Origin: an uncultured Verrucomicrobiota bacterium
Lineage (GTDB): Bacteria > Verrucomicrobiota > Kiritimatiellia > RFP12 > UBA3636
Length of the DNA: 64,000 nt
Direction: 5' to 3'
Assembly: GCA_947169825.1 (NCBI GenBank)
Contig: CAMVRE010000001.1
Location: 16,463 to 80,462, forward strand
Part shown: positions 1 to 64,000 of the stretch, piece by piece
Layout of the letters: each line of letters begins with the position of its first letter
Numbering within the stretch: position 1 is the stretch's first letter
The notes under the pieces: model-generated
Database searches by the model: none
What the model saw: the letters and a program-made list of their open reading frames with translations, nothing else
What the model was told of the DNA's origin: nothing
Translations under genes and position numbers: made by a program

Positions 1-1
1 G

Positions 2-1822
2 GTGCTCCGGGCGTCCGATGCGGACGGCATTCCGATCGGATTCAAGCGGCTGGCCTCCGACGTCCCCCGGAGGGAATCGCTCCAGTTCGTGCTCGGATTC
101 CTTTTCATCGACATGTCGGGCAACGGCCTGCTGCTGGCGGCGACCGAGTCGGCCGACGAAATCGCGTTCCCCGCCGGATATCTGTCCGGGATTCCAAGGC
201 TCCAGGAGTTCCTCGCCCCCGTTCCGGACGCCGCGCTGCGGGAATCGAACTCCGTCGGGATCCTCTTCCACCGCGCCGACCCCGATCGGAACGTCCTTTC
301 CGTCGCCATCTCCGACATCACCGCCTTGGCGAAGTCCGGAGACGGAACGAAGCCCGATTTCGCCCATTTCGTTTCCGGGAGGCTTCTTCGTCCCGGTTGG
401 TTCTGGAATCGTACGCCCCAGCCGGGACCGATGCAGTTCGCGTATTTCGATTTGCGCGCCGCGAACGCCGACATGGAACGAACCCTGCTGGTCGAGAAGA
501 CAGTCGGCGCGCTCGCCGCCGCCGCGGACGACCTCTCCGGCCGCGAGGCGTTCTCCGGCTGGCTCGCGCAATTCCTCGCGAGTCTCGGCGTTCCGGATTC
601 CGTCTGGGACAATCCGGCTTTTGCGCACGATGTCCTCGAGGCTCTGAAGAGCCGGAAGGACGGCCGGCTTTTCGCCCTTGCGAACCGGATTGCGGACGAT
701 TCCGGCCGTCGAAAGGAAGACGGCGGAAGGAGCGCCGAAATCCGGCCGGCCGGCCGGACATTCCTCTCCTCGTCCGACGAAACCTTCGGCCGGAAGGTCG
801 TGGACATGATCCGCAAAGCCGAAAAATCCGTCTTCGTGGTGTCCCCGGTCGTCGAGGAGGAAGAGGTTTTCGAAGCTCTCCGCGAAGCGTCGGCGAGAAA
901 CGTCGACGTCCGCGTGGTCACGCAGCTCGGAAACCACAGGACGGGCGAATTCAAGACATCCCCGGAATTCGCCGATTACGACATCCCCCGCCGAAAGTTA
1001 GCGGACTTCGGCGCGCGCGTCCGCGACTGGGACGTCACGGTCCACGCGAAGATGGTTCTCGCGGACGACCGGCGCTTCCTGTTCACGACGGCCAACTTGA
1101 ACGGAAACAGTCTCGGAACGGGCGAACGGAACGCGGTCGAAGCGGCCTTTCTCTTCGAAGACGGCCCCGAAGTCGCCGCCGGCCGGAAATTCTTCGACGC
1201 CATCTGGGAGGGCTGCCCGACCCGGCAGGAGAAACGGGACGACTCGATCGTCATCGCGCGGGTCGCCTCGAAAGTCCGGGCGCCGGCAGCGGCCGACTGC
1301 TCGGTCCGCGCGGGCGCGGCGGAGTTTCTCCTGTCCACGCCGGCGAATCTCCTGTTGTCCCGCCGCATCGCGGTTTTGCTGGATTCCGCGAAGAAGAACG
1401 TCCTTCTTCTGGCGATGACGCTCTACGACCTGGAAAAAGTCCCGGCGCTGTTCAATGCGTTCGTCCGGACCTTGAAGAGGAACGTGAAGGTCACGGTCCT
1501 CGTCCGACCCGGCGCGGAACAGAATTTCAAGCCGTCCGAGTGGCCAGATCCATCCACGAAGAAATTGATGGCGCTCGGCCTGAAGGTCGTCGAGATCCCG
1601 CGTCTCCACGCCAAAGGCGTCTTCATCGACGACCGCATCGGCCTGATGACGAGCGCCAACCTGAATCCCTATTCGCTTGGGGATCTCGAGACCTCCCACG
1701 TCGAGGTCGCCGTTCAGGCGCCGTGCGTGGAGCCTTTCATGGCCGGATTCCAACAGTTTGCCGCATCCTTGGAAAAAGGCGGCATACATCAACGAGGAGA
1801 AAGAAAACATGCAAAATCTTGA
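2..1822 (+). CDS. Phospholipase D-like (two HKD motif) domain protein; 5' end probably outside window
   Basis: Two HxK(x4)D motifs are visible: VHAKMVLADD...TTANLNGNS and LHAKGVFIDD...TSANLNPYS. The long ORF runs from the window edge to TGA at 1820-1822. Confidence 0.75.
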   Translation: MLRASDADGIPIGFKRLASDVPRRESLQFVLGFLFIDMSGNGLLLAATESADEIAFPAGYLSGIPRLQEFLAPVPDAALRESNSVGILFHRADPDRNVLSVAISDITALAKSGDGTKPDFAHFVSGRLLRPGWFWNRTPQPGPMQFAYFDLRAANADMERTLLVEKTVGALAAAADDLSGREAFSGWLAQFLASLGVPDSVWDNPAFAHDVLEALKSRKDGRLFALANRIADDSGRRKEDGGRSAEIRPAGRTFLSSSDETFGRKVVDMIRKAEKSVFVVSPVVEEEEVFEALREASARNVDVRVVTQLGNHRTGEFKTSPEFADYDIPRRKLADFGARVRDWDVTVHAKMVLADDRRFLFTTANLNGNSLGTGERNAVEAAFLFEDGPEVAAGRKFFDAIWEGCPTRQEKRDDSIVIARVASKVRAPAAADCSVRAGAAEFLLSTPANLLLSRRIAVLLDSAKKNVLLLAMTLYDLEKVPALFNAFVRTLKRNVKVTVLVRPGAEQNFKPSEWPDPSTKKLMALGLKVVEIPRLHAKGVFIDDRIGLMTSANLNPYSLGDLETSHVEVAVQAPCVEPFMAGFQQFAASLEKGGIHQRGERKHAKS

Positions 1823-2222
1823 GCAAGAACGCCAATCCTTGATGGCACTGGTCAATGCCTTCAACGAAAGGACCCGTCTAGCGGGAGTCCCTCCTTTTTC
1901 CATGTCGTGCGAAGATGCGGCAACGAGCAAGGAGGCAGAAATCGATTATCTGAACGAGTCTTCCTGCAACTTGCCGCCACTCGCCGCCGCCACTCTTGCG
2001 GAGCGACGTGGATGGGCTTATTTGCCCGGTGACGATTCCTTTCCCATCGGGAATGGTAACGGAGCACTTCCGAGTTCTCTCGTGGAAGCGCTCCGCATAG
2101 CCATGGCGGGCGAATCAAACGATGGTTTTTTCCATTTTTTCCTTATGAAGGGCGACTGGATAATTAGAATGGATGTTTATGACAATGGTTATGGCAGTCC
2201 CGCTCATTTTGTCTCCATTTGA
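1809..2222 (+). CDS. Hypothetical protein (138 aa)
   Basis: ATG at 1809 is preceded by aggagaaagaaaac. It overlaps the PLD gene stop by 14 nt in another frame. GC is lower here. No recognisable domain. Confidence 0.5.
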   Translation: MQNLEQERQSLMALVNAFNERTRLAGVPPFSMSCEDAATSKEAEIDYLNESSCNLPPLAAATLAERRGWAYLPGDDSFPIGNGNGALPSSLVEALRIAMAGESNDGFFHFFLMKGDWIIRMDVYDNGYGSPAHFVSI

Positions 2223-2288
2223 CATTGTTTTCAGATTGAACAAGAGGGGTTCCTCGCTTCAAGCGACAACACAATTGAACAAAGAACA

Positions 2289-2510
2289 ATGAGCAGAAGA
2301 GTCCGCCACGTCCACGCCCGTCCCGGCGAGCACATCTACGTCCACCGCCACGACCATCCGCGCTACCGCCCGACCCCGGTGTATACGCCGGCGAGCCCGA
2401 CTTTCGGCGACATGGTGCGTTCGTTTTTCCGGTTTCTCAAGATACTGTTCTACTGGGTTCTGGCATTGTTCATTCTTTTTCTCATCATCGGAATTCTCCG
2501 TTCGAAATAA
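2289..2510 (+). CDS. Small hydrophobic protein (73 aa), hypothetical
   Basis: A/C-rich leader ...caattgaacaaagaacaATG. The C-terminal FLKILFYWVLALFILFLIIGIL is a likely TM helix. Lower-GC patch. Confidence 0.4.
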   Translation: MSRRVRHVHARPGEHIYVHRHDHPRYRPTPVYTPASPTFGDMVRSFFRFLKILFYWVLALFILFLIIGILRSK

Positions 2511-2712
2511 CACAATCCTCGGACAGGTAGGGTGTGCGGACGCATCGTGCCGAAGAGTTCGGCGCGCTCGTCGAGCGCACCCCGTCGTCGTTGCCCGCCT
2601 TCTTTTCCGGCAGGGCGCGGCGGTCCCTCGTGCCGTCGCCGGAAATCGGCCGCCCTTGTCCCTTATCGGTGGTGTACGGGAACGATTCCCGATCCGACAA
2701 GGGAGCAAAGAC

Positions 2713-3129
2713 ATGAACCGGACAACAGCGCATTCCATGAAAGACGGGACGATTGAATTTCATGCCGGACGGGAAAACCTGTCCAATTGCTACAACTGCG
2801 GAAGAGCCGTGTACGGAGATCCCGACGCCAAAGCGGGAGGGCATGTGTTCTGCAGCCGCAAATGCCGTGCGGACTGGGAGCGAAGCCAAGCGCGTCGCAG
2901 AGCGGCGAAGGAAGCGGCCAAGCGCCGTGCGGAAGAAGCCAGGCGCCGTGCGGAGGAAGCCAGGCGCATTCGCGAGGACAACGTCCGCATCGATGCCGAA
3001 AATGCACGACGTCGGCAAAAACAGGCGGCATTGAACCAACAGGCCGAGGCGCGCGAGAAGCGCTATCGCGGCTGGGCATGGGCGGCGGGAATCCCGCTTG
3101 TTCTCTGGGCCATATTCAAATGGATTTAA
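2713..3129 (+). CDS. Hypothetical Zn-ribbon / Arg-Ala-Glu-rich coiled-coil protein with C-terminal TM anchor
   Basis: GGGAG sits 7 nt upstream of ATG 2713. Motif CYNCGRAVYG...CSRKCRADWE, an RRAEEARRRAEEARR repeat, and a C-terminal WAAGIPLVLWAIFKWI. Confidence 0.55.
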   Translation: MNRTTAHSMKDGTIEFHAGRENLSNCYNCGRAVYGDPDAKAGGHVFCSRKCRADWERSQARRRAAKEAAKRRAEEARRRAEEARRIREDNVRIDAENARRRQKQAALNQQAEAREKRYRGWAWAAGIPLVLWAIFKWI

Positions 3130-3193
3130 GACGAAACATCTCCGGACGCCATCCGAGCAAGGAACAAACAACCATCAAGAAAGGAATCGCACA

Positions 3194-3448
3194 ATGACCA
3201 ATCGCCGTCGCCACAACTCCCGAAAGGACATGCCGTTTACGCCCCGTTTCCATCGTCCTTGCCCGCAGCATCCCATGCCGACGCGCCATCCGCTCGACAA
3301 TGTGCCAAGCGATCCGGGGACAAGCTATTCCTGGCTCTTTGTGTTTCTCGGCTGCGCCGCTCTTGCCCTTGTCGTTGCCTATCCCGAGATCTTCATCGCT
3401 CTCGTTGGGCTTGGAGTAGGCGCGGTCGTGATCGCAGCGATGGATTGA
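3194..3448 (+). CDS. Small membrane protein, hypothetical (84 aa)
   Basis: aaggaa lies upstream of ATG 3194. The C-terminal WLFVFLGCAALALVVAYPEIFIALVGLGVGAVVIAA gives two predicted TM helices. Confidence 0.45.
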   Translation: MTNRRRHNSRKDMPFTPRFHRPCPQHPMPTRHPLDNVPSDPGTSYSWLFVFLGCAALALVVAYPEIFIALVGLGVGAVVIAAMD

Positions 3449-3491
3449 TGATCGCATCGCGACGTTTCAAATGTCTCTCGGCGGGCGCGCA

Positions 3492-4148
3492 CTATCGCCG
3501 CATGAGAGAGAGAACCATTTCCCCGATCTTGCCCTTGAGCGCATGGTAGTCCCCGGGGCCGACGCGGATGACGTCATCGAAGTCGAAGGGGAGGACGGGG
3601 GTGTCGAGACGGACGAGGGAGAGGGTCTCCTCGTCCCAGCGGTAGTTCGCGTGGCGGGCGGGATCGGGAACGGCGCCGGGACGGAGGAGGTCGTCGTAGG
3701 CGAGGAAGTCCGCGATGTGTTCGCGGAGGGAGTCCTCCGGGACCTGGTGGGCGTCGGGCTTCTCGGGCGTCACTTGCTGCGCGGCGAGATGCGCCTCGAG
3801 CGCGCGGGGCTGGAAGTTCAGAAAGAGGATGCGGTAGCCGGCCGCGCGGGCGGCGTCGGTGTAGGGCCGCGTCTCCCACGGATGCTCGTCGGTGTTGTCG
3901 AGGACGACGAGCCCGATCCCCTCCGCGAGCGACGCCTTGAACGCCTCCAGGTTCCGGCGGTGGTATTCGCCCAGCTTGCGGATGTCGAAGACGTAGCGGC
4001 CGTCGACCATGAAGTAGTCGTCGGTCGAATGGACGCGCACGGAGACGCCTTCGCGGTCCATCGTCTCGCGGATGTTCCGCGCGAACGAGCTCTTCCCCGA
4101 GCCGGGGACGGCGCGGTTCACGAGGACGGTCGGACGGATTTCTTTCAC
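3492..4148 (-). CDS. P-loop NTPase, AAA_33/zeta-toxin/polynucleotide-kinase-like
   Basis: Walker A LVNRAVPGSGKSSFARN and a Walker B-like GLVVLDNTD. GTG start. 218 aa. Confidence 0.65.
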   Translation of the reverse strand: MKEIRPTVLVNRAVPGSGKSSFARNIRETMDREGVSVRVHSTDDYFMVDGRYVFDIRKLGEYHRRNLEAFKASLAEGIGLVVLDNTDEHPWETRPYTDAARAAGYRILFLNFQPRALEAHLAAQQVTPEKPDAHQVPEDSLREHIADFLAYDDLLRPGAVPDPARHANYRWDEETLSLVRLDTPVLPFDFDDVIRVGPGDYHALKGKIGEMVLSLMRR

Positions 4149-4190
4149 GCCGCAAAGTCTACCACAGGGGCGGCTCGCCCGACAAGGGCG

Positions 4191-5474
4191 CTATCCGTTG
4201 AACAGCGCTTCGCGCAGCTTCTCCGGATCGGCCTTGCAGTCGTTCGGGAGGATCAGGGCGAGTGTGCAGGTTTCAGGGCGAATAATGTCTGCGGCCAGGG
4301 TTTGGATCTGTTCGCGCGTGATGGAACGGAGCCCCTTCACCCATTGTTCGGGAGGCATCACGAAACCGCGGTTCCGCAGGCTCCCTTGGAGAACCAGTCG
4401 CTGTTCTTCGGACGTCTCGCCGAAGAACATGTTCCAGCCAGTCAGGAGACCCTTCGTGTCCGCAAGCTCCCGGTTGCTTACGGGTCGTTCGGCCATTGCG
4501 CGGATTTCCTGTCCGATCAGCGCGACGGCCTTCTCGACTCGCGTGGGGTCCAGTCCGGCCTTCACGTAGAACATGCCCGTTCCCTTGTAGTGATGAGATG
4601 CCGCATGGATCGAATAGGCCATGCCATTCTGGTCCCGGATTCGGCGGAAGAGCCGCGAATCCATGCCGCCACCGAGGATGTTGGCCAGAAGGGCGAGCCT
4701 GTCCCGGTTTTCGTTGTCGAGTTCGGGAATCCGGAAGGCGACGATTGCGTTGACCTGCTTGACGTCGCGGCGTTCGGCGACCAGCGGCCGGACTGGACGG
4801 AAGCGGCTTTTCGGCTTCCGACGTACGGGGTTGTTGGCGAGGTTTTCGAGATGAGGCCGGACCATCTCGACGATCCTTTCGTGGTCCAAAGCGCCTGCGG
4901 CGGACACGAGAACCTCGGGCGCCGCATAGTTCCGATGATGGAAGTCGAGAAGCGCGTCCGCGTCCGCCTGCTCGAGAGCGGTGGGGTTCCCCGAAATCGG
5001 GCGTCCGAGACTATGACCGGGCCAGATGGCGGCTCGGGCGGCGCGAAAGATCCGCCCGTCGGGGGAGTCCTCGGACCTCTTAATCTCTTCCAGAACGACC
5101 TTCCTCTCCCGTTCGATCTCCGAGGACGGGCAGAGCGGGTGCGAGAACATGTCTCCGAGGATGCCGACGGCCAGCGCCGTTTTGGATGCCGGAACCCGTG
5201 CGTGGAAGCTGGTTTCCTCGTGTCCCGTTTCGGCATTGTATTCGGCGCCGATCCTTTCGAGCGGGCGGACGATCTCCGTGCGCGTCGGATGCCTGCGGGA
5301 TCCTTTGAAAATCATGTGTTCGAGGAAGTGGCTCCATCCCGCCTCTGAGCTCCGTTCGAACCGGCTGCCCATGCCGACGGAGAAGCAGACGGAAAAGCTG
5401 TTCACGCCGGGCATGGCGGACGTGGCGATCTTGGCGCCGTTGGGAAGAGTGGTGATTCTGACGTGTTCGAACAT
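4191..5474 (-). CDS. M16 (pitrilysin/insulinase) family zinc peptidase
   Basis: Inverted zincin motif HFLEHMIFKG, then ...E...AETGHEETSF. Start chosen at MFEHVRITTLPNG, which has aagga 9 nt upstream. Confidence 0.85.
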   Translation of the reverse strand: MFEHVRITTLPNGAKIATSAMPGVNSFSVCFSVGMGSRFERSSEAGWSHFLEHMIFKGSRRHPTRTEIVRPLERIGAEYNAETGHEETSFHARVPASKTALAVGILGDMFSHPLCPSSEIERERKVVLEEIKRSEDSPDGRIFRAARAAIWPGHSLGRPISGNPTALEQADADALLDFHHRNYAAPEVLVSAAGALDHERIVEMVRPHLENLANNPVRRKPKSRFRPVRPLVAERRDVKQVNAIVAFRIPELDNENRDRLALLANILGGGMDSRLFRRIRDQNGMAYSIHAASHHYKGTGMFYVKAGLDPTRVEKAVALIGQEIRAMAERPVSNRELADTKGLLTGWNMFFGETSEEQRLVLQGSLRNRGFVMPPEQWVKGLRSITREQIQTLAADIIRPETCTLALILPNDCKADPEKLREALFNG

Positions 5475-5591
5475 GGTGTGTCCTTGGCTGGTGTTGTCGC
5501 GGGCGATTTGCCCGACACCATCCATAATCCGCCGGCGCGGATTCTTTCCACGTGGCGTCGGCGAATAGGACCGGATTCCGTCCTTCGTCCG

Positions 5592-7163
5592 TCAGTTTAC
5601 CGCGGGACCGGGCTCAGTCGCGCGGGCGTTCCGCATCGTCACCGCGAGGGGAATCATGTTGTTTCCGACCGGGAAATAGCCAAACATGAATTCCTTTTTC
5701 GGGATATCGGAGCAGGTTCGGTAGTGGGCGTCGACGGCGTCGGAAACTTCGCAGACGGGGTTCGAAAGATCGAGATCCTGCGTCCGCGGATCGTAGAGGA
5801 AGACGGCCTTCGCCCAATAGACGGAATTTCCCGACGCGTCCTTCTTGCGCCCGTGCCACGTGATGGCCAGATCGTCGTAACCGTCATTGTTCAGATCGAC
5901 CGTTTCGATGCCGATTCCCCTTCTCAGGCCCCTGTCCAGATCGTCGTAGACGAAGATCTGCTGAACGCGGAACGGCGCGTCCTCCAGGGAATCGGCCCAC
6001 CGGAGGTGGACTTCGTAGCAGTAGCGCCATCTCGACTTCACGTTCTTGTTCTCCGTCACGATGCGCCACAGCTCGACGTCGAGCTCGCGCCCGTTCAACC
6101 GGACGGTCGCATCAAGCCGGAGGGAGTTGAGGGGGGCGAGCCGGTGGCGGAGATAATACCCGAGGGCGCTCAAAGCGACTAGCCCGGAGACGATCGCGAA
6201 AATGAGACAACGCCAATAGTTTTCCGCTTCAGGGGTTCTTGCGGGGCCGATGATGACCACAATCAGAAGGAGAAGAACCAAAATTATGCCGACTTCTTCA
6301 AAATGGCGCGACCACCGATGGACACGCCGCCCGTCGATGCGAAACAGGAGATTGGTCGCGACCTTGGAGAAATCCGGTTTGTTCTTTTCCCTTTCGGAAT
6401 AGTACGCACCGACGTCTTTCCATTCTTTCCGGGCGGTGTCGGGTTTGCGCGGGTCACGGTGGAAAAGCAGTTCCTTCTGGGTTTCGCGCAGGATCCCGAT
6501 TTCGTATCCGAGCACCTTTTTCCTTTCGCGGATGACAACCGACGAGACGGGAATCAGCTCGTTCATCGGTCCGATATGGGAGACGAGGATGGCGAGAACG
6601 GGGCCCTTGAGCCGAACGCTGTGGCAGAGATGGAAGGAAACGTGGGTCCGGAGCCTATCGAGGGCTTCTTTTCCAAGTTCGTAACGTTGCGCGTCCGAAA
6701 CCTCGAACGCGAGCCGTTCTTCGTCTTTGGTGCCCAACAACTCTTTTTGGACGTAGGCGCAGAAATCCCGGTCTTCGCGTTTCGGATCTTCTTCGCAAAA
6801 CGTCTTGTAGCCGATATCGACGAGATAGAGCTCCTTTTTTTTCTTGTCCTCGCCGACGCCGAGCAGGATGCACCCGCCCCAGGCGTTGGCCATGGAAACC
6901 ATCGCCTCGACCACGTTCCACTTGCACGCATCGCCCGTCGAGTTGTCCCCCTGCTTGGGAAGATAGTGCGCCTTGAACTCGAGGAAGTTCGTTTCCCGGG
7001 TTCCGTTCTCACGGGAGCCGGAAAGCCCCCGAAGCAGCTTGTCGACGTCAGGTACCGGAGGAGGGTCGACGCCCAGGACGGAGCTGGACAGGGAGCCAAA
7101 ATCATCGCACTTGGCGATTGTCTTTCGGGAGAAAAGGCGAAGGAGTAGCTGTTTCATGGCCAT
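5592..7163 (-). CDS. Schlafen-type AlbA_2 domain protein with central TM helices and a C-terminal FG-GAP/VCBS-like segment
   Basis: AlbA_2 signature NFLEFKAHY...ANAWGGCILLGVGEDKK. Hydrophobic stretches IILVLLLLIVVIIG and LIFAIVSGLVALSALGYY. DLNNDGYDDLAITWHG near the C-terminus. GC and codon use are markedly lower than the neighbours. The listed 1130-aa ORF is cut at MAMKQLL because the remainder is antisense to the 7362-8465 gene. Confidence 0.7.
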   Translation of the reverse strand: MAMKQLLLRLFSRKTIAKCDDFGSLSSSVLGVDPPPVPDVDKLLRGLSGSRENGTRETNFLEFKAHYLPKQGDNSTGDACKWNVVEAMVSMANAWGGCILLGVGEDKKKKELYLVDIGYKTFCEEDPKREDRDFCAYVQKELLGTKDEERLAFEVSDAQRYELGKEALDRLRTHVSFHLCHSVRLKGPVLAILVSHIGPMNELIPVSSVVIRERKKVLGYEIGILRETQKELLFHRDPRKPDTARKEWKDVGAYYSEREKNKPDFSKVATNLLFRIDGRRVHRWSRHFEEVGIILVLLLLIVVIIGPARTPEAENYWRCLIFAIVSGLVALSALGYYLRHRLAPLNSLRLDATVRLNGRELDVELWRIVTENKNVKSRWRYCYEVHLRWADSLEDAPFRVQQIFVYDDLDRGLRRGIGIETVDLNNDGYDDLAITWHGRKKDASGNSVYWAKAVFLYDPRTQDLDLSNPVCEVSDAVDAHYRTCSDIPKKEFMFGYFPVGNNMIPLAVTMRNARATEPGPAVN

Positions 7164-7361
7164 TCGTTGGTTGCGTAAACACGCGATACATTCTATCAAA
7201 TTGTCCTGCCGCGAGCAAGCGAGCGCGCTTGCCATAGTATTGGTGTTCGTGCGACTGCAATCGTTCCATGCCAGTTCTCCTGTGGAAAGGGATTGGAGTC
7301 GCCGCTTATGGATGGTGAACGACCGAACGTTCACGAACGACGACATCAAAGGACCAGAGAC

Positions 7362-8465
7362 ATGACCGACAACAACACCAAGAAGACCAACGCCATGGAA
7401 CACAACCCCGTCCATACCGCCATGAAGAACGTGTCCCCGAAGATTCTGCTGCCCATCCTCGTGTCCGTTTTCGCGCTCTGCGCGCTCCCGTTCCTGACGG
7501 GCGCGTCCACCGCGGACGCGTCGGCGGAACCGACGCTTTCGCCCCTCGACGACCTCAGCCGGGAAACCGGGCGCGACGCGGACGCGACGGAAGTCCGAAC
7601 GAAGCAGGCGGACGCCTACCGCGCCCAGGGGGAGTACGACCTGTGCTACCGGATCTACCGGGGATGCGTCGAGAGCGGGCGGATCGACGGCCGCGCGTTC
7701 TACAAGGTCCTGCGCGGCGACGCGAAGGACCTTGCTGCGGCACATCCCGAAAAGAGGATGACGGTGCTCGTCGAAGACGGGAAGAAGAAGCCGGAGGAGT
7801 GGCAGGTTGCCCGGATGCGTCCCGAAGACAAGGCCTTGATTTGGAAAAAGAAGGGCGTGACGCCGAAGAAGGATTGGTTGACGGAAAAGGAACGGACGGC
7901 CCTCGTGGAGGCCGGCACCGCGAAGGGACTCGAGTTCCTGGACGGAAAACCGTCCCTCACGTTGGAGAAATGCCGCCGGATCCTCGCGTGCTACGACCTG
8001 CTGCGCGACCACGTCCAGAATCTGCTCGACGGAACGGAAGAGCGTCTGGTCCGCGAAGCGCCCGGCGACGAAGCGCTCGAATCCCTGCGCCGCGACCTGC
8101 TGGCCCTCAAGAAGGAAATCCGGGTCGCGCGCACGCGGTTCGTCTCCTACACGCTCGTGAGCCCGTTCCTCGCGGAGACGGTCCGGCTGCGCAGGATCGC
8201 CAAGGACAGCTTCCTCCAGATGCTGTTCAACCACCGGGCGAACGCGGGGAAGCGGCTGGACGCCATCTCGATGCTCGCGTTGGCGTGCCACAACGAGATT
8301 CTCATGAGCTGCACGGAGGACGTCCGCATCCAGTTCTGCGACGTCGTGTCCGGCCTGAAGCGGATCTCGCGTCCTGCGGAATGGGAGCACTTCAAGACCG
8401 TGACGACGATGCTCGACAGCTACGACCCCTCGAAGAAGCGCGGGGCCGACGCCTGGTGGGAGTAG
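7362..8465 (+). CDS. Hypothetical secreted/membrane-anchored protein
   Basis: Internal signal-like MKNVSPKILLPILVSVFALCALPFLTGASTADA. The start could be 7362, 7395 or 7422. No known domain. Confidence 0.5.
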   Translation: MTDNNTKKTNAMEHNPVHTAMKNVSPKILLPILVSVFALCALPFLTGASTADASAEPTLSPLDDLSRETGRDADATEVRTKQADAYRAQGEYDLCYRIYRGCVESGRIDGRAFYKVLRGDAKDLAAAHPEKRMTVLVEDGKKKPEEWQVARMRPEDKALIWKKKGVTPKKDWLTEKERTALVEAGTAKGLEFLDGKPSLTLEKCRRILACYDLLRDHVQNLLDGTEERLVREAPGDEALESLRRDLLALKKEIRVARTRFVSYTLVSPFLAETVRLRRIAKDSFLQMLFNHRANAGKRLDAISMLALACHNEILMSCTEDVRIQFCDVVSGLKRISRPAEWEHFKTVTTMLDSYDPSKKRGADAWWE

Positions 8466-8489
8466 CAGGAAGGAAAGGAGAGACAGACG

Positions 8490-9839
8490 ATGAAGAACAA
8501 CGCCATTCGTCCGTTCCGCCTTGCGGCGGCGATCCTTCTTGCGGCGATCGCGCCCGCCGCGATGGCCCATCCTTCGGCCGCGGAACACGCCCGGGATCTG
8601 CGGGCGGTCTTCGCGGGGCTGGAGGAGGGGCCCTTCCGCGAGATCTTCGAAACGGTGAGCGCCGACGTCGACAACGCGCTGGCCAGATCGTTCGAGGCGG
8701 AGATCGGACCGATTCCGGGCGGGCCCGGCAACCATCGCATCCTCGGTCATTCGTGGGCGCTCGGAGATCGCATCCCGAAGGACAAGCTCCGTCTGCTGGA
8801 AAGCGCCCATCCGGGCCGGCGGGCGGACATCGTCCGCTGGTGGAACCGGTTCTCCGAGGCGGAGATCTCGAAGATCGCGGAAAAGACGGGGCTCGCCAGA
8901 CCGCAGGCGAAGGCGCTCGGAAACATCATCTGGCGAATCCATCTGTTCGGCGACCGGACGGTCGACAACCGGGCGGTTGACCACGTCATCCCGACCCGCG
9001 AAAACGCGGAACGGCTGATCCGGGACCTGAACGACCTGTTCCGCCGATCCTGCCCCGACGCCCTGGGCAAGGCCGTGCAGACGATTCGGGACGCGATGCG
9101 TTCCGGGTCAACGGAGGCGGCCCGGGCGACGGCCGCACTCGACGCCTGCGCGAAGGCCCGAATCCCGACCATGCTGGAACAGGGATACGGCAGGCAGCTC
9201 GCCTCGAAGGGCATCGGACGTTCCGCGCAGGCGGCAGCCGCGCTTCCCCGGACGGCCGTCGCCGGCTCCGTTCCGTCCTCCGCCGCGAAACTGATGGCGA
9301 AGGGGAAAGCCTTCGCCGCCAATTCCCCGGAAGGCGCCAAGGCGTGGTCCGCGGCCAAGGAGGGCTTCCGGTCGAAGGGAACCGTACAGGTGCGGCCGGG
9401 ACTCCTGGCGCCGTCCGGACGGCTGCTTACGTCCGTGAAGTCCGGCGCCGCCGCGGGCGCGCTCGTGTTCGCCGCGGACGCCGGCATGGCCTGCTACCGG
9501 TTCTGGCAGGGGGACATCCTCGACGCCGAGTTTGCGGACGGCATCGCGGACGCGGCCCTGAAGGGGGCTGTCGTCGGCGCGGCCGTCGGCGTCGCGGTCC
9601 TGCTGGGCGCGACGCCCCAGGGCTGGGTCGTTCTCGCCGTGGCCACCGCGACGTACATCGTCGTCGACGTCGGAATCCGGATCTGGCGGGAGATCGACGA
9701 ACGGCGGTTCCTCTCCGCGGAAGACCTCGCCGCCTTCGGCATCCGGCCGGATGCGTTTCCGGAGCCGCGCGATACCATTCTTTCGCCGATGGACGACGGG
9801 TTTCTGGAGCCGCGGGACAGTACGCTCGTCTTACCGTGA
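8490..9839 (+). CDS. Hypothetical secreted protein with C-terminal hydrophobic region
   Basis: aggaaggaaaggag lies upstream. Signal peptide MKNNAIRPFRLAAAILLAAIAPAAMA. C-terminal GAVVGAAVGVAVLLGA...VVLAVATATYIVV. Confidence 0.6.
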   Translation: MKNNAIRPFRLAAAILLAAIAPAAMAHPSAAEHARDLRAVFAGLEEGPFREIFETVSADVDNALARSFEAEIGPIPGGPGNHRILGHSWALGDRIPKDKLRLLESAHPGRRADIVRWWNRFSEAEISKIAEKTGLARPQAKALGNIIWRIHLFGDRTVDNRAVDHVIPTRENAERLIRDLNDLFRRSCPDALGKAVQTIRDAMRSGSTEAARATAALDACAKARIPTMLEQGYGRQLASKGIGRSAQAAAALPRTAVAGSVPSSAAKLMAKGKAFAANSPEGAKAWSAAKEGFRSKGTVQVRPGLLAPSGRLLTSVKSGAAAGALVFAADAGMACYRFWQGDILDAEFADGIADAALKGAVVGAAVGVAVLLGATPQGWVVLAVATATYIVVDVGIRIWREIDERRFLSAEDLAAFGIRPDAFPEPRDTILSPMDDGFLEPRDSTLVLP

Positions 9840-9860
9840 CGGGGAGAAGCCGACAATGAC

Positions 9861-10148
9861 ATGAGGAAGCTTCTGGACCATCTCAAGGCGCACGAGGGCA
9901 CGGCGGATCCGTGGATCCTCGTCTGGGACAACCGCGGAACGTTTCCGCGGAAGGTTGGCGAACTCATACGCATCTGCAATCTTGCGACGGGCGCCTCGCA
10001 GCTCTTCGGCATCCCCGTCCGCACGTCGACCTACGTCGACTACCGCGGCGAGGTCGTCCTCGAAACCCGCGTCGAGCGCGCCGAGCTTCCGGAGCTCGTC
10101 GCCCGCCTCGAGTCCCGCCTCCGCCGCCCGCTCCGCCGCGTTTCGTGA
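9861..10148 (+). CDS. Small conserved protein (95 aa); partner gene of the AlbA_2 module, paralog of 14852-15142
   Basis: ggggagaag lies upstream. It is about 80% identical at both protein and DNA level to 14852-15142 (DPWILVWDNRxTFPRKVGxxIRICNLATGAS..FGIPVRTSTxVDYRGEVVLETRVERAELPEL). It ends 38 nt before the AlbA_2 gene. Confidence 0.65.
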   Translation: MRKLLDHLKAHEGTADPWILVWDNRGTFPRKVGELIRICNLATGASQLFGIPVRTSTYVDYRGEVVLETRVERAELPELVARLESRLRRPLRRVS

Positions 10149-10185
10149 TTTCCTTTCGGCTGCGGTTGTGGTATCATCCCGACCC

Positions 10186-12039
10186 ATGCCGACCGCGACA
10201 CGCAAGACCAGGCGCGTCTATCCCGTCAGCGGATACGATTTTGCACGGACCGTCCTCAACCAGAAGGGGGACGGAGCCGTGGAAACCCTGCTGGAAGTCG
10301 CGCACGGCGGGGAAACGGACTGGCTGGAGAAGAAGGCCGGCATCTATCCCTCCGTGGAACACGATCGGGCATTTCGGGCGAAGCTCGAGAAATGTCCCCC
10401 GGAGAAGATCGCCGAAGAGTCGAAATACTACGAGACGGAAATTCTCCGATCAATCGCCTGTTCGCTCGTTGCGCTTCACAATTCGCGCGGCGGCGTGCTG
10501 TTCATCGGCATCGACGACGCCAACGCCCCGGTTCCCTTCGAAACGTGCGATGCCGACGGTGTCCTGGCCACGAAGGGCCTCGAGGCGTACGTTCGGGAAT
10601 CGGTACTGGGAAGACTTCTTCCGAAAGGCGGACTCTTTTCCTGCAAGAAGGAAACCTGGGCGGTCCCCGCCGACCAGCTCGACATCGAGGCGAGAGTGTG
10701 TTCATATCGGGGGGCGAAGGTTCTTGCTCTTCTCGTTCCCCCCTTGGAACCGGGATGTCCCCCCTCACTCGTCACGCGGACGGAAAACAACCGGCCCCGG
10801 AAACTGCTCCTGCAACGCAATCCCGGCGATGTCGGCGCCGTCCGAAGAACCGAAGCGGAATCCTCTTGGGACGACTCGGCCGCGGCCCTTGCCGACTTCC
10901 ACGCCTCCCGCGGACGGACGTTCGGTTCCAACACGGATCTATTCGGAAAACTCCGAGAAATCGGAATCGAGCCCCCGCCGCAAAAGACAAGGTTCTGGGC
11001 AACCGGGCGGCAACGCCGACACCTTCTATCCACAGCAGGCATATTGATAGGCCTCGCGTCCGTCATCGGCCTGACGGTCTTGGGCACCCTTCAGATTCGC
11101 GTCCAAGGCGCACTGACGCGCAAGGAAAAGATTGAAAAGCTGCTGCATGAAAAGGCCCTCGTCCTCTCCCGCACGGCCTTCGCGACCTCCCTTGGCGAAA
11201 CGATGGTCGAGAAGGTCGATCCCACGGTCGTGGACAAGGCCGTGAACGGATTCTGGAAGGATTCGACGCTTTACACCGAGGCGCTTGTCGACATCGCCTT
11301 TGCCCTTCAGGCGCCTGAGGGAACCGATCTCGTCGGCGAAGCCGAGAAGATCCTTCAGGTTCGTCTGGGGGCCGGACTGGAAGCCGCCATCCGCGAGGAG
11401 GCGCGCCGCGTTTGCCGCTACCGCATTGCATTCACCCAGGACGCCATTGAAACCTTCGATCTGTCGGGCAAGGAAGACTCCGGTGCGCGCGAGATGCTCG
11501 CCGTGATTTTGGTCGATGCCGTCCACAACGAAGACTTCAACCGCTGCTGTCTCGACATGGAGGCGGCGCGCTTCCTTGTGGACGAGACGCTGGGGAAGGG
11601 ATCCGCGGGCGGACGGAAGACGCTCCGCATGAACGCGGAAGACGTCCGCGAATACCGCCGCCGGTGCCGCGCGGTTCAGAAAGCCGTTGTCGAAGAGCGC
11701 ATGAACGTGGCCGTGATCCTGACCATTCGCGGGGCGTATGCCGACATTGGCGCCCCGGACTTCGCCGACCGTTTGACCGAAGCGATCTCGCGCGCCACCG
11801 ACATTCCGCGCGACGAGTTCGGAGAACACTTTGCCAAGTTGCTTGACGAGGGCCGTCTTCTGCTTTCCACGAATCTTGCTCAGAGATACGCGCAGATGCT
11901 AAAAGTCCGTGGAGAGTCTGGTCAGATCGATTGGCCGCTTTCCGAGGAAACCGTCGATCTCGTCGTCGAAACCATTGCGCATCGGACCGGCATCGGCGAG
12001 GGGCAGATCCGACTGGCCTTCGACAATGCCTGCCGCTAG
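10186..12039 (+). CDS. AlbA_2 (Schlafen-like) N-terminal domain protein with TM segment and helical C-terminal domain
   Basis: SGYDFARTV...GGETDWLEKKAG...ALHNSRGGVLFIGIDD. A TM segment at LLSTAGILIGLASVIGLTVLGTL. The first ~300 aa are homologous to 15180-19067; the rest is different. Confidence 0.75.
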   Translation: MPTATRKTRRVYPVSGYDFARTVLNQKGDGAVETLLEVAHGGETDWLEKKAGIYPSVEHDRAFRAKLEKCPPEKIAEESKYYETEILRSIACSLVALHNSRGGVLFIGIDDANAPVPFETCDADGVLATKGLEAYVRESVLGRLLPKGGLFSCKKETWAVPADQLDIEARVCSYRGAKVLALLVPPLEPGCPPSLVTRTENNRPRKLLLQRNPGDVGAVRRTEAESSWDDSAAALADFHASRGRTFGSNTDLFGKLREIGIEPPPQKTRFWATGRQRRHLLSTAGILIGLASVIGLTVLGTLQIRVQGALTRKEKIEKLLHEKALVLSRTAFATSLGETMVEKVDPTVVDKAVNGFWKDSTLYTEALVDIAFALQAPEGTDLVGEAEKILQVRLGAGLEAAIREEARRVCRYRIAFTQDAIETFDLSGKEDSGAREMLAVILVDAVHNEDFNRCCLDMEAARFLVDETLGKGSAGGRKTLRMNAEDVREYRRRCRAVQKAVVEERMNVAVILTIRGAYADIGAPDFADRLTEAISRATDIPRDEFGEHFAKLLDEGRLLLSTNLAQRYAQMLKVRGESGQIDWPLSEETVDLVVETIAHRTGIGEGQIRLAFDNACR

Positions 12040-12111
12040 AGCGGTTCTATATCGGACTTGGCGACAGAATTCGTTTGATGGCGAAAGGGGGGTGTGATAG
12101 TATTTATCCCC

Positions 12112-13476
12112 ATGAGAAGCAACCCAATTTCTGGCTACGATCTTGCCAAGTCGATCTTCCGCGAATGCGGAGGCAAGAATGTCGATGCTCTGGTCGATTT
12201 CGCCGGCGGCGAGACGGACTGGCTCGAGTTCAAGGCCGGTCTTTTCGCCCGCCCGGAGGACCTAAAGGACGGAGAACGCCAGGAGGACGCGCTCTGGCAC
12301 GTCGCCCGGGCGGTGTTCGGATTTCTCAATTCGTCTGGCGGCTTGATCATCCTGGGAATCGACGACAAGCGAAAGCCCGCCGATCTGAGGAAGTCCAAAG
12401 GAGGCGAGACGTTGGCCGACGAAGGCATGGAGGCATATTTGAGGAAAGTCGTGGAGCCCAACCTGCCCCCGAGCAAGAAAAAATGGGAAACCGGGCGCGC
12501 CGGCCGTCTTGCATGGGAAGGCCGGGAACGGACTCTCGTCAAGGACGCCATTGGCATTGAGCCGGCCAAATTCCGTGGAAAGGATATCATTCTCCTTTTC
12601 GTGGCTCCTCTCGCCAAGGGGCGGATGGAAATCGTCCGGGAAGGCGATTCGCAAGTTCTTCTGGTCCGACAGCCCGGCCATGTCGCGAAAGTCGAATCCA
12701 TTAAAGACGTCCAAGACATGGTTTCTTGGACAACCCGCCGCCGCAGGGTCGAAAGACGCGAGTTTGCGGAAACACTGGAACAGTTCAAGACAGAGAAAAA
12801 GGAAGATATCCGTGCGAAAGGTGTCGACGCGTTTTCCAAGCCGGGCAAACGGCCAGCCGTCACGAAGAAAGCCAAACCCGCGCCCGGCGTCTTGTTTCCC
12901 TGTCCGGAGTGCGGCTCATATGTTTCCGGCAACGGGAAAAACGGGAACCAGCGTTGCACCAAATGCGGCGAGACGTTCCATTGCGGCGTCTACGAGGAGA
13001 ACTTCGTCCCCCAGCCGGACGACGAGTCCAGCGGATGGGCGGTTGCGAAATGGCTGCTGCTCTCGTTCGGGCACCGGGTGTCCGATTCCGATCTGCGGCG
13101 ACAATTGAAAGTCGAGAAAACGCTTTTCAACGGCGTGACGGGCGATGATTTCGAGGACGTCCTTGATCGTTGCAAATTGGATGTCGAGACGATTACCCTA
13201 TCCAAGAAGGATTTGAACATCGGAGCCTCCGACCTTTGCGAAGCGTTCTCCAACGACGGGCTCGTCGCCGTGGAATACGCGACGGACCGGGCCCCCTTCC
13301 CCGAAACACGTGGCGCAACGAGATGGATCGGACTGGAACGAACGAACAAAGGCGTCGTTCGTGTCATGGATCCCTGGTTTGCCTTCGGATATTTGGAGTT
13401 CCGGGCTTGGAAGAAGGCCGCATTTGACGATGTCAGGGCCATCGTGAAAGCCTTCTCTGTTTTTGAAAAGGAATAG
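12112..13476 (+). CDS. AlbA_2 domain protein fused to Zn-ribbon and a degenerate papain-like (C39-like) domain
   Basis: SGYDLAKSI...GGETDWLEFKAG...FLNSSGGLIILGIDD. Zn-ribbon CPECGSYV...RCTKCGETFHC. The C-terminal GWAVAKWLL...WIGLERTNKGVVRVMDP is homologous to 30879-31574, but the catalytic Cys is replaced by Ser and the His by Arg. Confidence 0.75.
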   Translation: MRSNPISGYDLAKSIFRECGGKNVDALVDFAGGETDWLEFKAGLFARPEDLKDGERQEDALWHVARAVFGFLNSSGGLIILGIDDKRKPADLRKSKGGETLADEGMEAYLRKVVEPNLPPSKKKWETGRAGRLAWEGRERTLVKDAIGIEPAKFRGKDIILLFVAPLAKGRMEIVREGDSQVLLVRQPGHVAKVESIKDVQDMVSWTTRRRRVERREFAETLEQFKTEKKEDIRAKGVDAFSKPGKRPAVTKKAKPAPGVLFPCPECGSYVSGNGKNGNQRCTKCGETFHCGVYEENFVPQPDDESSGWAVAKWLLLSFGHRVSDSDLRRQLKVEKTLFNGVTGDDFEDVLDRCKLDVETITLSKKDLNIGASDLCEAFSNDGLVAVEYATDRAPFPETRGATRWIGLERTNKGVVRVMDPWFAFGYLEFRAWKKAAFDDVRAIVKAFSVFEKE

Positions 13477-13490
13477 ATCCATTCGGATCC

Positions 13491-13730
13491 GTGTTCAAAC
13501 GGTTCCAAAAAGAAAACATGGATTCGAAAACTCCCAAGTCGCAGTCCTCGGTGCCCAAAAAGAAGCCTAAATCGCCGCAGTGGCTGATGGGCATCATCTT
13601 TTTTCTTGGGCCATTTCGTGTTCGATTGGTTGCTGCTATGATCGTTCTGGTCAATCGGGCCCGTCGTGCGGCGATTGGGGCAAAATTGGAAAAACGGAAG
13701 CAATCAAGGCTCAAGAAACGAGTCGAATGA
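13491..13730 (+). CDS. Small basic hydrophobic protein, hypothetical (79 aa)
   Basis: Lies in a low-GC patch between two island genes. Contains WLMGIIFFLGPFRVRLVAAMIVLV. No domain. Confidence 0.3.
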   Translation: MFKRFQKENMDSKTPKSQSSVPKKKPKSPQWLMGIIFFLGPFRVRLVAAMIVLVNRARRAAIGAKLEKRKQSRLKKRVE

Positions 13731-13871
13731 GTCGCGAGGATCAAATCTGACTTGAGAAAAGGGCGGAAGAAACCGAACGAAAAGGCCAGGAAGATTCCGC
13801 TTGTCGGGGATGTCTCAAGATTTGTGGATACAGGGTGTTCCGTATGGGAAGCAGGGGGAGACAAGGTCCGT

Positions 13872-14741
13872 TCACGCGGCCTTGTATCGTCGTTCATAGG
13901 CCCGTCGGTCGAACGCAACCGACGGGAACACCTTCCCGAACGAATGGTCGAGCAGGGACGGCGTCTCGCGGTAGCGGCCGCCGGTGTTGTCCAACAGCCG
14001 ACCCATCGGGTTGACGACGATGTAGGCGTTAACGATGTCCGCCGTGTTCTCCACGACGGGGCGGCAGTCCGCGTGGCGCGCCGCAAAAGCCTCGAATTCC
14101 GCGCCGGAGACGAGCAGATCGTCCGCGTGGTCGTTCGTCCCTTCGATCCGGATCATCCGCAGCAGCTTCCACCGATCGGGACGGACTGCCGCCACCAAGG
14201 CGTGGAAGTCCTGGCGGCAGTTCACCCGGTTGACCACGGTGTTGATCTTCAGCCGGATTCCCGCGGCGTGGATCGCGCGCGCCAGCTCCCCTAGCCGCGA
14301 CATGGACAGGCTCTGGCCGGCGCCGTTGACACGCCCCAGCCGGCAGTTGTCCTCGTGGCGGAAGGCGTCGACGCTGATGCCGATCATGGACAGCTTGTTC
14401 CGGTTGGCGTCGATCCACGACGGCGTGAGCAGGCTGCCGTTCGTGATGACGGAGACGGGAATGCCCAATCCGTGGATGTGGTCGATCAGCCCTTGGGCGA
14501 ACGGCGCCGCCAGAGGCTCTCCTCCCGCCAGATTGAACCGGCGCACGTCCACGTCGCGAGTGATGTTGGAGACGATTCGCTTCCATTCTTCCAGCCCCAG
14601 CGGCGTCCTGCCGAAACGCGAATGGCAGAACCGGCACCGGTAGTTGCAGATGTCGGTGTAGTGGAGATTGACGACCAGGTCCTGGTATTCCTTCATGGCA
14701 CGGGTTCCTTGTTCGGGTTGGATGGCTTCCACATTTGGCAT
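13872..14741 (-). CDS. Prokaryotic viperin-like radical SAM enzyme (pVip)
   Basis: VVNLHYTDICNYRCRFCH carries the CxxxCxxC cluster. GGEPL and SVITNGSLL align with eukaryotic viperin (NYHFTRQCNYKCGFCFH...SGGEPF...VSNGSLI). GGAGGA lies 7 nt upstream of ATG 14741. Confidence 0.85.
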   Translation of the reverse strand: MPNVEAIQPEQGTRAMKEYQDLVVNLHYTDICNYRCRFCHSRFGRTPLGLEEWKRIVSNITRDVDVRRFNLAGGEPLAAPFAQGLIDHIHGLGIPVSVITNGSLLTPSWIDANRNKLSMIGISVDAFRHEDNCRLGRVNGAGQSLSMSRLGELARAIHAAGIRLKINTVVNRVNCRQDFHALVAAVRPDRWKLLRMIRIEGTNDHADDLLVSGAEFEAFAARHADCRPVVENTADIVNAYIVVNPMGRLLDNTGGRYRETPSLLDHSFGKVFPSVAFDRRAYERRYKAA

Positions 14742-14851
14742 AAGGGATTCCTCCGCCGGTTTTCCGATTTTGCGGTTTTACCGGTTTGCGATGGAAATGA
14801 CCGGAATCCGCCGCTTATGGGTGGTGTCGGCGGAATCCGTCAAAACGAGAC

Positions 14852-15142
14852 ATGCACAAACTCCTAGAACACCTCAAAGCGCATCTTTCGACGGCCGATC
14901 CGTGGATTCTCGTCTGGGACAATCGCGAGACGTTTCCGCGGAAGGTCGGGGACCGTATCCGCATCTGTAATCTGGCGACGGGCGCGTCGCTGTTCTTCGG
15001 CATCCCCGTTAGGACTTCGACCTGGGTCGACTACCGCGGCGAGGTCGTTCTCGAAACCCGTGTCGAGCGGGCCGAACTACCGGAACTGCTCGCGCGCCTC
15101 GAGGCGCGACTCCGACATTCGCCGGGCCGCCGCGTTTCATGA
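14852..15142 (+). CDS. Small conserved protein (96 aa); partner gene, paralog of 9861-10148
   Basis: See 9861-10148. The 3' flanking sequence tgatttcctttcggc is also duplicated. Confidence 0.65.
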   Translation: MHKLLEHLKAHLSTADPWILVWDNRETFPRKVGDRIRICNLATGASLFFGIPVRTSTWVDYRGEVVLETRVERAELPELLARLEARLRHSPGRRVS

Positions 15143-15179
15143 TTTCCTTTCGGCCGTCCTTCTGGTAGAATTCATCTCC

Positions 15180-18100
15180 ATGCAAGCCACTTCCACCGCA
15201 CGGTCTCCTCTGGTTCCCGTCAACGGATACGATTTTGCCCGATCGGTTCTCGACCAGGAACCGGATCGTGGCGTCGAGATACTTCTTCAGGCGGCAGGCG
15301 AAAACGAATCGGACTGGCTCGAAAAGAAAGCCGCGGTCTACCGGTCGGAAAGCAAGGACGAACGCTTCCGGAAAGCGTTGGAAAACTGCCCCCCCGAACA
15401 GAGGAAACGCAGGAAAGATCTCCTGAATCTCGAATTGCTCGCTGAAATCGCCAAGGCCATCGTCGCCATCCACAACTCCCGAGGTGGCGTTTTGTTCGTC
15501 GGCATCGACGACCAAACCAATGAACCCGTTTCCTTCGAAAACAACGACGGCGGAGAAATCTGGAGGACGAACGGAAAGGGCGACTATGCCCTCAAGGCGG
15601 TTTGGGGCCGGCTTGCCCGGGAGAACGGAGAGTTTCGTTTCGACCACGAGACATTGATCGTTCCGGTGGAAGCCGTCGGCGTGGTTCCAAAATGGTGTCG
15701 CTACAAGAACGCGGATGTCCTCGCCCTGCTCATCCCCCCGCTCGCACCCGAAAAGAATCCGCTTGAAGTCACGCACGTCGAAAACAATTCTCCGTGGAGA
15801 TCCATTCCGAAGAGAGCACCAGGAGATGTCGGTCAAGTCAAGAAGGAAATGCGAAACGATGCGTGGATCGGTTCCGCCGCACAATTGGCCGATTTCCACC
15901 ACGCCCGCCAAGAACGTTTTCTAAATCAAACCGATCTTGCTTCCAAACTCAAGATACTTGGTCTTTCCGTTCCCAGCTCCTTTGTTTCCCAAATTCCGAA
16001 GCCCCGGCAGGAAATCACCTCGACCGTCGACCGTCCGCGCGCAGCCAACTTCGTCGGACGCGAAAAGGAACTCGAAGAGTTGCACGAACTGCTCGCGGAC
16101 GGACGAATCCCCGTCGTGACCGGTCCAGGTGGGACGGGCAAGTCCGAGTTGGTCCTCCAGTACGCCGCACGGAACAAGGCCGACTACCCCGGAGGTTTGT
16201 TCCAGATTGACATGGAAGACGTCACCGATTGGAATCAGACCTTCCTATCAATGCTGGAGAAGCCCGGCGTTCGGGATGTTCTCGGACTTCCGGTGAACAA
16301 CGAAGCCGAGATAGAATGTGAAGCCGAAAAGGAACCAAGTGTCAATAGTGCGGAATTGGCAGCCGACGGAACTGGCATGCCATGCGACAATTGCTTGAGA
16401 GAGAGCATCGCCGGAGACAAGAAATCCGTTCCAGCGGCCTTGTCCGCCCGGGTCGGCAGGGCAGGTCCCATTTTGATGATCCTTGACAACGTCGATCCTC
16501 CAGCCTGCAAAACGCTTTTCAAGGAAACCGTCCTCTCCAAACTGGGTCTTCCGTCCGACGTGAAAATCGTCGCCACGGCACGGGCGTCAGATCTTACCTT
16601 TCCGGCCAGCGGCGTCTGCAAGGAATTCCGACTTTCCGACTTGTTGCCGGATGTAGCCGTCCGGTTTTTGCTGGCAAATCACCCGGAGGCTTCCGAAGAC
16701 GAACGGAAGGCGGCGGAAAACATCGCCCGGATGCTTGATTATCGCATCCTCTATCTGAAGGCCGTTCCCTCGCTGTTGGAGGATGACGATTCCGATTTTG
16801 CCGGGTCGTGGAGGGCACTCGAAGCGGGCCTGCGCGACAATCTCGCGGATGTCGTCGCCGCGGGAATGGAAGACGACAGGGGCCGGACGCCGTCCGCCCT
16901 TTGGCAACTGACGCAAAAGGCTTTTGCCGCCAATCGTCCAAAAGGAGACAGGTGGATTCTCCTGGCGCGGATCGCCTCGTTCTTTTCTCCTGACCTCGGC
17001 ATCCGGAAAGCCGCGCTTTCCGCATTGTGGAAAAGCATCTCGGCGCCAGATGGCGATCTGGACATCGCCTTTGATCAGGCGATCAACAAACTTCTCAAGC
17101 ATGGTATCCTCGAGGACCGAGACGGCGAATACTATATGCATCGTCTCACATGCGCGGCCATTCGAGCCGCTTCAAGAGAGGAAGCGCCGAACATCGAGGA
17201 ATCTGTCGGTTTGTCATTGGCGGGAACTGGTCGCTCGGAGAGTCGGGACTGGGTATCGCTCTCCGGCAGTATTCCGGCCCTGCGCCATGTCCCGGAGGCT
17301 CTGCTCGACGGAAAGACGTGCGTTGACATCCTGTGCGGCAACCGTCAATTCGCCGACCTTTGCCCGTGGACAAAACTCGACTATTCTGATTGGAGGAAAC
17401 TTCTTGCCTTTCATCCACAGTTTATCGATCAATTGCAACAATCCGCTGATAATGGCAGCGCTGGTGCACAAATCGCTCTTGGGATTTGTTACTATTACGG
17501 TCGCGGCGTGAACCAGAATTACGAAGAAGCCGTAAAATGGTTCCGCAAGGCTGCCGAGCAGGAAAACGCTGCTGCGTATTCGAATCTCGGCGTATGCTAC
17601 GAAAAGGGCCGCGGCGTGGAACGGAACGCCGAAGAGGCCGCGAAATGGTACCGCAAAGCCGCCAATCAGGAAAACGCTACTGCGCAGACCAATCTCGGCA
17701 ATTGCTACTACAACGGTTGCGGCGTGGAACAGAGTTCTGAGGAAGCCGTGAAGTGGTACCTCAAGGCCGCCGAGAAGGGAAACGCTGATGCGCAGTTCAA
17801 TCTCGGCGTATGCTATGGCAATGGCCACGGCGTGAAGCAGAACGCCGAGGAAGCTGTGAGGTGGTTCCGCCAGGCCGCCAATCAGGAAAACGCTACTGCG
17901 CAGTTCAATCTCGGTTGCTGCTACTACCACGGTCGTGGTGTGGAACAGAACTACGAAGAAGCCGTGAGGTGGTGGCGCAGGGCCGCCGATCAAGGAAAGG
18001 GTGCAGCGCAATTTAATCTTGGCGTGTGCTATGGCAAGGGCCACGGCGTGGATCGGAGCGCCGAGGAAGCCGTGAAGTGGTACCGTAAGGCTGCCGAGCA

Positions 18101-19067
18101 GGAAGACGCCGCTGCGCAGGCTAGGCTCGGCTTGTGCTACGAGGAGGGCGAAGGCGTGGAACGGAACGCCGAGGAAGCCGTAAAATGGTACCGCAAGGCC
18201 GCCGAGCAGGGCAACGCTTCTGCACAGACAAAACTCGGTTATTGCAAGAATGACGGCCGTGGCATAGAACGAAGCGTCGAAGATGCGGTGAAGTGGTGGC
18301 AAAAAGCGGCAGAACGGGGGTACGCCCCGGCTCAATGGGAACTCGGTAGTTGCTTTGCCCTCGGAAAAGGTGTCGCGCGGAATGAGGAAGAGGCCGTAAA
18401 CTGGTGGCGTAAGGCGGCGGACCAAGGAAACCCCTGGAGACAAATCCGTTTGGGCCGGGTTCTTTTGTTCGGGAACGGCGTTGAAAAGAACGAGGCGGAG
18501 GCGTTCCGTTGGTTCCAGCGCGCGGCGGAACAAAAAGACGATTATGCGTTCGCCTGGCTCGGCTACTGTTTCGCGTCAGGAACCGGGACGCCCAAGGATA
18601 CACAAAAATCTGAATCGCTCTTTTTGAAGATCAGTCAACCCGCTCTTGGATTCAACGAGATTGCATGGTGTTTGTTCAAAGCAGGACGGTTTTCGGATGC
18701 CTTGCCGTTCGCGGAAAGGGCAGTTGCCGCGTTGCGGACAATCGAAGACTTCCCGATGCAGAAACGAATTATAATCCTCGATACACTTGCTGCCATTTTT
18801 CACCATTTGAACCGGGAAGAGGAAACGAAAGACGTTTGCTCCGAAATCCTGTCTCTGTTCCCAGAAAACGACGATTCAAAACACCACGAGGAAGCTCTCG
18901 TCCGGCTCGGGCGGGCCTGTCAACGCCTTGGCGACAAATCTGGCGCGGTCGATGCGTTCCAGAAGGCACTAACCATTGTGGAACGGCATGACGGCAAGCA
19001 CGCCGAATACGGAGAGTCCGCAGATTCCTTGCGCGCGTTGCTGGCCGAATTGTCGGAACGCGGTTGA
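15180..19067 (+). CDS. AlbA_2 N-terminal domain fused to STAND (NB-ARC-like) NTPase and Sel1/TPR repeat array; Avs-like architecture
   Basis: NGYDFARSV...ESDWLEKKAA...AIHNSRGGVLFVGIDD. Walker A PVVTGPGGTGKSELV and Walker B ILMILDNVD. At least 12 Sel1-type repeats (AQxxLGxCYxxGxGVxxNxEEAVKWYRKAAEQ). C-terminal TPR-like segment. Confidence 0.85.
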   Translation: MQATSTARSPLVPVNGYDFARSVLDQEPDRGVEILLQAAGENESDWLEKKAAVYRSESKDERFRKALENCPPEQRKRRKDLLNLELLAEIAKAIVAIHNSRGGVLFVGIDDQTNEPVSFENNDGGEIWRTNGKGDYALKAVWGRLARENGEFRFDHETLIVPVEAVGVVPKWCRYKNADVLALLIPPLAPEKNPLEVTHVENNSPWRSIPKRAPGDVGQVKKEMRNDAWIGSAAQLADFHHARQERFLNQTDLASKLKILGLSVPSSFVSQIPKPRQEITSTVDRPRAANFVGREKELEELHELLADGRIPVVTGPGGTGKSELVLQYAARNKADYPGGLFQIDMEDVTDWNQTFLSMLEKPGVRDVLGLPVNNEAEIECEAEKEPSVNSAELAADGTGMPCDNCLRESIAGDKKSVPAALSARVGRAGPILMILDNVDPPACKTLFKETVLSKLGLPSDVKIVATARASDLTFPASGVCKEFRLSDLLPDVAVRFLLANHPEASEDERKAAENIARMLDYRILYLKAVPSLLEDDDSDFAGSWRALEAGLRDNLADVVAAGMEDDRGRTPSALWQLTQKAFAANRPKGDRWILLARIASFFSPDLGIRKAALSALWKSISAPDGDLDIAFDQAINKLLKHGILEDRDGEYYMHRLTCAAIRAASREEAPNIEESVGLSLAGTGRSESRDWVSLSGSIPALRHVPEALLDGKTCVDILCGNRQFADLCPWTKLDYSDWRKLLAFHPQFIDQLQQSADNGSAGAQIALGICYYYGRGVNQNYEEAVKWFRKAAEQENAAAYSNLGVCYEKGRGVERNAEEAAKWYRKAANQENATAQTNLGNCYYNGCGVEQSSEEAVKWYLKAAEKGNADAQFNLGVCYGNGHGVKQNAEEAVRWFRQAANQENATAQFNLGCCYYHGRGVEQNYEEAVRWWRRAADQGKGAAQFNLGVCYGKGHGVDRSAEEAVKWYRKAAEQEDAAAQARLGLCYEEGEGVERNAEEAVKWYRKAAEQGNASAQTKLGYCKNDGRGIERSVEDAVKWWQKAAERGYAPAQWELGSCFALGKGVARNEEEAVNWWRKAADQGNPWRQIRLGRVLLFGNGVEKNEAEAFRWFQRAAEQKDDYAFAWLGYCFASGTGTPKDTQKSESLFLKISQPALGFNEIAWCLFKAGRFSDALPFAERAVAALRTIEDFPMQKRIIILDTLAAIFHHLNREEETKDVCSEILSLFPENDDSKHHEEALVRLGRACQRLGDKSGAVDAFQKALTIVERHDGKHAEYGESADSLRALLAELSERG

Positions 19068-19328
19068 ATTTAACGGGTTTCTTTCACAGAAGGCCTCCGC
19101 CTATGTCTGGGCGGAACAACTCCGATGTTTCGCGCGAAACAGGAAAAGAGTTTGCTGGGAATAATCGCCGAAGAGTTGCTTTGATCCCTTTTTCCGGTGC
19201 GCTCGGCGAGCGCATCCTACCGAGATGGCGGTGCAAAAACCGACGGATCGGGTTCGCATTGGTGGAAAACCGGTCAGACCGGACCTTATCGGGATTGATG
19301 GCAATCAACTCCGACAAGGAAACCGACG

Positions 19329-20561
19329 ATGCAGGCGGACGATCTTGAATCAGCACAGACCGTGCTGCAGGACAAAGTATTCCGGCGCGCAGGCGAACTC
19401 GGATACGACGCCGACAAGATTGAGCCGATCTATGACGGCGTGGCCGATGCAGTGGCATATCTTGACGCGAAGCCGCGGTTGATGTGGATCCTCAAGGAGC
19501 CCTACGACGACTGGGACGACGATGAAAGTCCCTGCGGCGGCGGATGGACGTTCTTCCGGGATGTCGCGAAGGGAAAGACCCTCGCGCAGGTCGCGAACGC
19601 GAACCCGGCCCTTCGCAACGTGGCGTACGCAAGCCGAGCCATTCTGGGCGGCATCGGTTCCTACGCAGAGCTGCCGTGGATTGTGGATGCGCCGGCGGAC
19701 TACGAGCGCTCGCTGCGGAGCATCGCGTTCGTAAACGTGGGCAAGATGCCGGCGGGTCGGACCACGAGCGAGGAACGCCTCGCCGCCTGTTATGCGCAAT
19801 GGAAGGACGTTCTCTTCGAGCAGATCGATCTCTATGATCCGGACATCCTCGTCTTCGGCAACACGCTGCAATGCTTCGAGCCGGACATGGGACTTGATCT
19901 TTCCAAGCCGGTCCGGACCGTGAAGAACGGAGGATCGACGGTGGATATCCACGTTTGGCGCGGCAAGCGCATCCTCTGGGCGCCGCATCCCGCCGCTCAC
20001 ATTCAACCCGAAGAATGGGTGGATTCCGTCATCGAGGCGGCACGGGGCCCGTTAATCCAGGCGGCGCGCTCGGCGAGCGCGCCCTACCGGGAGGAATCCG
20101 CCAGTCCGGTAGGGCGCGATGGCCCCATCGCGCCGGATTCCGAAATCGCGGTACGACCGTCGCAGAAAGTCGCACCGGAAGAAAAAAGCGGGCAGGCCCG
20201 GAAAACAGCGGCGGCTACCGCTTATACAAGGCAGAACAACCCCACGAACACACAACAAAACGAATCCAAAACCAGGAGCAGCACCATGTCCCAAGTCCAC
20301 GCCAATCCCGACGAAATCCGCGACTTCGCCGCCCGGCTCCAGGCCTGCGACGAGAACATCTCGGACGAACTTTCCGCCACGGCCGCCGCGTTCGCGGCGC
20401 TCGGCGACACCTGGAACGACGCCAAGCGCGCGGAGTTCGAGGAATCCTTCGAGGAGCTGAAGGACTGCATCGGCCGCTTCTCGGCCTCCTGCGCGGAGCA
20501 GGTTCCCCACCTGATCCGGCTCGCCGACCACCTCGACGAATTCAACGCCACCTTCTGCTGA
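19329..20561 (+). CDS. Hypothetical protein; N-terminal ~240-aa unknown domain and C-terminal 91-aa helical WXG100-like segment (possibly two genes, see findings)
   Basis: AAGGAA 7 nt upstream of ATG 19329. The ORF is continuous, but residues 241-319 are the translation of a GC-rich palindromic repeat. An A/C-rich canonical leader precedes internal ATG 20286 (MSQVHANPDEIRDFAARLQA...LGDTWNDAKRAEFEE...). Confidence 0.5.
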   Translation: MQADDLESAQTVLQDKVFRRAGELGYDADKIEPIYDGVADAVAYLDAKPRLMWILKEPYDDWDDDESPCGGGWTFFRDVAKGKTLAQVANANPALRNVAYASRAILGGIGSYAELPWIVDAPADYERSLRSIAFVNVGKMPAGRTTSEERLAACYAQWKDVLFEQIDLYDPDILVFGNTLQCFEPDMGLDLSKPVRTVKNGGSTVDIHVWRGKRILWAPHPAAHIQPEEWVDSVIEAARGPLIQAARSASAPYREESASPVGRDGPIAPDSEIAVRPSQKVAPEEKSGQARKTAAATAYTRQNNPTNTQQNESKTRSSTMSQVHANPDEIRDFAARLQACDENISDELSATAAAFAALGDTWNDAKRAEFEESFEELKDCIGRFSASCAEQVPHLIRLADHLDEFNATFC

Positions 20562-20566
20562 ACGAA

Positions 20567-21769
20567 ATGGAAACCGTCGCCTCCGTCGAAAACATGGAAG
20601 ATGTCTCGTCGGCCCTCTCCTCCGGGGTCGAGAACGCGGCGGAGTCCGTCCGCGAGACGGGCTCCTCGCTCGACGGCCTCTCGGAGGCGGCCGACGCCGC
20701 CCTCGCCGATGCGGAGCGCGCGGTCGAGGAGGCCCGGGCAGAAGTCGTCCGGCTCGAATCGCTGGTTTCGTCCCTCGAATCGCAAATCTCCTCCCAAGAC
20801 GACGGCGAGAAGGATTCCGGCGGAAACGATTCCGCCGCGGCCGAACTCGCGTCCGCGCAGGCGGATCTCGGAGAAGCGAAGGAAGAGCTTCGCAATTGCG
20901 AGGACCGTCGCGAGAAGGCGGCGGCGACGGCGCGCCGGGCGACGGCGCTGCGCGAACGCTTCCTGGACGCGAGCCGAGCTTCGCTGAAGCGGATGGAGGA
21001 TCTCGGAACCCTGTGCGCCTCCCGCGTCCGGCATGCCTGCGAGGCGCTGGAGAAGTACATCGCCGAACATCCCGGACACGCGGCGGCCGGATTCGCCGGA
21101 TGGATCCGGTGGACTCCGCCGGCGAACGCGCCCGTGACGCCCGATGCGCTCGCCGCCCGGATCAAGGGCGCGAATCTCCGGGAATCCATCGCCTACGAGG
21201 CGGAGCGCGATCCGCGGTTCCGGTCCAAGATCGAGGACTACGGACGCCGCTGGGAGTCCGCGGCCACGCTCTCGGAGAAGACGGCCGTCATCCGCCAGGC
21301 GCGCCGGAACGCCAGCGGCGAACTGGCGGAACGCGTCGTGACGGCGGCGTTCCGCCCGATCGGAGACGTCTCCACGCAGAACCGGACCGTCTTCGACGAC
21401 GGGCGCTACACGAAGACGGATCTCGTCGTCCGCAACCTGCGCGCGCCGGTGATCCTCGGGCGCGGCGACCGCGCCTTCGCCCCGAAAGGAGGGACGATCG
21501 CGTTCGAGGTCAAGGCGGGACAGGCGTCCTACCTGCGGTCGCAGGAGGACCATCTCGCGTTCCAGGCCGGCGGGCACCGGACGGCGAACGCCTCGGCGAC
21601 GATCTGCACGGCGGACATCCACGATCTGCCGGAAGCGGAGGAGCGCGAACTGAGGGACAGGCTCCGCGCCGCGGGTTCGCCGATCCTCGGCATGCTGCCG
21701 CGGAAGCGGGATATCGACCGGGCTCTCTACGAAGCCATCGTCTACGGAATCGGGAAGACCAGACCATGA
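20567..21769 (+). CDS. Coiled-coil N-terminal / putative PD-(D/E)xK nuclease C-terminal protein (polymorphic-toxin-like)
   Basis: Ala/Glu-rich helical N-terminus (AERAVEEARAEVVRLESLVSSLESQ). C-terminal YTKTDLVVRN...GGTIAFEVKAGQ fits the D...(D/E)xK restriction-endonuclease-fold motif. Translationally coupled to the upstream stop. Confidence 0.55.
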   Translation: METVASVENMEDVSSALSSGVENAAESVRETGSSLDGLSEAADAALADAERAVEEARAEVVRLESLVSSLESQISSQDDGEKDSGGNDSAAAELASAQADLGEAKEELRNCEDRREKAAATARRATALRERFLDASRASLKRMEDLGTLCASRVRHACEALEKYIAEHPGHAAAGFAGWIRWTPPANAPVTPDALAARIKGANLRESIAYEAERDPRFRSKIEDYGRRWESAATLSEKTAVIRQARRNASGELAERVVTAAFRPIGDVSTQNRTVFDDGRYTKTDLVVRNLRAPVILGRGDRAFAPKGGTIAFEVKAGQASYLRSQEDHLAFQAGGHRTANASATICTADIHDLPEAEERELRDRLRAAGSPILGMLPRKRDIDRALYEAIVYGIGKTRP

Positions 21770-21966
21770 ACGACAATCTCGCGACCTCCTTCAAGCGCGC
21801 TCTTGAACTCTTCCGGGAACAGACCCGCGGCGAGTTCGCGACGAATCTGATGGAGAAGGTCCTCGAACCAATGGCGAACGAACTGGACGCCCTGTCGTCC
21901 GAAATCGAAAGCGCGAACCGGGAACTCTCCGATCTCGAAACCGAACTCGAAGGAAACAACGAATGA
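21766..21966 (+). CDS. Small helical protein (66 aa), hypothetical
   Basis: ATG overlaps the upstream stop (ATGA). Coiled-coil ELDALSSEIESANRELSDLETELE. Ends 4 nt into the next start. Confidence 0.5.
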   Translation: MNDNLATSFKRALELFREQTRGEFATNLMEKVLEPMANELDALSSEIESANRELSDLETELEGNNE

Positions 21967-24900
21967 AGAACGACATCCGCGAAACCAACGACGAAATCCG
22001 CCGCCTCGTCGGCGCGCTCGACGCGAGCCTCGACGGCATCCCCGCCGGGGAGGTCGCGCGAGAAGCGGCGCTGAAGGCCCGGGCCGGGAAACTCGACGGC
22101 GAGATCGTGGGCCTGCTCGCGAAGGCGGGCTTCACCCGGGAAACGGCTGGCGCGGGCGCTTTCGACTCCCTGCGCCGAGAGGCGTCCGAACGCGCAGCCG
22201 AACGCGCGGGACGCGAAGGGGAAGCGTCGGACGCCGCGACCCGCGCGGCCGCGGTCCGCGCGGAAATCGCGGGGCTGGACGCCGACATCGAGTCGGCCAA
22301 GGCGCGGCAAAAGGCCCTCACGGACCGGATCGACGCGCTGACCGCCGAAATCCGGAACCGGTGGATCGTCGAGGACATCTGGCATTGGATCTTCGGGGAC
22401 GAGGCGAAGGCCGAGAAAGCGAGGGCCGAAGGCGCGAGGGCCGCCGTCCGGAACGAACTGGACGTGCTCCTCGGAAGCCTCCACGAGAAGGAGGAGCGCC
22501 GGAACGCTCTCGCCGCCGAAGAGTCGGACCTGCGCCGCCAGGAGGCCGAACTCGACGCCCGGATCGGGGAGAACGCCGCGCGGCAGAACGCCTTCCGAAA
22601 CGCCGTCGCGACGGCGCGGGAACACGGGAAGGTCCTCGCGGAACTGTCCGATCTGAAAGGCCGGCAGGAGAAGCGGGCCGCCGAACGCGCGCAGGCGGGA
22701 CGCGACGCAGCAAGGGAGCTCGGGGAGCGCGTCGCGGACATCCTCGGCGCGCAGCCCCGGCTCGCGGACCTCGGACCGGACGGATACGGGCGCGCGGAGA
22801 CGTTCCCGAAGGCGTTTTCGTTCGGGCGCTACCGCTTCTCCGCGGACGGCCACGACTGGTGCGTTCCGCGGATCCTGCCGTTCCCCATGCCGAAGTCGCT
22901 CGTCTTTCCCGCGACGGAAGCGGGGACGGCGGCCGTCCGCGAATTCCTCCTGCGCGCGTTCCAGTGCCTTCCGCCGGAATCCCTCGAGATCACCGTGTGC
23001 GATCCCGTCCGGATGGGCGCCTCGCTGAACGGGTTCCAGGGACTCCTCGACAACCGGAAGCCCGTCGCCGGCGGGAAGTTTCCGACCGTCGCGCCCGAAA
23101 TTGAGGAGGCGCTGTCGCGGCTTCACGGCGCGATCGAGACGTTCCTGCAGGAGGAGTGCACGGGCGAGATCCGCGACTGGGCGTCCTACAACGCCGCCCA
23201 TCCCGACCGGCCGAAGACCTACCGGATCCTCGCGATGTTCGACCTGCCGGACCAGCTCACGGACGCCGCCGCGGGCTACCTGGCGAAGATTCTCGAGAAC
23301 GGCCCGAAGTGCGGCATTCTGCCCCTTCTGGCCCTCGATCCGGCGAAGCTCGACCCCCGGAGGCATGCCGCGCTGAAGGCCGCTCTCGGAGCCTTCGCGT
23401 GGGACGCCGGACGGATGCAGGGGATTTTCGGCGGCTTTCCGGTTCTCCGGAACGCGCGTCTCGCCGCGGAGGAACCGTGCGCCCTTCCGGACGACGCGGG
23501 CGTCTCGGCGGCCCTTTCCGGGCTGTGCGCCGGCTACGCGGAGCGCGACCGCTTCGCCGGATCGCTGGAGTCGGTCTTGCGGGACGAGGCGTTCTGGGGA
23601 GCCACGTCCGAGAACGGCCTGGAGGCGACGATCGGATGGGAGGAGGAGAGCCGGGCCCCCGTCCGGTTCTCGCTGAGCGACCAGCCGCCCGTCCATGCGC
23701 TGCTCGGCGGATCGACCGGCTCGGGCAAGACGAACCTGCTCCACGTGCTGATCCACTCCCTCTGCCACCGGTATTCGCCGCGCGAGCTGAACCTCTACCT
23801 GCTCGACTACAAGGAGGCGACGGAGTTCAACGCCTATGCGCGCCCGCTCCTGCCTCACGCCGCGGGCATCGCAACGGAGAGCGACGTGGAATACGGCATC
23901 TCGGTCCTGCGCCATCTGGAGCGGGAGCGCATCCGCCGTTCCGAGCTCTTCAAGGAGGCGGGAACCGTCGATATCCGCGGATACCGGCGCAAGACCGGGG
24001 AGGCGCTGCCGCGCATCCTCCTCGTCGTCGACGAATTCCAGCGGCTGTTCGAGGGCGCGAAGGCGGGCGCCGAGGCGGAGACCCTGTTCCGGAACCTCCT
24101 CAAGCTCGGTCGGTCGGCCGGCATCCATCTGCTGATGGCGACGCAGACGGTGAACGGGCTCCAGAACATCGTTTCGATCCGGACGTTCCTCGGGCAGATG
24201 GCCTGCCGTCTCGCGCTGAAGTGCACGCCGGAGGATTCGGCCACGCTGCTCGCGATGGACAACCTGGCGGCGTCGACGCTGCCGGGACCGCCGCACGGCA
24301 TCCTCAACAACGACCTTGGAAAGAAGTCGGCGAACGTCCGCCTCTGCATCCCGCTGGCGGATCCGGACGGCTGCAAGGCCCACCTCGAGGAGCTGTCCGC
24401 AGCGGCGGCCGAACGTGGCGAGGGCGTGTCGGACTGCCGCGTGTTCCGCGGCACGGCGCTTCCGGAGCCGCCCGCGGACGGCGGGCTCGTTTCGCCGGAG
24501 GAGATCCGCGGCCCTCGGATCGCCGTCGGCCGGACGGCGGACTTCGAGGAGGAGCCGGTCTTCGCGGACCTGGACGGAAAGAACCTGCTCGTGGTCGCCC
24601 GGCGATCCGACATCGCCGGCGGGCTCCGCCGCGCGATCGCGCGGGGGATCGCCGCCGGGGCGGGAACGAAGGAGGTCCTTCTCTATTCGGAGAATCCGGA
24701 GGACTGGAACGCCCTCGACGGGGCCGCGAACATCGTCCGCGTCGACGACGAATGGAGCGGCGAGAACCTCGACGAGTTTGCGGCAAGGGACGCGGCCCGC
24801 AAGGTCGTCGTCCTCGACGGGTTCGAAAATCTCCGCGGGCTCCGCTCGGCGGGATACGTCCCCTCGCGGAGCGGCCCTTCCGCGGCGGAACGCCTCCGCG

Positions 24901-25181
24901 CGCTGGTCGAGCGACCGAAGAAAAGCGGCGTGCAGCTCGTGCTGCTCTTCCGCGACTACGGACGGGCGTGCCAGGACGCCAAGGGCCTGCTCTCGGTCTG
25001 CGACCTGCGCATCGGAGACATGACGCTCTCCGAACCGGCGAAGTTCCTCGGCTTCGAGGGAATCGGGCCGAGGGAGGTTCCGGCGCTCTCCCCGACCAAG
25101 GCCGTGCTGATCGACCGCGACGCCGACGGACCGGCCGTGTTCCGGCCGTTCGCGCAATCGAAAGGGGGCGCGCAATGGTAG
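21963..25181 (+). CDS. FtsK/SpoIIIE-family ATPase (single ATPase domain) with N-terminal coiled-coil region
   Basis: Walker A LLGGSTGSGKTNLLHVLI, Walker B RILLVVDEFQRLF, and GRSAGIHLLMATQTVNGL. GAAGGA RBS. No TM segment apparent. Confidence 0.85.
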   Translation: MKNDIRETNDEIRRLVGALDASLDGIPAGEVAREAALKARAGKLDGEIVGLLAKAGFTRETAGAGAFDSLRREASERAAERAGREGEASDAATRAAAVRAEIAGLDADIESAKARQKALTDRIDALTAEIRNRWIVEDIWHWIFGDEAKAEKARAEGARAAVRNELDVLLGSLHEKEERRNALAAEESDLRRQEAELDARIGENAARQNAFRNAVATAREHGKVLAELSDLKGRQEKRAAERAQAGRDAARELGERVADILGAQPRLADLGPDGYGRAETFPKAFSFGRYRFSADGHDWCVPRILPFPMPKSLVFPATEAGTAAVREFLLRAFQCLPPESLEITVCDPVRMGASLNGFQGLLDNRKPVAGGKFPTVAPEIEEALSRLHGAIETFLQEECTGEIRDWASYNAAHPDRPKTYRILAMFDLPDQLTDAAAGYLAKILENGPKCGILPLLALDPAKLDPRRHAALKAALGAFAWDAGRMQGIFGGFPVLRNARLAAEEPCALPDDAGVSAALSGLCAGYAERDRFAGSLESVLRDEAFWGATSENGLEATIGWEEESRAPVRFSLSDQPPVHALLGGSTGSGKTNLLHVLIHSLCHRYSPRELNLYLLDYKEATEFNAYARPLLPHAAGIATESDVEYGISVLRHLERERIRRSELFKEAGTVDIRGYRRKTGEALPRILLVVDEFQRLFEGAKAGAEAETLFRNLLKLGRSAGIHLLMATQTVNGLQNIVSIRTFLGQMACRLALKCTPEDSATLLAMDNLAASTLPGPPHGILNNDLGKKSANVRLCIPLADPDGCKAHLEELSAAAAERGEGVSDCRVFRGTALPEPPADGGLVSPEEIRGPRIAVGRTADFEEEPVFADLDGKNLLVVARRSDIAGGLRRAIARGIAAGAGTKEVLLYSENPEDWNALDGAANIVRVDDEWSGENLDEFAARDAARKVVVLDGFENLRGLRSAGYVPSRSGPSAAERLRALVERPKKSGVQLVLLFRDYGRACQDAKGLLSVCDLRIGDMTLSEPAKFLGFEGIGPREVPALSPTKAVLIDRDADGPAVFRPFAQSKGGAQW

Positions 25182-25344
25182 GGCGCGACGGCCCGTCGCG
25201 CCGGGCGCCGCGGCGCGTTCGGCGAACGCGCCCTACCGGGATCGGAATCCTCCTTGTGTTTCGGTGGAAAACCCGGAGCGTTGGGATTTATAGAAAGTGA
25301 AAGGACGACGGCCGTCCCGCGAAACCAACCGAAACGATAGCGAC

Positions 25345-26562
25345 ATGAACGAAGAGAACCTCCCCGCCCTCCCGATTCCGCACTGCCCCGTGATGATCGT
25401 CCTCGACACGTCCCACAGCATGTGGGGCCGCGGGATGCAGGACCAGCAGGACGCGCTCAAGGCCTTCCACAAGACCCTGGGCGCGCTCGAATTCGCCGAC
25501 TCGCGGATCGAGATCGCGGCGGTCGGGATGGGCGAGAACCTGAAGGTGCTGCAGCCCTTCGCGCCGCTCGCGGAGTCGAACGTCGCGAATCTGGCGATCC
25601 GTCCGAAGGGCGACACACCCGTTGGCGGCGCGCTCCGGCTCGCGCTCGGCGAACTGCGCCGGAGGACGGACGAGCTCCGCCGCGCCGGCGAGGGCGTCGC
25701 CACGCCGCAGCTGCTGGTTCTCTCGGACGGGAAGTCCTCGGACGACTTTTCCGCCGAAGCCGCCGAGATCCGCCGGGAAGCGGCGGCGGGCCGGCTCGTC
25801 TGCCGGGCCGTCGCGACCGGCGGGAGTCCAGACCTCGGCGCGCTCGCGCGCATCGCGGGGGAGAAGGTCGACCGTCCCGACTACGGAGGCCTCCGCGAGA
25901 CCTTCGCGAGGATCGGCGAAAAAGTGTCGCAGACCTACGAGGACGCCGTTCCCGACCTTCTGATGGCCGAGACCCGGCCGACGCCGAGCGGAACCTACGT
26001 CGAGGAGAAGCCCCGCCCCCTCGGCAACTCCGGTCGCCTGTCCGGCCGCACGGTGCTCGTGGACGGAACGAACGTCTGCTTCTGGGGACGGAACGGAACG
26101 ACAGCGAGCCTTGCGCCCGTCCTTGCGCTCGCCCGGGCGCTCGACGCGGAGGGAGCGGACTGGCAGGCGTGCTTTGACGCCTCCACGCGCCATCATCTGG
26201 CCCGGGGAGGAACCGGCGACGAGGCGGCCTACGAGAGACTTCTCCGCAGCCGTCCCGAGCGCTTTTCGGAGGCGCCGGGTGGAACCTGCGCCGACGTGTT
26301 TCTGCTCCAGGCCGCCGCCGCCGACCCGAAGACCGTCGTCGTCTCGAACGACTTCTACCGGGACCACGTGGCGGAGTATCCGTTCGTCAAGGACAAGAGC
26401 CGGTTCTTCCGCGGCGGCGTGTTCCGCGACCAGCTCTGCATCCCGAATCTCGGGATTCGCTGCGCGCTGATCCGGACGAGCGCGGCGTCTGACGCCGAAA
26501 TCCGTGAAACGGAGAAAAAGAGAACCTCCTGTGGAATCTTAGACGAGGGATTCCTTATCTAG
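25345..26562 (+). CDS. von Willebrand factor A domain fused to Zc3h12a-like NYN ribonuclease domain
   Basis: MIDAS VMIVLDTSHSMWG...GDTPVGGAL...LLVLSDGKS. C-terminal VLVDGTNVCFWGR...KTVVVSNDFYRDHVAEYPFVKDKSRFF aligns with MCPIP1 (DGSNVAMSHG...IVVSNDTYRDL...SFVNDKF). The start may be GTG 25297 instead. Confidence 0.8.
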   Translation: MNEENLPALPIPHCPVMIVLDTSHSMWGRGMQDQQDALKAFHKTLGALEFADSRIEIAAVGMGENLKVLQPFAPLAESNVANLAIRPKGDTPVGGALRLALGELRRRTDELRRAGEGVATPQLLVLSDGKSSDDFSAEAAEIRREAAAGRLVCRAVATGGSPDLGALARIAGEKVDRPDYGGLRETFARIGEKVSQTYEDAVPDLLMAETRPTPSGTYVEEKPRPLGNSGRLSGRTVLVDGTNVCFWGRNGTTASLAPVLALARALDAEGADWQACFDASTRHHLARGGTGDEAAYERLLRSRPERFSEAPGGTCADVFLLQAAAADPKTVVVSNDFYRDHVAEYPFVKDKSRFFRGGVFRDQLCIPNLGIRCALIRTSAASDAEIRETEKKRTSCGILDEGFLI

Positions 26563-26620
26563 GACAGAAGGACGCATCAAACCAACCCGAATTCGAACAA
26601 CAACAAGAAGGAACAAAACC

Positions 26621-27883
26621 ATGTCTCTCCTCCTCCTCGGCGGTCTCGCCATTGCCGGAATTGCGGCCTGGAACGCGCTCTCGGACAGTTCGTCCGGCTC
26701 GACGCCGGCCGCGCCGCCCCCGGCTCCCGTTCGCCGTCCCCGTCCGTCTCGTTCAGCGGGTTCCTCCCGTCCTTGCAAGGCGACGCCGACGCGCCCCCGG
26801 ACGCCGAAGGCGCTTCCTCCGACGGGCGGCGGATGGCTCGCCCAGTGCGGAGCGAGCGCCGTCCCGACCGGCGGGCCGACGACGGTCTACGACCCCAGCG
26901 GAAACCCGCTCCAGCTCTCCGCCGCCGACGAACTCGCCAGCGGCGGCGAGGGGACCGTCTACCGCTGCCCCGGGCACGACGGGTTCGTCATCAAGCTCTA
27001 CAAGCGCGACATCGTGGACAACCCGGAGAAACAGAAGGCCGTCGTGGGGAGACTCCGCGACATGCTCGTCATCGAGGCGCTCCGCAAGGATCGCGACATC
27101 GCCTGGCCGCAGATGCCCGTCTATGACGCGAACAAGCGCGTGGCGGGGTTCGTCATGCGCGCCGTTGACGGAGCGTCCTTCCGTTCCCTTCAGGGCGCGG
27201 CCCAGATCCAGCGTCTGTTCCCCGAATGGGATCGGAAGGACCTGGCCCTCGTGGCGCGCAACTTCCTCGACAAGATGCAGCTTCTTGCGGACCACGGCGT
27301 ACTCGTGAACGACTTCAACCCGGCGAACTTCATCGTCGGAAGGGACCACAGGGTCCGCCTCATCGACTGCGACAGCTTCCAGATTCCCTCCGCGAACGGA
27401 GGCTCTCCGCATGTCACGACGACCTACTTCGCCTCTCACTCCGCGCCGGAGCTCCTTCGCGATCCCTCGCTTCTCAAGCGGTCCCGCGGGCCGGAGCAGG
27501 CTCGGTTCGGTGCAGCCATCATCGTGTTCCAGCTCCTCATGTGCGGACTGCATCCCTACAGCCACAAGAACGGAGGAACTCCCGAGGGAAACCTCAAGGC
27601 CGGGCAATGCCCGCTGGGAATCGGTTCGGGATGCTCGATTCCGACTGGCTGGTACAATCTCCTTAGCTACCTTCCCTACACGATGATGGAGAAATTCATC
27701 CGGATGTTCCGTGACGGGCACGGCGACCTCTCGGTTCGACCGACTCTGGCGGAACTGAGAGCGGAAGTGGAGAAGTTCCTCTTCGTCATGAAGAAAGATC
27801 CGCTCCGCAGGGAACTTGCCCCGGCGACGCCCAAGGTGAAATCGGACTCGAACCAAGGTCCTTGGAAAAAACCGGCGGCCTAG
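26621..27883 (+). CDS. Membrane-anchored Ser/Thr protein kinase-like protein
   Basis: N-terminal TM LLLLGGLAIAGIAAW. Gly-rich loop LASGGEGTVYRC, then VIKLYK, HGVLVNDFNPANFIV (catalytic loop) and LIDCDSF (DFG-like). Confidence 0.75.
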   Translation: MSLLLLGGLAIAGIAAWNALSDSSSGSTPAAPPPAPVRRPRPSRSAGSSRPCKATPTRPRTPKALPPTGGGWLAQCGASAVPTGGPTTVYDPSGNPLQLSAADELASGGEGTVYRCPGHDGFVIKLYKRDIVDNPEKQKAVVGRLRDMLVIEALRKDRDIAWPQMPVYDANKRVAGFVMRAVDGASFRSLQGAAQIQRLFPEWDRKDLALVARNFLDKMQLLADHGVLVNDFNPANFIVGRDHRVRLIDCDSFQIPSANGGSPHVTTTYFASHSAPELLRDPSLLKRSRGPEQARFGAAIIVFQLLMCGLHPYSHKNGGTPEGNLKAGQCPLGIGSGCSIPTGWYNLLSYLPYTMMEKFIRMFRDGHGDLSVRPTLAELRAEVEKFLFVMKKDPLRRELAPATPKVKSDSNQGPWKKPAA

Positions 27884-27967
27884 TGGAAAACCCGGAGGCC
27901 CAGAACTTAATCTAGGTAAAGGAACGAACAACCAAGCTTCAACAAACCCACAAACCCCGAACAGACC

Positions 27968-28663
27968 ATGAAAGACTACGCCAACAACAACACCCTCGAC
28001 GTCACCAACCCCGCGCCGCGCTGCCCGGTGATTCTTCTCCTCGACACGTCCGGAAGCATGGACGGCTCGCCGATCCACGAGCTCAACCAGGGCGTCCGGC
28101 AGTTTCTGGAGGAGACGAGGAGCGACGAGGCGGCCGGTATGAGCGTCGAACTGGAGGTCATCACTTTCGACGACCGCGCCTCGCGCGTCATTCCCTTCCG
28201 GTCCATCGCGGGCGTGAACGGCCTGCCTTCGTTCGGAGCCGGCGGAATGACGAGCATGGGCGCCGCGCTGCGGATGGCGACGGCCGATCTCAAGGCCCGC
28301 CGCCACCTCTACCGCCAGACCGGCGTCTCGAGCTACCGTCCGTGGGTGGTGCTGATGACGGACGGCGGTCCCAACGACGAGTGGCGGAACGCCGCCCGTG
28401 AGATGCGCGAGATGGGGGAGCGAGGGCGCATCCAGTACATCGGCATCGAGATCGGCCATCAGGTGGACCATCGGACGATGTGCCAGATCCTGCCGGCGAA
28501 TCCGGGGCCCGTTCGTCTGCAGGGGCTGAAGTTCAAGCAGTTCTTCCGCTGGCTCACGGACTCCCTGCGCAGCGTCTCCCGCAGCACGCCGGAGCAGGAG
28601 AGCCAGGTGCGGTTCGGCGACATCCGGTCATGGGCCGACCTGGCGAGCCTCGAGAACCTCTAG
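27968..28663 (+). CDS. vWA domain protein (TerY-like)
   Basis: PVILLLDTSGSMDG (MIDAS DxSxS), then SMGAAL...VVLMTDGGPND. Confidence 0.8.
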   Translation: MKDYANNNTLDVTNPAPRCPVILLLDTSGSMDGSPIHELNQGVRQFLEETRSDEAAGMSVELEVITFDDRASRVIPFRSIAGVNGLPSFGAGGMTSMGAALRMATADLKARRHLYRQTGVSSYRPWVVLMTDGGPNDEWRNAAREMREMGERGRIQYIGIEIGHQVDHRTMCQILPANPGPVRLQGLKFKQFFRWLTDSLRSVSRSTPEQESQVRFGDIRSWADLASLENL

Positions 28664-28685
28664 GCCGATGGAAGGAACGAAGAAA

Positions 28686-29792
28686 ATGACCGACAGGAAC
28701 CACCCGATTTCGCGCGGCTTCGCTGCCTCCGTCCCCGGCGCGGGGCACATCCGGTACGCCACGCCGTGCCAGGACGCCTCCGGTGCGATCCTTGCGCCGC
28801 GTCCGGCGGCCATCGTCTGCGACGGCCGCGGCAGCGCGAGGCTCTCGCACTTCGGAGCGCAGGGCGCGGTTCGCGCGTTCTTCAGCCAGCTGAGCGTCCT
28901 CGAGCCGTTCCTCGCCGGCGTGCTCGACCGGGAGGCGCCCCAGGAGAAGTGGGACGGCCTCTGCCGACTCCTCTACCGGACGCTCCTTCAGGTCAAGCTC
29001 GACCTCGCGGCGGAGCGCGGCGGCGAGGAGAAGGACTTCGACTTCACCGTGGCGTTCGCCGTGGCGGGGACCGTCTCGATCGGCTGCTTCCAGGTCGGCG
29101 ACGGGGCCATCGTCCTGCGGAACGGAGGCGTCTGCAGGACCGCGTTCGAGCCCGACAAGGGCGAGTTCGCGAATCAGACTCAGTTCCTCCGTCCGGGCGG
29201 CGATGCCGCGGGAAAGTTCCACGCCAGGCTCTTCCCCGCCGAAGAGAACGAGGGCGTGGCGATCACCTCGGACGGCCCCGAGCACCTCATGTTCCGCCAG
29301 CCCGCGATGGAGCCCGGCCCCATCTTCGGACAGCTTTTCGACGATCTTGCCGCGGGCGAACTCTGCGAGCAGGACCTCCGCGACTATCTCACGAGGGCCG
29401 TCTGGTCGTCCGATCCGCGCGGTTCGGACGACCGGTCCATCGCGGTGCTCCTTCCGAACGCCGCGCAAACTGCAGTCCATCCGACGAAAGCGAAAACGCC
29501 CGACCGGGGCCGTCCGGAACCGCCGCCCGAGCCGATCGGGAACGAAGACGACGATGGACCGGAGGACGATTCAATGGAACCGAACGAAATCCGGAACGAG
29601 GCGGCGCCGTCCGCCGAACGCGCCACGTGCGCTCCGCCGCGTCGACCCGTCTCCCCCTGGATCGCCGCCGCCATCCTCGCCGCCTGCATTCTCGTCGCCG
29701 TGGACACGATCCGCTCCTGGTGGAAGCCGTGCCTCGAATGGAGCGCCGCCCCGACCGCCGCGTACGCCCAGCCGGAGAACGACAACCTCTAG
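28686..29792 (+). CDS. PP2C-family Ser/Thr protein phosphatase-like protein with C-terminal TM anchor
   Basis: SVPGAGHIRYATPCQDAS...IVCDGRGSARLSHFGAQ...FAVAG...GDGAIV. GGAAGGAA sits upstream of ATG 28686; an alternative ATG at 28668 lacks an RBS. C-terminal WIAAAILAACILVAV. Confidence 0.7.
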   Translation: MTDRNHPISRGFAASVPGAGHIRYATPCQDASGAILAPRPAAIVCDGRGSARLSHFGAQGAVRAFFSQLSVLEPFLAGVLDREAPQEKWDGLCRLLYRTLLQVKLDLAAERGGEEKDFDFTVAFAVAGTVSIGCFQVGDGAIVLRNGGVCRTAFEPDKGEFANQTQFLRPGGDAAGKFHARLFPAEENEGVAITSDGPEHLMFRQPAMEPGPIFGQLFDDLAAGELCEQDLRDYLTRAVWSSDPRGSDDRSIAVLLPNAAQTAVHPTKAKTPDRGRPEPPPEPIGNEDDDGPEDDSMEPNEIRNEAAPSAERATCAPPRRPVSPWIAAAILAACILVAVDTIRSWWKPCLEWSAAPTAAYAQPENDNL

Positions 29793-29810
29793 CCAGAAAG
29801 GACCATCGCC

Positions 29811-30401
29811 ATGCCGCGCACCACATTCCTCTCCAAATTCCATGTTTCGCAAACGGAGGCCTTCCGGGCCTTCGACGCCGTCTGCAGGGAGCTGCGCGAC
29901 GTCGGGCTGATGAAGGGCGGCGGAGAGCTGGAGGGGGTCGAATGCGAATGGCATCCCGAGGGAATCGGTTCGTTCGGCGTCTCGGGGTGCGGACTCTCGG
30001 ACTTCGCGACCGAGGGCTACTACTGGAACCGGACGATCCATCTGCCCGCCTGGGGGTTCTGGTTCGGCAGCGCCGACGGCATCCGCAACGTCGTGCGCCA
30101 CGAGTTCGGACACGCGCTCGCGGACATCCGTCCGAAGCCGTTCAAGGGGGCCGTCTTCCGCAGGGCGTTCGGCGCTCCGTACGGCCGACGCAAGGTCGCC
30201 CGGTTCCGCTCCGACTGGGAGGAGTCCTGCGTCTCGAAGTACGCTTCGTCCTGCACCCAGGAGGACTGGGCCGAGACGTTCATGCTCTTCCTGCGGAACA
30301 AGGGGCGGATGCCCGCCCGCTTCCGCGGTCTGCCCGACATCGAGGCCAAGTGGGACGCGACGCATTCGATTCTTTCGAAGATGGGGTGGAACCGAGGTTG
30401 A
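29811..30401 (+). CDS. Putative Zn-metallopeptidase (HExxH)
   Basis: NVVRHEFGHALADI. Confidence 0.55.
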   Translation: MPRTTFLSKFHVSQTEAFRAFDAVCRELRDVGLMKGGGELEGVECEWHPEGIGSFGVSGCGLSDFATEGYYWNRTIHLPAWGFWFGSADGIRNVVRHEFGHALADIRPKPFKGAVFRRAFGAPYGRRKVARFRSDWEESCVSKYASSCTQEDWAETFMLFLRNKGRMPARFRGLPDIEAKWDATHSILSKMGWNRG

Positions 30402-30435
30402 GCCATTTCTTATTCCAAGAAGAAAGACAAAAATC

Positions 30436-30867
30436 ATGAACCACAAATCAGCAAAGGAAAACAACATGAGCAAAGAAAACAACATTGAGAAAATCGTCGA
30501 GAACGGAGCTCTTGTCGCTGGAACTGGCGCGTGCGCGGCCGGTGTGACCGCCGCCGCGGCTGCGACCGCCGGAGTCAGCGCGACCGCCGTTTCGGCTATC
30601 GGAGGCGTGACGGGCGGCGCCATCGGCGCCGCCATCGGAACGGGCCTGGGGATTGCCGGCGGCGGAACCGCCATTCCCGCAACTATCCCGTTCGCCGTCT
30701 CCGGAGCCGCGCACGGGGCCGCCATGGCCACGACAGTAGCCGGCTGGCTTGGCATTCCGATTGCCGCCGCGGCGCCAGCTTGGGCGGTTCCCGTGGCAGT
30801 GGCGGGTGGTGCCGCCGCGCTCGGCGCCGTTGGCTGGAAGGTCTACAAGAAGTGGCTCCGCATGTAA
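30436..30867 (+). CDS. Gly/Ala-rich (glycine-zipper-like) membrane protein
   Basis: GAIGAAIGTGLGIAGGGTAIPATIPFAVSGAAHGAAMATTVAGWLGIPIAAAAPAWAVPVAVAGGAAALGAVGW. Alternative start at 30466. Confidence 0.5.
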   Translation: MNHKSAKENNMSKENNIEKIVENGALVAGTGACAAGVTAAAAATAGVSATAVSAIGGVTGGAIGAAIGTGLGIAGGGTAIPATIPFAVSGAAHGAAMATTVAGWLGIPIAAAAPAWAVPVAVAGGAAALGAVGWKVYKKWLRM

Positions 30868-30878
30868 GAGGCGACGAC

Positions 30879-31574
30879 ATGTCCACGAGAAAGACCCCCG
30901 TCAGCAAGACCAGGACCTTCGAATCTCGCGATGCGGAATGTACGCATTGCGGGCAGGAATGCACGGTCCGCGAGGGCAACGGCGTCTACGAGTGCCCCGA
31001 ATGCGGGGAGACATTCGAGGTCGACCTCTGGGAAGCGAAGCACGTCCATCAGCCCGACGGCATCACATGCGGCTGGGCGACGGCGAAGTGGTTGCTCTCG
31101 GCATTCGGCTGCAAGGTTCCATCCGACCGAAAGCTCGAACGCGAACTGCACGTCCGAATGGCCCAGGACGGCATCACCGGCGCGTTCACGAAGGGAATCA
31201 ACTGGGTCATCCGCGGAATCGGCAGTCGCTGGGACTGGGAAGGCATTCCGGAGGACGAGGGCGGAACGCTACCGACGAACCTCGTGGCCACGCTCTGGAA
31301 GCACGGGCTCCGTCCCGTGTTCCCGGGGTTCGGCGGGCTCTGGAACTACTCCGACTACAAGGACTACATGGCGGAAGTCTTTGCCCGCCACGGCCGGTTC
31401 GCGATGTTCTACAAAACGCCGGAGTACTGGCACTGGATCGGCATCGAGAGGTTCGGACGGACCGTCCGCGCGATGGATCCGGGAGACTGGGGCTACACGC
31501 CGTTCTCCCGCCACGAGGTCATCCGCAGCAGGAGGGTCTCCGTGGCGTGCATGATCGGATTCGTGCGGGCGTAG
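30879..31574 (+). CDS. Zn-ribbon + C39-like (papain-fold) peptidase domain protein
   Basis: CTHCGQEC...YECPECGETFE. Then HQPDGITCGWATAKWLLSAFG (Q...CG.A motif of the C39 family) and ...YWHWIGIERFGRTVRAMDPGDWG (His motif). Paralogous to the C-terminus of 12112-13476. Confidence 0.7.
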   Translation: MSTRKTPVSKTRTFESRDAECTHCGQECTVREGNGVYECPECGETFEVDLWEAKHVHQPDGITCGWATAKWLLSAFGCKVPSDRKLERELHVRMAQDGITGAFTKGINWVIRGIGSRWDWEGIPEDEGGTLPTNLVATLWKHGLRPVFPGFGGLWNYSDYKDYMAEVFARHGRFAMFYKTPEYWHWIGIERFGRTVRAMDPGDWGYTPFSRHEVIRSRRVSVACMIGFVRA

Positions 31575-31660
31575 CCAGTTTCGACCATCGTGGAAAAACG
31601 GACGACCGCGCGCTTATGAAGGATAGAACGACACATCAAAACCCCATGGAAACCAAACGC

Positions 31661-32341
31661 ATGAAAACAACCATCGCCATTCTTCTCTCCCTCTTCCTTT
31701 CCTCTCACGCGCAGGCGGGCGTGCTCTCGCCGGTCTTCAAGATCGCGGAGAAGGCCGCCAGTCGCGGCGCCGCCAAGGCCGCCGCGAAGACGGCCCTGCA
31801 CGAGGCGGACGATGTCGCGAAGTTCGTTCTGCACGAATCGGACGACGTCACGAAGGTCACGCTGCACGAATCGGACGACCTCATGAAGGCCGGCGCGCGC
31901 GCCGGAGGGAAGGCCGCCGCGGAGGCGACCGCCCGCACGGGCGGAATGGTCGAACGTTCCATCGCGGCCGAGCGCGCGGCGGCCCGAGCGGCGGCGCCCA
32001 TCGTCCCCGAGATCCACCGCCCGGTGATCGTTCCGCCCAAGACCGTCCTCGCCGGCGGCGCCGCCGTGGCGGGAACCGTCGCCGCGCACAACCTCACGAT
32101 CGGCGAGAGAAAGAAGGACGAGGCGGTCGCAGACGGCATCCGCAACGACCCCGAAGCGGCGGAGCGGATTGCTTCCGGAGGTCTTCTCCACATGCTGGGA
32201 GCGGGAGGCGGTCGCGCGCTCGTGATCCTCGCCTGGCTCCTCGGCGGCGGAATCGGGCTGGCCGCGGTCTTCCGTTCGCTCCCCGCCCGCCGCCCGCGTC
32301 CCGCGACGATCGACGTCACCGCCGAATCGACGATCCGCTGA
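31661..32341 (+). CDS. Secreted Ala-rich hypothetical protein
   Basis: Signal peptide MKTTIAILLSLFLSSHAQA. Repeats HEADDVAKFVLHESDDVTKVTLHESDD. C-terminal hydrophobic LVILAWLLGGGIGLAAVF. Confidence 0.55.
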   Translation: MKTTIAILLSLFLSSHAQAGVLSPVFKIAEKAASRGAAKAAAKTALHEADDVAKFVLHESDDVTKVTLHESDDLMKAGARAGGKAAAEATARTGGMVERSIAAERAAARAAAPIVPEIHRPVIVPPKTVLAGGAAVAGTVAAHNLTIGERKKDEAVADGIRNDPEAAERIASGGLLHMLGAGGGRALVILAWLLGGGIGLAAVFRSLPARRPRPATIDVTAESTIR

Positions 32342-32402
32342 TTCCCCGCATTCCGAAACAAACCTAAAACAAACCAAAAACAACAAACACCACAAACACG
32401 CC

Positions 32403-33422
32403 ATGAAAACGATCAAAACCATCTTCTTCCTCGTCCTCTTCGCCGTCCTCTTCGCCTCGACGCGAACCTCCTGTTCGATCGAGCGTTCGTCGCGCGAGGC
32501 CGTCCGCGCCGCCGCCGAGCCGCCCGCCGCCAAGGCCCCGTCCGCGCCGCCGGCCGGACTTTCCGCGGACGAGATCGCCTGGGCCCGCTACCGCGCCGCG
32601 GTCGACGCCGCCGGCAAGGCGCATCTCGCCCGTCTCGACCGGATCTACGGCGACTTCCTCCGCGGTCTCTCGGAAAAGGGCCCCTCCCGCTTCGCGTCCG
32701 TCCGAAACGCCGTCCCCGCGATCCGGCGCTCGGTCTCCGGATTCAAGACGGCGGGCAAGATGGTCAAGGACATCACGCTCGACCAGGCAAAGGGTGGCGA
32801 CCGGTTCGAACGCCGGCTCGAAAGCCTCCTCGAGACTCCGTTCGTCCGTCCGCTCGCCCGCGCCCGCGAGGGCATCTTCGCCGACTGCGACACCTGCGCC
32901 GCCCGGCTCGCCGCCGAAGCCCGGGCGTACCGCGAGGAGATCGGCCGTGCGCAGGCCGAGCTTCCGCGCCCCCTCCAGATTCGGGCGAACAACAAAGGAT
33001 TCCAGGCGCTGGTCGAACGGGACAAGGCCACGATGCGGGAGTTCGCGTCCAAGGCCCGCGAAACCGCGGTCGGCGTCGCGCTCGAGGCCGCGTTCGCGCG
33101 GTCGACCTACGCGGCGGTCCGCAAGCTGGTGACGATCCTCGGCGGAAAGGCCGTCGGCAAGGGCGCGATCACCGTCGCGCTGCCGTTCGTGGACGGCCCG
33201 ATTCCGGTCGGCGACATCCTCGCCGTCGGCGGCGCCGCCTGGACCGCATGGGACGTGCACAAGCTCGCCCGCGTCCTTCCCGACGCGATCGAGAACCAAC
33301 TCCGGGCGACCGTCGACCAGACGCAGCGCGACACGCTCGCCGAAGCCGCCCGCTTCGCGAGGGAAGCCCATGACGCCTGCGTCGCCTCCGCGGTCGAACT
33401 CGGCCGCGCTGCAGCGAAGTAG
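32403..33422 (+). CDS. Secreted hypothetical protein
   Basis: Signal peptide MKTIKTIFFLVLFAVLFAST. A/C-rich leader. No domain recognised. Confidence 0.6.
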   Translation: MKTIKTIFFLVLFAVLFASTRTSCSIERSSREAVRAAAEPPAAKAPSAPPAGLSADEIAWARYRAAVDAAGKAHLARLDRIYGDFLRGLSEKGPSRFASVRNAVPAIRRSVSGFKTAGKMVKDITLDQAKGGDRFERRLESLLETPFVRPLARAREGIFADCDTCAARLAAEARAYREEIGRAQAELPRPLQIRANNKGFQALVERDKATMREFASKARETAVGVALEAAFARSTYAAVRKLVTILGGKAVGKGAITVALPFVDGPIPVGDILAVGGAAWTAWDVHKLARVLPDAIENQLRATVDQTQRDTLAEAARFAREAHDACVASAVELGRAAAK

Positions 33423-33592
33423 CGTTTTGCTCCGCACGTCCGCATGGGAAAAGACGGCGTTTCAACCGATTCCCCAAGCTTCCCAAAAAGGAGAAAACGA
33501 CTGATGGCGCGTCAGATTTCCGACGGACGGAACGTATGAATGGATGGAGACTGGGACGGACAATCCTTTCGAACTTCCAAGCGGAGAACACC

Positions 33593-33928
33593 ATGTACTC
33601 GACCGGAATGGACGGCTTCGACGGCGGCAAATGGATCCTGGCCCTGGAATGGCTGGCGGTCGTCGGCGTGTTCGTCCTGCTGGCGACGGGGCCGGCGAAG
33701 GAAGGGTCCGACGAAGATACGGAGTACGAGAAGGAGATCGTCGGGAGGACGATTCGCGGCCCCGTCGCGAGGACGGAACTGGATCCGGGACAACGGTCCT
33801 GGCTCGCGAATGCGATCGCGGTCGGGGACGAGGCCGGCGGCGAGTTCGTCCGCTGGGCGAACGACCTCGCCGAAGCGGAAGAAATCCAGCGGGCGATCGC
33901 GCTCGCGAGCAAACAGGGAGCCAAATGA
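33593..33928 (+). CDS. Small membrane protein, hypothetical
   Basis: TM WILALEWLAVVGVFVLLATG. The stop overlaps the next start (ATGATG). Confidence 0.45.
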   Translation: MYSTGMDGFDGGKWILALEWLAVVGVFVLLATGPAKEGSDEDTEYEKEIVGRTIRGPVARTELDPGQRSWLANAIAVGDEAGGEFVRWANDLAEAEEIQRAIALASKQGAK

Positions 33929-34974
33929 TGAAATCGACGAAAGCAATCCTGTTCTGCGCGGCGGCGGCCGTCGCGGGCGCGACGGCGCAAGCCGCCGGGA
34001 CGAACGAAACGGAGGCTGTCGCCTCGACGAATTCCGCGGCGCGATCGATTGCGCCGGTCGCCACGGCGCCGACGAACGCCGCCGCGGCGTTTTCCATCCC
34101 GAAGTCGATTGTGCTCCGGATGTACGAGGCGGCGGACGCTGCGCGGGACCGCGCCCTGGCGGGCCCGGACGGAAAGCCCCCGTTCAACGACATGCTGGAG
34201 TTCGGCGGATTGTGCGCGGGCGGCGACGCCGATCTCGCGTTCGCCGCCCAGAACCGGCCGCGCGGGGAAATGTCGCTCGTCGACGACGGCAACGCCGACC
34301 GGGAGCGCCGCGAACTGTGGCCGTTCGACGTCGAAGGATTCGAAGGAAGGCTCGAGGCGCGGATGGTCCGGGGAGAAGACGGAGGCTTCCGGCGGCGGGA
34401 GGAGGACGGAACGGAACTGCCGGTCAATCCGACCATCCGCTGGGCGAACGCCGAAATCGCGGCGTGGACCGTCCGGGAACTGGACGGAAGGTATCCGCGG
34501 ATGTCGGCGGACGACTGGCTCGGCATGACCGGAACGGCGGCGATTCCGGAAGGAACGGCGGCCTGGCGGCTCGATCCCGCATACTGTTTCGTCCTGGAAA
34601 CCGGGGAAGGTGCATGGAATCCAAGAACGTATTCGTTCGTTCTCTGGAAGGGAACGGGATCGCCGCTCTTGACCGCTTCGTTCGATTCCTTTCCCAACGA
34701 CAGGGAGGCGACGGCCGCCCTTTGCCTGCATTGCGACGCCGCGTCCGCGAACAATCTGGCCGTTCTCGAATGGAGGCACCAGAGCATGCGCGATTCGATG
34801 GATCCCGGACGCATCCGGCAATTCCTCGAACTCGCCCGGAACGCCGGCGTTCCGACCGCGGAAGCGAACCTGGGGGTCCTCCGCGCCCATCTGCCGGAAG
34901 TCTTCGCCGAGCCCAATCCGCCGGACGCCGCCGGAACGGCGGAGAAAACCGATGCAATCCCCACCCCCCGATAA
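33925..34974 (+). CDS. Secreted hypothetical protein
   Basis: Signal peptide MMKSTKAILFCAAAAVAGATAQA, similar to the signal peptide of 35369. Confidence 0.6.
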   Translation: MMKSTKAILFCAAAAVAGATAQAAGTNETEAVASTNSAARSIAPVATAPTNAAAAFSIPKSIVLRMYEAADAARDRALAGPDGKPPFNDMLEFGGLCAGGDADLAFAAQNRPRGEMSLVDDGNADRERRELWPFDVEGFEGRLEARMVRGEDGGFRRREEDGTELPVNPTIRWANAEIAAWTVRELDGRYPRMSADDWLGMTGTAAIPEGTAAWRLDPAYCFVLETGEGAWNPRTYSFVLWKGTGSPLLTASFDSFPNDREATAALCLHCDAASANNLAVLEWRHQSMRDSMDPGRIRQFLELARNAGVPTAEANLGVLRAHLPEVFAEPNPPDAAGTAEKTDAIPTPR

Positions 34975-34984
34975 CACCACCGCC

Positions 34985-35302
34985 ATGCCGACACCGCCAC
35001 GAACCTACTCTTCCGCCGCCGCGGAAAAGCTTCGACTCGCCCTCCTCGCCCTCGCCGCAACCGCCATGACGGGCTGCGGTTTGACGGACGACTCGTACTA
35101 CGGGACCACCGGCGGCGTTCCGCCGATGATACCCGACTCCGATGGCGACGGAATGGATGACGATTTCGAGCTATCCCACGGCACCGATCCGCACAACTGG
35201 GATACGGACGGCGATGGATTCTCCGACGGCGACGAGGTGCAAATCCACAAGACCGATCCGCGCGACCCGAAGTCCATTCCCGCCATCGCAACGCGAATTT
35301 GA
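34985..35302 (+). CDS. Lipoprotein with thrombospondin-type-3-like Ca-binding Asp repeats
   Basis: Lipobox LAATAMTGC. DSDGDGMDDDFE and DTDGDGFSDGDE. Confidence 0.55.
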   Translation: MPTPPRTYSSAAAEKLRLALLALAATAMTGCGLTDDSYYGTTGGVPPMIPDSDGDGMDDDFELSHGTDPHNWDTDGDGFSDGDEVQIHKTDPRDPKSIPAIATRI

Positions 35303-35368
35303 CAAACGGCGGAAAACGGACGGACTCCGCGCCGTTGCGCCCCCGAACCCGAACACGGAAGTACGACC

Positions 35369-36916
35369 ATGAACACGATGAAAACGATTCTCTTCTGCGC
35401 GGCGGCGTGCGCCGCGCTGTTCTCCGCCGCGGCGGAACCGGAAGGCGCCGCGGCGGACGCGGAATTCCCGCCGGAGTCCGTAGCGGAGGCGGACGGCGCG
35501 GAGGACGCGCCGAGGAACGACCCGCTCAACGCGGTGGTGAAGCTCGAGGTGTCCACGGCGGAGGCGGACGTCTTCCAGCCGTGGCGGACGGACAAGCGAG
35601 GCGGCGACGGCTCGGGGGTCGTGATCGGCGACGGACGCATCCTCACGTGCGCGCACTGCGTCTCGGACGCCACGTTCATCCGCGTCCGGAAGCCGAACGA
35701 GGACGCCATCTACCACGCGACGGTCGAATTCATCGGAAACGAGTCCGACCTGGCCCTGGTGCGCGTGGACGACCCGGCGTTCATGGCGGACGTGGCGCCG
35801 ATGGAGATCGGCGAGACGCCCCGCGTCCAGGCGGAGGTCGTCGCGGTCGGCTATCCGAAGGGAGGACGACTCATCTCCTTCACGCGCGGAATCGTCTCGC
35901 GCATCGAGGACCAGCGCTACGCCCACTCCTTCAAGTACCTGCTGGCCGTCCAGGTGGACGCCGCCATCAACCCCGGCAACAGCGGAGGCCCCGTCCTCGA
36001 CCTGGAGTCCGGGAAGATCGCCGGCGTCGCGTTCCAGGGCGACAAGGACGGCGAGGCGCTCGGCTACATGATTCCGCCGGACGTGATCCGCCAGTTCCTC
36101 GCGGATATCGCGGACGGCCGCGTCGACGGCGTGGGGGAGCAGCGCTTCACGTTCCTCTCGATGGAAAGCGAGAGCAAGCGCCGCGCCTACGGGATGAAGC
36201 CCGGACAGACGGGCGTCTCCGTGACGCACGTGGACCCCACGCTCGGCGACGGGTCGCTGCGCGCCGGGGACGTGCTGCTGGAGATCGGCGGCTACAAAGT
36301 CGCCAACAACGGGAACATCCGGATCGAGGGCAACGAGATTCGTTCGGTCAACTGGCCCGTCTACGTCCGCCAGCTGGGCGAAACGGTGCCCGCCAGGGTC
36401 CTGCGGGACGGCGTCGAGGCCGACGTGTCGATCCCCGTCTCCAAGCGGAGCTGGCGGATCCGCCCGTTCCTCCACGACCGGAAGGCGGACTGGTTCCTCG
36501 TCGGCGGGCTCGCCTTCTCGACCGTCTCGTTCGACTGGCTCGGCCAGGGGCGTTCGCGGTACCGCGAGGATCCGGGCGACGAGCGGAAGACGCCCGGGGA
36601 GGAGCTGGTCGTGCTCTGCTCCACGTTCCCGGACTCCTCCATCGAGGGGTACCTGGGCTGGGCCGGATGCCGCGTCGACACCGTGAACGGCGTCAAGGTC
36701 CTCAACCTGCGGCATCTGGCGGAGCTGGTCGACGGCTGCACGGACGAGTTCATCCGGTTCGGCATGGACGACAACGACGAATGGAACGACGATCTGGTCG
36801 TCGACGCCGCTCAGATGCGCGAGGCGACCCCGCGCGTGATGGAGCGCTACGCCATTCCCGCCGATCGAAGCTCCGACCTGAAGGAAGAATCCGCCCCGGT
36901 GGAAGAGGCCGAGTGA
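35369..36916 (+). CDS. Secreted trypsin-like (S1/HtrA-like) serine protease
   Basis: Signal peptide MNTMKTILFCAAACAALFSAAA. Catalytic-triad contexts ILTCAHCV, DLALVRV, GNSGGPVLD. Confidence 0.8.
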   Translation: MNTMKTILFCAAACAALFSAAAEPEGAAADAEFPPESVAEADGAEDAPRNDPLNAVVKLEVSTAEADVFQPWRTDKRGGDGSGVVIGDGRILTCAHCVSDATFIRVRKPNEDAIYHATVEFIGNESDLALVRVDDPAFMADVAPMEIGETPRVQAEVVAVGYPKGGRLISFTRGIVSRIEDQRYAHSFKYLLAVQVDAAINPGNSGGPVLDLESGKIAGVAFQGDKDGEALGYMIPPDVIRQFLADIADGRVDGVGEQRFTFLSMESESKRRAYGMKPGQTGVSVTHVDPTLGDGSLRAGDVLLEIGGYKVANNGNIRIEGNEIRSVNWPVYVRQLGETVPARVLRDGVEADVSIPVSKRSWRIRPFLHDRKADWFLVGGLAFSTVSFDWLGQGRSRYREDPGDERKTPGEELVVLCSTFPDSSIEGYLGWAGCRVDTVNGVKVLNLRHLAELVDGCTDEFIRFGMDDNDEWNDDLVVDAAQMREATPRVMERYAIPADRSSDLKEESAPVEEAE

Positions 36917-36926
36917 TGTCCGCGCC

Positions 36927-39830
36927 CTACTTCCCGACGGGAGCGACGGCGATTGCAGAGAGGACGCCGGGGCGGGAGGCGTCGTAGGAGACGCGGAAGG
37001 AGACGGGCGAGGTGCCGTCGTAGGCGAAGTCGGCGGTCGCGCCGTCGGCAGAGATCGAGAGACCCTCGACGCCGTCGGCGCCCGCGAGGCGAAACGGCGA
37101 GGGCGCGGCGGGGGAGGGCGAGGGGGAGCCGAGCGGGTCGGAGAGGATGGCGGCGGCGATGTCGGGCTTCTCCTCCAGGATCGTCGCGCGGTAGCGTCCG
37201 GCGGGGAGCGCAAGCGGGAGCCACGGGCCCTCGACGGCGGTGCACGGCGGGTGCGGCCCGGGCGCGAAGGCGAGATCGTCCGGGGCGGGGACGAAGCCGC
37301 CGGTCTTCTCGTCGGGGATGCGCGCAAGCGTTGTCGAACCGAACTCGTGGTAGAGGTCGACGGCGGGAAGGCGGAGCGCGCCGTCGGAGTCCGGAGCGGG
37401 CAGGCCACCGTGCGCGGGATCGCGCGCGTAGGCGACGTAGGAGATGCGCGCGTCGCCCGGGGTGGAGAGGTGCGTCCAGAGGTTGGAGGAGGGGTCGAGG
37501 GCGGGGAGGAAGGCGAGGCGCCAGTCCGGGGCCGGGGCCCCGGGCGCGGAACCGGCTTCGCGGCTTGCGCGGAAGAGGTTGGTGGAGGAGTGGAGCGAGC
37601 CGTCGGCGTCCGTGAAGGAGGAGACGAGGACGAGGTCCTTGCCGGCCTCGGCGCGGACGAGCCAGCCATAGCCCTCGCGGTGGATTTCGGCGAAGGAGCG
37701 GACCTTCGTGGCGGCGTTCGCCTGGGGCGGGCGCACGCCCCAGTGGCGGGTGGGCGGCTCAAGCATCGAATGCTGAATGCTGAATGCTGAATGCTGAATG
37801 GAGGAAGCTTGTTCTGTCGTCGTGCATTCTGCATTCTGCATTCTGCATTCAGCATTGCCTTCGCGGTCGCAGACCGCGAAGGCCCAGGCGCCGTCGGCGC
37901 GGGCGAGGAGACGGAGCCTCGGGTTGGCGAGGTGGCGGCGGAGGGTGGCGCCGAAGGGGAAGAGGGAGACCTTGGCGGGGAAGGCGTCCTCGTGGAGGAT
38001 CACGTGCGTGACGCCCGTCTTGCGGAGGGCGGCGTATTGGTCGTCGGTGAAGTCGCCCTCGGTCATCGTCTCGAAGCGACGGAAGACGCGCTCGACGTAG
38101 GCGGGCTCCGTGACGGCGGCGTAGCCGTTGAGCATCCGCAGCCCGGCGCGCATGGCGTGGTATTCGTAGATCGAGCTGTAGGAGGAGTCGCCGGGCCAGA
38201 TCGGCAGGACGAGCGCGCGCGGCACGAGCCCGCGCGCCTCGGCGTCGGAAACGGCGGCCGCGTAGGCGGCGTTGGGGCCGGGAAGGAGGCATACGCCCGC
38301 GCGCATGCCGCGCGAGGCGGAGAGGAGGACGGCGAGCACCAGCGCCGCGGCGGGAAGCGCGCGGAGGAGGGGACGGCGGCGCGGCGCCCGGCGGAGCGCC
38401 TCCGCCGCGGAGGCCGAGGCGCGTTCGCGCTGGCCGGAGGCGAGGCGCGAGAGCGCGAGCGGCGCGGCGGCGCGGCGCAGGAGCGGCGCGAGGGAGGCGA
38501 GGGAAGCCCACGCGAGCGCGAGGAACGCCGCGTAGAGCGTCGGGAGGAGGCAGAGGACCTTGAGCGGCTGGCGCACCAGGCGGAAGGGCGGGACGAGCCG
38601 GCGGAGGGCGCGCAGGAGGAGGGCGTCCCCGGGGCCGTTCGTCCCGAGCGCGAGGAAGAAGGCGGCGACGATCGCCGCGCCGAGGAGGAGCCCGGCGAGC
38701 GCGGCGCGGAGCGCGGCGGTGTCGCGCGGGGCGGCGGACTCGGCGCGGGTCGAGAAGCGCGGGTCGAAGACGATCGCCGGCGAGCGGAACGGCGCGGTGC
38801 GGCGCCGGCGCAGGAGGCGCCAGGCCAGGACCAGGGCGGCCGCGAGCAGCGCGAGGCCGGCGAGCGAGAGCAGCGCCGCGATCGCCCAGCCCTGGTGGAG
38901 CTGCTCGGGCGAGTGGCTGAAGTAGGCCGGGTCGAAGAAGGCGTGCCAGTCGGGCGAATGGCGCGCGAGATCCTGCATCGAACGGCCGCCGGCGGCGTCG
39001 GTCGAGGCGTAGGCGCGCTTGGCGGCCCGGCCGAGCGCGGCGCAGACCGCGCCGCCGAGCAGGATCGGCGAGAGGGCGCGGACGAGCCGAAGGAAGCGGC
39101 GGCGCGAGGCGAAGGGGTTCGCGGGCGAGCGCAGGAGCGCGACGAGGCCCCAGAGCGGGAGGGCGAGCACGGCGAAGAGGAAGCAGTGCAGGTCGGCCGC
39201 GTAGCAGCAGAGCACGAGCGCGCCCGCGAGGACGCCGCCGCGGAGGCGCCGGTCGCGCACGGCGATGTCGACGCCGAGCGCGACGCCCGGGACGAGCCCC
39301 ATGCCGAATCCGGTGGGGGAGCCGCCGGCCAGGACGACCCAGCGGTAGGGGACGCACGTCGCGAGCGCGGCGCAGGCGAGCGCCGCGCCGGGGCCGGCGC
39401 CGCAGCGGCGGGCGAGGGCGTGGCAGAACGCGAGCCCGAGGAGGATCGAGAGCCACTGGGCGAGGTTCCAGGCGAAGGCGTCGGACGCCCCGGCGGCGCG
39501 CGCGAGGGAGTAAGGGAGGGCGAACGGAAAGTAGCACAGGTCCGGGCGCGGCGGGCGGGCCTCGTCGGACGTATTGAACTCCCAGAGGTTGCGGAACCAG
39601 GGGAGGCGGCCGCGGAGGTAGGAGTCGAAGAGGTCGAAATGGTAGAGCAGCTGCAGGTGGTCCCCCTGCACGAGCGTGCGCGCGGGGGCGTCCCCGGCGT
39701 AGCAGGTGTAGGCGATGCCGCGGGCGACGTGCGCGGGGAGCGGCCGGAGGAACGCGGCCCAGAGCGAGAGCGCGAGCGCGGCGAGCGCCAGGGCGGCGCG
39801 GAGGCGGGGATGTCGGCGCAGGGGCGTCAT
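36927..39830 (-). CDS. Large polytopic membrane protein with C-terminal soluble domain; carries an in-frame palindromic (GAATGCT)n element
   Basis: At least 12 hydrophobic helices in the first ~640 aa. ATG at 39830 (MTPLRRHP). The ORF has no stop across the 37764-37859 hairpin, which encodes ...[30 protein letters not shown]... The C-terminal ~270 aa look like genuine coding sequence. Confidence 0.5.
37764..37859. repeat. Imperfect palindrome: (GAATGCT)x4.7, 22-nt spacer, (TGCATTC)x4.7
   Basis: Read directly: gaatgctgaatgctgaatgctgaatgctgaatgg...tgcattctgcattctgcattctgcattcagcatt. Confidence 0.9.
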
Positions 39831-39875
39831 GGCGGCGGATGATACCACGGCGTCCCCGCGGCGGGCAAGGGGCGC

Positions 39876-39904
39876 TTGCAGCGCGGCGGCGTTCGTGGTA
39901 TTCT
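39876..39904 (+). promoter_or_regulatory. Sigma70-like promoter candidate upstream of metK (TTGCAG-17-TATTCT)
   Basis: ttgcag cgcggcggcgttcgtgg tattct. About 115-nt leader to ATG 40019. Confidence 0.4.
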
Positions 39905-40018
39905 CCGCGCCCTCAGCACATCAAGAGCCGGGGTTCTTCCGCCCCGCCCCAACCGAGCGATCGCGCCACGGTGGATCCGGACAAGCCGGGATGCGCCCTG
40001 AACCGAAAGGGAAAAACC

Positions 40019-41203
40019 ATGCAACGCTACGTATTCACCTCCGAGGCCGTCTCGGAGGGCCACCCTGACAAGGTCGCCGACCAGATCAGCGACGCCATCC
40101 TCGACGCCGCGCTGGCGGTCGACCCCGCCGCGCACGTCGCGGCCGAGACGTTCGTCGGGCCGCGCTTCTGCGCGAACCTCGGCGAGGTCTCGGAGCACAT
40201 TCTGCCGAGGCTCGATCCCGAGACGATCGCGCGCGGCGTCGTCCGCGACATCGGCTACGACCGCCCCGAGGAGGGCTTCGACTGGAGGACCTTCGACTAC
40301 CAGAACCGCCTTGGCGCGCAGTCGCCCGACATCGCGCAGGGCGTCGACCGCGGCTCCGCCGACGAGCAGGGCGCGGGCGACCAGGGGATGATGTTCGGCT
40401 ACGCCGTGCGCGAGACGCCGGAGCTCATGCCCGCGCCGATCGCCTGGGCGCACCGCCTGATGCGCCGCTTCACGGACGAGCGCAGGTCCGGCCGCATCCC
40501 GTGGCTGCGCCCCGACGCGAAGAGCCAGGTGAGCGTCGTCTACGAGGACGGCCGCCCGGTCCGGATCGACGCGATCGTGCTCTCGCACCAGACGACGGAC
40601 GAACCGGACATCGACCGCGACATCCGCCCGGCGATCGAGGCCGTGGTGCGCGACGAGCTCGCCGGCACCGGGATGCTGGTTCCCGCCACGCGGTTCCACG
40701 TCAACCCGACCGGGCGCTTCGTGACGGGCGGGCCCGCCGGCGACTCCGGCCTCACCGGGCGCAAGATCGTCGTGGACACCTACGGCGGCGCGTGCCCGCA
40801 CGGCGGCGGCGCCTTCTCGGGCAAGGACCCGAGCAAGGTCGACCGCTCCGCGGCCTACTACGCGCGCTACGCGGCGAAGAACCTCGTCGCCGCCGGCGCG
40901 GCGGATCGCTGCGAGATCCAGGTGAGCTACGCGATCGGCGTGGCGGCGCCGACGAGCGTTCGCGTGCAGTTCTTCGGCACGGAGAAGGGCGGCGCCACGG
41001 AGGCGAAGGCCGTCGCGATGCTCGAGAGCGGCGAGGTCTTCGACTTCCGTCCCGGCCGTCTCGTCGCCGCGCTCGGGCTCCTCGCGCCGAGCGGCTGGAC
41101 CTACCGCGACACCGCGAGCGGCGGGCACTTCGGCCGCGCGGCGTTCCCGTGGGAGCGCCTCGACCGGGTCGACGCCGTCCGCGCCGCCCTCGGCCTGCGC
41201 TAG
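40019..41203 (+). CDS. metK: S-adenosylmethionine synthetase
   Basis: [73 protein letters not shown]. Confidence 0.92.
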
Positions 41204-41229
41204 CCGCGGCACGAGTCGCGAAACGCCCC

Positions 41230-41258
41230 TTGCGCGCGCGGCGGACTTCTGCTACAAT
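41230..41258 (+). promoter_or_regulatory. Sigma70-like promoter candidate (TTGCGC-17-TACAAT) upstream of TPR protein gene
   Basis: ttgcgc gcgcggcggacttctgc tacaat. aaggag RBS before ATG 41331. Confidence 0.45.
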
Positions 41259-41330
41259 CGCCCCGTTTTCGGGTTCCCCGCGGCGTGCCGCCGGGGGCCC
41301 CGGCGCAACAGCCCCTTTCAAGGAGTCCGC

Positions 41331-44300
41331 ATGCCCACCACATTCCGTTCCTCCCTCCGTCCGCTTCTCGCCGCGGCCGCGCTCGCCGCGCTCGTTCCCG
41401 TCGGCGCCCGCGCCCAGGCCGCCGTCTCCGACCAGGACGCGAAGATCCTCTCCCAGGAGATGAAGTACGTCGACGCCCTGAACCGCGCCGGCTTCCCCGA
41501 CTACGCGGACCTCGTCCTGCGCGACATCCAGGCCAAGTATCCCGCCGCCAAGGCCAAGCTCAAGGTCAAGATGCTCGAGCAGGTCCTGCAGCTGGGCAAG
41601 TTCGACGAGGCGCAGGCGATCATCGACAAGGAGCCGAACCAGGACGCCCCCGAGACGTGGGCGATGAAGCTCACGATGGCGGACTACCTCTTCGCCCGCG
41701 GCCGCTACGACGAGGCGTTCGCCACCTACAACGCCCTCTTCAAGAAATACGGCAGCGCGCCGCCCAAGGAGATCGTCGAGTTCTACGTGAACTCCTACTA
41801 CAAGTTCGCGCAGATGCTCAAGTTCCAGAAGAAGGACAAGGAGGCGGCCGACGCGCTGGAGAAGCTCCTCGCGGTGGCGGGCCTCCCGGCGGACATGAAG
41901 CGCCCCGTCCTCTTCGACCACGCGCAGACGCTCGTCAAGGTCGCCAGCGAGGCCGGCAAGGGCGGCGCCGGCGGCTACATCACCCGCGCCAACAAGTCCA
42001 TCGAGGCCCTGCTCTGGACGCAGGACGTGTGGTTCGGCCGCTCCGTCGCGCTCATGGCCCACATCAAGGTCATCGAGGGCAAGGTCGACGAGGCGCAGAA
42101 GCTCGTCGAGGACTACATGCCGATGCTCGTCCAGCTCGAGGAGGCCCTGATCGAGGCCGGCAAGGAGGACGGCGAGGACTACCTCGGCCTCTCCCCGATC
42201 CCCGAGGTGCGCTACCTCATGGGCGTCATGTACCAGGAGGAGGCCGACAAGCTCGTGACGCAGTCCAAGTCCGAGGCCGGCAAGAAGAAGACGGACCTCG
42301 AGGACAAGGCCGGCGAGCTCTACGGCCTCGCGCTGCGCGAGCTCGTGAACGTCTACATCAAGTATCCGTCCTACGCCTGGGCCATCGAGGCGATGAGCCG
42401 CCACGAGCAGATCAACAAGGCGCTCGACGAGCTCGGCTTCGAGGTGGCGGACTCCACCACGCCCGCGCAGAGGGCGCAGGTCGCGAAGAAGCAGTTCGAG
42501 TCCGCCCACATGTTCTACCACCAGAACCGCTTCGAGGAGGCGATCAAGCAGTTCGAGACCGTCCTCAAGAGCTTCCCCGAGGTGGTCCCCGAGTCGATCA
42601 AGGCGCTCGTCGTCCTCGCCCAGGCCGCCGTCGAATACGGCGAATCCCAGGAGGAAGAGGAGGCGCAGCAGTACTGGCAGCTCTACTCCGGCGCCGTCGC
42701 GGGCTACATCGCCGACCGCTTCGCGCGCTCGACGAAGGAGGGCATGACCCTCGCGGGCGACCAGCTCCGCTCGCTCCAGTCGTTCTACGCGACGCACAAC
42801 CTGCCCGAGCTCTCCCAGCAGGCGCGCTCGGACTTCTTCCGCCTCTATCCGGAGCACCCCGCCGCCGCGAACACGGTCATGCAGGAGGCCGAGCGCCTCT
42901 ACAAGGACGGCAGCTACGAGGAGGCGATGCCGCTCTACCGGCTCCTCATGGAGAACTACACGAAGAACGCCGTCTCCTGGCCCGCCCAGCGCCGCCTCGC
43001 CGACTGCTACGGCAAGACCGGCCGTCCCGAGGAGGAGCTCAACATCCGCTCCAACTACCTCGCGCGCGTGGAGCACAAGAGGAACCCCGGCAACGACCTC
43101 ATCACCGCGCAGTACTCCTACCTCAAGGCGCTCCGCACGCTCCGCGCCAACGCGCTGCGCGAGGCGACGCTCGCCTACGACGAGGCGCGCCGCGGCGAGG
43201 CCAAGCCCGCCGAGGAGGGCAAGGATCCCGTCGAGGAGGCCGTCGTCGCCCTCAAGGCGGCCAACGACGGCGTCCGCGGCATGCTCAACGAATACACGAA
43301 GCTCATCCGCCGCCTCACCGACAAGGAGCAGCGCGCCAAGTTCGAGGTGAGCGCCAAGCAGAAGGACCTCAACGACCAGATCCTCCAGAGCGCCCTCTTC
43401 GACCACGCCTTCTGCCTTTCCTCCCTGAACCAGCCCGAGGCGCAGCTGCCGAAGTACAAGCAGCTCGCGATCAAGGACTACGAGCGGATCCTCGAGCTCT
43501 TCCCGAAGGCGCAGGGCGTCCCGATCGTCCTCCTGCAGCTCGGCACGCTCTACTCCACGATCCGGACGGACGACGAGGCGGAGGCCGAGGCCAACACCAA
43601 GAAGGCGAGCGAGTACTTCGACCGGCTCTCCGCGGACTACCCCGAGTCGGAGCAGGCCAAGAACGCCCTCTACCTCCAGGCCAAGGCCCTCATGGAGCTG
43701 GGCTACCGCCCCGAGGCCATCAAGAAGTACGGCGAGATGATCTCCACGCCCGGCGGCAAGTACACGCCGCTGCAGCTCGCGAAGGCCGCCGAGGAGCTCG
43801 TCGCCGCCAAGGCGTGGGAGACCGCCGAGAAGGGCTTCCAGGCCGCGCTCGCCGGCGCGAAGCCGGACGACGCCGCGCTGCGCAACATGATCGAGATGGG
43901 CCTCATGCAGATCCTCGTTGCGCAGAAGAAGTACACGGAGGCCGTCCCGCGCCTCAAGAAGTTCCTCGAGGACACGCCCCGCTTCCATCGCACGGCCGAT
44001 GTCCTGGAGCTGCTTCGCACCGCGTGCGTCGAGGCCGCCGTCGCCGAGCCCGACAAGAAGAAGCGCTCCCTTCTCTTCAAGGACGCCAACGACGCCTCCG
44101 CCAAGCTCAAGGCCTACCGTCGCGGCGATCGCGCGGCGCTCGAGCTCCAGCTCCAGCACGGCGACATCATGGAGAAGCAGTACAAGGCGGCCGTCGACTT
44201 CAAGGCCGACGACGCCGAGGACATCCTCCGCTCCTCCGCCAACTACTACCAGCGCATCATCACGACCTTCGGCGCCAACCCCAAGAACGCCGAGATCCTC

Positions 44301-44756
44301 GAGCCGCTCGCCCAGGTCTACCAGCGCAGCATCCAGACGCTGATGCAGATGAAGACCTACTCCGACGGCTCGTCGGTCTGGCCCGACGTCCAGTACGAGT
44401 GCGGCCACTACCTCAAGCTCTTCAAGGACATCGCCGACCCGAAGGAGGTCCTCAAGGTTCGCAGCGCCCTCAACGAGGCCACGCGCGAGATCAACGCCGC
44501 CGGCGAGGAAATGCCGCCCTCCGCCCTGATCGAGCTCATGGGCGACGCGCCCGACGTCGAGGCCATCCTTGCCACGCTCCCGGAGGACGCCTACCTCCCC
44601 AAGGAGGAGTCCGAGGAGGCCCCCGCGGAGGAGTCCTCCGAAGAGGTCGCCGACCCCGCCGAAGCGCCGGCCGAAGCGACCGAGGCCGCCGAGGCGGCCC
44701 CCGCCGAAGAGGCGGCGGAGGAAGCCCCCGCGGACGAGCCCGCCGCCGAGGAGTGA
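41331..44756 (+). CDS. Large secreted TPR-like repeat protein with acidic C-terminal tail
   Basis: Signal peptide MPTTFRSSLRPLLAAAALAALVPVGARA. Many TPR-like helical pairs. C-terminal EEAPAEESSEEVADPAEAPAEATEAAEAAPAEEAAEEAPADEPAAEE. Confidence 0.7.
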   Translation: MPTTFRSSLRPLLAAAALAALVPVGARAQAAVSDQDAKILSQEMKYVDALNRAGFPDYADLVLRDIQAKYPAAKAKLKVKMLEQVLQLGKFDEAQAIIDKEPNQDAPETWAMKLTMADYLFARGRYDEAFATYNALFKKYGSAPPKEIVEFYVNSYYKFAQMLKFQKKDKEAADALEKLLAVAGLPADMKRPVLFDHAQTLVKVASEAGKGGAGGYITRANKSIEALLWTQDVWFGRSVALMAHIKVIEGKVDEAQKLVEDYMPMLVQLEEALIEAGKEDGEDYLGLSPIPEVRYLMGVMYQEEADKLVTQSKSEAGKKKTDLEDKAGELYGLALRELVNVYIKYPSYAWAIEAMSRHEQINKALDELGFEVADSTTPAQRAQVAKKQFESAHMFYHQNRFEEAIKQFETVLKSFPEVVPESIKALVVLAQAAVEYGESQEEEEAQQYWQLYSGAVAGYIADRFARSTKEGMTLAGDQLRSLQSFYATHNLPELSQQARSDFFRLYPEHPAAANTVMQEAERLYKDGSYEEAMPLYRLLMENYTKNAVSWPAQRRLADCYGKTGRPEEELNIRSNYLARVEHKRNPGNDLITAQYSYLKALRTLRANALREATLAYDEARRGEAKPAEEGKDPVEEAVVALKAANDGVRGMLNEYTKLIRRLTDKEQRAKFEVSAKQKDLNDQILQSALFDHAFCLSSLNQPEAQLPKYKQLAIKDYERILELFPKAQGVPIVLLQLGTLYSTIRTDDEAEAEANTKKASEYFDRLSADYPESEQAKNALYLQAKALMELGYRPEAIKKYGEMISTPGGKYTPLQLAKAAEELVAAKAWETAEKGFQAALAGAKPDDAALRNMIEMGLMQILVAQKKYTEAVPRLKKFLEDTPRFHRTADVLELLRTACVEAAVAEPDKKKRSLLFKDANDASAKLKAYRRGDRAALELQLQHGDIMEKQYKAAVDFKADDAEDILRSSANYYQRIITTFGANPKNAEILEPLAQVYQRSIQTLMQMKTYSDGSSVWPDVQYECGHYLKLFKDIADPKEVLKVRSALNEATREINAAGEEMPPSALIELMGDAPDVEAILATLPEDAYLPKEESEEAPAEESSEEVADPAEAPAEATEAAEAAPAEEAAEEAPADEPAAEE

Positions 44757-44789
44757 ATGCCGAATGCTGAATGCTGAATGCTGAATTCC
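44755..44789. repeat. (GAATGCY)x5 heptamer array overlapping stop codon of 41331-44756
   Basis: gaatgccgaatgctgaatgctgaatgctgaattcc. Confidence 0.9.
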
Positions 44790-44866
44790 TACGCACAAAA
44801 CTCCAACCGCCCATCTCCAATCTCGCTCCCGTAACCCTTCAACCTTTCAACCCAAACTCCCCACCC

Positions 44867-45676
44867 ATGAAAAAGACACCACTCGTCCTCCTCGCCGCGC
44901 TGCTTCTCGGCTGCGCCACGTCCGTCCGGGCCGCCGACGTCAAGGCCAAGGTCCAGCTCTCCAACGGCGAGACGCACCAGGGCACGATCCGCTGGCTTCC
45001 CGCCGACAAGAAGTACATGTTCGGCATGAAGCAGCCGAACGGCACGGTCGCCGAACGCGCCCTTCCGGCCGACGCCGTCGTCAGGCTCCAGGTCGAGACC
45101 CCGCAGGAGTGGGGCAGGCTCCGCCAGCAGGCGCAGCAGTCGCCCGACGCCGCGATCTCCGGCCTCCAGGCCCTCGCCGAGCGCTACCGCCGCCTCCAGT
45201 GGGACGGCGAGGCCGGCGCCCTGATCGCCCAGATCTACCTCAAGAAGAACAACGCCAAGGGTGCCGTCGACGCCTGCCGCAAGATCGTCCAGGGCAACGA
45301 CCGCGCCGCGTGGGACTCCGCGATGGCCCCGTGGTACTGGAAGGCGCTCATCGAGTCCAACCAGACCGGCTCCCTGCCCGGTCTGCTGGAGAAGGGCGCC
45401 ACCTCCGCCGACCGCAACGTCGCCGCCCAGGCCTGCCTCAAGCGCGGCGACATGCTCGACTCCCAGAACGACGCCAAGAACGCCCTGAAGGACGGCTACC
45501 TGCGCGTCGTGCTCCTCTTCCAGGACGTCGCCGAGGCCCGCGCCGAGGCCATCTACAAGGCCGCTCAGATGTTCGACAAGCTCCACCAGTCCGCCTACGC
45601 CGAGAAGATGCGCAAGCTCCTCCTCGACCAGTATCGCAACTCCCCCTGGACCAAGCGGCTCTCCTCCGGCGACTAG
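44867..45676 (+). CDS. Lipoprotein, hypothetical
   Basis: MKKTPLVLLAALLLGCATS (lipobox LLGC). Its leader is shared with the exbB leader (cccttcaacctttcaacc). Confidence 0.65.
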   Translation: MKKTPLVLLAALLLGCATSVRAADVKAKVQLSNGETHQGTIRWLPADKKYMFGMKQPNGTVAERALPADAVVRLQVETPQEWGRLRQQAQQSPDAAISGLQALAERYRRLQWDGEAGALIAQIYLKKNNAKGAVDACRKIVQGNDRAAWDSAMAPWYWKALIESNQTGSLPGLLEKGATSADRNVAAQACLKRGDMLDSQNDAKNALKDGYLRVVLLFQDVAEARAEAIYKAAQMFDKLHQSAYAEKMRKLLLDQYRNSPWTKRLSSGD

Positions 45677-45678
45677 GT

Positions 45679-45759
45679 CAATGCTGAATGCTGAATGCCG
45701 AATGCCGAATGACAGACCGACTTTAAACTTTAAACTTTAAACCCTTCAACCTTTCAACC
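45679..45759. repeat. Composite repeat: (GAATGCY)x5 + (ACTTTAA)x3 + cccttcaacctttcaacc leader box
   Basis: caatgctgaatgctgaatgccgaatgccgaatgac...actttaaactttaaactttaa acccttcaacctttcaacc. The leader box is also present at 44834-44852. Confidence 0.85.
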
Positions 45760-45776
45760 AAACACCCCCCAAAACC

Positions 45777-46541
45777 ATGAAAAAGTCCCTCCTCGCCACC
45801 CTCGCCGCCGCCGCCCTGCTGGTCGCGGCCGCTCCGGTCACCACCTACGCCCAGGACGATTTCGCGCCCGCGCCGCAGGCCCAGCAGGCGCCCGCGCAGC
45901 CCAAGCACTCCACGTTCTACGACGTGCTCTTCGGCTCGGGCTGGCTCGGCACGCTCCTCTGGCTCGCGCTGTTCGGGTGCCTCGGCTACTACATCTACCT
46001 GGCGATCGACTGCGGCATCCTCGTGCGCCCCTCCAAGATCATGCCGGACGCGCTCGTCAACAACGTCAAGGAGGCCATGAAGGAGGGCGACGTCGTGAAG
46101 GCGCTGCAGTTCTGCGAGAACGAGCCCACCCCGATGTCCAACATCCTCTCCGCCGGCTTCATCCACGTGGAGGAGGGCTTCGACGTCATCTCCTCCGCCG
46201 TCGACGCCGCGGCCGACCTCGAGATCGAGCGCATCATGCAGCACCTGGCGTGGATCTCCGTCTGCGCCAACATCGCCCCGCAGCTCGGCCTGCTCGGAAC
46301 GGTCCAAGGCATGATCATGGCGTTCGGCAACTTGGGCACCGGCTCGCCGAACGTCGGCCTCCTCGCGACGAACATCTCGCAGGCGCTCTACACGACGGCC
46401 GGCGGTCTGACGACCTCCATCCCCGCCGTGTGCACCTACTACTTCTACCGCAACCGCGCCAACCGCATCATCCTCCAGATGACCGCCACCACGATGGAGC
46501 TCATCAAGGACCTGCGCAACGTCGAGGTCGTCGCCGAATAA
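45777..46541 (+). CDS. exbB: MotA/TolQ/ExbB proton-channel family protein
   Basis: Three TM helices. ...APQLGLLGTVQGMIMAFGNLG...ALYTTAGGLTTSIPAV. Confidence 0.85.
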   Translation: MKKSLLATLAAAALLVAAAPVTTYAQDDFAPAPQAQQAPAQPKHSTFYDVLFGSGWLGTLLWLALFGCLGYYIYLAIDCGILVRPSKIMPDALVNNVKEAMKEGDVVKALQFCENEPTPMSNILSAGFIHVEEGFDVISSAVDAAADLEIERIMQHLAWISVCANIAPQLGLLGTVQGMIMAFGNLGTGSPNVGLLATNISQALYTTAGGLTTSIPAVCTYYFYRNRANRIILQMTATTMELIKDLRNVEVVAE

Positions 46542-46574
46542 GCGGGCGCCCCCGGAATTTCGGGAGGTTTCCCC

Positions 46575-47078
46575 ATGAGCAAGAAACGAGACAACGAAGG
46601 GTGCGACCTGAACATGACGCCGATGATCGACGTCGTGTTCCAGCTCATCATCTTCTTCATCGTCACGATCAACATCGCCGACACGAAGGACGAGAACATC
46701 CAGCTCGAGTTCGGCTACCACGGCCAGGAGGTGAAGACCTCCGAGCAGTCCGACACGTCGGCCGTGACGATCGACGTCGCGATGCCCCGCGCCGGGTTCC
46801 CGGAGGGACGCATCTCCGTCGGCAACATCACGATCCACAAGGAGAACCTGCGGACCATCGTCCGCTCCGGGCGCGCCCGGTTCGGCGACGGCTTCCAGGT
46901 GTGGGTCCGCGGCGACTGGCGCGCCACGCACGGCCTCGTGCGCAAGGTCATGGACCTCTGCGCCGAGGAGGGCATCGGGCGCGTCACCTTCATCGCGATC
47001 AGCGAGGCGGTCACGGAGCCGTCGCGCCGGCACGAGAAGGAGTACAAGGAGCTCTCCACCATCCGCCCGAGGAACTAG
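46575..47078 (+). CDS. exbD: ExbD/TolR biopolymer transport protein
   Basis: NMTPMIDVVFQLIIFFIVT. Confidence 0.85.
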   Translation: MSKKRDNEGCDLNMTPMIDVVFQLIIFFIVTINIADTKDENIQLEFGYHGQEVKTSEQSDTSAVTIDVAMPRAGFPEGRISVGNITIHKENLRTIVRSGRARFGDGFQVWVRGDWRATHGLVRKVMDLCAEEGIGRVTFIAISEAVTEPSRRHEKEYKELSTIRPRN

Positions 47079-47081
47079 CAA

Positions 47082-47552
47082 ATGGCCGACCAGAAGAAGA
47101 AGAAGAAGAAGAAGAACAAGGGCGACGAGGCGACGCTGGAGATGACGCCGATGATCGACGTCGTCTTCCAGCTGCTGATCTTCTTCATCGTCACCCTGAA
47201 CCAGCCGGACATCCTCTCGCAGCTGGAGGCGCTCCGCCCGGCCCCGAACCCGTCGCCGACGGAGGTGGTGGACCCGCCCACGTCGATCACGATCAAGGGC
47301 TTCGCGAAGCACCCGGGCCTCGGCGCCTACATGTTCGGCAACGACCAGAACCGCCGCACCGTGACGCTCGAGCAGCTCCGCGGGTTCGTCGGGCAGATGG
47401 CGAAGGCGAACAAGAAGCAGACGGTCATCGTGAACTGCACGGACGACGCGCCGCACGGCTGCCTCATCCGCGTGCTGGACATGCTGGCCGAGGTCGGCCT
47501 CCATTCCGTGTCCATCTTCTCGCTGGACAACGGGACGGAACGGCCCTGGTAG
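47082..47552 (+). CDS. exbD: ExbD/TolR biopolymer transport protein (second copy) with poly-Lys N-terminus
   Basis: MADQKKKKKKKNKGDEATLEMTPMIDVVFQLLIFFIVT. Confidence 0.85.
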   Translation: MADQKKKKKKKNKGDEATLEMTPMIDVVFQLLIFFIVTLNQPDILSQLEALRPAPNPSPTEVVDPPTSITIKGFAKHPGLGAYMFGNDQNRRTVTLEQLRGFVGQMAKANKKQTVIVNCTDDAPHGCLIRVLDMLAEVGLHSVSIFSLDNGTERPW

Positions 47553-47944
47553 CGCCGCGCGCAGCAGAGCGGTGCGCACGGAGCGGGCCCCGGCGGGTGG
47601 CGAAGCCCCCGCCGGGGTTCGGCCGTTGATCTGGTCGTCTCCGCCGAGCGGCCCTGGATGGGGCCGGCGGCTGCCGAGGGGCCGCAAGCCGGGGGGCCGA
47701 AGGCCCCCCGGCAAGGCCCCGAGGAGGAACGAAGGAAGCAACCTCGATCCAAGGGCGAAGGTTGCCTTCTCCTTTCCTTTCCGGGGCCTTGCCGCTCGCC
47801 TTTCAGGCCCGCGGCTTGCGGCCCCTGGGACGCCGCCGCGCTCCGCGCGGCTGGAGGGGAGACGAACAGATCGACGGAGCAATCCACCGCCCTTCGGCCG
47901 GCGGGCCCGCGGGAGGACGGCGCCGCGCGGGGCGGCTTCTTCGC

Positions 47945-48910
47945 CTATCCGAACCGGTTCAGATGGCTTTCCACGTAGTCCTTCACCGCCTCCTCGAGGG
48001 GGCGGAAGGGGACGTCGCAGCCCGCGGCGCGGAGCTTGGCCATCTCCGCCTCGGTGTGATACTGGTATTTGCCCCGGAGCTTCTCCGGCATGTCGACGAA
48101 ATCGATGTGCGGCTCCTTCCCGACCGCCGCGAAGAGGGCGTTCGCGAGGTCGAGCCACGTGCGGGCATGGCCGGTGCCGCAGTTGTAGATGCCGTTTGCC
48201 TCGGGGTGGTCGCCGAGCCAGACCGTCACCGCCGCGGCGTCCTTCACGTAGACGAAGTCGCGGTCCTGGCAACCGTCGGCGTAGTCCGGGCGGTCGCTCC
48301 GGAAGAGCGCGATCCGGCCTTCGTCGCGCACCGTCGCGTATTGCTTTGCGACGACGGACCGCATCTCGCCCTTGTGGTCCTCGCCGGGCCCGAAGACGTT
48401 GAAGTACTTGAGGCCGGCGATCTTCTTCGACGCGCCGGTCGAGAGCGCCCAGAGGTCGAACTTCTGCTTGCTCCAGCCGTAGAGATTGAGCGGCCTCAGG
48501 TCCGGGATTCGCGCCTCGTCGTCCGAGTAGCCGAGCGAGCCGTCGCCGTAGGTGGCGGCGGACGAGGCGTAGACGAACCGCGTCCCGTTCGCGAGGCACC
48601 ACTCGCACATCTCGCGCGTGTAGCCGGTGTTGTTGTCGTCGAGGAACGACTCGTCCGTCTCCGTCGTCGAGGAGCACGCGCCGAGGTGGAAGAAGCGCTC
48701 CGGCGGTGCGATTTCCCCCGCGCGCACGGCCGCGCGGAACTCGTCGCGCTCCAGGTAGCGCGCGAAGCGGAGCGAATCGAGGTTGCGCCGCTTGAGCGGG
48801 TCGCCGCGGAGGTGGTCGACGACGAGGACGTCCTCCTCGCCACGCGCGTTCAGGAGCTTCACGATGTTGGAGCCGATGAGACCGGCCCCGCCGGTGACGA
48901 TGCATTTCAT
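47945..48910 (-). CDS. hldD: ADP-L-glycero-D-manno-heptose-6-epimerase
   Basis: Aligns along its length with E. coli HldD: IVTGGAGLIGSNIVKLLN, HLGACSSTTE, YASSAATYG, LNLYGWSKQKFD, KYFNVFGPGEDHKG, RDFVYV, NCGTG, LRAAG. Confidence 0.88.
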   Translation of the reverse strand: MKCIVTGGAGLIGSNIVKLLNARGEEDVLVVDHLRGDPLKRRNLDSLRFARYLERDEFRAAVRAGEIAPPERFFHLGACSSTTETDESFLDDNNTGYTREMCEWCLANGTRFVYASSAATYGDGSLGYSDDEARIPDLRPLNLYGWSKQKFDLWALSTGASKKIAGLKYFNVFGPGEDHKGEMRSVVAKQYATVRDEGRIALFRSDRPDYADGCQDRDFVYVKDAAAVTVWLGDHPEANGIYNCGTGHARTWLDLANALFAAVGKEPHIDFVDMPEKLRGKYQYHTEAEMAKLRAAGCDVPFRPLEEAVKDYVESHLNRFG

Positions 48911-48942
48911 GGCGCGCGATTCTAGCATGCCCCCTCCGCACC

Positions 48943-48971
48943 CGCAAGCGCGTTGCGCGGCTCGGCGGGGT
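48943..48971 (+). promoter_or_regulatory. Sigma70 consensus-like promoter (TTGCGC-17-TATAAT) upstream of hom
   Basis: ttgcgc ggctcggcggggtgcgc tataat. gggagaagaagc RBS before ATG 49017. Confidence 0.5.
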
Positions 48972-49016
48972 GCGCTATAATCCGCGCCCTTCCACGCACG
49001 AAACGGGAGAAGAAGC

Positions 49017-50309
49017 ATGAAAACGATCGGAGTCGCCATCCTGGGATTCGGAACCGTCGGCGCAGGCGTCGCCAAGGGCCTGCTCGAGAACCGCGCGGTC
49101 CTGCGCGAGCGCACCGGGCTCGACATCGAGCTGCGGCGCGTCGCCGACCTCGATACGACGACCGACCGCGGCGTGGCGCTCCCGGAGGGCGTCCTCGGCC
49201 CCGACGCCGGCGCCGCGATCCGCGACCCGGCGGTCGACGTCGTCGTCGAGCTCATCGGCGGCACCGGCGTCGCCAAGAAGTTCGTGCGGGAGGCGCTCGA
49301 GGCGGGCAAGCCCGTCGTGACCGCCAACAAGAAGCTCCTCGCCGAGGCCGGCGCGGAGCTCTTCGCGCTCGCCGCGGAGAAGGGCGTCGACCTCTTCTTC
49401 GGCGCGTCCGTCGGCGGCGGCATCCCGATCATCCGCTCGGTGCGCGACGGACTCGTCGGCACCCGGATCGAGACGATCTACGGCATCCTCAACGGCACCT
49501 GCAACTACATCCTCACCGCGATGGAGAGGGAGGGGCGCTCGTTCGACGAGGTCCTCGCCGACGCGCAGCGGCTCGGCTTCGCCGAGGCGGACCCGACGCT
49601 CGACGTCGACGGCTTCGACACGCTCCACAAGGCCGCGATCCTCGCGGCGCTCGCGCACGGCTTCGCGCCGGACGTGCATTCGCTCCCGGTCCAGGGCATC
49701 CGCGGCGTCGTCTCGGCCGAGGACATCGCCCAGGCGCGCGAGCTCGGCTACCGAATCAAGCTGCTCGCCATCGTCAAGGACGCGCCCGACGGCCTCGAGC
49801 TGCGGGTGGCGCCGACGCTCGTCCCGGCCGACGGCATGCTCGGCTCCGTCTCGGGCGTCTTCAACGCCGCGATGGTGAAGAGCGATCTCGATGACTGGAC
49901 GCTCTACTACGGCCGCGGCGCCGGCCGCCTCCCGACGGCCGCGACCGTGATCGGCGACGTGGCCGAGGCCGCGCGCAACCTCGCCGCCGGCACGCACCGC
50001 GCGGTGGCGGTCCCGAAGGCCTCGCGCGAGATCCGCGTGAAGCCGCTCGGCGAGTGCGTCTCGCGCTTCTACGCGCGCCTTTCGCTCAAGGACGCCCCCG
50101 GCTCGCTCGCGACCGCGACGGGCGCCTTCTCGAAGCACGGCGTCTCGATTTCCGCGGCCGTGCAGCGCGGCGCGTCGGCGGACGGCTTCGCGCGCGTCAT
50201 CGTCCTCACGCACGAGGCGAAGCGCGCGGACATGGACGCCGCGCTCGCCGAGATCGCCGCGTCGCCCGTCTCGGGCGCCGCGCCGGTCTGCCTCGGAATC
50301 GAGGGGTAG
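49017..50309 (+). CDS. hom: Homoserine dehydrogenase with C-terminal ACT domain
   Basis: IGVAILGFGTVGAGVAKGL, VVTANKKLLAE, ILNGTCNYILTAM, LGFAEADPTLDVDGFDTLHKAAILAALA. Confidence 0.88.
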   Translation: MKTIGVAILGFGTVGAGVAKGLLENRAVLRERTGLDIELRRVADLDTTTDRGVALPEGVLGPDAGAAIRDPAVDVVVELIGGTGVAKKFVREALEAGKPVVTANKKLLAEAGAELFALAAEKGVDLFFGASVGGGIPIIRSVRDGLVGTRIETIYGILNGTCNYILTAMEREGRSFDEVLADAQRLGFAEADPTLDVDGFDTLHKAAILAALAHGFAPDVHSLPVQGIRGVVSAEDIAQARELGYRIKLLAIVKDAPDGLELRVAPTLVPADGMLGSVSGVFNAAMVKSDLDDWTLYYGRGAGRLPTAATVIGDVAEAARNLAAGTHRAVAVPKASREIRVKPLGECVSRFYARLSLKDAPGSLATATGAFSKHGVSISAAVQRGASADGFARVIVLTHEAKRADMDAALAEIAASPVSGAAPVCLGIEG

Positions 50310-50385
50310 GACTACCTCCGAGGGTTGACTCCCCCGCCCGGCTTCGCCGGGAGCCCCCTCCGGGAGGGGGCGGGCGCTCCGCGCC

Positions 50386-50426
50386 GTTGAAAAAGAACAG
50401 GGGCCGGCGCCCATCGGCGCCGGCCC
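50386..50426 (-). terminator. Rho-independent terminator for secG (12-bp GC stem, CATC loop, U-tract on minus strand)
   Basis: Minus-strand RNA: GGGGCCGGCGCC gaug GGCGCCGGCCCC UGUUCUUUUUC. Lies 24 nt past the secG stop. Confidence 0.55.
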
Positions 50427-50449
50427 CTGGAGGATTCGTCCGCGTTTGC

Positions 50450-50992
50450 CTATTCGGCGGCGGGCGCGGGTTCCGCGGCGGGAGCCTCGGCGGGCGGTTC
50501 CGCGGGCGCGGCCTCGGGAGCCGGGGCTTCCGGAGCAGGAGCGGCCTCGGGAGCCGGGGCTTCCGGAGCGGGAGCGGGTTCCGCGGCGGGAGCTTCGGCG
50601 GGGGCCTCGGGCGCGGGGAGGTCGGCGAGGGCGTCGGCGAGGGCGGCCTGCATCTCCTCGTCGGTCGCGGCCGGAGCCGCGTCGGCGGCCGCGGCGGCGG
50701 GGGCCGCGGCCTCGGCCGTCTCGGCGAAGCGCTCCGTCACGTCGGCGGAGACGGTGCCCTGCGGCTTGAGGATCGCCAGGAGCGTCGTGTTCACGAGGAA
50801 GGCGATCGCGAGGATGACGGTCGTGCGCGTGAGGACGTTGCCCATCTGGCCGCCGAAGACGGACTCGGCGGCGCCGCTTCCGAAGGAGAGCCCGAGGCCC
50901 TGGCCCTTGGACTTCTGGATGAGGATGATGCCGATCAGCATCAGGCACACGACGGCCTCGACCGCCAGCAGGAAGTGGATGAGGATGTTCAT
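50450..50992 (-). CDS. secG: Preprotein translocase subunit SecG with long Ala/Pro/Glu-rich C-terminal extension
   Basis: N-terminal LIGIILIQKSKGQGLGLSFGSGAAESVFGG plus a second TM. The last ~90 aa are (PAPEA/APEAP)-type repeats. Confidence 0.8.
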   Translation of the reverse strand: MNILIHFLLAVEAVVCLMLIGIILIQKSKGQGLGLSFGSGAAESVFGGQMGNVLTRTTVILAIAFLVNTTLLAILKPQGTVSADVTERFAETAEAAAPAAAAADAAPAATDEEMQAALADALADLPAPEAPAEAPAAEPAPAPEAPAPEAAPAPEAPAPEAAPAEPPAEAPAAEPAPAAE

Positions 50993-51026
50993 GGTGCTTC
51001 GGTGGCCCGTGGGTCGTGGAGGGAAA

Positions 51027-51785
51027 CTAGGCGTTGGCGCCGGCCGCGACGAGCGCGAGGAAGTCGGGCGCCTTGAGCGACGCGCCGCCGATGAGGCCGC
51101 CGTCGATGTCCTTCTTGGCGAGGAGCTCGGGCGCGTTGGCCGGCTTCATCGAGCCGCCGTAGAGGATGCGGACGGTCTCGGCCGCGTCGGCGCCGTAGAG
51201 GTCGGCGAGGATCGCGCGGATCTGCGCGTGGACCTCCTGCGCCATGTCGGGCGTCGCGGTCTTGCCGGTGCCGATGGCCCAGACGGGCTCGTAGGCGATG
51301 ACGACCTTCGCGAGGTCCGAGATGCCCTCGAGCGCCTTGCGGGTCTGGCGGTCGATCACGGCGGCCGTCTCGCCCGCCTCGCGCTCGGCGAGCGTCTCGC
51401 CCACGCAGATGACGGCGACGAGGCCCGCCTCGACCGCGGCCTTGGCGCGCTGGTTCACGGTCTCGTCCGTCTCGCCGAAATACTGGCGGCGCTCGGAGTG
51501 GCCCACGATGACGTGCGTCACGCCCGCGTCGAGCAGCATGGCGGTGGAGACCTCGCCGGTGTAGGCGCCGCTCGCGGCCCAGTGGACGTTCTCGGCGCCG
51601 ACCTCGAGCGCGGAGCCCTTCGCGGCCTCGACGACCGCGGGGATGGTGAGGTAGGGCGGGCAGACGAGGATCTCCGGGAGGTTCCCGGCGGGGAGTCCGG
51701 CGGCGATCTCCTTCACGAGGGCGGCGCCCTCGGCGGAGGTCTTGTTCATTTTCCAGTTGCCGGCGATGAGGATGCGACGAGACAT
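51027..51785 (-). CDS. tpiA: Triosephosphate isomerase
   Basis: ILIAGNWKMN, VGHSERR, AYEPVWAIGTGKTAT, GGSMKP, GGLIGGASL. Confidence 0.92.
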   Translation of the reverse strand: MSRRILIAGNWKMNKTSAEGAALVKEIAAGLPAGNLPEILVCPPYLTIPAVVEAAKGSALEVGAENVHWAASGAYTGEVSTAMLLDAGVTHVIVGHSERRQYFGETDETVNQRAKAAVEAGLVAVICVGETLAEREAGETAAVIDRQTRKALEGISDLAKVVIAYEPVWAIGTGKTATPDMAQEVHAQIRAILADLYGADAAETVRILYGGSMKPANAPELLAKKDIDGGLIGGASLKAPDFLALVAAGANA

Positions 51786-51879
51786 GTGTGGTCCTTTTTC
51801 GTTTGAAACGTCCGTCCGGGCCGCTTTCCGGTTCCGTGCGGAGCACGGGCCGGGAGTATGCGGGAAACCCCCGGAAAAG

Positions 51880-52818
51880 TCAAGGATGATCCGCGATTTC
51901 GCGCGGCGGGAGCCCGGCGGCGCGGCGGACGAGGGACGTGATCCGGTCGGAGACGGCGTCGTCCGGCGCGCGGAAATGCAGGACGCGCGCGTTGCCGTCC
52001 GGGTCGGGCGCAAAGGGCGTGGCGCCGTCGGGCGCGACGCGGACGCGCCCCGCCGGCCCGAGTTCGTAGAGCTCGTTCTCGCCGTGGACCGCCAGATCGA
52101 CGGTGATCGGGTCCCAGCTGCTGCGGATGCGGCACGGCCCGCAGAAGTGGCGGAACGCCTCGACGAGCGGGTGGCCGTCGCATTCCGGCGGCAGGCCCGA
52201 GAGGTCGGTCATGATCGACTCGCCGCATTCGGAGCCGACGAAGACGATCGGGCCGTCCCAGCCGCGAAGGAAGCTCCGCGTGTCTCCGATGTATTCCTTC
52301 ACGTTGAACTCGACGTAGCCGTCCTTCTTCCCGAATCCGCCCGCCATCGCCCAGATGCAGCGGACCTTGCGGCGGAAGAGGGCCGGGTCGTCCGCGAGCG
52401 CGGCGGCGAGATTGTTGAAGAAGCCGATCGAGACCACCGAGACGGAGCCGTCCGGCGCGTCGGCGAGAACGCGGCGCCAGAGGTCGAGCGGATCGGTCCG
52501 CGGCGGCTCCGGGCCGCGCCAGCGCGCCGCGAGGCCGGCCAGATACGCCGAGCGGTTGCCGCTGTTGGGGAGCGGGTCGCGCGTGACGGCGACCGGGACG
52601 TCCTCCCGGCCCCATGCCGAGAGGACGACCTTCACGGCGGCGGCCACGAAGGGGCTCTGGACGTTGCACGAGACGGCGCCGAGGCGGAACGCGCCGGGGT
52701 GGCGCCGCTCCTCGCCGCAGAGCAGCGAGAGCGCCGCGACGTCGTCCACGTCGCAGCAGAAGTCGGTCTCGAGGACGACGGTTTCGCCCGTGCGGGCGGA
52801 GAGGGGCTGGATGTCCAT
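51880..52818 (-). CDS. Inosine-uridine preferring nucleoside hydrolase family protein
   Basis: N-terminal VVLETDFCCDVDDVAAL (DxDxxxDD aspartate cluster). Confidence 0.75.
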   Translation of the reverse strand: MDIQPLSARTGETVVLETDFCCDVDDVAALSLLCGEERRHPGAFRLGAVSCNVQSPFVAAAVKVVLSAWGREDVPVAVTRDPLPNSGNRSAYLAGLAARWRGPEPPRTDPLDLWRRVLADAPDGSVSVVSIGFFNNLAAALADDPALFRRKVRCIWAMAGGFGKKDGYVEFNVKEYIGDTRSFLRGWDGPIVFVGSECGESIMTDLSGLPPECDGHPLVEAFRHFCGPCRIRSSWDPITVDLAVHGENELYELGPAGRVRVAPDGATPFAPDPDGNARVLHFRAPDDAVSDRITSLVRRAAGLPPREIADHP

Positions 52819-52867
52819 GGTTCGAAGGGAATGGGTTGCCGGGAACGCCGCGCCGCGCGCGGTCGCG

Positions 52868-55800
52868 TTATTTCAGGATCATCAGGGTCGCGCGGGCGGA
52901 GCGCGGGGGCGCCGGGACGTCGACCTCGACGATCGTCGAAAGCGTCGCGCCGGTGGCGTCGCGGACCGTGACCTCCGCGTAGTTCGCGCGCGGCTCGGTG
53001 AGGTCTTCCTTCTTGTTAGCCGGGTTCACGCCGAGCACCTTGCCCGGCCGCGGCTTCGCGACCGTGCAGGCCTGCACGAGCCCGACGTTCTTCGCGGCCG
53101 GGCCCCAGCCCGCCAGCCACTGCGGTGTCGAGAAGCCCTCGCCCTCGATCACGACCGTGCCCACGCCCACGCCGCCGCCAACCTTCGTGTAGCGCCAGAC
53201 CACGCGCCGGACCGCCTCCCCTTCTGGTACGGGGAACCGGAAGTCGGATCCGGCCGCCACGCTTCCGAGATCGGAGACCGTTCCGAGAACCGTCTCCGTG
53301 TCGTCGGCCGCAATTCCGACGACGGTGAGCGTCGAGCCGCCGGTCATGGAGTGCCCGACGGCGTGGAACGAGACCGCCGTAACGGTCCCGCCGAGATCGT
53401 AGGTCGCCATCCAGTCGCCGTCCTTATCGAACTTCACCGGCGCGGCATCGCTCTTGTAGGATTCCTTCGCCACGTCGAACGTCCAGCCGTAGGGCCGGTT
53501 GGTCGGCCAGAGGGTGAACGGCTCCTCGATCCGCGTCGCCGTGGCGTTCGGGTTCGGGCAGTCGGTCCACGCGCGCACCGCGTATCCGGAGGCGCGATAC
53601 TGCGTGTCCCACGAGAGGTCGATCGCGTCCCAGGCGACGGGCTCCGCGACCGCGACGGCCGGCGGATGGAGCCCGGGGAGGGAAAGAACCTTGAAGGAGA
53701 CGTTGGTCTCGTAGACGACGCCTGCGGCGGGGGTCATCGCGAAGGTCAGCGTAAAGGTCGTGCCCTCGTCCGACTCGGCGGGCGTCCAGGAGAGCGTGCC
53801 GTCCGCGAGCGCCGGAGACCGGGACGGCGCCGGGGCGATGTCCGCGAGCACGACGTCGACGGGCGTGTGGTCGTCGAGCTCGGCGGAGACGGCCGCCGTG
53901 TTCCGGATCACGCCGTAGAGCCTGTCCTCGCCTGCCGCGTTCGACCAGGGGCCGACCGTGAGCGTCGGGTTCAGCGCCGAGCGCAGCGTGCGCGCGGAGA
54001 CGCTCGCCCAGGGCGAGTAGTTGTAGCGCTCCGTGTCGCCCTCGGCGCGGACGCGGACCGTGTAGTCCGTGTCGTCGGAAAGGCCGGCGAGCACGGCCGG
54101 CGGCGCCGCGAAATCCATCGTCGCGACCGCGACGGTCTCGCCGGTCACGTAGACCTCGACCGCGTAGTTCGTCGCGTTCGCCACCGGGCTCCACGCGACC
54201 GAGAACGAGTTCGTCGAGAGCGTCCCCCCGACCACCGCGAGGTCCGCCGGCGCGCCGAGGTCCTCAAGCGATGTCGAGACCTGCTGTGTGACCTTCACCG
54301 AATCAAGGAAGAGGCAGCTGTCGGTCTGCGCGGGCTCGAAGAACAGGCGGAAGGGGGACGGAACGGAGAGGGTCGCCGACAGCGGATTGCCCGACGCGTC
54401 GACCGAATAGGCGTCGTCGTCCAGGTTCGAGGCGGTCGTATCCACCGTGGCGAGCGCGAACGTCCGGCTCTCGACGACGGCGCCCTCCCCGTCGAGAACC
54501 GACATCGAAAGGCTCCGGTTCGCGTTCTTCGTCGCGGCGTGGAAGGAGATCGTCGCCGAGCCCGACGACACGCCGTTGCGAAGGAAGACGGCGGGCGAGG
54601 TCGCCGATCCCTTCGCCGACGTCGCCGTCCCGAAGAGAATCGCGGAGGGCGCCTTCCGGAGACCCGTCGTTCCCGTCCAACCGGCGTTCGTGGCGATGTT
54701 CGCGATGAACGCGCCGTTCTCGATGATCTGGGCGGTCGAGGCCCAGCTTGCCGTATTGTTCGCCGAACCGGAGAACGGCTCGAAGAAGAGCACCGCCGCC
54801 TCCGTCGATCCGCGCACGCGAAACTCGACGTTGGTCGCGTAGGTCCCGCCCTGGTTGACGACCGAGAAGGCGGCCGCGTAGGATCCGGCCGCGCCTTCGC
54901 CAGGGGTCCAGGAGAAGACGCCGTCCGCGAACGTTGGCTGGGCGCCGGTCGGAACGGGCGTCAGACCGTTGAAGGTCACGGTCTGCGGCGTGCCGTTCGC
55001 GAGCGCCGCGGAGACGCCGAAGGAGAACGCCCGGCCGATGGTTGGAACGGGGTCCGGCGTCCCGATTGTCCAGACGGGCTGCCAGTTGTCGGCTGTGGTC
55101 GAGATCTGCTCCTCGTACCATTCGGAGGATGCATACGTGACGCCGTCGCCGACCGCGCGCAGGCGGACCGTGTAGGTGGTGCCGTCCTCGAGGTCGGTCA
55201 CCATGAATCCAAGTCCCGGGTATAGCTGCTGCGTGCCGGCCTCCCGCCCTTCCGGATCCAGGACCTCCAGCTCGAAGCCCGTGGCGTGTTCGTCCACCGA
55301 CGAGAAGAAGAGCAGCAGATGGTGGACGTCCGGACTTACGGACACGACCGGCGTGGCGAGCTGAATCCGGCCGTCGTCGTAGGTCTGCAAGACGACCACT
55401 TCACTCAGGAAGGAATACCTCCCCTGGAACCGGACTTTGAACGACAACGGCGCGTCCGCGAACGTGGCGACGAGCGGAACGCCGTTCGTGTCGGTCGTCC
55501 GGGCGTCGATGTCGCGGTCGTTCGCTTCGGCCAGCCGCTGCAGGCCGAACGTCTGTTCCGTTCCGGCGATTGTCGCGTCCGACGAATCCAGGAGGGACAC
55601 CGCGAGCGCGTTAGTCCCGCTGGACGGATGTACCGCGGCGCGGAAGGAGACCGTCACGGGACCCGCCGTCGCGTCATCGAGCCGCGCGATGGCGCGCGTC
55701 CGCGCCCAACCGTCGTTGGATGCGTTGCCGAACCGAATGGCGTGGGGACCGATGCAAACGCTTTTTCCGTGCCAGCCGGGTTCTTCGCCGGCCGTTGAAA

Positions 55801-55972
55801 AGTCCCCCTCCGAAGTTGCACCCCCCGTGAGATAGGTTCTTCCTTCGAGAGATGAATCTGACTTGCCGATGGTCGAAAAACCCTCCACGAACAGATTGGT
55901 GGTGACGGTCATCGCGCGCGCGGAGACGGCGAGAAGCAGGGCGAGCGGCAGAAGAAGGCGGCGTGCTTTCAT
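52868..55972 (-). CDS. Large secreted beta-sandwich/Fn3-like repeat protein
   Basis: Signal peptide MKARRLLLPLALLLAVSARA. Ser/Thr/Asn-rich, repeated TVTxxT segments. Paralogous to 55992-57620. Confidence 0.6.
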   Translation of the reverse strand: MKARRLLLPLALLLAVSARAMTVTTNLFVEGFSTIGKSDSSLEGRTYLTGGATSEGDFSTAGEEPGWHGKSVCIGPHAIRFGNASNDGWARTRAIARLDDATAGPVTVSFRAAVHPSSGTNALAVSLLDSSDATIAGTEQTFGLQRLAEANDRDIDARTTDTNGVPLVATFADAPLSFKVRFQGRYSFLSEVVVLQTYDDGRIQLATPVVSVSPDVHHLLLFFSSVDEHATGFELEVLDPEGREAGTQQLYPGLGFMVTDLEDGTTYTVRLRAVGDGVTYASSEWYEEQISTTADNWQPVWTIGTPDPVPTIGRAFSFGVSAALANGTPQTVTFNGLTPVPTGAQPTFADGVFSWTPGEGAAGSYAAAFSVVNQGGTYATNVEFRVRGSTEAAVLFFEPFSGSANNTASWASTAQIIENGAFIANIATNAGWTGTTGLRKAPSAILFGTATSAKGSATSPAVFLRNGVSSGSATISFHAATKNANRSLSMSVLDGEGAVVESRTFALATVDTTASNLDDDAYSVDASGNPLSATLSVPSPFRLFFEPAQTDSCLFLDSVKVTQQVSTSLEDLGAPADLAVVGGTLSTNSFSVAWSPVANATNYAVEVYVTGETVAVATMDFAAPPAVLAGLSDDTDYTVRVRAEGDTERYNYSPWASVSARTLRSALNPTLTVGPWSNAAGEDRLYGVIRNTAAVSAELDDHTPVDVVLADIAPAPSRSPALADGTLSWTPAESDEGTTFTLTFAMTPAAGVVYETNVSFKVLSLPGLHPPAVAVAEPVAWDAIDLSWDTQYRASGYAVRAWTDCPNPNATATRIEEPFTLWPTNRPYGWTFDVAKESYKSDAAPVKFDKDGDWMATYDLGGTVTAVSFHAVGHSMTGGSTLTVVGIAADDTETVLGTVSDLGSVAAGSDFRFPVPEGEAVRRVVWRYTKVGGGVGVGTVVIEGEGFSTPQWLAGWGPAAKNVGLVQACTVAKPRPGKVLGVNPANKKEDLTEPRANYAEVTVRDATGATLSTIVEVDVPAPPRSARATLMILK

Positions 55973-55991
55973 GGCGGACCTCGTGGGGTTT

Positions 55992-57620
55992 CTACTTCAC
56001 CGAGATCACGGCGGGCTTCGGCGTGGCGGCTGCGGGAACGGCGACCGGACGGGTCGTTGAGGCGGTCTTCCCGCTCAGGCCCGTCGCCGTCACCTCGATA
56101 TAGTTCGTCTCGCCCGCGACAGGGTTCGAGATCGTGACGCTCGTTCCCGCGACGGCGGTCGCGTCGGGACCATAGCCCGTGAGATACGACGGCTGCTTCC
56201 CGACGCCGGTGCCAGCGACGGAGAACGTGCCGAAACCAAAGTTACCCGCGGTTTTTACGGTCTTGAAGAACAGTCGCGTGAATCCGGCCGAAGCGAGGGG
56301 ATCTCCGTTCGCCAGTTCGTCGATGGAATAATTGCCGGTCGCGATTTCGGTGTTCGTCCACGTCTTGATCTCGACCCAGTCGGACGAATCCGTCGAACCC
56401 GTCGAACCATAGACGGTGAACGTTCCGGTCACGGCCGAAACCCTCCTCAGATGGAACGAAACCGAGGCGATGGTGCCGCCAAAGGCCGGCGTACCGATCC
56501 AAAGGGTCGTGTTGCCCTTGAAGTCAACGGGCGCTTCCTCGTAGGTGTAGTGCTCATGGCTGTTTTCGAAAGTCCATCCCTCCGGAACCGTTCCGTCTGC
56601 TTTGTAGACGGAAAAGTCCTCCGTCGCGAAATCGGCCGGGACGAGCGTCCACGCGCGGACCGAGAAGGCCGCGTCGTTCTGCGCGGGCCACGAGACGGTG
56701 AACGCCGAAGAAGAAACCGCGGAGGTGGTCAAATCGGGAGCGGTCACGGCGGGTGCGGTCAGCGTCGTCACGCGCAACGTCGCGGCGGCCGAGTCGTCGT
56801 GCGTTGTTCCATCTCCTTTGGCCACAACACTAACGTCATAGGTTTCGCCTTCCGCGAGCCCCGTCACAATCGTAGTTGTCTCCGATGGTTCGCAGTTCGT
56901 CACGACCACGTCGTTGACGCTCACTTCGTAGGCCGTTACATCGGAAACGGCACCCCACGAAAGAGAGAATCCGGTATAGTTTGTGGAAGGCGCCAAAACG
57001 ACAGGCGTAGACAATTTCGGAAGCCCCGAGGAAAACGTTTCCGTCACCACGATTTGGTCGATGCAGATGCGGCCATCTGTGGATGTGGCGAATCGGAGTT
57101 GGAACGGATCGGGCAAAGACGAAACGTCGGAGATGGTCCAAATCCTCTTGAGATTGTCGTTGCTCGACAAAAGGTAGGACGTGTTTGAAGCGGGCTCCGA
57201 CGACGCCACCGTGTATCCGGACGAAACCAAATCGGTTCCTTCGACGGAAACGGTGAGCGTGGCCTTGTCAATGGCATTTGCGTTTTGCGCCGCAATGTAG
57301 AACGAAACGGCAAGAGATGTCGCTGTGCCGTTGTCGGAAAGAGAGATGGGTGGAGAAACGATATAGCCGTAGGAATTAGCTTGACCAAGGCGCATGCCTG
57401 ATTTGCCTTTGATGACCAAAGATCCTGTCCATCCGTTTGAATCAGCATTAAACAATTCCGCAGAAGATGTTCCTATTTTCGCCCCGTTTGCCGTAGAGCT
57501 CCAGACATAGTCAAAATTTCCAAATCCTTCTTCGAAGATTTGTTCGGTCGCTCCGTGTGCGGGCGCGGAGGAAAGAACCGAAAGCGCGGCGGCGGAGAGG
57601 AGGGAAAGGCGGGCTTTCAT
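55992..57620 (-). CDS. Secreted beta-sandwich repeat protein (paralog of upstream gene)
   Basis: Signal peptide MKARLSLLSAAALSVLSSAPAHG. N-terminal EGFGNF box shared with 52868-55972 (EGFSTIG). Confidence 0.6.
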   Translation of the reverse strand: MKARLSLLSAAALSVLSSAPAHGATEQIFEEGFGNFDYVWSSTANGAKIGTSSAELFNADSNGWTGSLVIKGKSGMRLGQANSYGYIVSPPISLSDNGTATSLAVSFYIAAQNANAIDKATLTVSVEGTDLVSSGYTVASSEPASNTSYLLSSNDNLKRIWTISDVSSLPDPFQLRFATSTDGRICIDQIVVTETFSSGLPKLSTPVVLAPSTNYTGFSLSWGAVSDVTAYEVSVNDVVVTNCEPSETTTIVTGLAEGETYDVSVVAKGDGTTHDDSAAATLRVTTLTAPAVTAPDLTTSAVSSSAFTVSWPAQNDAAFSVRAWTLVPADFATEDFSVYKADGTVPEGWTFENSHEHYTYEEAPVDFKGNTTLWIGTPAFGGTIASVSFHLRRVSAVTGTFTVYGSTGSTDSSDWVEIKTWTNTEIATGNYSIDELANGDPLASAGFTRLFFKTVKTAGNFGFGTFSVAGTGVGKQPSYLTGYGPDATAVAGTSVTISNPVAGETNYIEVTATGLSGKTASTTRPVAVPAAATPKPAVISVK

Positions 57621-57926
57621 GGCGGCGGGGAGGGGGAGAAAGGGGCGCGAGGGAAAGAATGCGGCGGACGGGGCGGGAGACTACCACAAAAGTTTCTCCA
57701 TTGGAACCGAAAAGAATTGACAGGAAACACCAGATAAGGTGTTTATAACCTGTCGATAACACTAAATATGCGAATTTGCATGGGATGGAGGGAGACTCAC
57801 CCACCCGGCTTTGCCGGGAGCCCCCTCAGGGAGGGGGCCGGCGCATGCGCCGAGGTCGCGCTGCGCGGCCGGCTCCTCCGCTGGGGGAGCTGGCGAGCGA
57901 AGCGAGCCTGAGGGGGTCGAGATCGG

Positions 57927-58331
57927 CTACCGAGCCGGGACGACGCGAATCGCGCGCACGACCGCGCGTGCAGGATCTCCTCCGAGGAACGCGAGGATCT
58001 TCGGCAGCAGCAGGCGCGGGGCCGATCGCTTCAGCTCGGCATACCACACGGACCCTCGCACCTGCACGACCAGTTCGCCGTTCTCGATGCCGCCCGGCGT
58101 CGCGCGCCGCGCGACGTCCGGCCCGACGATCTCCGCCCACGACTCGGCGATGCGCAGCGCGGCGGGATCCGCTTCGGGGACGCCCAGCGCCTTCACCACG
58201 CGCGTCGCGGCGTCTCCCGCCGGTTCCGCGTCCTTGAACGGCGGCGGCGGGAAGGCGTCCGGCACGCGCAGGAACTCGCGCCGCACGCGCCACGAGCCGG
58301 GCGTGTAGTCCTTCGGGAGGGTTCGTCTCAT
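57927..58331 (-). CDS. DUF721-like small protein, hypothetical
   Basis: GELVVQVRGSVWYAELKRSAPRLLLPKILAFLG resembles the DUF721 core. Tentative. Confidence 0.45.
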   Translation of the reverse strand: MRRTLPKDYTPGSWRVRREFLRVPDAFPPPPFKDAEPAGDAATRVVKALGVPEADPAALRIAESWAEIVGPDVARRATPGGIENGELVVQVRGSVWYAELKRSAPRLLLPKILAFLGGDPARAVVRAIRVVPAR

Positions 58332-58332
58332 G

Positions 58333-58490
58333 GTCGTGATGGTCGTGATGGTCGCGATGGTCTCGATAGTCGCGATGGTCTCGATAGTCGCGATGGTCTC
58401 GATAGTCGCGATGGTCTCGATAGTCGTGATGGTCGGACCATCCAGACCATCGGACCATCCAGACCATCAGACCATCAGACCAGATTCTCC
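58333..58490. repeat. Tandem repeats: (GATGGTCGTGAT)x2 + (GATGGTCTCGATAGTCGC)x4 + (GGACCATCNA)x4
   Basis: Read directly. Occupies the whole spacer between the DUF721-like start and the purM stop. Confidence 0.9.
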
Positions 58491-59521
58491 AATCGGGTTC
58501 TGCCCGTTCCCTTCGCGATCTGGCCGACGACGATCGGGGCGGCCTTGGCCTTGGCGAGGGCGGCCATCGTTTTCGCGAGGTCCTTCGGGCGCACGCACAG
58601 GACGTATCCGATGCCCATGTTGAAGACGCGATACATCTCCGCGGGGTCGACCTTGCCGACCTCCTGGAAGAACTTGAAGATCGGCGGGACCTCCCACGCG
58701 CGGCAGTCGAACACCGCGTCGACGCCCTTCGGGAGCATGCGCGGGACGTTGTCCACGAGCCCGCCGCCCGTGATGTGCGCCATGCCGTGGATCTTCACGC
58801 CGGCCTTGCGAACCGCGAGGACGGGCTTCAGGAACGAGCCGTGGACGGCGAGGAGGGCGTCCCGGAAGGTCGTCCTCGTCCCGGGGACGAAGTCGGAGAG
58901 CTTCTTCTTCGCGACCTCGAAGACGAGCTTGCGCGCGAGCGAATAGCCGTTCGTCTGCAGACCGGTCGAGGGGAGGCCGACGAGCATGTCGCCGGGGCGG
59001 ATCGTCTCGCCCGTGACGAGGTCCTTCCGCGAGACCTTGCCGACGATCGTGCCGCAGACGTCGTATTCGCCGTCGGCGGGGTAGAGGCCGGGCATCTCCG
59101 CCGTCTCGCCGCCGAGGAGCGCGAGTCCGTTGCGGCGGCACCCGCGGCAGAAGCCGGCGATGACCTTGGCGAAGACCTTCGCGTCGAGCTTGGCGGTGCC
59201 GAGGTAGTCGAGGAAGAAGAGCGGCGTGGCGCCCTGCGTGAGGATGTCGTTCACGCAGTGGTTCACGAGGTCCTCGCCCACGGTGTCGTGGACGCCGGCC
59301 ATGTGCGCGACCTTGAGCTTCGTGCCGACGCCGTCGGTGGAGGCGACGAGGATCTCGCCGGCGCCGGGCGAGCGGAAGAGGCCGCCGAAGCGGCCGATGT
59401 CGGAGAGGACGCCGGGCGTCTTGGTGCTCTTGACGTCGGCCTTGATCCTGGCGAGGCCGCGGTCCATTTCGTCGATGTCGACGCCGGCGGCGGCGTAGGC
59501 GGAGGGCTGCTTCTTCTTCAT
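58475..59521 (-). CDS. purM: Phosphoribosylformylglycinamidine cyclo-ligase (AIR synthetase)
   Basis: AYAAAGVDID, ASTDGVGTKL, DLVNHCVNDI, GGETAEMPG, MAHITGGGL. Confidence 0.9.
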   Translation of the reverse strand: MKKKQPSAYAAAGVDIDEMDRGLARIKADVKSTKTPGVLSDIGRFGGLFRSPGAGEILVASTDGVGTKLKVAHMAGVHDTVGEDLVNHCVNDILTQGATPLFFLDYLGTAKLDAKVFAKVIAGFCRGCRRNGLALLGGETAEMPGLYPADGEYDVCGTIVGKVSRKDLVTGETIRPGDMLVGLPSTGLQTNGYSLARKLVFEVAKKKLSDFVPGTRTTFRDALLAVHGSFLKPVLAVRKAGVKIHGMAHITGGGLVDNVPRMLPKGVDAVFDCRAWEVPPIFKFFQEVGKVDPAEMYRVFNMGIGYVLCVRPKDLAKTMAALAKAKAAPIVVGQIAKGTGRTRLENLV

Positions 59522-59590
59522 GGTCGGATGCAAAATGGAACGCGGGCGGCGGATCGCGCCGCCCGCGCGATGCGGAAACGGAGGCGGACG

Positions 59591-60055
59591 CTATTCGGGG
59601 CGGACGCGGGACTCGCTGCCGCTCACGATGAGGCGGACCGGCTGCCCGACGTAGAACGAGTCCTTGCCGGCGGTCTGGACGACGATGCGCTCGGAGCCGT
59701 CGGCGAGCTTGACCGTGAGCTCGAGGCCGTTGTTCGTCCCGGTGGCGCCCTTCTCGATCGCGGCGCCGGCGAGGGCGCCGGCGATGCCGCCGAGCGCGCC
59801 GCCGACGGTGTGGCCGCGGCCGCCGCCCATCGTGGAGCCGATCGCCGCGCCGGCGACCGCGCCGCCGATGCCGCCGAGCGTGCCGTCGGTGCCTTCGATC
59901 TTGACCTGCTCGACGCGGGTCAGGGTGCCGTGGTAGACGGCCTGCTGGGCGCGCGCGCCGTCGCGCGAATAGGTGGAGCCGGAGAGCTCGGAGGCGCAGC
60001 CGGCGGAGAGGAGGAGGGCGGCCAGGGCCGCGAGAAGGGGGGTGGTGCGTTTCAT
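59591..60055 (-). CDS. Glycine-zipper (SlyB/Pcp-like) outer-membrane lipoprotein
   Basis: Lipobox LLSAGC. GGIGGAVAGAAIGSTMGGGRGHTVGGALGGIAGALAGAAI. Confidence 0.7.
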   Translation of the reverse strand: MKRTTPLLAALAALLLSAGCASELSGSTYSRDGARAQQAVYHGTLTRVEQVKIEGTDGTLGGIGGAVAGAAIGSTMGGGRGHTVGGALGGIAGALAGAAIEKGATGTNNGLELTVKLADGSERIVVQTAGKDSFYVGQPVRLIVSGSESRVRPE

Positions 60056-60231
60056 GGGTGGGTATTCTAGACGATTGTCGCGGGCGTTTCAAGTGGCGCG
60101 CTGCGGCCCGCCGCGGCGCGCACGGTCCTTTGACGAATCTCCCGCTCCGTTTATTCACGGGCGCGCACGGCCGCCACCCGTTTTCCGGTCGAGTCCGCCG
60201 CCCCGGCGGCCACGCGGCTTGCGAAACCGCC

Positions 60232-61653
60232 CTAGTGCGCGTGGCGGGAGCCGCCGCCGGGGCCGCCGCCGGGCGGGGAGACGGTGCACTTCCACGAGTT
60301 GGTGGCGAGCCAGCGCCCGCCGCCCTCGCGGAACGCGGGAATCTCCCATCGCGCGAGCGCCGCGCACCAGGCGCAGCCCGGCGCGAGAGCGATCGGCCCG
60401 CGCTCGAGATAGGGCGGGAGGTGGTCGGTCCGGTGGCGGCGCCACCGCAGGTCGAAGCTCCCGCCCGCGGGCGCGGAGGAGGCGTCGAGCGGGATGAGCC
60501 GCACGTCGCGGAAGACGGGCAGCACGACGGGCGAGACGGTCGGCGGCGCGCGGCGGCCCTCGATCTCGAGGCATCCGAACGGCTTGGCCGCGCCGATCCA
60601 GAGCATCGGCCCGGAGGCGTCGCCGCCCTCGCCGAGCGCGCCGAGGCGCGCGAAGGGGTTCTCGACGCGCATCGCCGCGTCGGCGCCGGCGTAGTCGTAT
60701 TCCTCCCGCAGCTCGCCCTCGAGCGGCATCGAGGGGTCCTTCATCGCGTCCCAGCCGCCCCACGCGCCGGCGTCCCAGCCGATCCACGTGCCGAGGAGCT
60801 CGTTCGTGCCGGGTCCGGGGCGCGGCGCCTCGGCGGAGACGCCTCCGAACATCTTCTCGACGCCCGCCGCGGCGAGCATTCCGCCGAGCGTGAGAGGAAC
60901 CGGTCGCAGATGCAGCCCGAGCAGCTCGGAGCCCGGGGCCGGATCGTCGTCCGCCTCGGGGAGGGCCGGCCACCAGCGGAAGTCCGAGTAGCCCTCCAGG
61001 AGCCCCGGCGCGCGGCGGTAGAACCAGCACCAGTCGCGGCCGAGGACCGCGTCGTAGAACGCGGGGTCGAGCAGCCAGTGCGCGCCGGAGGGGTCGGTCA
61101 GGAACGCGGCGTTGTCGACGCCGGCCGCGACGCCGCCCTCGGCGATCGCCTCGAGCGCGTCGGCGTAGTCGTCCCACGCGCCGGGCCAGGGCTCGGGCAT
61201 CGCGGTGGAGCCGTCGCCGAGGCGCGCGCCGTATTCCTCGCGCGCGGTGCGGGCGCAGTCCAGGACGAACTCCTTGAAGTCCGGGTTCGACGGCGCGCCG
61301 TTGAGCATCGCGGCCTGCTGCGCGGCGGCGACGCCGGCGAGCGGCCCGGCGAAGAGCAGGCGGAGCTGCGCGTTGGTGACCGCCTCGACCGCGGCGTGGT
61401 CGAGCGAGGCGAGCGCGAGCGCGTGGAAGAGGTTGAGCTCGCCCTCGAGGTCGAGCGCGGTGGCCTGCCAGCGCGCGGCGGCGAGCGCGGCGGCGTCGCC
61501 CGCGTTCTGCGTCTTGTCCTTGGCGAGCACCGCGTGGTGGACGTCCGCGAGCCACAGCGCCGCGACGAGCAGCGCGACCGCCGCGAACAGCACGAGCAGG
61601 ATCACCTGCCCGCGCCGCCCGTCGCCGTCCGTCTGTAGTCTTGCGTCTGACAT
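60232..61653 (-). CDS. TadG-like / Tad pseudopilin-family protein (putative Flp pilus assembly)
   Basis: N-terminal TM RRGQVILLVLFAAVALLVAALWLA. Located in the flp-tadE context. Large Ala/Gly-rich extracytoplasmic region. Confidence 0.5.
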   Translation of the reverse strand: MSDARLQTDGDGRRGQVILLVLFAAVALLVAALWLADVHHAVLAKDKTQNAGDAAALAAARWQATALDLEGELNLFHALALASLDHAAVEAVTNAQLRLLFAGPLAGVAAAQQAAMLNGAPSNPDFKEFVLDCARTAREEYGARLGDGSTAMPEPWPGAWDDYADALEAIAEGGVAAGVDNAAFLTDPSGAHWLLDPAFYDAVLGRDWCWFYRRAPGLLEGYSDFRWWPALPEADDDPAPGSELLGLHLRPVPLTLGGMLAAAGVEKMFGGVSAEAPRPGPGTNELLGTWIGWDAGAWGGWDAMKDPSMPLEGELREEYDYAGADAAMRVENPFARLGALGEGGDASGPMLWIGAAKPFGCLEIEGRRAPPTVSPVVLPVFRDVRLIPLDASSAPAGGSFDLRWRRHRTDHLPPYLERGPIALAPGCAWCAALARWEIPAFREGGGRWLATNSWKCTVSPPGGGPGGGSRHAH

Positions 61654-61655
61654 AA

Positions 61656-61793
61656 GACCGTGTGACCGTGTAACCGTGTGACCGTGCGACCGTGTGACCG
61701 TGTAACCGTGTGACCGTGTAACCGTGTGACCGTGCGACCGTGTGACCGTGCGACCGTGCGACCGTGTGACCGTGCGACCGTGTGACCGTGCGA
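61656..61793. repeat. (GACCGTGY)x17 octamer tandem array forming the entire tadE-like/tadG-like intergenic spacer
   Basis: gaccgtgtgaccgtgtaaccgtgtgaccgtgcgaccgtg... abuts the tadE-like stop (61794) and ends 2 nt before the tadG-like ATG (61653). Confidence 0.9.
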
Positions 61794-62372
61794 CTATTCG
61801 AGATAGAGCCCCGCGTGCTCCCCCTGGGTCGCCGTCGCCTCCATCGCGACGCGCGGGACGCCCTCGCCATCGAGCGGCGCCCACGGGACGGCGAAGCGCG
61901 CGAACGGCATCCAGAGCGGCGCGTCGTGCCGGACCGTGAGGTCGAGCGTGCCGTTGCCGAAGAGCGAGCCGGATTCGCGGACGGAGAGCGTCCCCTTCTC
62001 CCATTCCTCGTAGTTCAGGACCCAGTCCGCGCGCTCGTGGTTCTCGGCGGAGAGGTAGTCGGGGATGCGGGCGCGCTCGAACGCGGCCGGCGAGCCGTCC
62101 GCCGGCGTCCAGCCGAGATCCTCCGCGAGGAGCTTCCCCGAGACGGGGATCGCCGCGACGCGCGCCGCCTTCGTCGCCATCCAGGAGTTGAATCCGACGG
62201 CGCGTGCGCGCGCGGCGCGCGACGCCGCGTGGTGCAGGATCTCGCGCCCGCCGAGCGCGAGCGCGGCCTGCAGGAATCCGAAGAGCAGGACGCAGAGCAC
62301 CAGGAGCGCGAGCAGCGTCTCGAGATAGGCCTGTCCGGCGCGGCGCGGCGGCGGGACGGCGCGGCGAATCAT
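61794..62372 (-). CDS. TadE-like pilus assembly protein
   Basis: N-terminal RRAGQAYLETLLALLVLCVLLFGFLQAALAL (TadE motif). Confidence 0.6.
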   Translation of the reverse strand: MIRRAVPPPRRAGQAYLETLLALLVLCVLLFGFLQAALALGGREILHHAASRAARARAVGFNSWMATKAARVAAIPVSGKLLAEDLGWTPADGSPAAFERARIPDYLSAENHERADWVLNYEEWEKGTLSVRESGSLFGNGTLDLTVRHDAPLWMPFARFAVPWAPLDGEGVPRVAMEATATQGEHAGLYLE

Positions 62373-62391
62373 GGCGGCGGCGGGGGAAGGG

Positions 62392-62637
62392 CTAGTCTTC
62401 CTTGACGCCGTCCTTTTCCATGCTCTTGAGCTTGTCGATGGAGCGGCCTTCCTCGGCGGCGTCCCGGGCCCTGTCGGCGTTCTTGGTCGTCGTGAGCGAG
62501 TTCACCGCGCCGGAGGTCTTCTCCGTGACGGTGTCGCCGAGGATGCCGAACACCGCGAGGGCGGCGATGGCGATGACGACGACGATGATGATGTATTCGA
62601 CCATGGTCTGGCCGGAGCGGCGGGTGTCGCGTTTCAT
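62392..62637 (-). CDS. Flp/Fap-family pilin
   Basis: Leader MKRDTRRSG, then QTMVEYIIIVVVIAIAALAVFGILG (G/XXXXEY Flp motif). Confidence 0.7.
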   Translation of the reverse strand: MKRDTRRSGQTMVEYIIIVVVIAIAALAVFGILGDTVTEKTSGAVNSLTTTKNADRARDAAEEGRSIDKLKSMEKDGVKED

Positions 62638-62660
62638 GGCGTGTGGCGGGGTGTTCGGGG

Positions 62661-62837
62661 TTACGGGTATTCGGACGAGGCGAGGGAGACCGAGCGGTCG
62701 CCGTTCTCGCGGAGCGCGCCGCCGAGGGCGGCGAGCGCGAAGGCGAGCCCGATCAGCACGGCGAACGCGAGGACGTATTCGACCATGGTCTGCCCGGAGC
62801 GAGAGCGGAGGGCGAACGGACTCGGGGTTGTCTTCAC
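62661..62837 (-). CDS. Flp/Fap-family pilin (second copy; GTG start, probably leaderless)
   Basis: VKTTPSPFALRSRSG / QTMVEYVLAFAVLIGLAFALAALGG. A TTGTCC-18-TACACT promoter-like box ends 7 nt before the GTG. The N-terminal part of the listed 133-aa ORF overlaps the tRNA and was discarded. Confidence 0.5.
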   Translation of the reverse strand: MKTTPSPFALRSRSGQTMVEYVLAFAVLIGLAFALAALGGALRENGDRSVSLASSEYP

Positions 62838-62938
62838 GGCGGCAAGTGTAGCACACCCGCCCCCGCGCGGACAAGACCCGATTTTGCGCGGGCGGGAGAA
62901 GAAGGACCCCCGGGCCGAGACGGTCCGGGGGTCCAAGT

Positions 62939-63013
62939 TGGCTCCGGTGGCTGGATTCGAACCAGCGACCAAGGGATTAACAGTCCCCTGCGCTACCGCT
63001 ACGCTACACCGGA
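62939..63013 (-). tRNA. tRNA-Asn (anticodon GTT), CCA encoded
   Basis: Reverse complement: TCCGGTG TA GCGT AGCGGTA GCGC A GGGGA CTGTTAA TCCCT TGGTC GCTGG TTCGAAT CCAGC CACCGGA G CCA. Cloverleaf with 7-bp acceptor stem, TPsiC loop TTCGAAT and anticodon loop C-U-GUU-A-A. Confidence 0.88.
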
Positions 63014-63143
63014 ATGCGGCCTTCCGCGCGCGCGGCGCGGAAAACGGGGCGGACGATACCAAAAGCCCCCTTGCGAGTCAAGCAAGAATTCACAAAAGAG
63101 AGAGGTTTGCACCGCGGCGGCGGGCGTGCTAGAATCGCATCCC

Positions 63144-64000
63144 CATGAAACCGATCCCCGAAATCCTCGCCGACAACGCCCGCCTCTATCCGGACGAGAC
63201 CGCCCTCGTCGAGATCAACCCCCAGGAGCTCGAGGCCCGCCATACGACCTGGAAGGAGTATTCGCTCGTCGAGACGGCCCCGGCCGACGACGCCTTCCGC
63301 TCCGAGATCACCTGGGCGCAGTTCGAGGAGAAGGCCAACCGCTTCGCCAACCTCCTGCTCACGCGCGGCGTGAAGAAGGGCGACAAGGTCGCGATCCTCC
63401 TCATGAACGGCCTCGAGTGGCTCCCGATCTACTTCGGCGTCCTCCGCACGGGCGCGCTCGCGGTGCCGCTCAACTTCCGCTACGCCGCCGACGAGATCAG
63501 GTACTGCGTCGACCTTGCGGACGCCTCCTTCCTCGTCTTCGGCCCCGAGTTCATCGGGCGCGTCGAGCAGATCTCCGACCAGCTCCCGAAGGTGAAGGCC
63601 CTCTTCTACGTCGGCGGCGACTGCCCGTCGTTCGCCGAGAGCTACCGCGACCTCGTCCCGCACTGCTCCTCGCGCCGCCCGGAGATCCCGCTCTCGCTCG
63701 ACGACGACGCGGCGATCTACTACTCCTCCGGCACGACCGGCTTCCCGAAGGCGATCGTCCTGCGGCACCGCGCGCTCGCCCAGAGCTGCGAGGTGGAGCA
63801 GGCCCACCACGGCCAGACGCACGACGACGTCTTCCTCTGCATCCCGCCGCTCTACCACACCGGCGCGAAGATGCACTGGTTCGGCAGCTTCCTCGTCGGC
63901 GGCCGGGCGGTCCTGCTGCGCGGCGTGAAGCCCGAGTGGATCGTACGCGCGGTCTCCGAGGAGAAGTGCTCCATCGTGTGGCTCCTCGTGCCGTGGGCGC
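63144..64000 (+). CDS. AMP-dependent synthetase/ligase (acyl-CoA synthetase family), 3' truncated by window end
   Basis: AMP-binding motif IYYSSGTTGFPKAIV. ATG 63144 is preceded by a TTGCAC-17-TAGAAT promoter-like box. Confidence 0.8.

Follow-up and report, generated by a model that had tools for sequence, protein, structure and literature searches.

The five short palindromic units that lie around an FtsK operon of an uncultured Verrucomicrobiota bacterium are very probably (about 0.85 in our estimate) GTAG-tagged REPs that share the frame GGTAGGGCGCG...CGCGCC and are spread through Verrucomicrobiota, Kiritimatiellota and Lentisphaerota. In the window, as we call the whole stretch of 64,000 nucleotides that was analysed, they occupy three sites. 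Element R1 is a head-to-head heterodimer of inverted units, element R2 is a tail-to-tail heterodimer, and A'' is a decaying single unit. The units are passengers in a conserved operon, that is generic REPs rather than borders or assembly scars. Elements of this kind are regarded as non-autonomous and as dependent for their movement on a RAYT/TnpA-REP transposase.

A search of the window for GTAG followed by a hairpin revealed five units of 26-27 nt built to one design: GGTAGG(G/A)(C/T)GCG, three variable stem bases, a GCC(C) loop, the complementary bases and CGCGCC. The same pattern search found no sixth unit of this design in the whole 64 kb. All five units consist of a GTAG head followed by a 9-bp hairpin with a loop of 3-4 nt, and four of the five carry the full GGTAGGGCGCG. 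Perfect GTAG heads joined to hairpins of at least 8 bp were observed four times, compared with a mean of 0.09 and a maximum of 1 in 100 dinucleotide-preserving shuffles. The perfect-stem sub-types among the window units are CTCGCCGAG and ATGGCCCCAT.

R1 as a whole (20060-20136) comprises unit A on the minus strand (20063-20088, GGTAGGGCGCGCTCGCCGAGCGCGCC; GTAG head, perfect 9-bp stem, GCC loop), a 19-nt spacer (20089-20107, gggaggaatccgccagtcc) and unit B on the plus strand (20108-20134, GGTAGGGCGCGATGGCCCCATCGCGCC; GTAG head, 9-bp stem, 4-nt loop). R2 (25177-25239) is composed of unit B' on the plus strand (25177-25202, GGTAGGGCGCGACGGCCCGTCGCGCC), a 9-nt spacer (25203-25211, gggcgccgc) and unit A' on the minus strand (25212-25237, GGTAGGGCGCGTTCGCCGAACGCGCC), which is one compensated stem pair apart from A. 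The spacers of R1 and R2 are unrelated in sequence, and the two elements are different heterodimers. The initial annotation had placed R1 and R2 at exactly these positions and had noted that R2 overlaps the end of the FtsK gene; indeed, FtsK is stopped by a TAG (25179-25181) that belongs to the GTAG head of unit B'. What it described as a circular permutation of one element into the other is accounted for by the two standard arrangements of REP dimers, inverted units meeting head-to-head in R1 and tail-to-tail in R2. The third site, A'', is a degenerate single unit on the minus strand (19196-19221, GGTAGGATGCGCTCGCCGAGCGCACC), with two substitutions in the head, one mismatch in the stem and an 84% match to the reference copy of family D15. 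It is placed in a 262-nt gap between the end of a STAND/Sel1 gene at 19067 and the start of the next gene at 19329. A half-copy had been reported here at 19187-19214; the copy exists, but the string quoted for it is found at 19198-19225, 11 nt away.

Beyond these units, a minus-strand match at 45041-45066 (GGAAGGGCGCGTTCGGCGACCGTGCC; family D15, 75%) departs from A' at 5 of 26 positions. It lies inside an ORF and may be a decayed copy or a chance match. The three sites A'', R1 and R2 all fall inside 6 kb of the 64-kb window. Three points placed at random would group this closely with a probability of about 0.025, by a hand calculation made after seeing the data, so the sites are only mildly clustered.

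The anatomy of the units closely resembles that of the GTAG-tagged REP super-family (Di Nocera, De Gregorio and Rocco 2013, BMC Genomics 14:522). The super-family includes GTAG-17 to -20 of Opitutus terrae. Its members are short-looped hairpins with a stem of 6-9 bp and an unpaired GTAG on one side; they fall into sub-families separated by complementary stem changes, and form head-to-head and tail-to-tail homo- and heterodimers with spacers of 1-100 nt, mostly between or downstream of ORFs and at times in frame within them. The super-family has thus already been reported in a verrucomicrobium: the survey describes both dimer arrangements, as homo- and heterodimers, and calls O. terrae "highly enriched in GTAG repeats" (PMC3733652). 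In the same survey, the intragenic REPs of O. terrae encode VGPALAAG, VAGVADP and GTGVPPV, whereas the window frame GGTAGGGCGCG...CGCGCC would give VGR.... The window frame therefore appears to lie outside the four O. terrae families listed there, a comparison made through the encoded peptides. A literature search on the unit sequence string or on REPs in Pedosphaera returned nothing relevant.

The same frame is found far beyond this locus. A scan of contigs for GGTAGGGCGCG-N9/10-CGCGCC, taking one genome per species, gave at least 120 loci, and 94 of the 120 loci listed bear labels of the PVC group (Verrucomicrobiota, Kiritimatiellota or Lentisphaerota). Opitutaceae, Limisphaerales, Chthoniobacter, Udaeobacter, Akkermansia, Lentisphaerales, Victivallales, Kiritimatiellae and Pontiella are all represented among the listed loci. 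The head GGTAGGGCGCG is also present in 144 instances from other genomes, a count in which the pattern itself required it. Some units are identical over their full length: the 26-mer of R1 unit A recurs in five unrelated PVC-group MAG loci, and the 27-mer GGTAGGGCGCGTCACTCCGTGCGCGCC is shared by MAGs with different order labels. One further unit (L038) lies on a separate contig of UBA6982, the genome that encodes the FtsK homologue P0002 (89% identical). Among neighbouring units in other genomes, inverted pairs prevail: 25 are tail-to-tail and 7 head-to-head, compared with 4 in direct orientation. Exact-protein look-ups gave no match for FtsK, P0001 or a 454-aa protein, and led from WXG100 to only one Logan contig of this organism, 989 bp long. 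The initial annotation had held its reading against that of a generic, ubiquitous REP; across the phylum a generic REP is what the units proved to be, a result whose scope is the phylum.

A RAYT/TnpA-REP gene with the same REP head on its flanks was found in Pedosphaera parvula, in one MAG and on 80 metagenome contigs. At locus L029, an ORF bordered by REPs (3677-4348) had TnpA-REP as its sole PDB match (4ER8, E = 8.8e-6) and contains the HUH and Tyr motifs. This protein has no match in Pfam; its identity was taken from the 4ER8 match and from the source names of its 947 homologues, of which, among the 120 listed, the named ones are mostly REP-associated tyrosine transposases or RayT. The P. 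parvula RAYT gene has one unit 118 nt upstream, another 80 nt downstream and five more within 20 kb. Four of these seven units lie between called genes, one lies across a gene start, and two are in hypothetical ORFs of 49 and 90 aa. At the 80 metagenomic loci, the head occurs within 350 nt upstream of the gene in 71 of 75 testable cases and within the same distance downstream in 70 of 72; its density is 3.5 per kb near the gene and 0.21 per kb at more than 350 nt. The REPs beside RAYT loci are almost only of a bulged sub-type with the inner sequence TCACTCCGTG (99/150), and the perfect-stem sub-types of the window were not found beside any of the RAYT loci recovered. When the L029 RAYT and an approximate E. 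coli YafM probe were used in tblastn against the collected loci and the window, only L029 matched, and hence no RAYT was detected either in the window or over about 150 kb of sequence from close relatives.

Among REP systems studied outside this phylum, the SMAG elements of Stenotrophomonas maltophilia (REPtron Sm, group 3 TnpA-REP; Corneloup et al. 2021, NAR 49:6982) are a close counterpart. In a total of 23 nt they combine a GTAG head with a perfect 8-bp palindrome around a 3-nt loop, an architecture nearly equal to that of the 26-nt window units with their 9-bp stem and 3-4 nt loop, and in REPtron Sm the transposase gene is flanked by its own REPs. They differ from the window units in stem and loop sequences and in host phylum; moreover, binding and cleavage were shown in vitro for the Sm system, whereas the window family is known from sequence. 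TnpA-REP binds single-stranded REP, requires the GTAG and cleaves at CT, and only in the systems of E. coli, S. maltophilia and Marinomonas is a RAYT known to bind and cleave in this way (PMC8266576). In E. coli, where the GTAG head is likewise essential to REPs acted on by TnpA-REP (YafM/RayT, PDB 4ER8) and units alternate in orientation to form BIMEs, the L029 RAYT finds its structural match, with HUH and catalytic Tyr motifs. However, E. coli REPs are longer and need a bulged stem for activity, while the window units are perfect-stemmed; the bulged TCACTCCGTG sub-type beside verrucomicrobial RAYTs is closer to the E. coli situation. The REPINs of Pseudomonas fluorescens SBW25 (Bertels and Rainey 2011) also consist of two inverted REPs, able to form one long hairpin, and are associated with a single-copy RAYT. 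A REPIN replicates as a doublet, whereas the window dimers are heterodimers with different spacers, and a change seen in a relative (L122, below) adds a single unit with a spacer and not a doublet.

The operon between R1 and R2 (20286-25181, plus strand) was delimited by Pfam matches, ORFs and an order kept in seven relatives. It encodes, all on the plus strand, a WXG100 protein (20286-20561), a 400-aa protein (20567-21769), a 66-aa protein (21766-21966) and an FtsK/SpoIIIE ATPase (21963-25181). PADLOC detected no known defence system among the operon proteins, only generic FtsK/HerA-like matches. GC content climbs from about 0.58 to about 0.68 near 20 kb. In the seven relatives, the order WXG100, 400 aa, 66 aa, FtsK, VWA/NYN, kinase, VWA, PP2C is retained throughout, and it is constant in relatives with and without repeats. 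Both R1 and R2 are present in L122 (89% FtsK identity) and L212 (86%) and are missing from L130 (84%), L126 (78%) and L129 (55%); L127 (72%) keeps a head remnant only. In relatives that lack the repeat, FtsK ends about 8 codons sooner, with ...FRPFA-TAA. Turnover at the locus is evident where the repeats are present. One unit has been gained at R1 in L122, where an extra 60 nt (spacer plus one A-type unit) is inserted in the dimer spacer, and the units of L212 have stem mismatches, which represent mutational decay. The gap orthologous to the A'' site contains no unit in either L122 or L212; instead, a hairpin followed by a T run is found there.

According to the initial annotation, the repeats are recombination scars or MITE-like elements that helped to assemble a mobile FtsK cassette and mark its borders and one junction within it. 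Such a role would agree with the position of all five units within 6 kb around the operon and nowhere else in the 64 kb, with the GC shift from about 0.58 to about 0.68, with the variable C-terminal part of the gene before A'' among relatives, and with the start of the run identical between the window and L122 at 20 nt after R1. However, the WXG100-to-PP2C order is held in the repeat-free relatives L130, L126 and L129, and R2 sits inside this conserved module, within a block of about 2 kb that is 97-100% identical to L122 and away from the block edge. Synteny also persists to the left of A'', where a radical-SAM gene (89% identical) is followed by a small gene and then by an AlbA_2-type gene, as confirmed by BLASTP; the tblastx synteny listing was mostly GC-rich noise, and only its radical-SAM and AlbA_2 matches were used. 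In addition, the same units occur in unrelated contexts across the whole phylum. The idea that the repeats delimit or assemble a cassette is already largely refuted by these comparisons, and we consider it very improbable. A separate observation concerned the 173 nt upstream of WXG100, which are perfectly conserved between the window and L122. Strong constraint on this stretch was considered and dropped, because the locus is a mosaic of blocks with 97-100% and 70-85% identity.

The mobile-hairpin part of the initial proposal fared better, in that the units have REP anatomy and the notion of a non-autonomous element is retained. Target-site duplications were looked for at R1, R2 and A'', and no flanking direct repeat was seen, the empty sites of L126 and L130 being too diverged for base-level comparison. 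Long terminal inverted repeats were not visible either; the sole inverted repeats are the REP units themselves. A MITE derived from a DDE transposon was rejected on these grounds. The imperfect palindromes at gene 3' ends, as the initial annotation presented them, could also recall integron-like attC sites, or other sites of site-specific recombination on either side of gene cassettes. The core of the units is GGTAGGGCGCG and not GTTRRRY/RYYYAAC, though, and they are 26-27 nt long, lie in both orientations and form dimers. A unit does not follow every gene, and the intervening genes form a fixed operon in all seven relatives, so we give recombination sites of this kind practically no weight.

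The stems of the REPs are maintained by paired changes. Between A and A', and again between B and B', both sides of one stem pair are changed, so that every stem remains paired. The L122 ortholog of R1 unit B likewise has an A-T pair replaced by G-C on both sides. At the three stem positions left unconstrained by the search pattern, covariation was 0.242, compared with 0.068 after shuffling; none of 500 shuffles reached 0.242, and 31 cells of the covariation set are altered on both sides. RNA fold prediction, as the initial annotation had suggested, gave very stable structures for R1 (-54.3 kcal/mol, z -4.05) and R2 (-48.3 kcal/mol, z -2.1).

These properties raise the question of whether the units chiefly serve the host, as RNA or DNA hairpins that act as 3'-end stabilisers, as terminators, as insulators between cistrons or as protein-binding sites and are kept by selection, their transposase link being historical. 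The stable dimer folds and the compensatory stem changes between paralogous and orthologous units would fit such a role, as would the locations, with the FtsK stop at the start of R2 and the conserved WXG100 leader closely following R1. REPs are reported to be found mostly downstream of ORFs and to function as RNA elements (PMC3733652). A classical terminator role is unsupported, since a consensus scan identified no intrinsic terminator at R1, R2 or A'' on the plus strand and no T run lies 3' of the hairpins; the sequence 3' of the R2 hairpins is GGGATCGGAATCC. Rfam at E <= 10 over 18900-25600 returned nothing that matches the units, and at gathering score its only hits in the whole window were a SAM-I/IV riboswitch and a tRNA, both elsewhere than the units. 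Against selection for a host role, the same junctions are free of units in relatives with 84%, 78% and 55% FtsK identity, the L212 copies are decaying, and the invariant GTAG head and the occurrence of both orientations speak for recognition by a transposase and not for termination. A predominantly host-serving role is therefore rather unlikely in our view, although it is compatible with the REP explanation.

R1 is not strictly extragenic, as the upstream ORF passes through it in frame. ORF 19329-20561 contains no stop codon, and R1 could be a translated intragenic REP dimer within a single 410-aa protein, made up of a 240-aa domain, a linker with the REP peptide AARSASAPYREESASPVGRDGPIAP and WXG100. 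The fusion ORF is open in L122, where the extra 60 nt amount to 20 codons, in L212 and in the REP-free L127. O. terrae has the most intragenic GTAG REPs among the species surveyed (PMC3733652). In contrast, the segment 20139-20285 lacks a coding GC3 signature, with GC contents by codon position of 0.49/0.57/0.61 as against 0.65/0.43/0.91 in WXG100. Only a single stop codon occurs across all three frames in 231 nt, so an open frame is cheap here. WXG100 furthermore has its own AGGAG and a conserved CTTATA box (20221-20228) upstream, and it is a standalone 91-aa gene in L126, L129 and L130. Translation through R1 is thus possible yet doubtful. The situation is reminiscent of Rickettsia palindromic elements (RPE) and other in-frame REPs, in which a palindrome sits in an ORF without breaking it, as R1 does in ORF 19329-20561; it differs in that the linker around R1 has no coding composition and that translation of R1 is predicted from sequence. 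Caution is due both for the ORF that crosses R1 into WXG100 and for the stop codon that a REP supplies to FtsK.

With the units regarded as REPs, their movement can be pictured by analogy with the published systems of E. coli, Stenotrophomonas and Marinomonas. A unit's top strand would fold as single-stranded DNA, a RAYT would recognise the hairpin plus GTAG, and it would cut a nearby dinucleotide and transfer the strand. By such cutting and strand transfer, units could spread or vanish without target-site duplications, mostly into intergenic gaps. Once in place, they would be transcribed as very stable GC-rich hairpins. R2 probably protects or defines the 3' end of the FtsK message, and R1 may separate the upstream gene from the WXG100 promoter and leader.

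A more far-reaching and still tentative proposal, which we hold with limited confidence, is that GGTAGGGCGCG, a variable paired stem, a YCC loop and CGCGCC form a single REP frame that descended jointly with its RAYT through Verrucomicrobiota, Kiritimatiellota and Lentisphaerota, that the perfect-stem sub-types are served by a diverged RAYT, and that R1 is tolerated in frame in a WXG100 (type VII-like) substrate gene. If true, this co-inheritance would be an unusually deep and well-conserved REP-RAYT partnership.

The palindromes of the window are thus to be annotated as REP elements, in head-to-head and tail-to-tail dimers, and not as cassette borders. They leave the understanding of how REPs work unchanged. 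Across bacteria of the PVC group, including those labelled Akkermansia and soil Verrucomicrobia, one GTAG-REP frame is very widespread, as is a matching RAYT clade, and together they provide a large natural data set for the co-evolution of REP sequences and RAYTs outside Proteobacteria. The repeats also break short-read assemblies. The outer edge of R1 unit A is exactly where Logan contig L001 stops, and lengths of only 1-3 kb are common among the RAYT contigs.

Both strands of the window were scanned for GTAG followed by a hairpin, and five units of one common design were returned. The R1 element consists of unit A (20063-20088, minus strand; GGTAGGGCGCG CTC GCC GAG CGCGCC) and unit B (20108-20134, plus strand; GGTAGGGCGCG ATG GCCC CAT CGCGCC), and R2 of unit B' (25177-25202, plus strand; GGTAGGGCGCG ACG GCC CGT CGCGCC) and unit A' (25212-25237, minus strand; GGTAGGGCGCG TTC GCC GAA CGCGCC). 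The sequences of R1 at 20060-20136 and R2 at 25177-25239 were exactly as described in the initial annotation. The half-copy A'' exists as well (GGTAGGATGCG CTC GCC GAG CGCACC, minus strand), its true site being 19196-19221, about 11 nt further right than annotated. Within the window, exact copies of the 11-mer GGTAGGGCGCG were confined to the four perfect units. Perfect GTAG-tagged hairpins of at least 8 bp were observed four times, whereas 100 dinucleotide-preserving shuffles gave 0.09 on average and never more than 1. Units A and A' differ at one stem pair, as do B and B', and since both sides of the differing pair are changed, stem pairing is kept. Rfam gave no match at the repeat units, and a terminator scan revealed no hairpin followed by a T run there. 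A further weak match (45041-45066) could be either a decayed copy or a chance occurrence.

Each unit is polar, with GTAG as its head and the hairpin as its tail. R1 is a head-to-head dimer, the facing heads being separated by a 19-nt spacer, while the facing tails of R2, a tail-to-tail dimer, are 9 nt apart. What had been taken for a circular permutation is thus a correctly observed arrangement whose nature is that of two inverted dimers of opposite orientation. The mutual complementarity of the A and B ends was borne out: the dimer heads are complementary because the partner units are inverted. As a single strand, R1 is predicted to form one long hairpin, with -54.3 kcal/mol for the RNA (z -4.05) and -32.6 for the DNA (z -4.02), and so is R2 (-48.3 kcal/mol, z -2.1).

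The gene layout of the window was derived from Pfam matches and ORF reading. A'' comes next after the gene for a STAND/Sel1/TPR protein with an AlbA_2 N-terminus (15060-19067), and R1 next after an uncharacterised 240-aa domain starting at 19329. The genes that follow encode a WXG100 protein (20286-20561), a 400-aa and a 66-aa protein and an FtsK/SpoIIIE ATPase (21963-25181). R2 is next after the ATPase gene, the TAG of its first head being the FtsK stop codon. Beyond it lie genes for a VWA+NYN protein (25345-26562), a kinase-like protein, a second VWA protein and a PP2C phosphatase, the last assigned by alignment with the PP2C gene of relatives. The module at 20286-29792 combines a type VII-like pair (WXG100 and FtsK) with a VWA/kinase/phosphatase set; PADLOC matched the gene cluster to no known defence system.

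Seven related loci, obtained through FtsK homologues, were compared. Both elements are present in L122 (FtsK 89%; same sequence family as GCA_002448475.1, "Verrucomicrobia bacterium UBA6982"), where R1 is longer by a 60-nt spacer-plus-unit and its unit B shows a compensated stem pair, and R2 has one stem mismatch. L212 (FtsK 86%) also has both, R1 with one closing-stem change (CGCACC) and R2 with stem mismatches in both units. Both are absent from L130 (84%), L126 (78%) and L129 (55%). L127 (72%) lacks R1 and retains of R2 only the remnant GGTAGGGCGCC, from which the FtsK stop comes. All loci have the fixed order WXG100, 400 aa, 66 aa, FtsK, VWA/NYN and a 420-437 aa protein, with a kinase score for the copies in the window, L126 and L129; VWA and PP2C follow in those reaching far enough. 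R2 therefore lies inside a conserved block. The sharing extends leftward to a radical-SAM gene, at 89% identity, and a small gene; of the large gene, the AlbA_2 N-terminus is common to the relatives and only the C-terminal part differs. No target-site duplications were visible at the repeats. Between 19300 and 29000, blocks with 97-100% identity to L122 (e.g. 23600-25600) are interspersed with blocks of 70-85%, an alignment pattern which suggests repeated homologous recombination within the locus. R2 falls within a near-identical block, and an identical run starts 20 nt past R1, which points to a recombination edge only weakly, if at all. Given the conserved order and the presence or absence of the repeats among relatives, these are variable passengers in a stable operon. 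Hence, the initial interpretation is partly right, in speaking of mobile hairpins, but wrong on cassette borders or assembly scars, as gene order is kept with or without the repeats.

To survey the family, the pattern GGTAGGGCGCG-N9/10-CGCGCC was run in one scan against a collection with one genome per species. Generic REPs had been named in the initial annotation as what would refute its reading, and at the level of the PVC group this is what was found: at least 120 loci matched, and 94 of the 120 matches listed bear PVC-group labels (Opitutaceae, Limisphaerales, Chthoniobacter, Udaeobacter, Luteolibacter, Akkermansia, Lentisphaerales, Victivallales, Kiritimatiellae and Pontiella). The canonical verrucomicrobial unit also occurs in several otherwise-labelled loci listed, and a few other non-PVC-labelled loci, without the hairpin, look like chance matches. 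Among the matches listed, the commonest unit, GGTAGGGCGCGTCACTCCGTGCGCGCC, has at least 33 unchanged instances, and unit A of R1 recurs letter for letter in at least five unrelated MAG loci. At the three stem positions left free by the pattern, pairing in these matches is far commoner than in shuffles and involves several pair types. Where the units listed are neighbours, inverted pairs prevail: 25 are tail-to-tail and 7 head-to-head, against 4 direct ones. One Logan contig, identical in sequence to the window, stops precisely where unit A of R1 has its outer edge; assembly breaks are typical at repeats. Thus, the palindromes of the window are ordinary REP elements of a family abundant in PVC-group bacteria.

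Six matching MAG contigs (L030, L031, L063, L071, L104 and L116) are labelled Bifidobacterium, Bifidobacteriaceae or Klebsiella. In five of them the unit is the canonical verrucomicrobial one with inner TCACTCCGTG, paired tail-to-tail in three, and L116 has the variant unit CAGTCCCCTG; labels or binning are probably wrong.

A transposase link came from L029, in which an ORF sits between REPs of the same family. Its sole PDB match is E. coli TnpA-REP (4ER8), and it has HUH (PDHLHAI) and tyrosine (YILMNPV) motifs. Many of the 120 listed among its 947 homologues are named REP-associated tyrosine transposase or RayT (JGI, NCBI), and one is from cultured Pedosphaera parvula. The P. parvula RAYT gene has units 118 nt upstream and 80 nt downstream, with five more in the 20-kb locus. 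In 80 metagenome contigs encoding relatives of this RAYT, a REP head lay at most 350 nt upstream in 71 of 75 testable contigs and downstream in 70 of 72, head density being 3.5 per kb near the gene versus 0.21 per kb further off. This flanking of RAYT by REP heads in L029, P. parvula and the metagenome contigs is a "REPtron" arrangement. The flanks have almost only the bulged TCACTCCGTG sub-type (99/150), not the perfect-stem sub-types of the window, and no RAYT is encoded in the window or in about 150 kb from close relatives. REP and RAYT may form a conserved partnership that goes very deep within the PVC group, no matching transposase being found for the window's sub-type. In the P. parvula locus (L131), three units at 7035, 7393 and 7751 follow one another at intervals of exactly 358 nt, and in two of them the head is GGCAGGG; the REP there seems to be placed within a longer tandemly repeated segment.

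GTAG-tagged REPs were defined by Di Nocera et al. 2013 (PMC3733652), who describe homo- and heterodimers of both inverted kinds, head-to-head and tail-to-tail, and sub-families set apart by complementary changes in the stem, and who report a high enrichment of GTAG repeats in Opitutus terrae, the species with the most intragenic ones. The peptides encoded by the O. terrae families do not fit the window's frame; by this peptide comparison the window's units appear to be a further family of the super-family. TnpA-REP binds single-stranded REP, but not its complement, in a GTAG-dependent manner and cuts at a CT adjoining the hairpin (Corneloup et al. 2021, PMC8266576). The group 3 REPs of that study, with an 8-bp perfect stem and a 3-nt loop, are nearest in look to the window's units. 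A mechanism at the window locus would be carried over by analogy from these published REP/TnpA-REP systems.

Several further features were observed. A stop codon is missing from the gene before R1, so that 19329-20561 is an ORF through R1 and the leader into WXG100 that would encode 410 aa; this fused frame is also open in L122 (60 extra nt), L212 and L127 (no REP). The stretch 20139-20285 is without coding GC3 composition, and WXG100 is preceded by its own AGGAG. The start codons of WXG100 and VWA are preceded, at a distance of about 30-65 nt, by a CTTATA(C/G)A-like box (20221-20228 and 25287-25294), with an A/C-rich leader after it. All relatives have the box, at the same place in L126, L127, L129, L130 and L212, and it may be the promoter -10 element of the lineage. 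In L122 and L212, the gap before the DUF gene (L212 2204-2370) has a classical hairpin and T run (CCGCGGTCCGCCTTCGGGCCGCGGAGTTTTTT) where the window has the degenerate REP A''; the gene upstream differs from that of the window. At the place of R2, between FtsK and the VWA gene, L127 has a small CRISPR-like array (about 11370-11800) with five copies of the 36-nt repeat CTGTGAACACCCGCCGAAATGGCGGGCCTGACAGC and spacers of about 30 nt.

Genes at 9955, 12094 and 15060 are three paralogues with Schlafen/AlbA_2 N-termini and unlike C-termini, one of them STAND plus Sel1 with seven 108-nt repeats at 17443-18390. A 240-nt duplicated segment, 83% identical (9900-10139 and 14891-15130), precedes two of the paralogues, around which GC is 0.56-0.62, lower than right of 20 kb. 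Similarity of the large AlbA_2 gene to its L122 orthologue is confined to the first ~270 aa (48% identity). Another intergenic repeat, unrelated to the REPs, consists of tandem heptamers (GAATGCT/GAATGCC)n right after stop codons at 37768-37856, where two runs form an inverted pair and a long hairpin, 44754-44787 and 45679-45712, the last followed by (CTTTAAA)3 at about 45722-45745. Two short-unit tandem arrays, of 9-mers (ATGGTCGCG/ATAGTCTCG)n and about 17 copies of the 8-mer (GACCGTGY)n, occupy 58330-58440 and 61656-61800. A SAM-I/IV riboswitch was located at 39913-40026 (plus strand, 45.4 bits), ahead of the gene at 39839-41203, and a tRNA gene at 62942-63013 (minus strand).

Follow-up and report, generated by a model that had tools for sequence, protein, structure and literature searches.

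The open reading frame at 19329-20561 (+) of the DNA analysed here, a stretch of 64,000 nt called the window below, encodes 410 amino acids. At a probability of roughly 0.65 we regard it as two genes in one frame with two products, a free WXG100 protein and a tethered UDG-fold-WXG100 fusion. The division of the ORF into three parts was confirmed. Residues 1-240 (19329-20048, ending with a glycine) form a domain of the uracil-DNA glycosylase (UDG) fold, residues 241-319 (20049-20285) correspond to about 80 codons free of stops, and residues 320-410 (20286-20561) are a WXG100-family gene of 91 amino acids, which opens with the methionine of ATG 20286 and whose TGA is the sole stop codon of the whole frame. 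The ORF coordinates and the low-complexity peptide quoted in the first-pass annotation agree exactly with residues 241-319, and 20049-20285 has, as stated there, no stop in the ORF frame. The hidden gene boundary that it suspected at 20286 is well supported: the Pfam match starts just behind this position, both halves have stand-alone homologues, a conserved motif and an AGGAG precede the ATG, and the linker between the halves is unconstrained. Because these several lines meet at 20286, the reading that the upstream gene lost its stop is right.

On our preferred reading the upstream gene (19329-20048) would specify a UDG-fold protein of about 240 amino acids that lacks a stop codon in its clade, and the downstream gene (20286-20561) would be an ordinary 91-aa WXG100 gene heading an operon with a 400-aa protein, a 66-aa protein and an ATPase of the FtsK/SpoIIIE type. 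The 237 nt in between would be the control region of this operon, which happens to be stop-free and in phase and would have been kept so. Since purifying selection acts on the UDG-fold domain and the only stop available is that of the WXG100 gene, a fusion product is to be expected, barring stalling at hairpins or ribosome rescue; it would join the UDG-fold domain through a disordered tether of about 80 residues to WXG100 and would occur alongside free WXG100. Tentatively, the fusion may be used, for example by coupling the UDG-fold domain via WXG100 to free WXG100 and the FtsK-like ATPase, but a function of the fusion is unproven. A fuller version of this idea, in which selection keeps regulatory DNA translatable and in phase and the tethered form pairs with free WXG100 and is presented to a soluble FtsK-like ATPase as a cargo or sensor of reversed topology, is possible, if rather doubtful. 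Beyond the first-pass annotation, our results suggest that the linker is a complete control region, that the arrangement is inherited and not an error, and that there is moderate evidence for a maintained phase.

The UDG-fold and WXG100 domains

The AlphaFold2 model of residues 1-240 has a pLDDT of 91.6 and ends with a helix at 227-239. The best 50 Foldseek matches in the PDB were all UDG, UdgX, TDG, MUG or SMUG1 structures, with E-values from 3.5e-6 (4zbx) to 1e-3, a probability of 1.0 and TM scores of 0.44-0.58, at a sequence identity of 12-18%. The confident model and these matches together identify the alpha/beta fold common to the UDG superfamily (family 4 UDG, UdgX, TDG/MUG and SMUG1). 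A profile search of the PDB gave a weak match to family-4 UDGs (E ~0.6) that covered the same region, and no match for this domain family was obtained in Pfam, NCBIfam or PADLOC. K56-E57-P58-Y59-D60 and H220-P221 are invariant; by position they look like UDG motifs A and B and may contain the catalytic residues, although by eye the first motif, K-E-P-Y-D, differs from the G-E-x-P-G of family-4 UDGs. With dN/dS values of 0.11-0.35 the domain is under purifying selection. The family comprises 810 representative clusters, nearly all of 230-250 aa, that is, stand-alone proteins of about 240 aa, and the fused 410-aa form is confined to one of its clades. The close homologues P0010 and P0012, which are located elsewhere, have a stop codon of their own.

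The downstream domain was recognised by Pfam PF06013 (E 5e-9; 36.8 bits against a cut-off of 27.3; profile positions 2-58), with the match beginning at residue 4 after ATG 20286; the NCBIfam model TIGR03930 scored 24.4 bits, under its cut-off of 44.85. AlphaFold2 predicts a helical hairpin (helices 327-361 and 364-409, pLDDT 70-92), as expected for a WXG100 helix-turn-helix of about 100 residues. The W-x-G of the turn is missing: the turn reads G-D-T-W-N-D, in which the tryptophan is invariant and the third position of the motif is D in all relatives. Purifying selection is evident in this part too (dN/dS 0.11-0.47).

Stand-alone WXG100 homologues of 89-92 aa were found in 21 clusters, at 67-98% identity, and the WXG100 operon occurs without a UDG-fold gene in the loci L014, L016 and L026-29. 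These comparisons show that the gene exists alone in relatives; it also has putative transcription and translation signals of its own. Stand-alone proteins with the turn LGDTW(N/D)D (L011, L012, L013, L017-L020) came from MAGs of Pedosphaera (Verrucomicrobia), soil metagenomes and Helicobacter salomonis, and from these hosts it follows that the W-x-D subfamily is spread among diderm bacteria.

In GenBank a homologous ORF of 405 aa is annotated as one CDS (MBP5544008.1, 'WXG100 family type VII secretion target'). This annotation and the conservation of the ORF would suit a single true fusion gene, in which WXG100 is never made alone and ATG 20286 is an internal methionine. Such a gene is highly improbable, however. 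The linker drifts freely apart from its conserved promoter-like motif, leader and AGGAG, the stand-alone WXG100 gene of L014 has these signals in front of it too, and the stand-alone homologues reach 98% identity. Annotation as one 405-aa WXG100 protein hides both a UDG-fold family of some 800 clusters and the true 91-aa WXG100 gene.

The control region between the domains

Positions 20049-20285 have 62% G+C and 8.9% T. In nine homologous loci the dN/dS of the linker was 0.66-1.8, about 0.9, with substitutions distributed evenly over the codon positions (e.g. 18/16/16), whereas the flanks gave 0.11-0.47 with an excess of substitutions at the third position. The G+C content at codon positions 1/2/3 is flat in the linker (0.59/0.61/0.69) compared with 0.67/0.43/0.76 and 0.65/0.43/0.91 in the flanks, and AlphaFold predicted no secondary structure for residues 244-323 (pLDDT 25-32, i.e. 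<50). These data show that the linker codons are free of amino-acid selection and that both flanking domains are constrained. They support the view that the linker behaves as non-coding control DNA, made up of a palindrome, a promoter-like motif, a leader and a probable ribosome-binding AGGAG.

The promoter-like motif, GGAAAAC-N15-TTAT with a TTATAC box (20200-20225, +), is located 60 nt before ATG 20286. It is followed by an A/C-rich, T-poor 5' leader (20226-20285, +) that contains the Shine-Dalgarno sequence AGGAG (20274-20278) 7 nt before the ATG. The remark in the first-pass annotation that this leader is of a type seen before other genes was borne out: the A+C fraction is 0.79 ahead of 20286, 0.71 ahead of 26621, 0.76 ahead of 27968 and 0.83 ahead of 32403, and the window as a whole has 0.51. 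GGAAAWC-N15-TTAT has 9 matches in the window where 0.47 are expected, and 8 of the 9 precede, by 28-60 nt, the ATG of a same-strand ORF of at least 90 aa (for example 19329, 20286, 25345 and 27968). The sites before gene starts are at 2641, 14740-14765 (-), 14793, 19264, 20200, 25266, 27885 and 31592. One of them (19264-19289, +) reads GGAAAAC-N15-TTAT and lies 39 nt before ATG 19329; L002 likewise has the motif, 40 nt ahead of the corresponding start.

All of the homologous linkers, and L014 as well, keep the motif with the identical 15-nt spacing, and in the 29 fetched loci exact matches occur solely before the starts of WXG100 or UDG-fold genes. Conservation at the nucleotide level in the linkers is seen in GGAAA(A/T)C-N15-TTAT, in a CAGA box and in the AGGAG 7 nt before the ATG; AGGAG or AAGAG is present in every homologue, even where the upstream gene is missing. 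Scans of the plus strand between the genes found no match to the sigma-70 consensus, from which GGAAAWC-N15-TTAT deviates, and no intrinsic terminator. From the position of the motif we consider GGAAAAC-N15-TTAT to be the putative promoter of the WXG100 operon. In the unfused relatives L007 (~4820-4870) and L008 (~4823-4870) the UDG-fold gene ends with ATGGAAATCTGA, and its stop codon overlaps a GGAAATC ... TTAT motif that apparently serves the next gene. This overlap indicates that the UDG-fold gene family tends to abut a promoter.

The 5' part of the linker contains the GC-rich palindromic repeat that had been reported inside the ORF (79% G+C at 20060-20136). The element, R1 (20063-20134, +), consists of three adjacent hairpins: H1 (20063-20083) with the arms GGCGCGCTC/GAGCGCGCC, H2 (20084-20112) with the arms CTACCGG/CCGGTAG and H3 (20113-20134) with the arms GGCGCGATG/CATCGCGCC. 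As RNA the linker folds with a dG of -94 kcal/mol (z = -3.65 against shuffles), and a search of it against Rfam at gathering thresholds gave no match. When the three-hairpin model was applied to 6 homologues, 91% of cells were paired and there was 1 compensatory pair, no better than in shuffles; RNAalifold favours an alternative long hairpin, also without covariation. Because covariation does not exceed that of shuffles, selection on the palindrome at the RNA level is unproven.

The 25-nt core of H1 occurs 3 times in the window with up to 3 mismatches (19197, 20064 and 25213; 0.01 expected), and a fourth, looser copy is found at 2561-2581. The copy upstream of the UDG-fold gene (GGTGCGCTCGGCGAGCGCATCC; 19196-19217, +) has an equivalent before the same gene in L015. 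Past the ATPase gene there is a second full module (25182-25291, +) composed of an H3-type hairpin (25182-25202) directly 3' of the ATPase stop codon, an H1 copy (25212-25232) and a promoter-like motif (25266-25291). H1 resembles the REP/BIME-type repeats in being a GC-rich imperfect palindrome with several intergenic copies. However, there are just 4 copies in the 64-kb window (3 close and 1 looser), one of them inside an ORF, and all four are on the plus strand, each 29-116 nt upstream of a promoter-like motif. Since the copies precede the same motif, an operator or upstream site fits as well as a REP/BIME repeat, and H1 could be such a site instead of a REP element.

REP elements that follow E. 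coli genes at a short distance are described as a brake on expression. In a similar way transcripts might end or ribosomes stall at the hairpins, with the UDG-fold protein being freed by ribosome rescue and the palindrome acting as an expression brake; little fusion protein could then be made. The hairpins are indeed very stable and start 15 nt past the end of the UDG-fold domain, and similar ones stand right after the ATPase stop at 25182. This explanation is nevertheless distinctly unlikely. There is no T-tract terminator, purifying selection on the UDG-fold domain argues for a stable product, the frame is still open in L003, L006, L023 and L005, which have no palindrome, and the exclusion of stops farther downstream would be left unexplained.

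Inheritance and maintenance of the open frame

A frameshift or lost stop near 20040-20060 in the raw data was one concern raised beforehand. The check was negative: 11 independent assemblies, which differ in sample and pipeline, share the open frame with its stop-less junction, and this refutes a sequencing or assembly artefact. Nine complete fused ORFs from different assemblies and samples encode 365-451 aa, and on two further partial contigs the frame is open up to the contig edge. The relatives are MAGs of Kiritimatiellae and 'Verrucomicrobia' from yak rumen and other metagenomes, and within its clade the fused state is basal and dominant. Orthologues with a conserved single protein and a structured linker had been named as evidence that would speak against a boundary. 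The single ORF does exist in the orthologues, but its linker has the very low pLDDT given above and is not conserved as protein. The first-pass annotation had also offered a lost stop and a tolerated linker as alternatives. Both hold, and it is only their mutual exclusion that has to be dropped: as the ORF is open in relatives too, the repeat is evidently tolerated in the role of a tether as well.

Is the open frame maintained or merely inherited? The linkers of the complete fused ORFs are 240, 300, 264, 225 and 105 nt long, and their 5' halves cannot be aligned between groups. Of five length changes relative to 240 nt, four are multiples of 3 (p = 0.045). In the aligned linkers, 12 distinct stop sites fall in the two phases not used by the ORF and 0 in the ORF phase. 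Nine of the 12 are derived relative to the window; since these nine are not shared with it, they are free of ascertainment bias, and the chance that none would fall in the ORF phase is (2/3)^9 = 0.026. Together (about p = 0.01, from some 10 related sequences) these figures are moderate evidence that the open frame may be maintained by selection against stops and frameshifts.

The competing view is a neutral accident, in which the stop was lost once, T-poor DNA is stop-poor anyway and the fusion is a harmless by-product or barely made; the gene boundary would be unchanged. Several observations are in keeping with it. Shuffles of the linker were stop-free in 16-35% of trials, and a single stop-free frame is by itself unremarkable here. 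When the observed substitutions were replayed, the frame stayed open in 30-85% of trials per pair of sequences. The dN/dS of the linker is close to 1, and in the loci named above the operon does without the upstream gene. A second reading frame has no stop in the linker either: an ORF at 19955-21769 (+), 604 aa, extends over the entire WXG100 gene and enters the 400-aa gene in that gene's frame. This alternative-frame ORF is a compositional artefact and a hazard for annotation.

The locus L015 (222-2660; contig JAEEGL014351286.1) is a further point on the side of chance. A 2-nt deletion in the A-run GAAGAAAAAAGC of its linker breaks the phase; no other indel separates this locus from a 97%-identical relative over about 2.5 kb. 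The resulting ORF of 812 aa crosses WXG100 in a different frame and continues into the 400-aa gene in the frame of the latter, all frames being stop-poor here. Unless the deletion is an assembly error, this break of phase means that the fusion is not indispensable.

Against a neutral origin stand the absence of any of the 9-12 independent stop sites from the ORF phase and the fact that four of the five length changes are in frame. Moreover, the pattern spans lineages with a dS of 0.4-0.8 or more in the UDG-fold domain and with unalignable 5' halves of the linker, and no relative with this context has regained a stop. We therefore think that chance is improbable as the whole account, though far from negligible, and keep two products from one maintained frame as the preferred reading. 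If the open frame is selected, the locus would be a clean natural case of promoter and 5' leader DNA doubling as a protein tether indifferent to its sequence, and also a case of a WXG100 protein with an N-terminal enzyme-like domain. A programmed frameshift to the TAA of another phase at 20056-20058 was considered separately and rejected; L022 and L005 do not have this stop, and there is no conserved slippery site.

The WXG100 operon and its neighbourhood

The next gene of the operon (20567-21769, +) encodes a coiled-coil protein of 400 aa, whose C-terminal domain is conserved and, by eye only, PD-(D/E)xK-like; a PDB profile search with this protein returned only coiled-coil noise. It is followed by a gene for a 66-aa protein (21766-21966, +), whose start and stop overlap those of its neighbours (ATGA), and by the gene for an FtsK/SpoIIIE-family ATPase of 1072 aa with a coiled-coil N-terminus (21963-25181, +; Pfam PF01580, E 1.6e-27). 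The 400-aa and 66-aa genes and the ATPase gene are syntenic in all related loci. The best NCBIfam models for the ATPase, EccCa/EssC, scored far under cut-off (99.8 against 509 bits).

A WXG100 gene ahead of an FtsK/SpoIIIE-type ATPase gene in one operon recalls the WXG100/ESAT-6 proteins and their ATPase partners in type VII secretion, and the 91-aa helical hairpin, the Pfam match and the tryptophan at the turn add to the likeness. There are also differences. The turn is W-N-D and not W-x-G, and the ATPase is not of the membrane-anchored EssC/EccC type with several ATPase domains: one FtsK_SpoIIIE stretch was recognised, the N-terminus is coiled-coil, and a crude hydropathy scan found no TM-like segment. 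In the downstream genes that were scanned, Pfam recognised no membrane component of type VII secretion such as EssB/EccB or EccD. The genes nearby are instead of the vWA, PP2C and kinase-like kinds, and the host is a PVC bacterium of the Kiritimatiellae type. The locus is thus predicted, from its genes, to be a WXG100 / FtsK-like system that does not fall within the canonical definition of type VII secretion.

WXG100-like domains fused to cargo are known from the LXG toxins of Firmicutes and the PE/PPE-domain enzymes of mycobacteria. The predicted fusion resembles them in combining an enzyme-like domain, a flexible linker and a helical domain of the WXG100 type. Here, however, the order is reversed: the putative cargo forms the N-terminal part and WXG100 the C-terminal one, and in place of a dedicated linker they are joined by the promoter and leader of the next gene. 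Another parallel is provided by nested genes such as infB, clpB and cheA, which yield a long and a short isoform through internal initiation. They likewise have one frame and two products (predicted ones in our case) with a common C-terminal part. In contrast to them, the short form here apparently has a promoter to itself, most relatives have the two halves as separate genes and the connector is unconstrained. As in a read-through fusion, no in-frame stop separates two otherwise independent genes, and this holds in several lineages. Literature searches found nothing relevant on WXG100 with vWA, PP2C or FtsK, on type VII secretion in Kiritimatiellae or Verrucomicrobia, or on C-terminal WXG100 fusions.

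Downstream of the ATPase gene (25345-30401) there are a vWA-like gene with a DTSHS motif (25345), a kinase-like gene (26621), a vWA gene (27968), a PP2C gene (28668) and a Peptidase_Mx gene (29811). Triads of kinase, PP2C and vWA genes, without a link to WXG100, have been described by Kaur et al. 2020 (PMC7159879), and the gene set resembles these triads of conflict systems more closely than a classical T7SS.

The upstream neighbour of the fused ORF is an SLFN/AAA/Sel1 STAND-like gene. Three paralogous N-termini of the SLFN/AlbA_2 type belong to large STAND-like proteins (10452, 12300 and 15446), a 240-nt repeat with 83% identity is found at 9900-10139 and 14891-15130, and an array of Sel1 repeats with a period of 108 nt occupies 17443-18390. 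The paralogues, the repeats and the Sel1 array look like a defence-island neighbourhood. Farther along the window a SAM-I/IV riboswitch was detected at 39913-40026 (+; 45.4 bits against a gathering score of 41.1). Additional repeats, at positions reported jointly as 61656-61798; 58330-58434; 37768-37856, 44755-44786, 45679-45710; and 47665-47838, comprise a tandem 8-mer (GACCGTGY)n, a tandem 9-mer (ATGGTCGCG/ATAGTCTCG)n, runs of the heptamer GAATGCT, one of which has an inverted partner and so forms a hairpin, and an 80-nt inverted repeat with a 14-nt spacer.

Follow-up and report, generated by a model that had tools for sequence, protein, structure and literature searches.

How does a palindrome built from heptanucleotide repeats come to be translated in the middle of a membrane protein? 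The question arises from a minus-strand ORF (36927-39830) in the window, the 64,000-nt stretch of DNA from an uncultured Kiritimatiellia bacterium that was analyzed here. A microsatellite with a non-triplet unit in a bacterial gene is usually taken for a phase-variation switch, and most known cases of translated palindromes come from Rickettsia. The initial annotation interpreted the hairpin either as an in-frame insertion reminiscent of Rickettsia palindromic elements (RPEs) or as a sign of a fused two-gene unit, and described the repeat as mobile or expandable.

The palindrome spans 89 nt (window positions 37768-37856) and is composed of inverted arms, (GAATGCT)4.7 and (TGCATTC)4.9, which Tandem Repeats Finder placed at 37768-37800 and 37823-37856, respectively. 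The inverted arms measure 37 nt each, are 86% complementary, and are spaced 14 nt apart. Read on the sense (minus) strand, the element comprises a 5′ arm of AATGCT(GAATGCA)4 (37823-37856), a loop containing CGACGACAGAACAAGCTTCCTC (37801-37822), and a 3′ arm of (ATTCAGC)4.7 (37768-37800), the complement of (GAATGCT)n. A stop-codon map showed that the T-to-A change in the variant unit GAATGCA removes TGA stops from the 5′ arm, while the 3′ arm has zero stop codons in all sense frames. ORF reading and repeat calls thus agree with the original description of a hairpin that the minus-strand ORF reads through without a stop. The hairpin also held up in RNA structure prediction, with the sense strand folding at -57.9 kcal/mol (z = -6.4 versus shuffles). 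An in-frame ATG (MLEPPTRHW) is located right after the palindrome at 37762-37764, as previously reported, but this start codon is probably incidental, since L002 has GTG and the (TCGTCAC)n allele described below has no start codon.

Matches to a GAATGCT dimer, with up to two mismatches allowed, occurred 16 times in the window compared to 0.93 expected, and none of 100 shuffles reached 16. These matches are confined to three sites (37768-37857, 44755-44788, and 45679-45712), and the window contains a single palindrome. A terminator and promoter scan of both strands across 37750-37890 detected no terminator-like site and nothing at the element. The sequence 3′ of the palindrome and of a neighboring GC hairpin is not T-rich, and the GC-rich hairpin plus T/U run of an intrinsic terminator was not found at the element. 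Rfam had no family for the hairpins, whose matches were all below threshold and to generic microRNA-precursor models of long hairpins, and a full-text literature search on the heptamer strings matched only unrelated primers and sequences.

The ORF list and full-length homologs support a single coding sequence of 968 amino acids. A reading of 973 amino acids is available from an upstream GTG at 39848, and homologs begin at MTPLRR, corresponding to the ATG at 39830 and the 968-residue form. GC3 is approximately 0.95 in the same frame on either side of the palindrome and falls over the element only. Neither Pfam nor NCBIfam yielded a family for the host protein, whose classification therefore draws on structure. 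The AlphaFold model (pLDDT 78, pTM 0.78) shows two modules with confidence, and Foldseek comparison to the PDB matched AftD (6wby, E = 5.5e-9) and AglB (7e9s, E = 3.3e-6), with further matches to EmbB, STT3, ArnT, and AftA. By this structural match the protein has the polytopic membrane fold of the GT-C superfamily (AftD, Emb, STT3/PglB, ArnT), and on the predicted model it is a membrane glycosyltransferase of the GT-C fold whose C-terminal module is all-beta.

The predicted N-terminal module (37872-39830, minus strand; residues ~7-659 in the 973-residue numbering) consists of a polytopic GT-C domain and a periplasmic alpha/beta domain whose last strand is WAFAV. Two N-only homologs (P0056 and P0044) terminate right after WA[FY]A[VL], and many genome matches cover residues ~1-660 only. 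The C-terminal module (36930-37758, minus strand), with predicted strands from residue 701 on, is jelly-roll or CBM-like; Foldseek linked its fold weakly to beta domains of the Cry-toxin and CBM types, and only 18 matches were found among 1.84 billion representatives, nearly all of them fused within the host-protein family. Residues 663-694, between the last strand of the N-terminal module and the first strand of the C-terminal module, have pLDDT below 50, and the insert peptide of ~30 residues is predicted to be disordered. The model bears out the idea that the hairpin links a polytopic membrane module with a soluble one, although the suggestion of a fused two-gene unit is contradicted by Kiritimatiellae homologs down to ~32% identity, which are single polypeptides of 840-950 amino acids covering both halves. 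This is one gene, not two.

Comparison of orthologs revealed a hypervariable domain boundary that carries different repeat families in close relatives. The palindrome is present at the junction in the window and in L002, and as a decayed copy in L005/6. Although its DNA matches the window at 95-100% identity over the whole gene, the same-species locus L012 lacks the palindrome and has (TCGTCAC)4.6 at the insert site. In-frame (TCGTCAC)4-6 arrays occupy the junction in L012, L013, L001, L003, and L004; L093 has 7.6 copies of TCGTCAC, so that this linker array ranges from 4 to 7.6 units across orthologs, while L009 has (GAACCCGA)5.5 and L014 has (CGAACCTG)3.4, again in frame. Altogether, 7- or 8-nt units were found at the junction of 9 non-redundant orthologs, while L007 and L016 are hairpin-only alleles that carry the GC hairpin. 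One lineage that is 88% identical has the palindrome in common at 98% identity, and the cassette block is 98% identical between the window and L002 compared to ~91-93% for adjacent gene sequence in L002. Independent assemblies with the same insert include P0079, P0080, and P0082. Since the peptide is not conserved in orthologs, which have different repeats at the site, and the same-species L012 lacks the hairpin, the insertion reading stands.

No out-of-frame version of the junction was observed among ~35 full-length genes or proteins (DNA for 21 loci, and protein sequence for additional homologs and cluster members), and copy-number differences there either come in multiples of three units or are compensated. 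By inspection, no target-site duplication distinguishes the palindrome alleles (window, L002) from the hairpin-only alleles (L007, L016) or from the (TCGTCAC)n alleles; linker sequence is replaced, with no flanking duplication, and neither an insertion event nor a transposase was seen among the compared alleles, the 64-kb window, and the short contigs. One apparent frameshift variant, P0081/L092, a Logan contig in which the C-terminal module is called as a separate 241-residue gene, was rejected, as its C-terminal module joins a different locus inside an (ATTCAGC)n array. That junction could be a repeat-mediated rearrangement or a chimera of Logan short-k-mer assembly.

On the sense strand, the palindrome is immediately preceded by a GC hairpin, GCCTTCGCGGTC-gca-GACCGCGAAGGC (37857-37883, minus strand), with a perfect 12-bp stem and a 3-nt loop; this feature was absent from the initial annotation. 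Its left arm encodes the conserved AFAV and its right arm encodes D-R-E-G. The GC hairpin is restricted to palindrome-class alleles (window, L002, L005/6, L007/8/16, and L017). It was considered as a dispersed REP-type repeat and ruled out, being present as a single copy in the window. Covariation analysis identified one compensatory pair, without statistical significance (50 of 500 shuffles reached the same level).

The two other sites in the window confirm the intergenic heptamer arrays previously noted near 44755 and 45679, both of which are single-armed. Tandem Repeats Finder called (GAATGCY)4.7 on the plus strand at 44754-44786, where the first unit supplies the TGA stop of the upstream gene (44754), and (GAATGCY)4.6 on the plus strand at 45680-45711, just after a TAG stop (45675-45677). 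Downstream of the latter are (ACTTTAA)3.3 and then (CTTTCAAC)3.1, extending up to the next ATG. These intergenic copies use the units GAATGCT or GAATGCC. Compared to 4.7 units at the first site, the syntenic array of L001, a 93%-identical relative, has ~7, and compared to 4 units at the second it has 3. Thus, the 'expandable' half of the earlier description is borne out, whereas mobility is something that we infer. The (TCGTCAC)n family does not occur in the 64-kb window, and L001 spacers contain (GAACCNNN)n, while a single spacer in L114 has (GAATGCT)4 adjoining (TCACTCG)4.

Single-arm arrays are the common form, and the loops of most palindromes differ, leaving only the heptamer arms in common. 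Most of 120 metagenome arrays lack a long spanning ORF, and database matches to the translated repeat are mostly tiny spurious ORFs without domains; the peptide census is dominated by these ORFs, with long proteins unranked, and is therefore partial. The arrays are thus predominantly non-coding in location, as expected for heptanucleotide simple sequence repeats (SSRs).

The same repeats were also found within other proteins. L152 encodes an unrelated oxidoreductase, a DAO/Pyr_redox_2/DUF1667 fusion, with one palindrome at each of its two junctions; here changes are confined to the units that would otherwise place a TGA in frame. At those junctions, relatives of L152 (85-93%) have RHSSLVTRHS, 8-residue-period repeats, ENLRTCEPAN, or P/S-rich linkers, and the DNA of L214 confirmed (ACTCGTC)5. 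We rejected the possibility that the L152 palindromes fused three separate genes; fused forms of 910-1080 amino acids are old and widespread, and therefore the palindromes colonized existing linkers. The window copy and the L152 junction 1 copy are both 89 nt and match at 74 of 89 positions ungapped (83%). Their loops, delimited for this comparison as 23 nt, slightly wider than 37801-37822, have 12 of these 23 nt in common (shuffle p = 0.007, or ~0.05 allowing for ~7 comparisons), a similarity observed for one locus pair. Single arrays lie inside ValRS, AroA, NifS-like, PheS, MiaB-like, and RsmB/F proteins. Separately, the dnaK and leuS calls that are split in L214 lie away from repeats and resemble assembly indels. 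Within the clade, the same three repeat units, from ~16,000 possible heptamers and more 8-mers, occur in three different linkers and several spacers.

We favor, with a probability of about 0.6, the interpretation that the palindrome is a tolerated passenger drawn from a dispersed, slippage-prone repertoire of 7- and 8-nt repeats that fills unconstrained DNA, namely spacers and interdomain linkers. In the rumen Kiritimatiellae clade, this repertoire would comprise the (GAATGCW)n, (TCGTCAC)n, and (GAACCNNN)n families. Replication slippage would resize the arrays and homologous recombination would move the linker cassette between lineages, while the recurrence of the same few units at unrelated loci suggests that tracts may reach new loci by copying, through ectopic recombination or a MITE-like mechanism. 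All translated copies have a length that is a multiple of 3 nt and have lost the in-frame TGA codons of the canonical unit. Gaining or losing one 7- or 8-nt unit shifts the frame, and arrays therefore persist only where their total length is divisible by three. The insert may have no required function beyond that of a spacer, and its variability and predicted disorder suggest neutrality. Nevertheless, for a surface-glycan enzyme, non-triplet repeats together with a strong mRNA hairpin could mean regulation of a kind that is invisible in assemblies.

The arrays could instead have arisen locally, by slippage of a seed heptamer and inverted duplication through template switching beside a pre-existing GC hairpin, with recurrence elsewhere reflecting sequence-biased mutation rather than copying. 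Array copy numbers vary locally, single-arm arrays prevail, most palindromes have differing loops, and the perfect hairpin adjoining the arrays could promote template switching; moreover, earlier work cited in PMC4679880 is reported to rank heptanucleotides first in abundance among long SSRs in many bacteria and to attribute them to polymerase slippage. We consider this origin possible but doubtful, as the recurrence of the same three units in linkers and spacers of the clade, the similarity in length and loop between the window and L152 junction 1 copies, and a window allele that resembles a more distant lineage more closely than its flanks do all argue against it. A contingency locus, in which one-unit slippage switches off the carbohydrate-binding-like C-terminal module and leaves a functional N-module-only glycosyltransferase, is improbable. 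GT-C surface-glycan enzymes are a typical phase-variable gene class, at least three independent families of 7- or 8-nt units occur at this junction, copy number differs between strains, and N-only homologs exist naturally. However, all ~35 sequences are in frame, with copy-number differences that preserve or restore the frame, the tracts are short (4-7 units), and the same repeats occur in linkers of a cytoplasmic oxidoreductase, where switching makes little sense; the sole 'split' case, L092, is no frameshift but joins a different locus. When slips of one or two units were simulated, some shifts reached a stop within 5-37 codons, but the shifted frames showed no consistent early termination, and so the simulation neither supports nor excludes a switch.

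A functional RNA or DNA structure, in which the hairpin pauses ribosomes between domains or serves as a processing site for separate expression of the C-terminal module from the following ATG, would be consistent with the very stable fold (z = -6.4), the ATG or GTG directly 3′ of the element in the window and L002, and the position of the L152 palindromes exactly at module boundaries. Set against this are a same-species allele with neither hairpin nor start codon, the decayed L005/6 copy, the lack of an Rfam family or terminator-like tail, and the non-significant covariation of the adjacent GC hairpin, making such a role very unlikely. Least plausible, to the point of being barely credible, is that two adjacent genes or an assembly artifact were misread as one ORF. 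The ATG 3′ of the hairpin and the separately called 241-residue gene of L092 might point that way, but homologs are single polypeptides, one coding frame spans both sides, the structure model resolves both modules with confidence, several independent assemblies contain the insert, and L092 fits a repeat-mediated rearrangement or short-k-mer chimera. In a bolder reading, the (GAATGCW)n arrays and hairpin may be an undescribed, horizontally spreading, insertion-competent 'microsatellite MITE' that seeds disordered linkers and loop inserts across several phyla and alternates with two other families as linker cassettes in the Kiritimatiellae clade, and the non-triplet unit might also be a slippage switch for the C-terminal module; we regard this broader proposal as speculative and rather unlikely.

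The locus presents a hairpin made of a 7-nt microsatellite that is translated as a protein linker and is polymorphic within a species, with the same few repeat families interchangeably filling spacers and, in two or more unrelated proteins, the linkers between domains. If general, this would provide bacteria with a cheap route to create or remodel disordered linkers. It would also be a warning for annotation, since repeats of this kind disrupt assembly from short k-mers and give rise to spurious small ORFs.

RPEs, at ~150 bp, fall into defined families that have a conserved consensus, and a Rickettsia genome contains dozens of copies (PMC10969869). The likeness proposed in the initial annotation holds for behavior: the window element is short, palindromic, forms a stable hairpin, has no coding capacity of its own, and lies in frame at permissive sites within unrelated protein genes, where it yields a recurring peptide (here NAEC.M.NAEC...), with copies outside genes too. 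It does not extend to homology: unlike the RPEs described in PMC10969869, the element has a Kiritimatiellae host and has arms that are a tandem 7-nt microsatellite of variable copy number, with loops mostly unrelated between copies and whole-element similarity at one locus pair only. Unlike a MITE, its inverted repeats are not flanked by target-site duplications, judging from inspection of the alleles. The arrays have the properties of a heptanucleotide SSR, with at least three head-to-tail 7-nt units (4.7, 4.9, 4.7, and 4.6) and copy-number polymorphism between close strains.

Like contingency loci of Neisseria, Haemophilus, and Campylobacter, the window gene has a non-triplet repeat of strain-variable copy number in the ORF of a surface-glycan enzyme; unlike them, it has short tracts and no out-of-frame variants among ~35 sequences, and its repeats also occur in linkers of a cytoplasmic enzyme. 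Borg proteins contain fast-evolving tandem repeats, found between genes and inside ORFs, that form disordered segments, often in membrane or extracellular proteins (PMC9879509). The window repeats are likewise found between genes and inside an ORF, where the segment is predicted to be disordered, but the units in the window clade are 7 or 8 nt, whereas every Borg ORF repeat unit has a length divisible by three (PMC9879509).

TAACTGA heptamer direct repeats occur in Beggiatoaceae, Cyanobacteria, and Bacteroidetes (MacGregor 2015, PMC4679880), where they are mostly intergenic, contain stops in all three forward frames, and have a few reverse-orientation copies inside ORFs (PMC4679880). GAATGCW is also a 7-nt unit, mostly intergenic, whose forward orientation likewise has stops in every frame and can supply or overlap an upstream stop, and some of its copies lie inside ORFs, as do stop-free orientations of TAACTGA at protein peripheries. 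The two differ in unit, and the window arrays are paired and inverted into a long hairpin, an arrangement with a single inverted case in the TAACTGA study (PMC4679880). The forward arm in the window is translated as well, after its in-frame TGAs were mutated, and the Kiritimatiellae repeats are interchangeable alleles of interdomain linkers. TAACTGA repeats are scattered across phyla (PMC4679880), as are those of GAATGCW, and the question that they pose, how identical short repeats reach many loci in many phyla, extends to the repeats described here.

The host ORF occupies 36927-39848 on the minus strand when read from a GTG, and homologs start at the ATG at 39830, giving a protein of 968 aa. 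On the + strand, the palindrome within it comprises a (GAATGCT)x4.7 array (37768-37800) and a (TGCATTC)x4.9 array (37823-37856), with 37-nt inverted-repeat arms that are 86% complementary and spaced by 14 nt; this agrees with the initial annotation of an imperfect palindrome in a 968-aa ORF. Heptamer-dimer matches (<=2 mismatches) numbered 16 in the window versus 0.93 expected, with three sites holding all 16. A folding energy of -57.9 kcal/mol (z = -6.4) was obtained for the sense-strand RNA, and a perfect 12-bp GC hairpin (37857-37883), whose left arm consists of the codons of a conserved 'AFAV', adjoins the palindrome; covariation of this hairpin was not significant. Because 7 mod 3 = 1, GAATGCT runs place a TGA in every reading frame. 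The sense arm instead comprises (GAATGCA)4, a unit without TGA, and the single TGA left there is out of frame. GC3 is ~0.95 in one frame on either side of the element, with the dip confined to the element. A SAM-I/IV riboswitch (39913-40026, + strand; 45.4 bits, exceeding the gathering score) lies directly 5' of an S-adenosylmethionine synthetase gene, divergent from the glycosyltransferase gene.

The host protein was matched by 70 database proteins, most of them encoded in rumen and gut MAGs of Kiritimatiellae, and homologs of 840-950 aa span both halves down to ~32% identity. An AlphaFold model built from the homolog alignment (pLDDT 78, pTM 0.78) contains a polytopic helical N-module with a periplasmic alpha/beta domain, whose last strand is residues 654-659 ('WAFAV'), followed by the insert at residues 663-694 (pLDDT about 30-45) and an all-beta module from residue 701. 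Foldseek matched the N-module to AftD (E = 5.5e-9) and further to AglB, Emb, STT3, ArnT, and AftA, and the modeled fold is that of a GT-C glycosyltransferase. Many genome hits cover residues about 1-660 alone; distant homologs are N-module alone, ending directly after WA[FY]A[VL] with unrelated genes next. The C-module is rare: a search of 1.84 billion representatives gave 18 matches, and almost every one is fused in the host-protein family. Together, the full-length homologs, the model, and the N-only homologs place the element exactly at the domain boundary of a single polypeptide, so the initial suggestion of two fused genes was rejected. One N-module-only homolog (P0056, L010 1-6782) ends a glycosyltransferase operon with Glyphos_transf, IspD, 2-Hacid_dh, GT2, and GT8, a setting that fits a role in cell-surface glycopolymer synthesis for this GT-C family. 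In the ortholog P0013, a second heptamer array, (CTTTACC)3.6 (L009 1206-1230), is translated within a poorly conserved N-module loop; other orthologs do not have it.

Junction DNA was taken from 21 full-length orthologs. The GC hairpin plus heptamer palindrome occurs in the window and, with 3 differences in 153 nt, in L002; L005 and L006 hold decayed palindrome copies with a still recognizable loop, and L007, L008, L016, and L017 have the GC hairpin followed by a short non-repetitive linker. Other contigs carry (TCGTCAC)4-6 (L012, L013, L001, L003, L004), (TCGTCAC)7.6, which is three units longer and in frame (L093), (GAACCCGA)5.5 (L009), or (CGAACCTG)3.4 (L014). The junction is hypervariable, with alleles made of different repeat families, and the palindrome peptide is not conserved among them, so that the initial reading of an in-frame palindromic insertion holds. 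L012 belongs to the window's species (95-100% DNA identity along the gene) but has (TCGTCAC)n rather than the palindrome. Compared to L002, the palindrome block is 98% identical, whereas adjacent gene sequence is about 91-93% and the C-module 67-89% identical, a sequence pattern suggestive of exchange by recombination or of a long-lived polymorphism. The palindrome peptide recurs in four more independent assemblies, so the palindrome is no assembly artefact. In one Logan contig (L092 1-560), a C-module ORF (P0081, 241 aa) is joined within (ATTCAGC)n to the spacer of a divergent upstream gene, which also holds (GGTTGGGT)n repeats; this joint reflects a rearrangement mediated by the repeat or else a chimera of short-k-mer assembly.

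Scanning metagenomes for (GAATGCH)3 gave at least 120 contigs, whose GC spanned 39% to 72% among the matches listed. One of these, the Kiritimatiellae-like L152 (72% GC), has a gene for a 1076-aa DAO+Fer2_BFD / Pyr_redox_2 / DUF1667 protein with an in-frame heptamer palindrome at both of its two junctions. Homolog comparison indicated that this fusion is old and widespread, which ruled out the modules being normally separate genes. Relatives at 85-93% identity carry at these junctions the palindrome peptide, 'RHSSLVTRHS' or 'TRHSSPVTRHSS', 8-aa-period repeats, 'ENLRTCEPAN', or a P/S-rich linker, and (ACTCGTC)5 was confirmed in L214 DNA. The only altered units in L152 are those with TGA falling in frame (TGC-ACA, TGC-AGG, TGC-AGA), a pattern that clearly marks selection for read-through. 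The element in the window and that at L152 junction 1 each measure 89 nt and match at 74/89 positions ungapped; their 23-nt loops share 12 matches (shuffle p = 0.007, ~0.05 allowing for comparisons made). In the L214 MAG, dnaK and leuS (3844-5762 and 7501-9992) are each called as two ORFs with a 4-nt overlap; the true frame passes through the leuS split, and dnaK is broken by a short non-triplet deletion. No tandem repeat lies at either split, so both are probably assembly indels.

Intergenic spacers are filled by these same repeats. The first unit of the array at 44754 provides the TGA stop of the upstream gene, and the array at 45680 comes after a TAG stop; in the syntenic L001 arrays the unit counts are about 7 and 3, against 4.7 and 4 in the window, showing that copy number differs from strain to strain. 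In L114, (GAATGCT)4 is followed directly by (TCACTCG)4 in the same spacer, and an L001 spacer 5' of an ATG consists of repeated (GAACCNNN) 8-mers resembling the L009 and L014 linkers. Between two minus-strand genes, the spacer at 61656-61794 is almost all repeat (17.4 8-mer copies, GACCGTGT plus variants), beginning just past one gene's stop and ending immediately ahead of the following ATG. At 58325-58482, an 18/9-mer array (about 6-12 copies) precedes (GACCATCA)5.6, an 8-mer with TGA on the sense (minus) strand, and the upstream ORF stops at the first such TGA. Just 5' of start codons, 44833-44867 and 45720-45796 hold G-poor, A/C-rich 7-/8-mer repeats, (ACTTTAA)3.3, (CTTTCAAC)3.1, and (AACCCTTC)2.6, and no Shine-Dalgarno-like motif was found in these regions. 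A coding tandem repeat at 17486-18238 (108/216-nt period, about 7 copies, 73-77% identical) could, judged by periodicity alone, encode a Sel1/TPR-kind repeat protein.

Elsewhere, five contigs from soil and other sources contain perfect (GAATGCA)n-loop-(TGCATTC)n hairpins whose loops are unrelated. Single in-frame arrays are present in genuine ValRS, AroA, NifS-like, PheS, MiaB-like, and RsmB/F proteins (contigs of 44-61% GC), some within domains and others between. One AroA (EPSP synthase, L147 2676-4007, 50%-GC contig) has two in-frame heptamer-derived inserts in opposite orientations, 'SMQNAEGGMQN' and 'SSFRILHSAFHTLHS', ~90 residues apart. A translated-repeat search returned mostly tiny domain-less ORFs, representing non-coding arrays, from sources including Burkholderia, Moorena, Treponema, Bacteroidetes, and Thermoanaerobaculia.

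In the translated arrays, stops are purged and the length is kept at a multiple of 3. The main functional rival to a tolerated spacer is phase variation via the linker repeats, but among ~35 full-length genes and proteins examined, 0 were out of frame. Simulated shifts did not give consistent early stops, and the linkers of a cytoplasmic enzyme hold the same repeats, which also argues against phase variation. The hairpin is unlikely to act as a structural RNA: it is absent from the alternative allele, the palindrome copy in L005 is decayed, and an Rfam search and terminator scan of the element found nothing.

The insert is probably a tolerated spacer, at a junction that is permissive and modeled as disordered. 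Arrays may be resized by slippage, and the linker cassette could be transferred between lineages via homologous recombination. Because the same three units turn up in three linkers and in a number of spacers, repeat tracts may also spread from locus to locus by some copying process. The main value of these observations is the pattern, in which linkers and spacers draw on one fast-turnover repeat repertoire.

In behavior, the element is like Rickettsia palindromic elements (RPEs), being palindromic, in frame, and at permissive sites (PMC10969869). Membership in the RPE family was rejected, as the arms here are microsatellites, the loops of most copies differ, and the host is not the same. By construction, it belongs among bacterial heptanucleotide simple-sequence repeats. 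Of the described cases, the TAACTGA repeats (PMC4679880) come closest: like GAATGCW, they give stops in every frame when in forward orientation, overlap the stop codons of upstream genes, have rare in-ORF copies, and are scattered phylogenetically. Borg tandem repeats likewise give rise to disordered protein regions, but Borg ORF units always have lengths divisible by three (PMC9879509), whereas the units here are heptamers and 8-mers.
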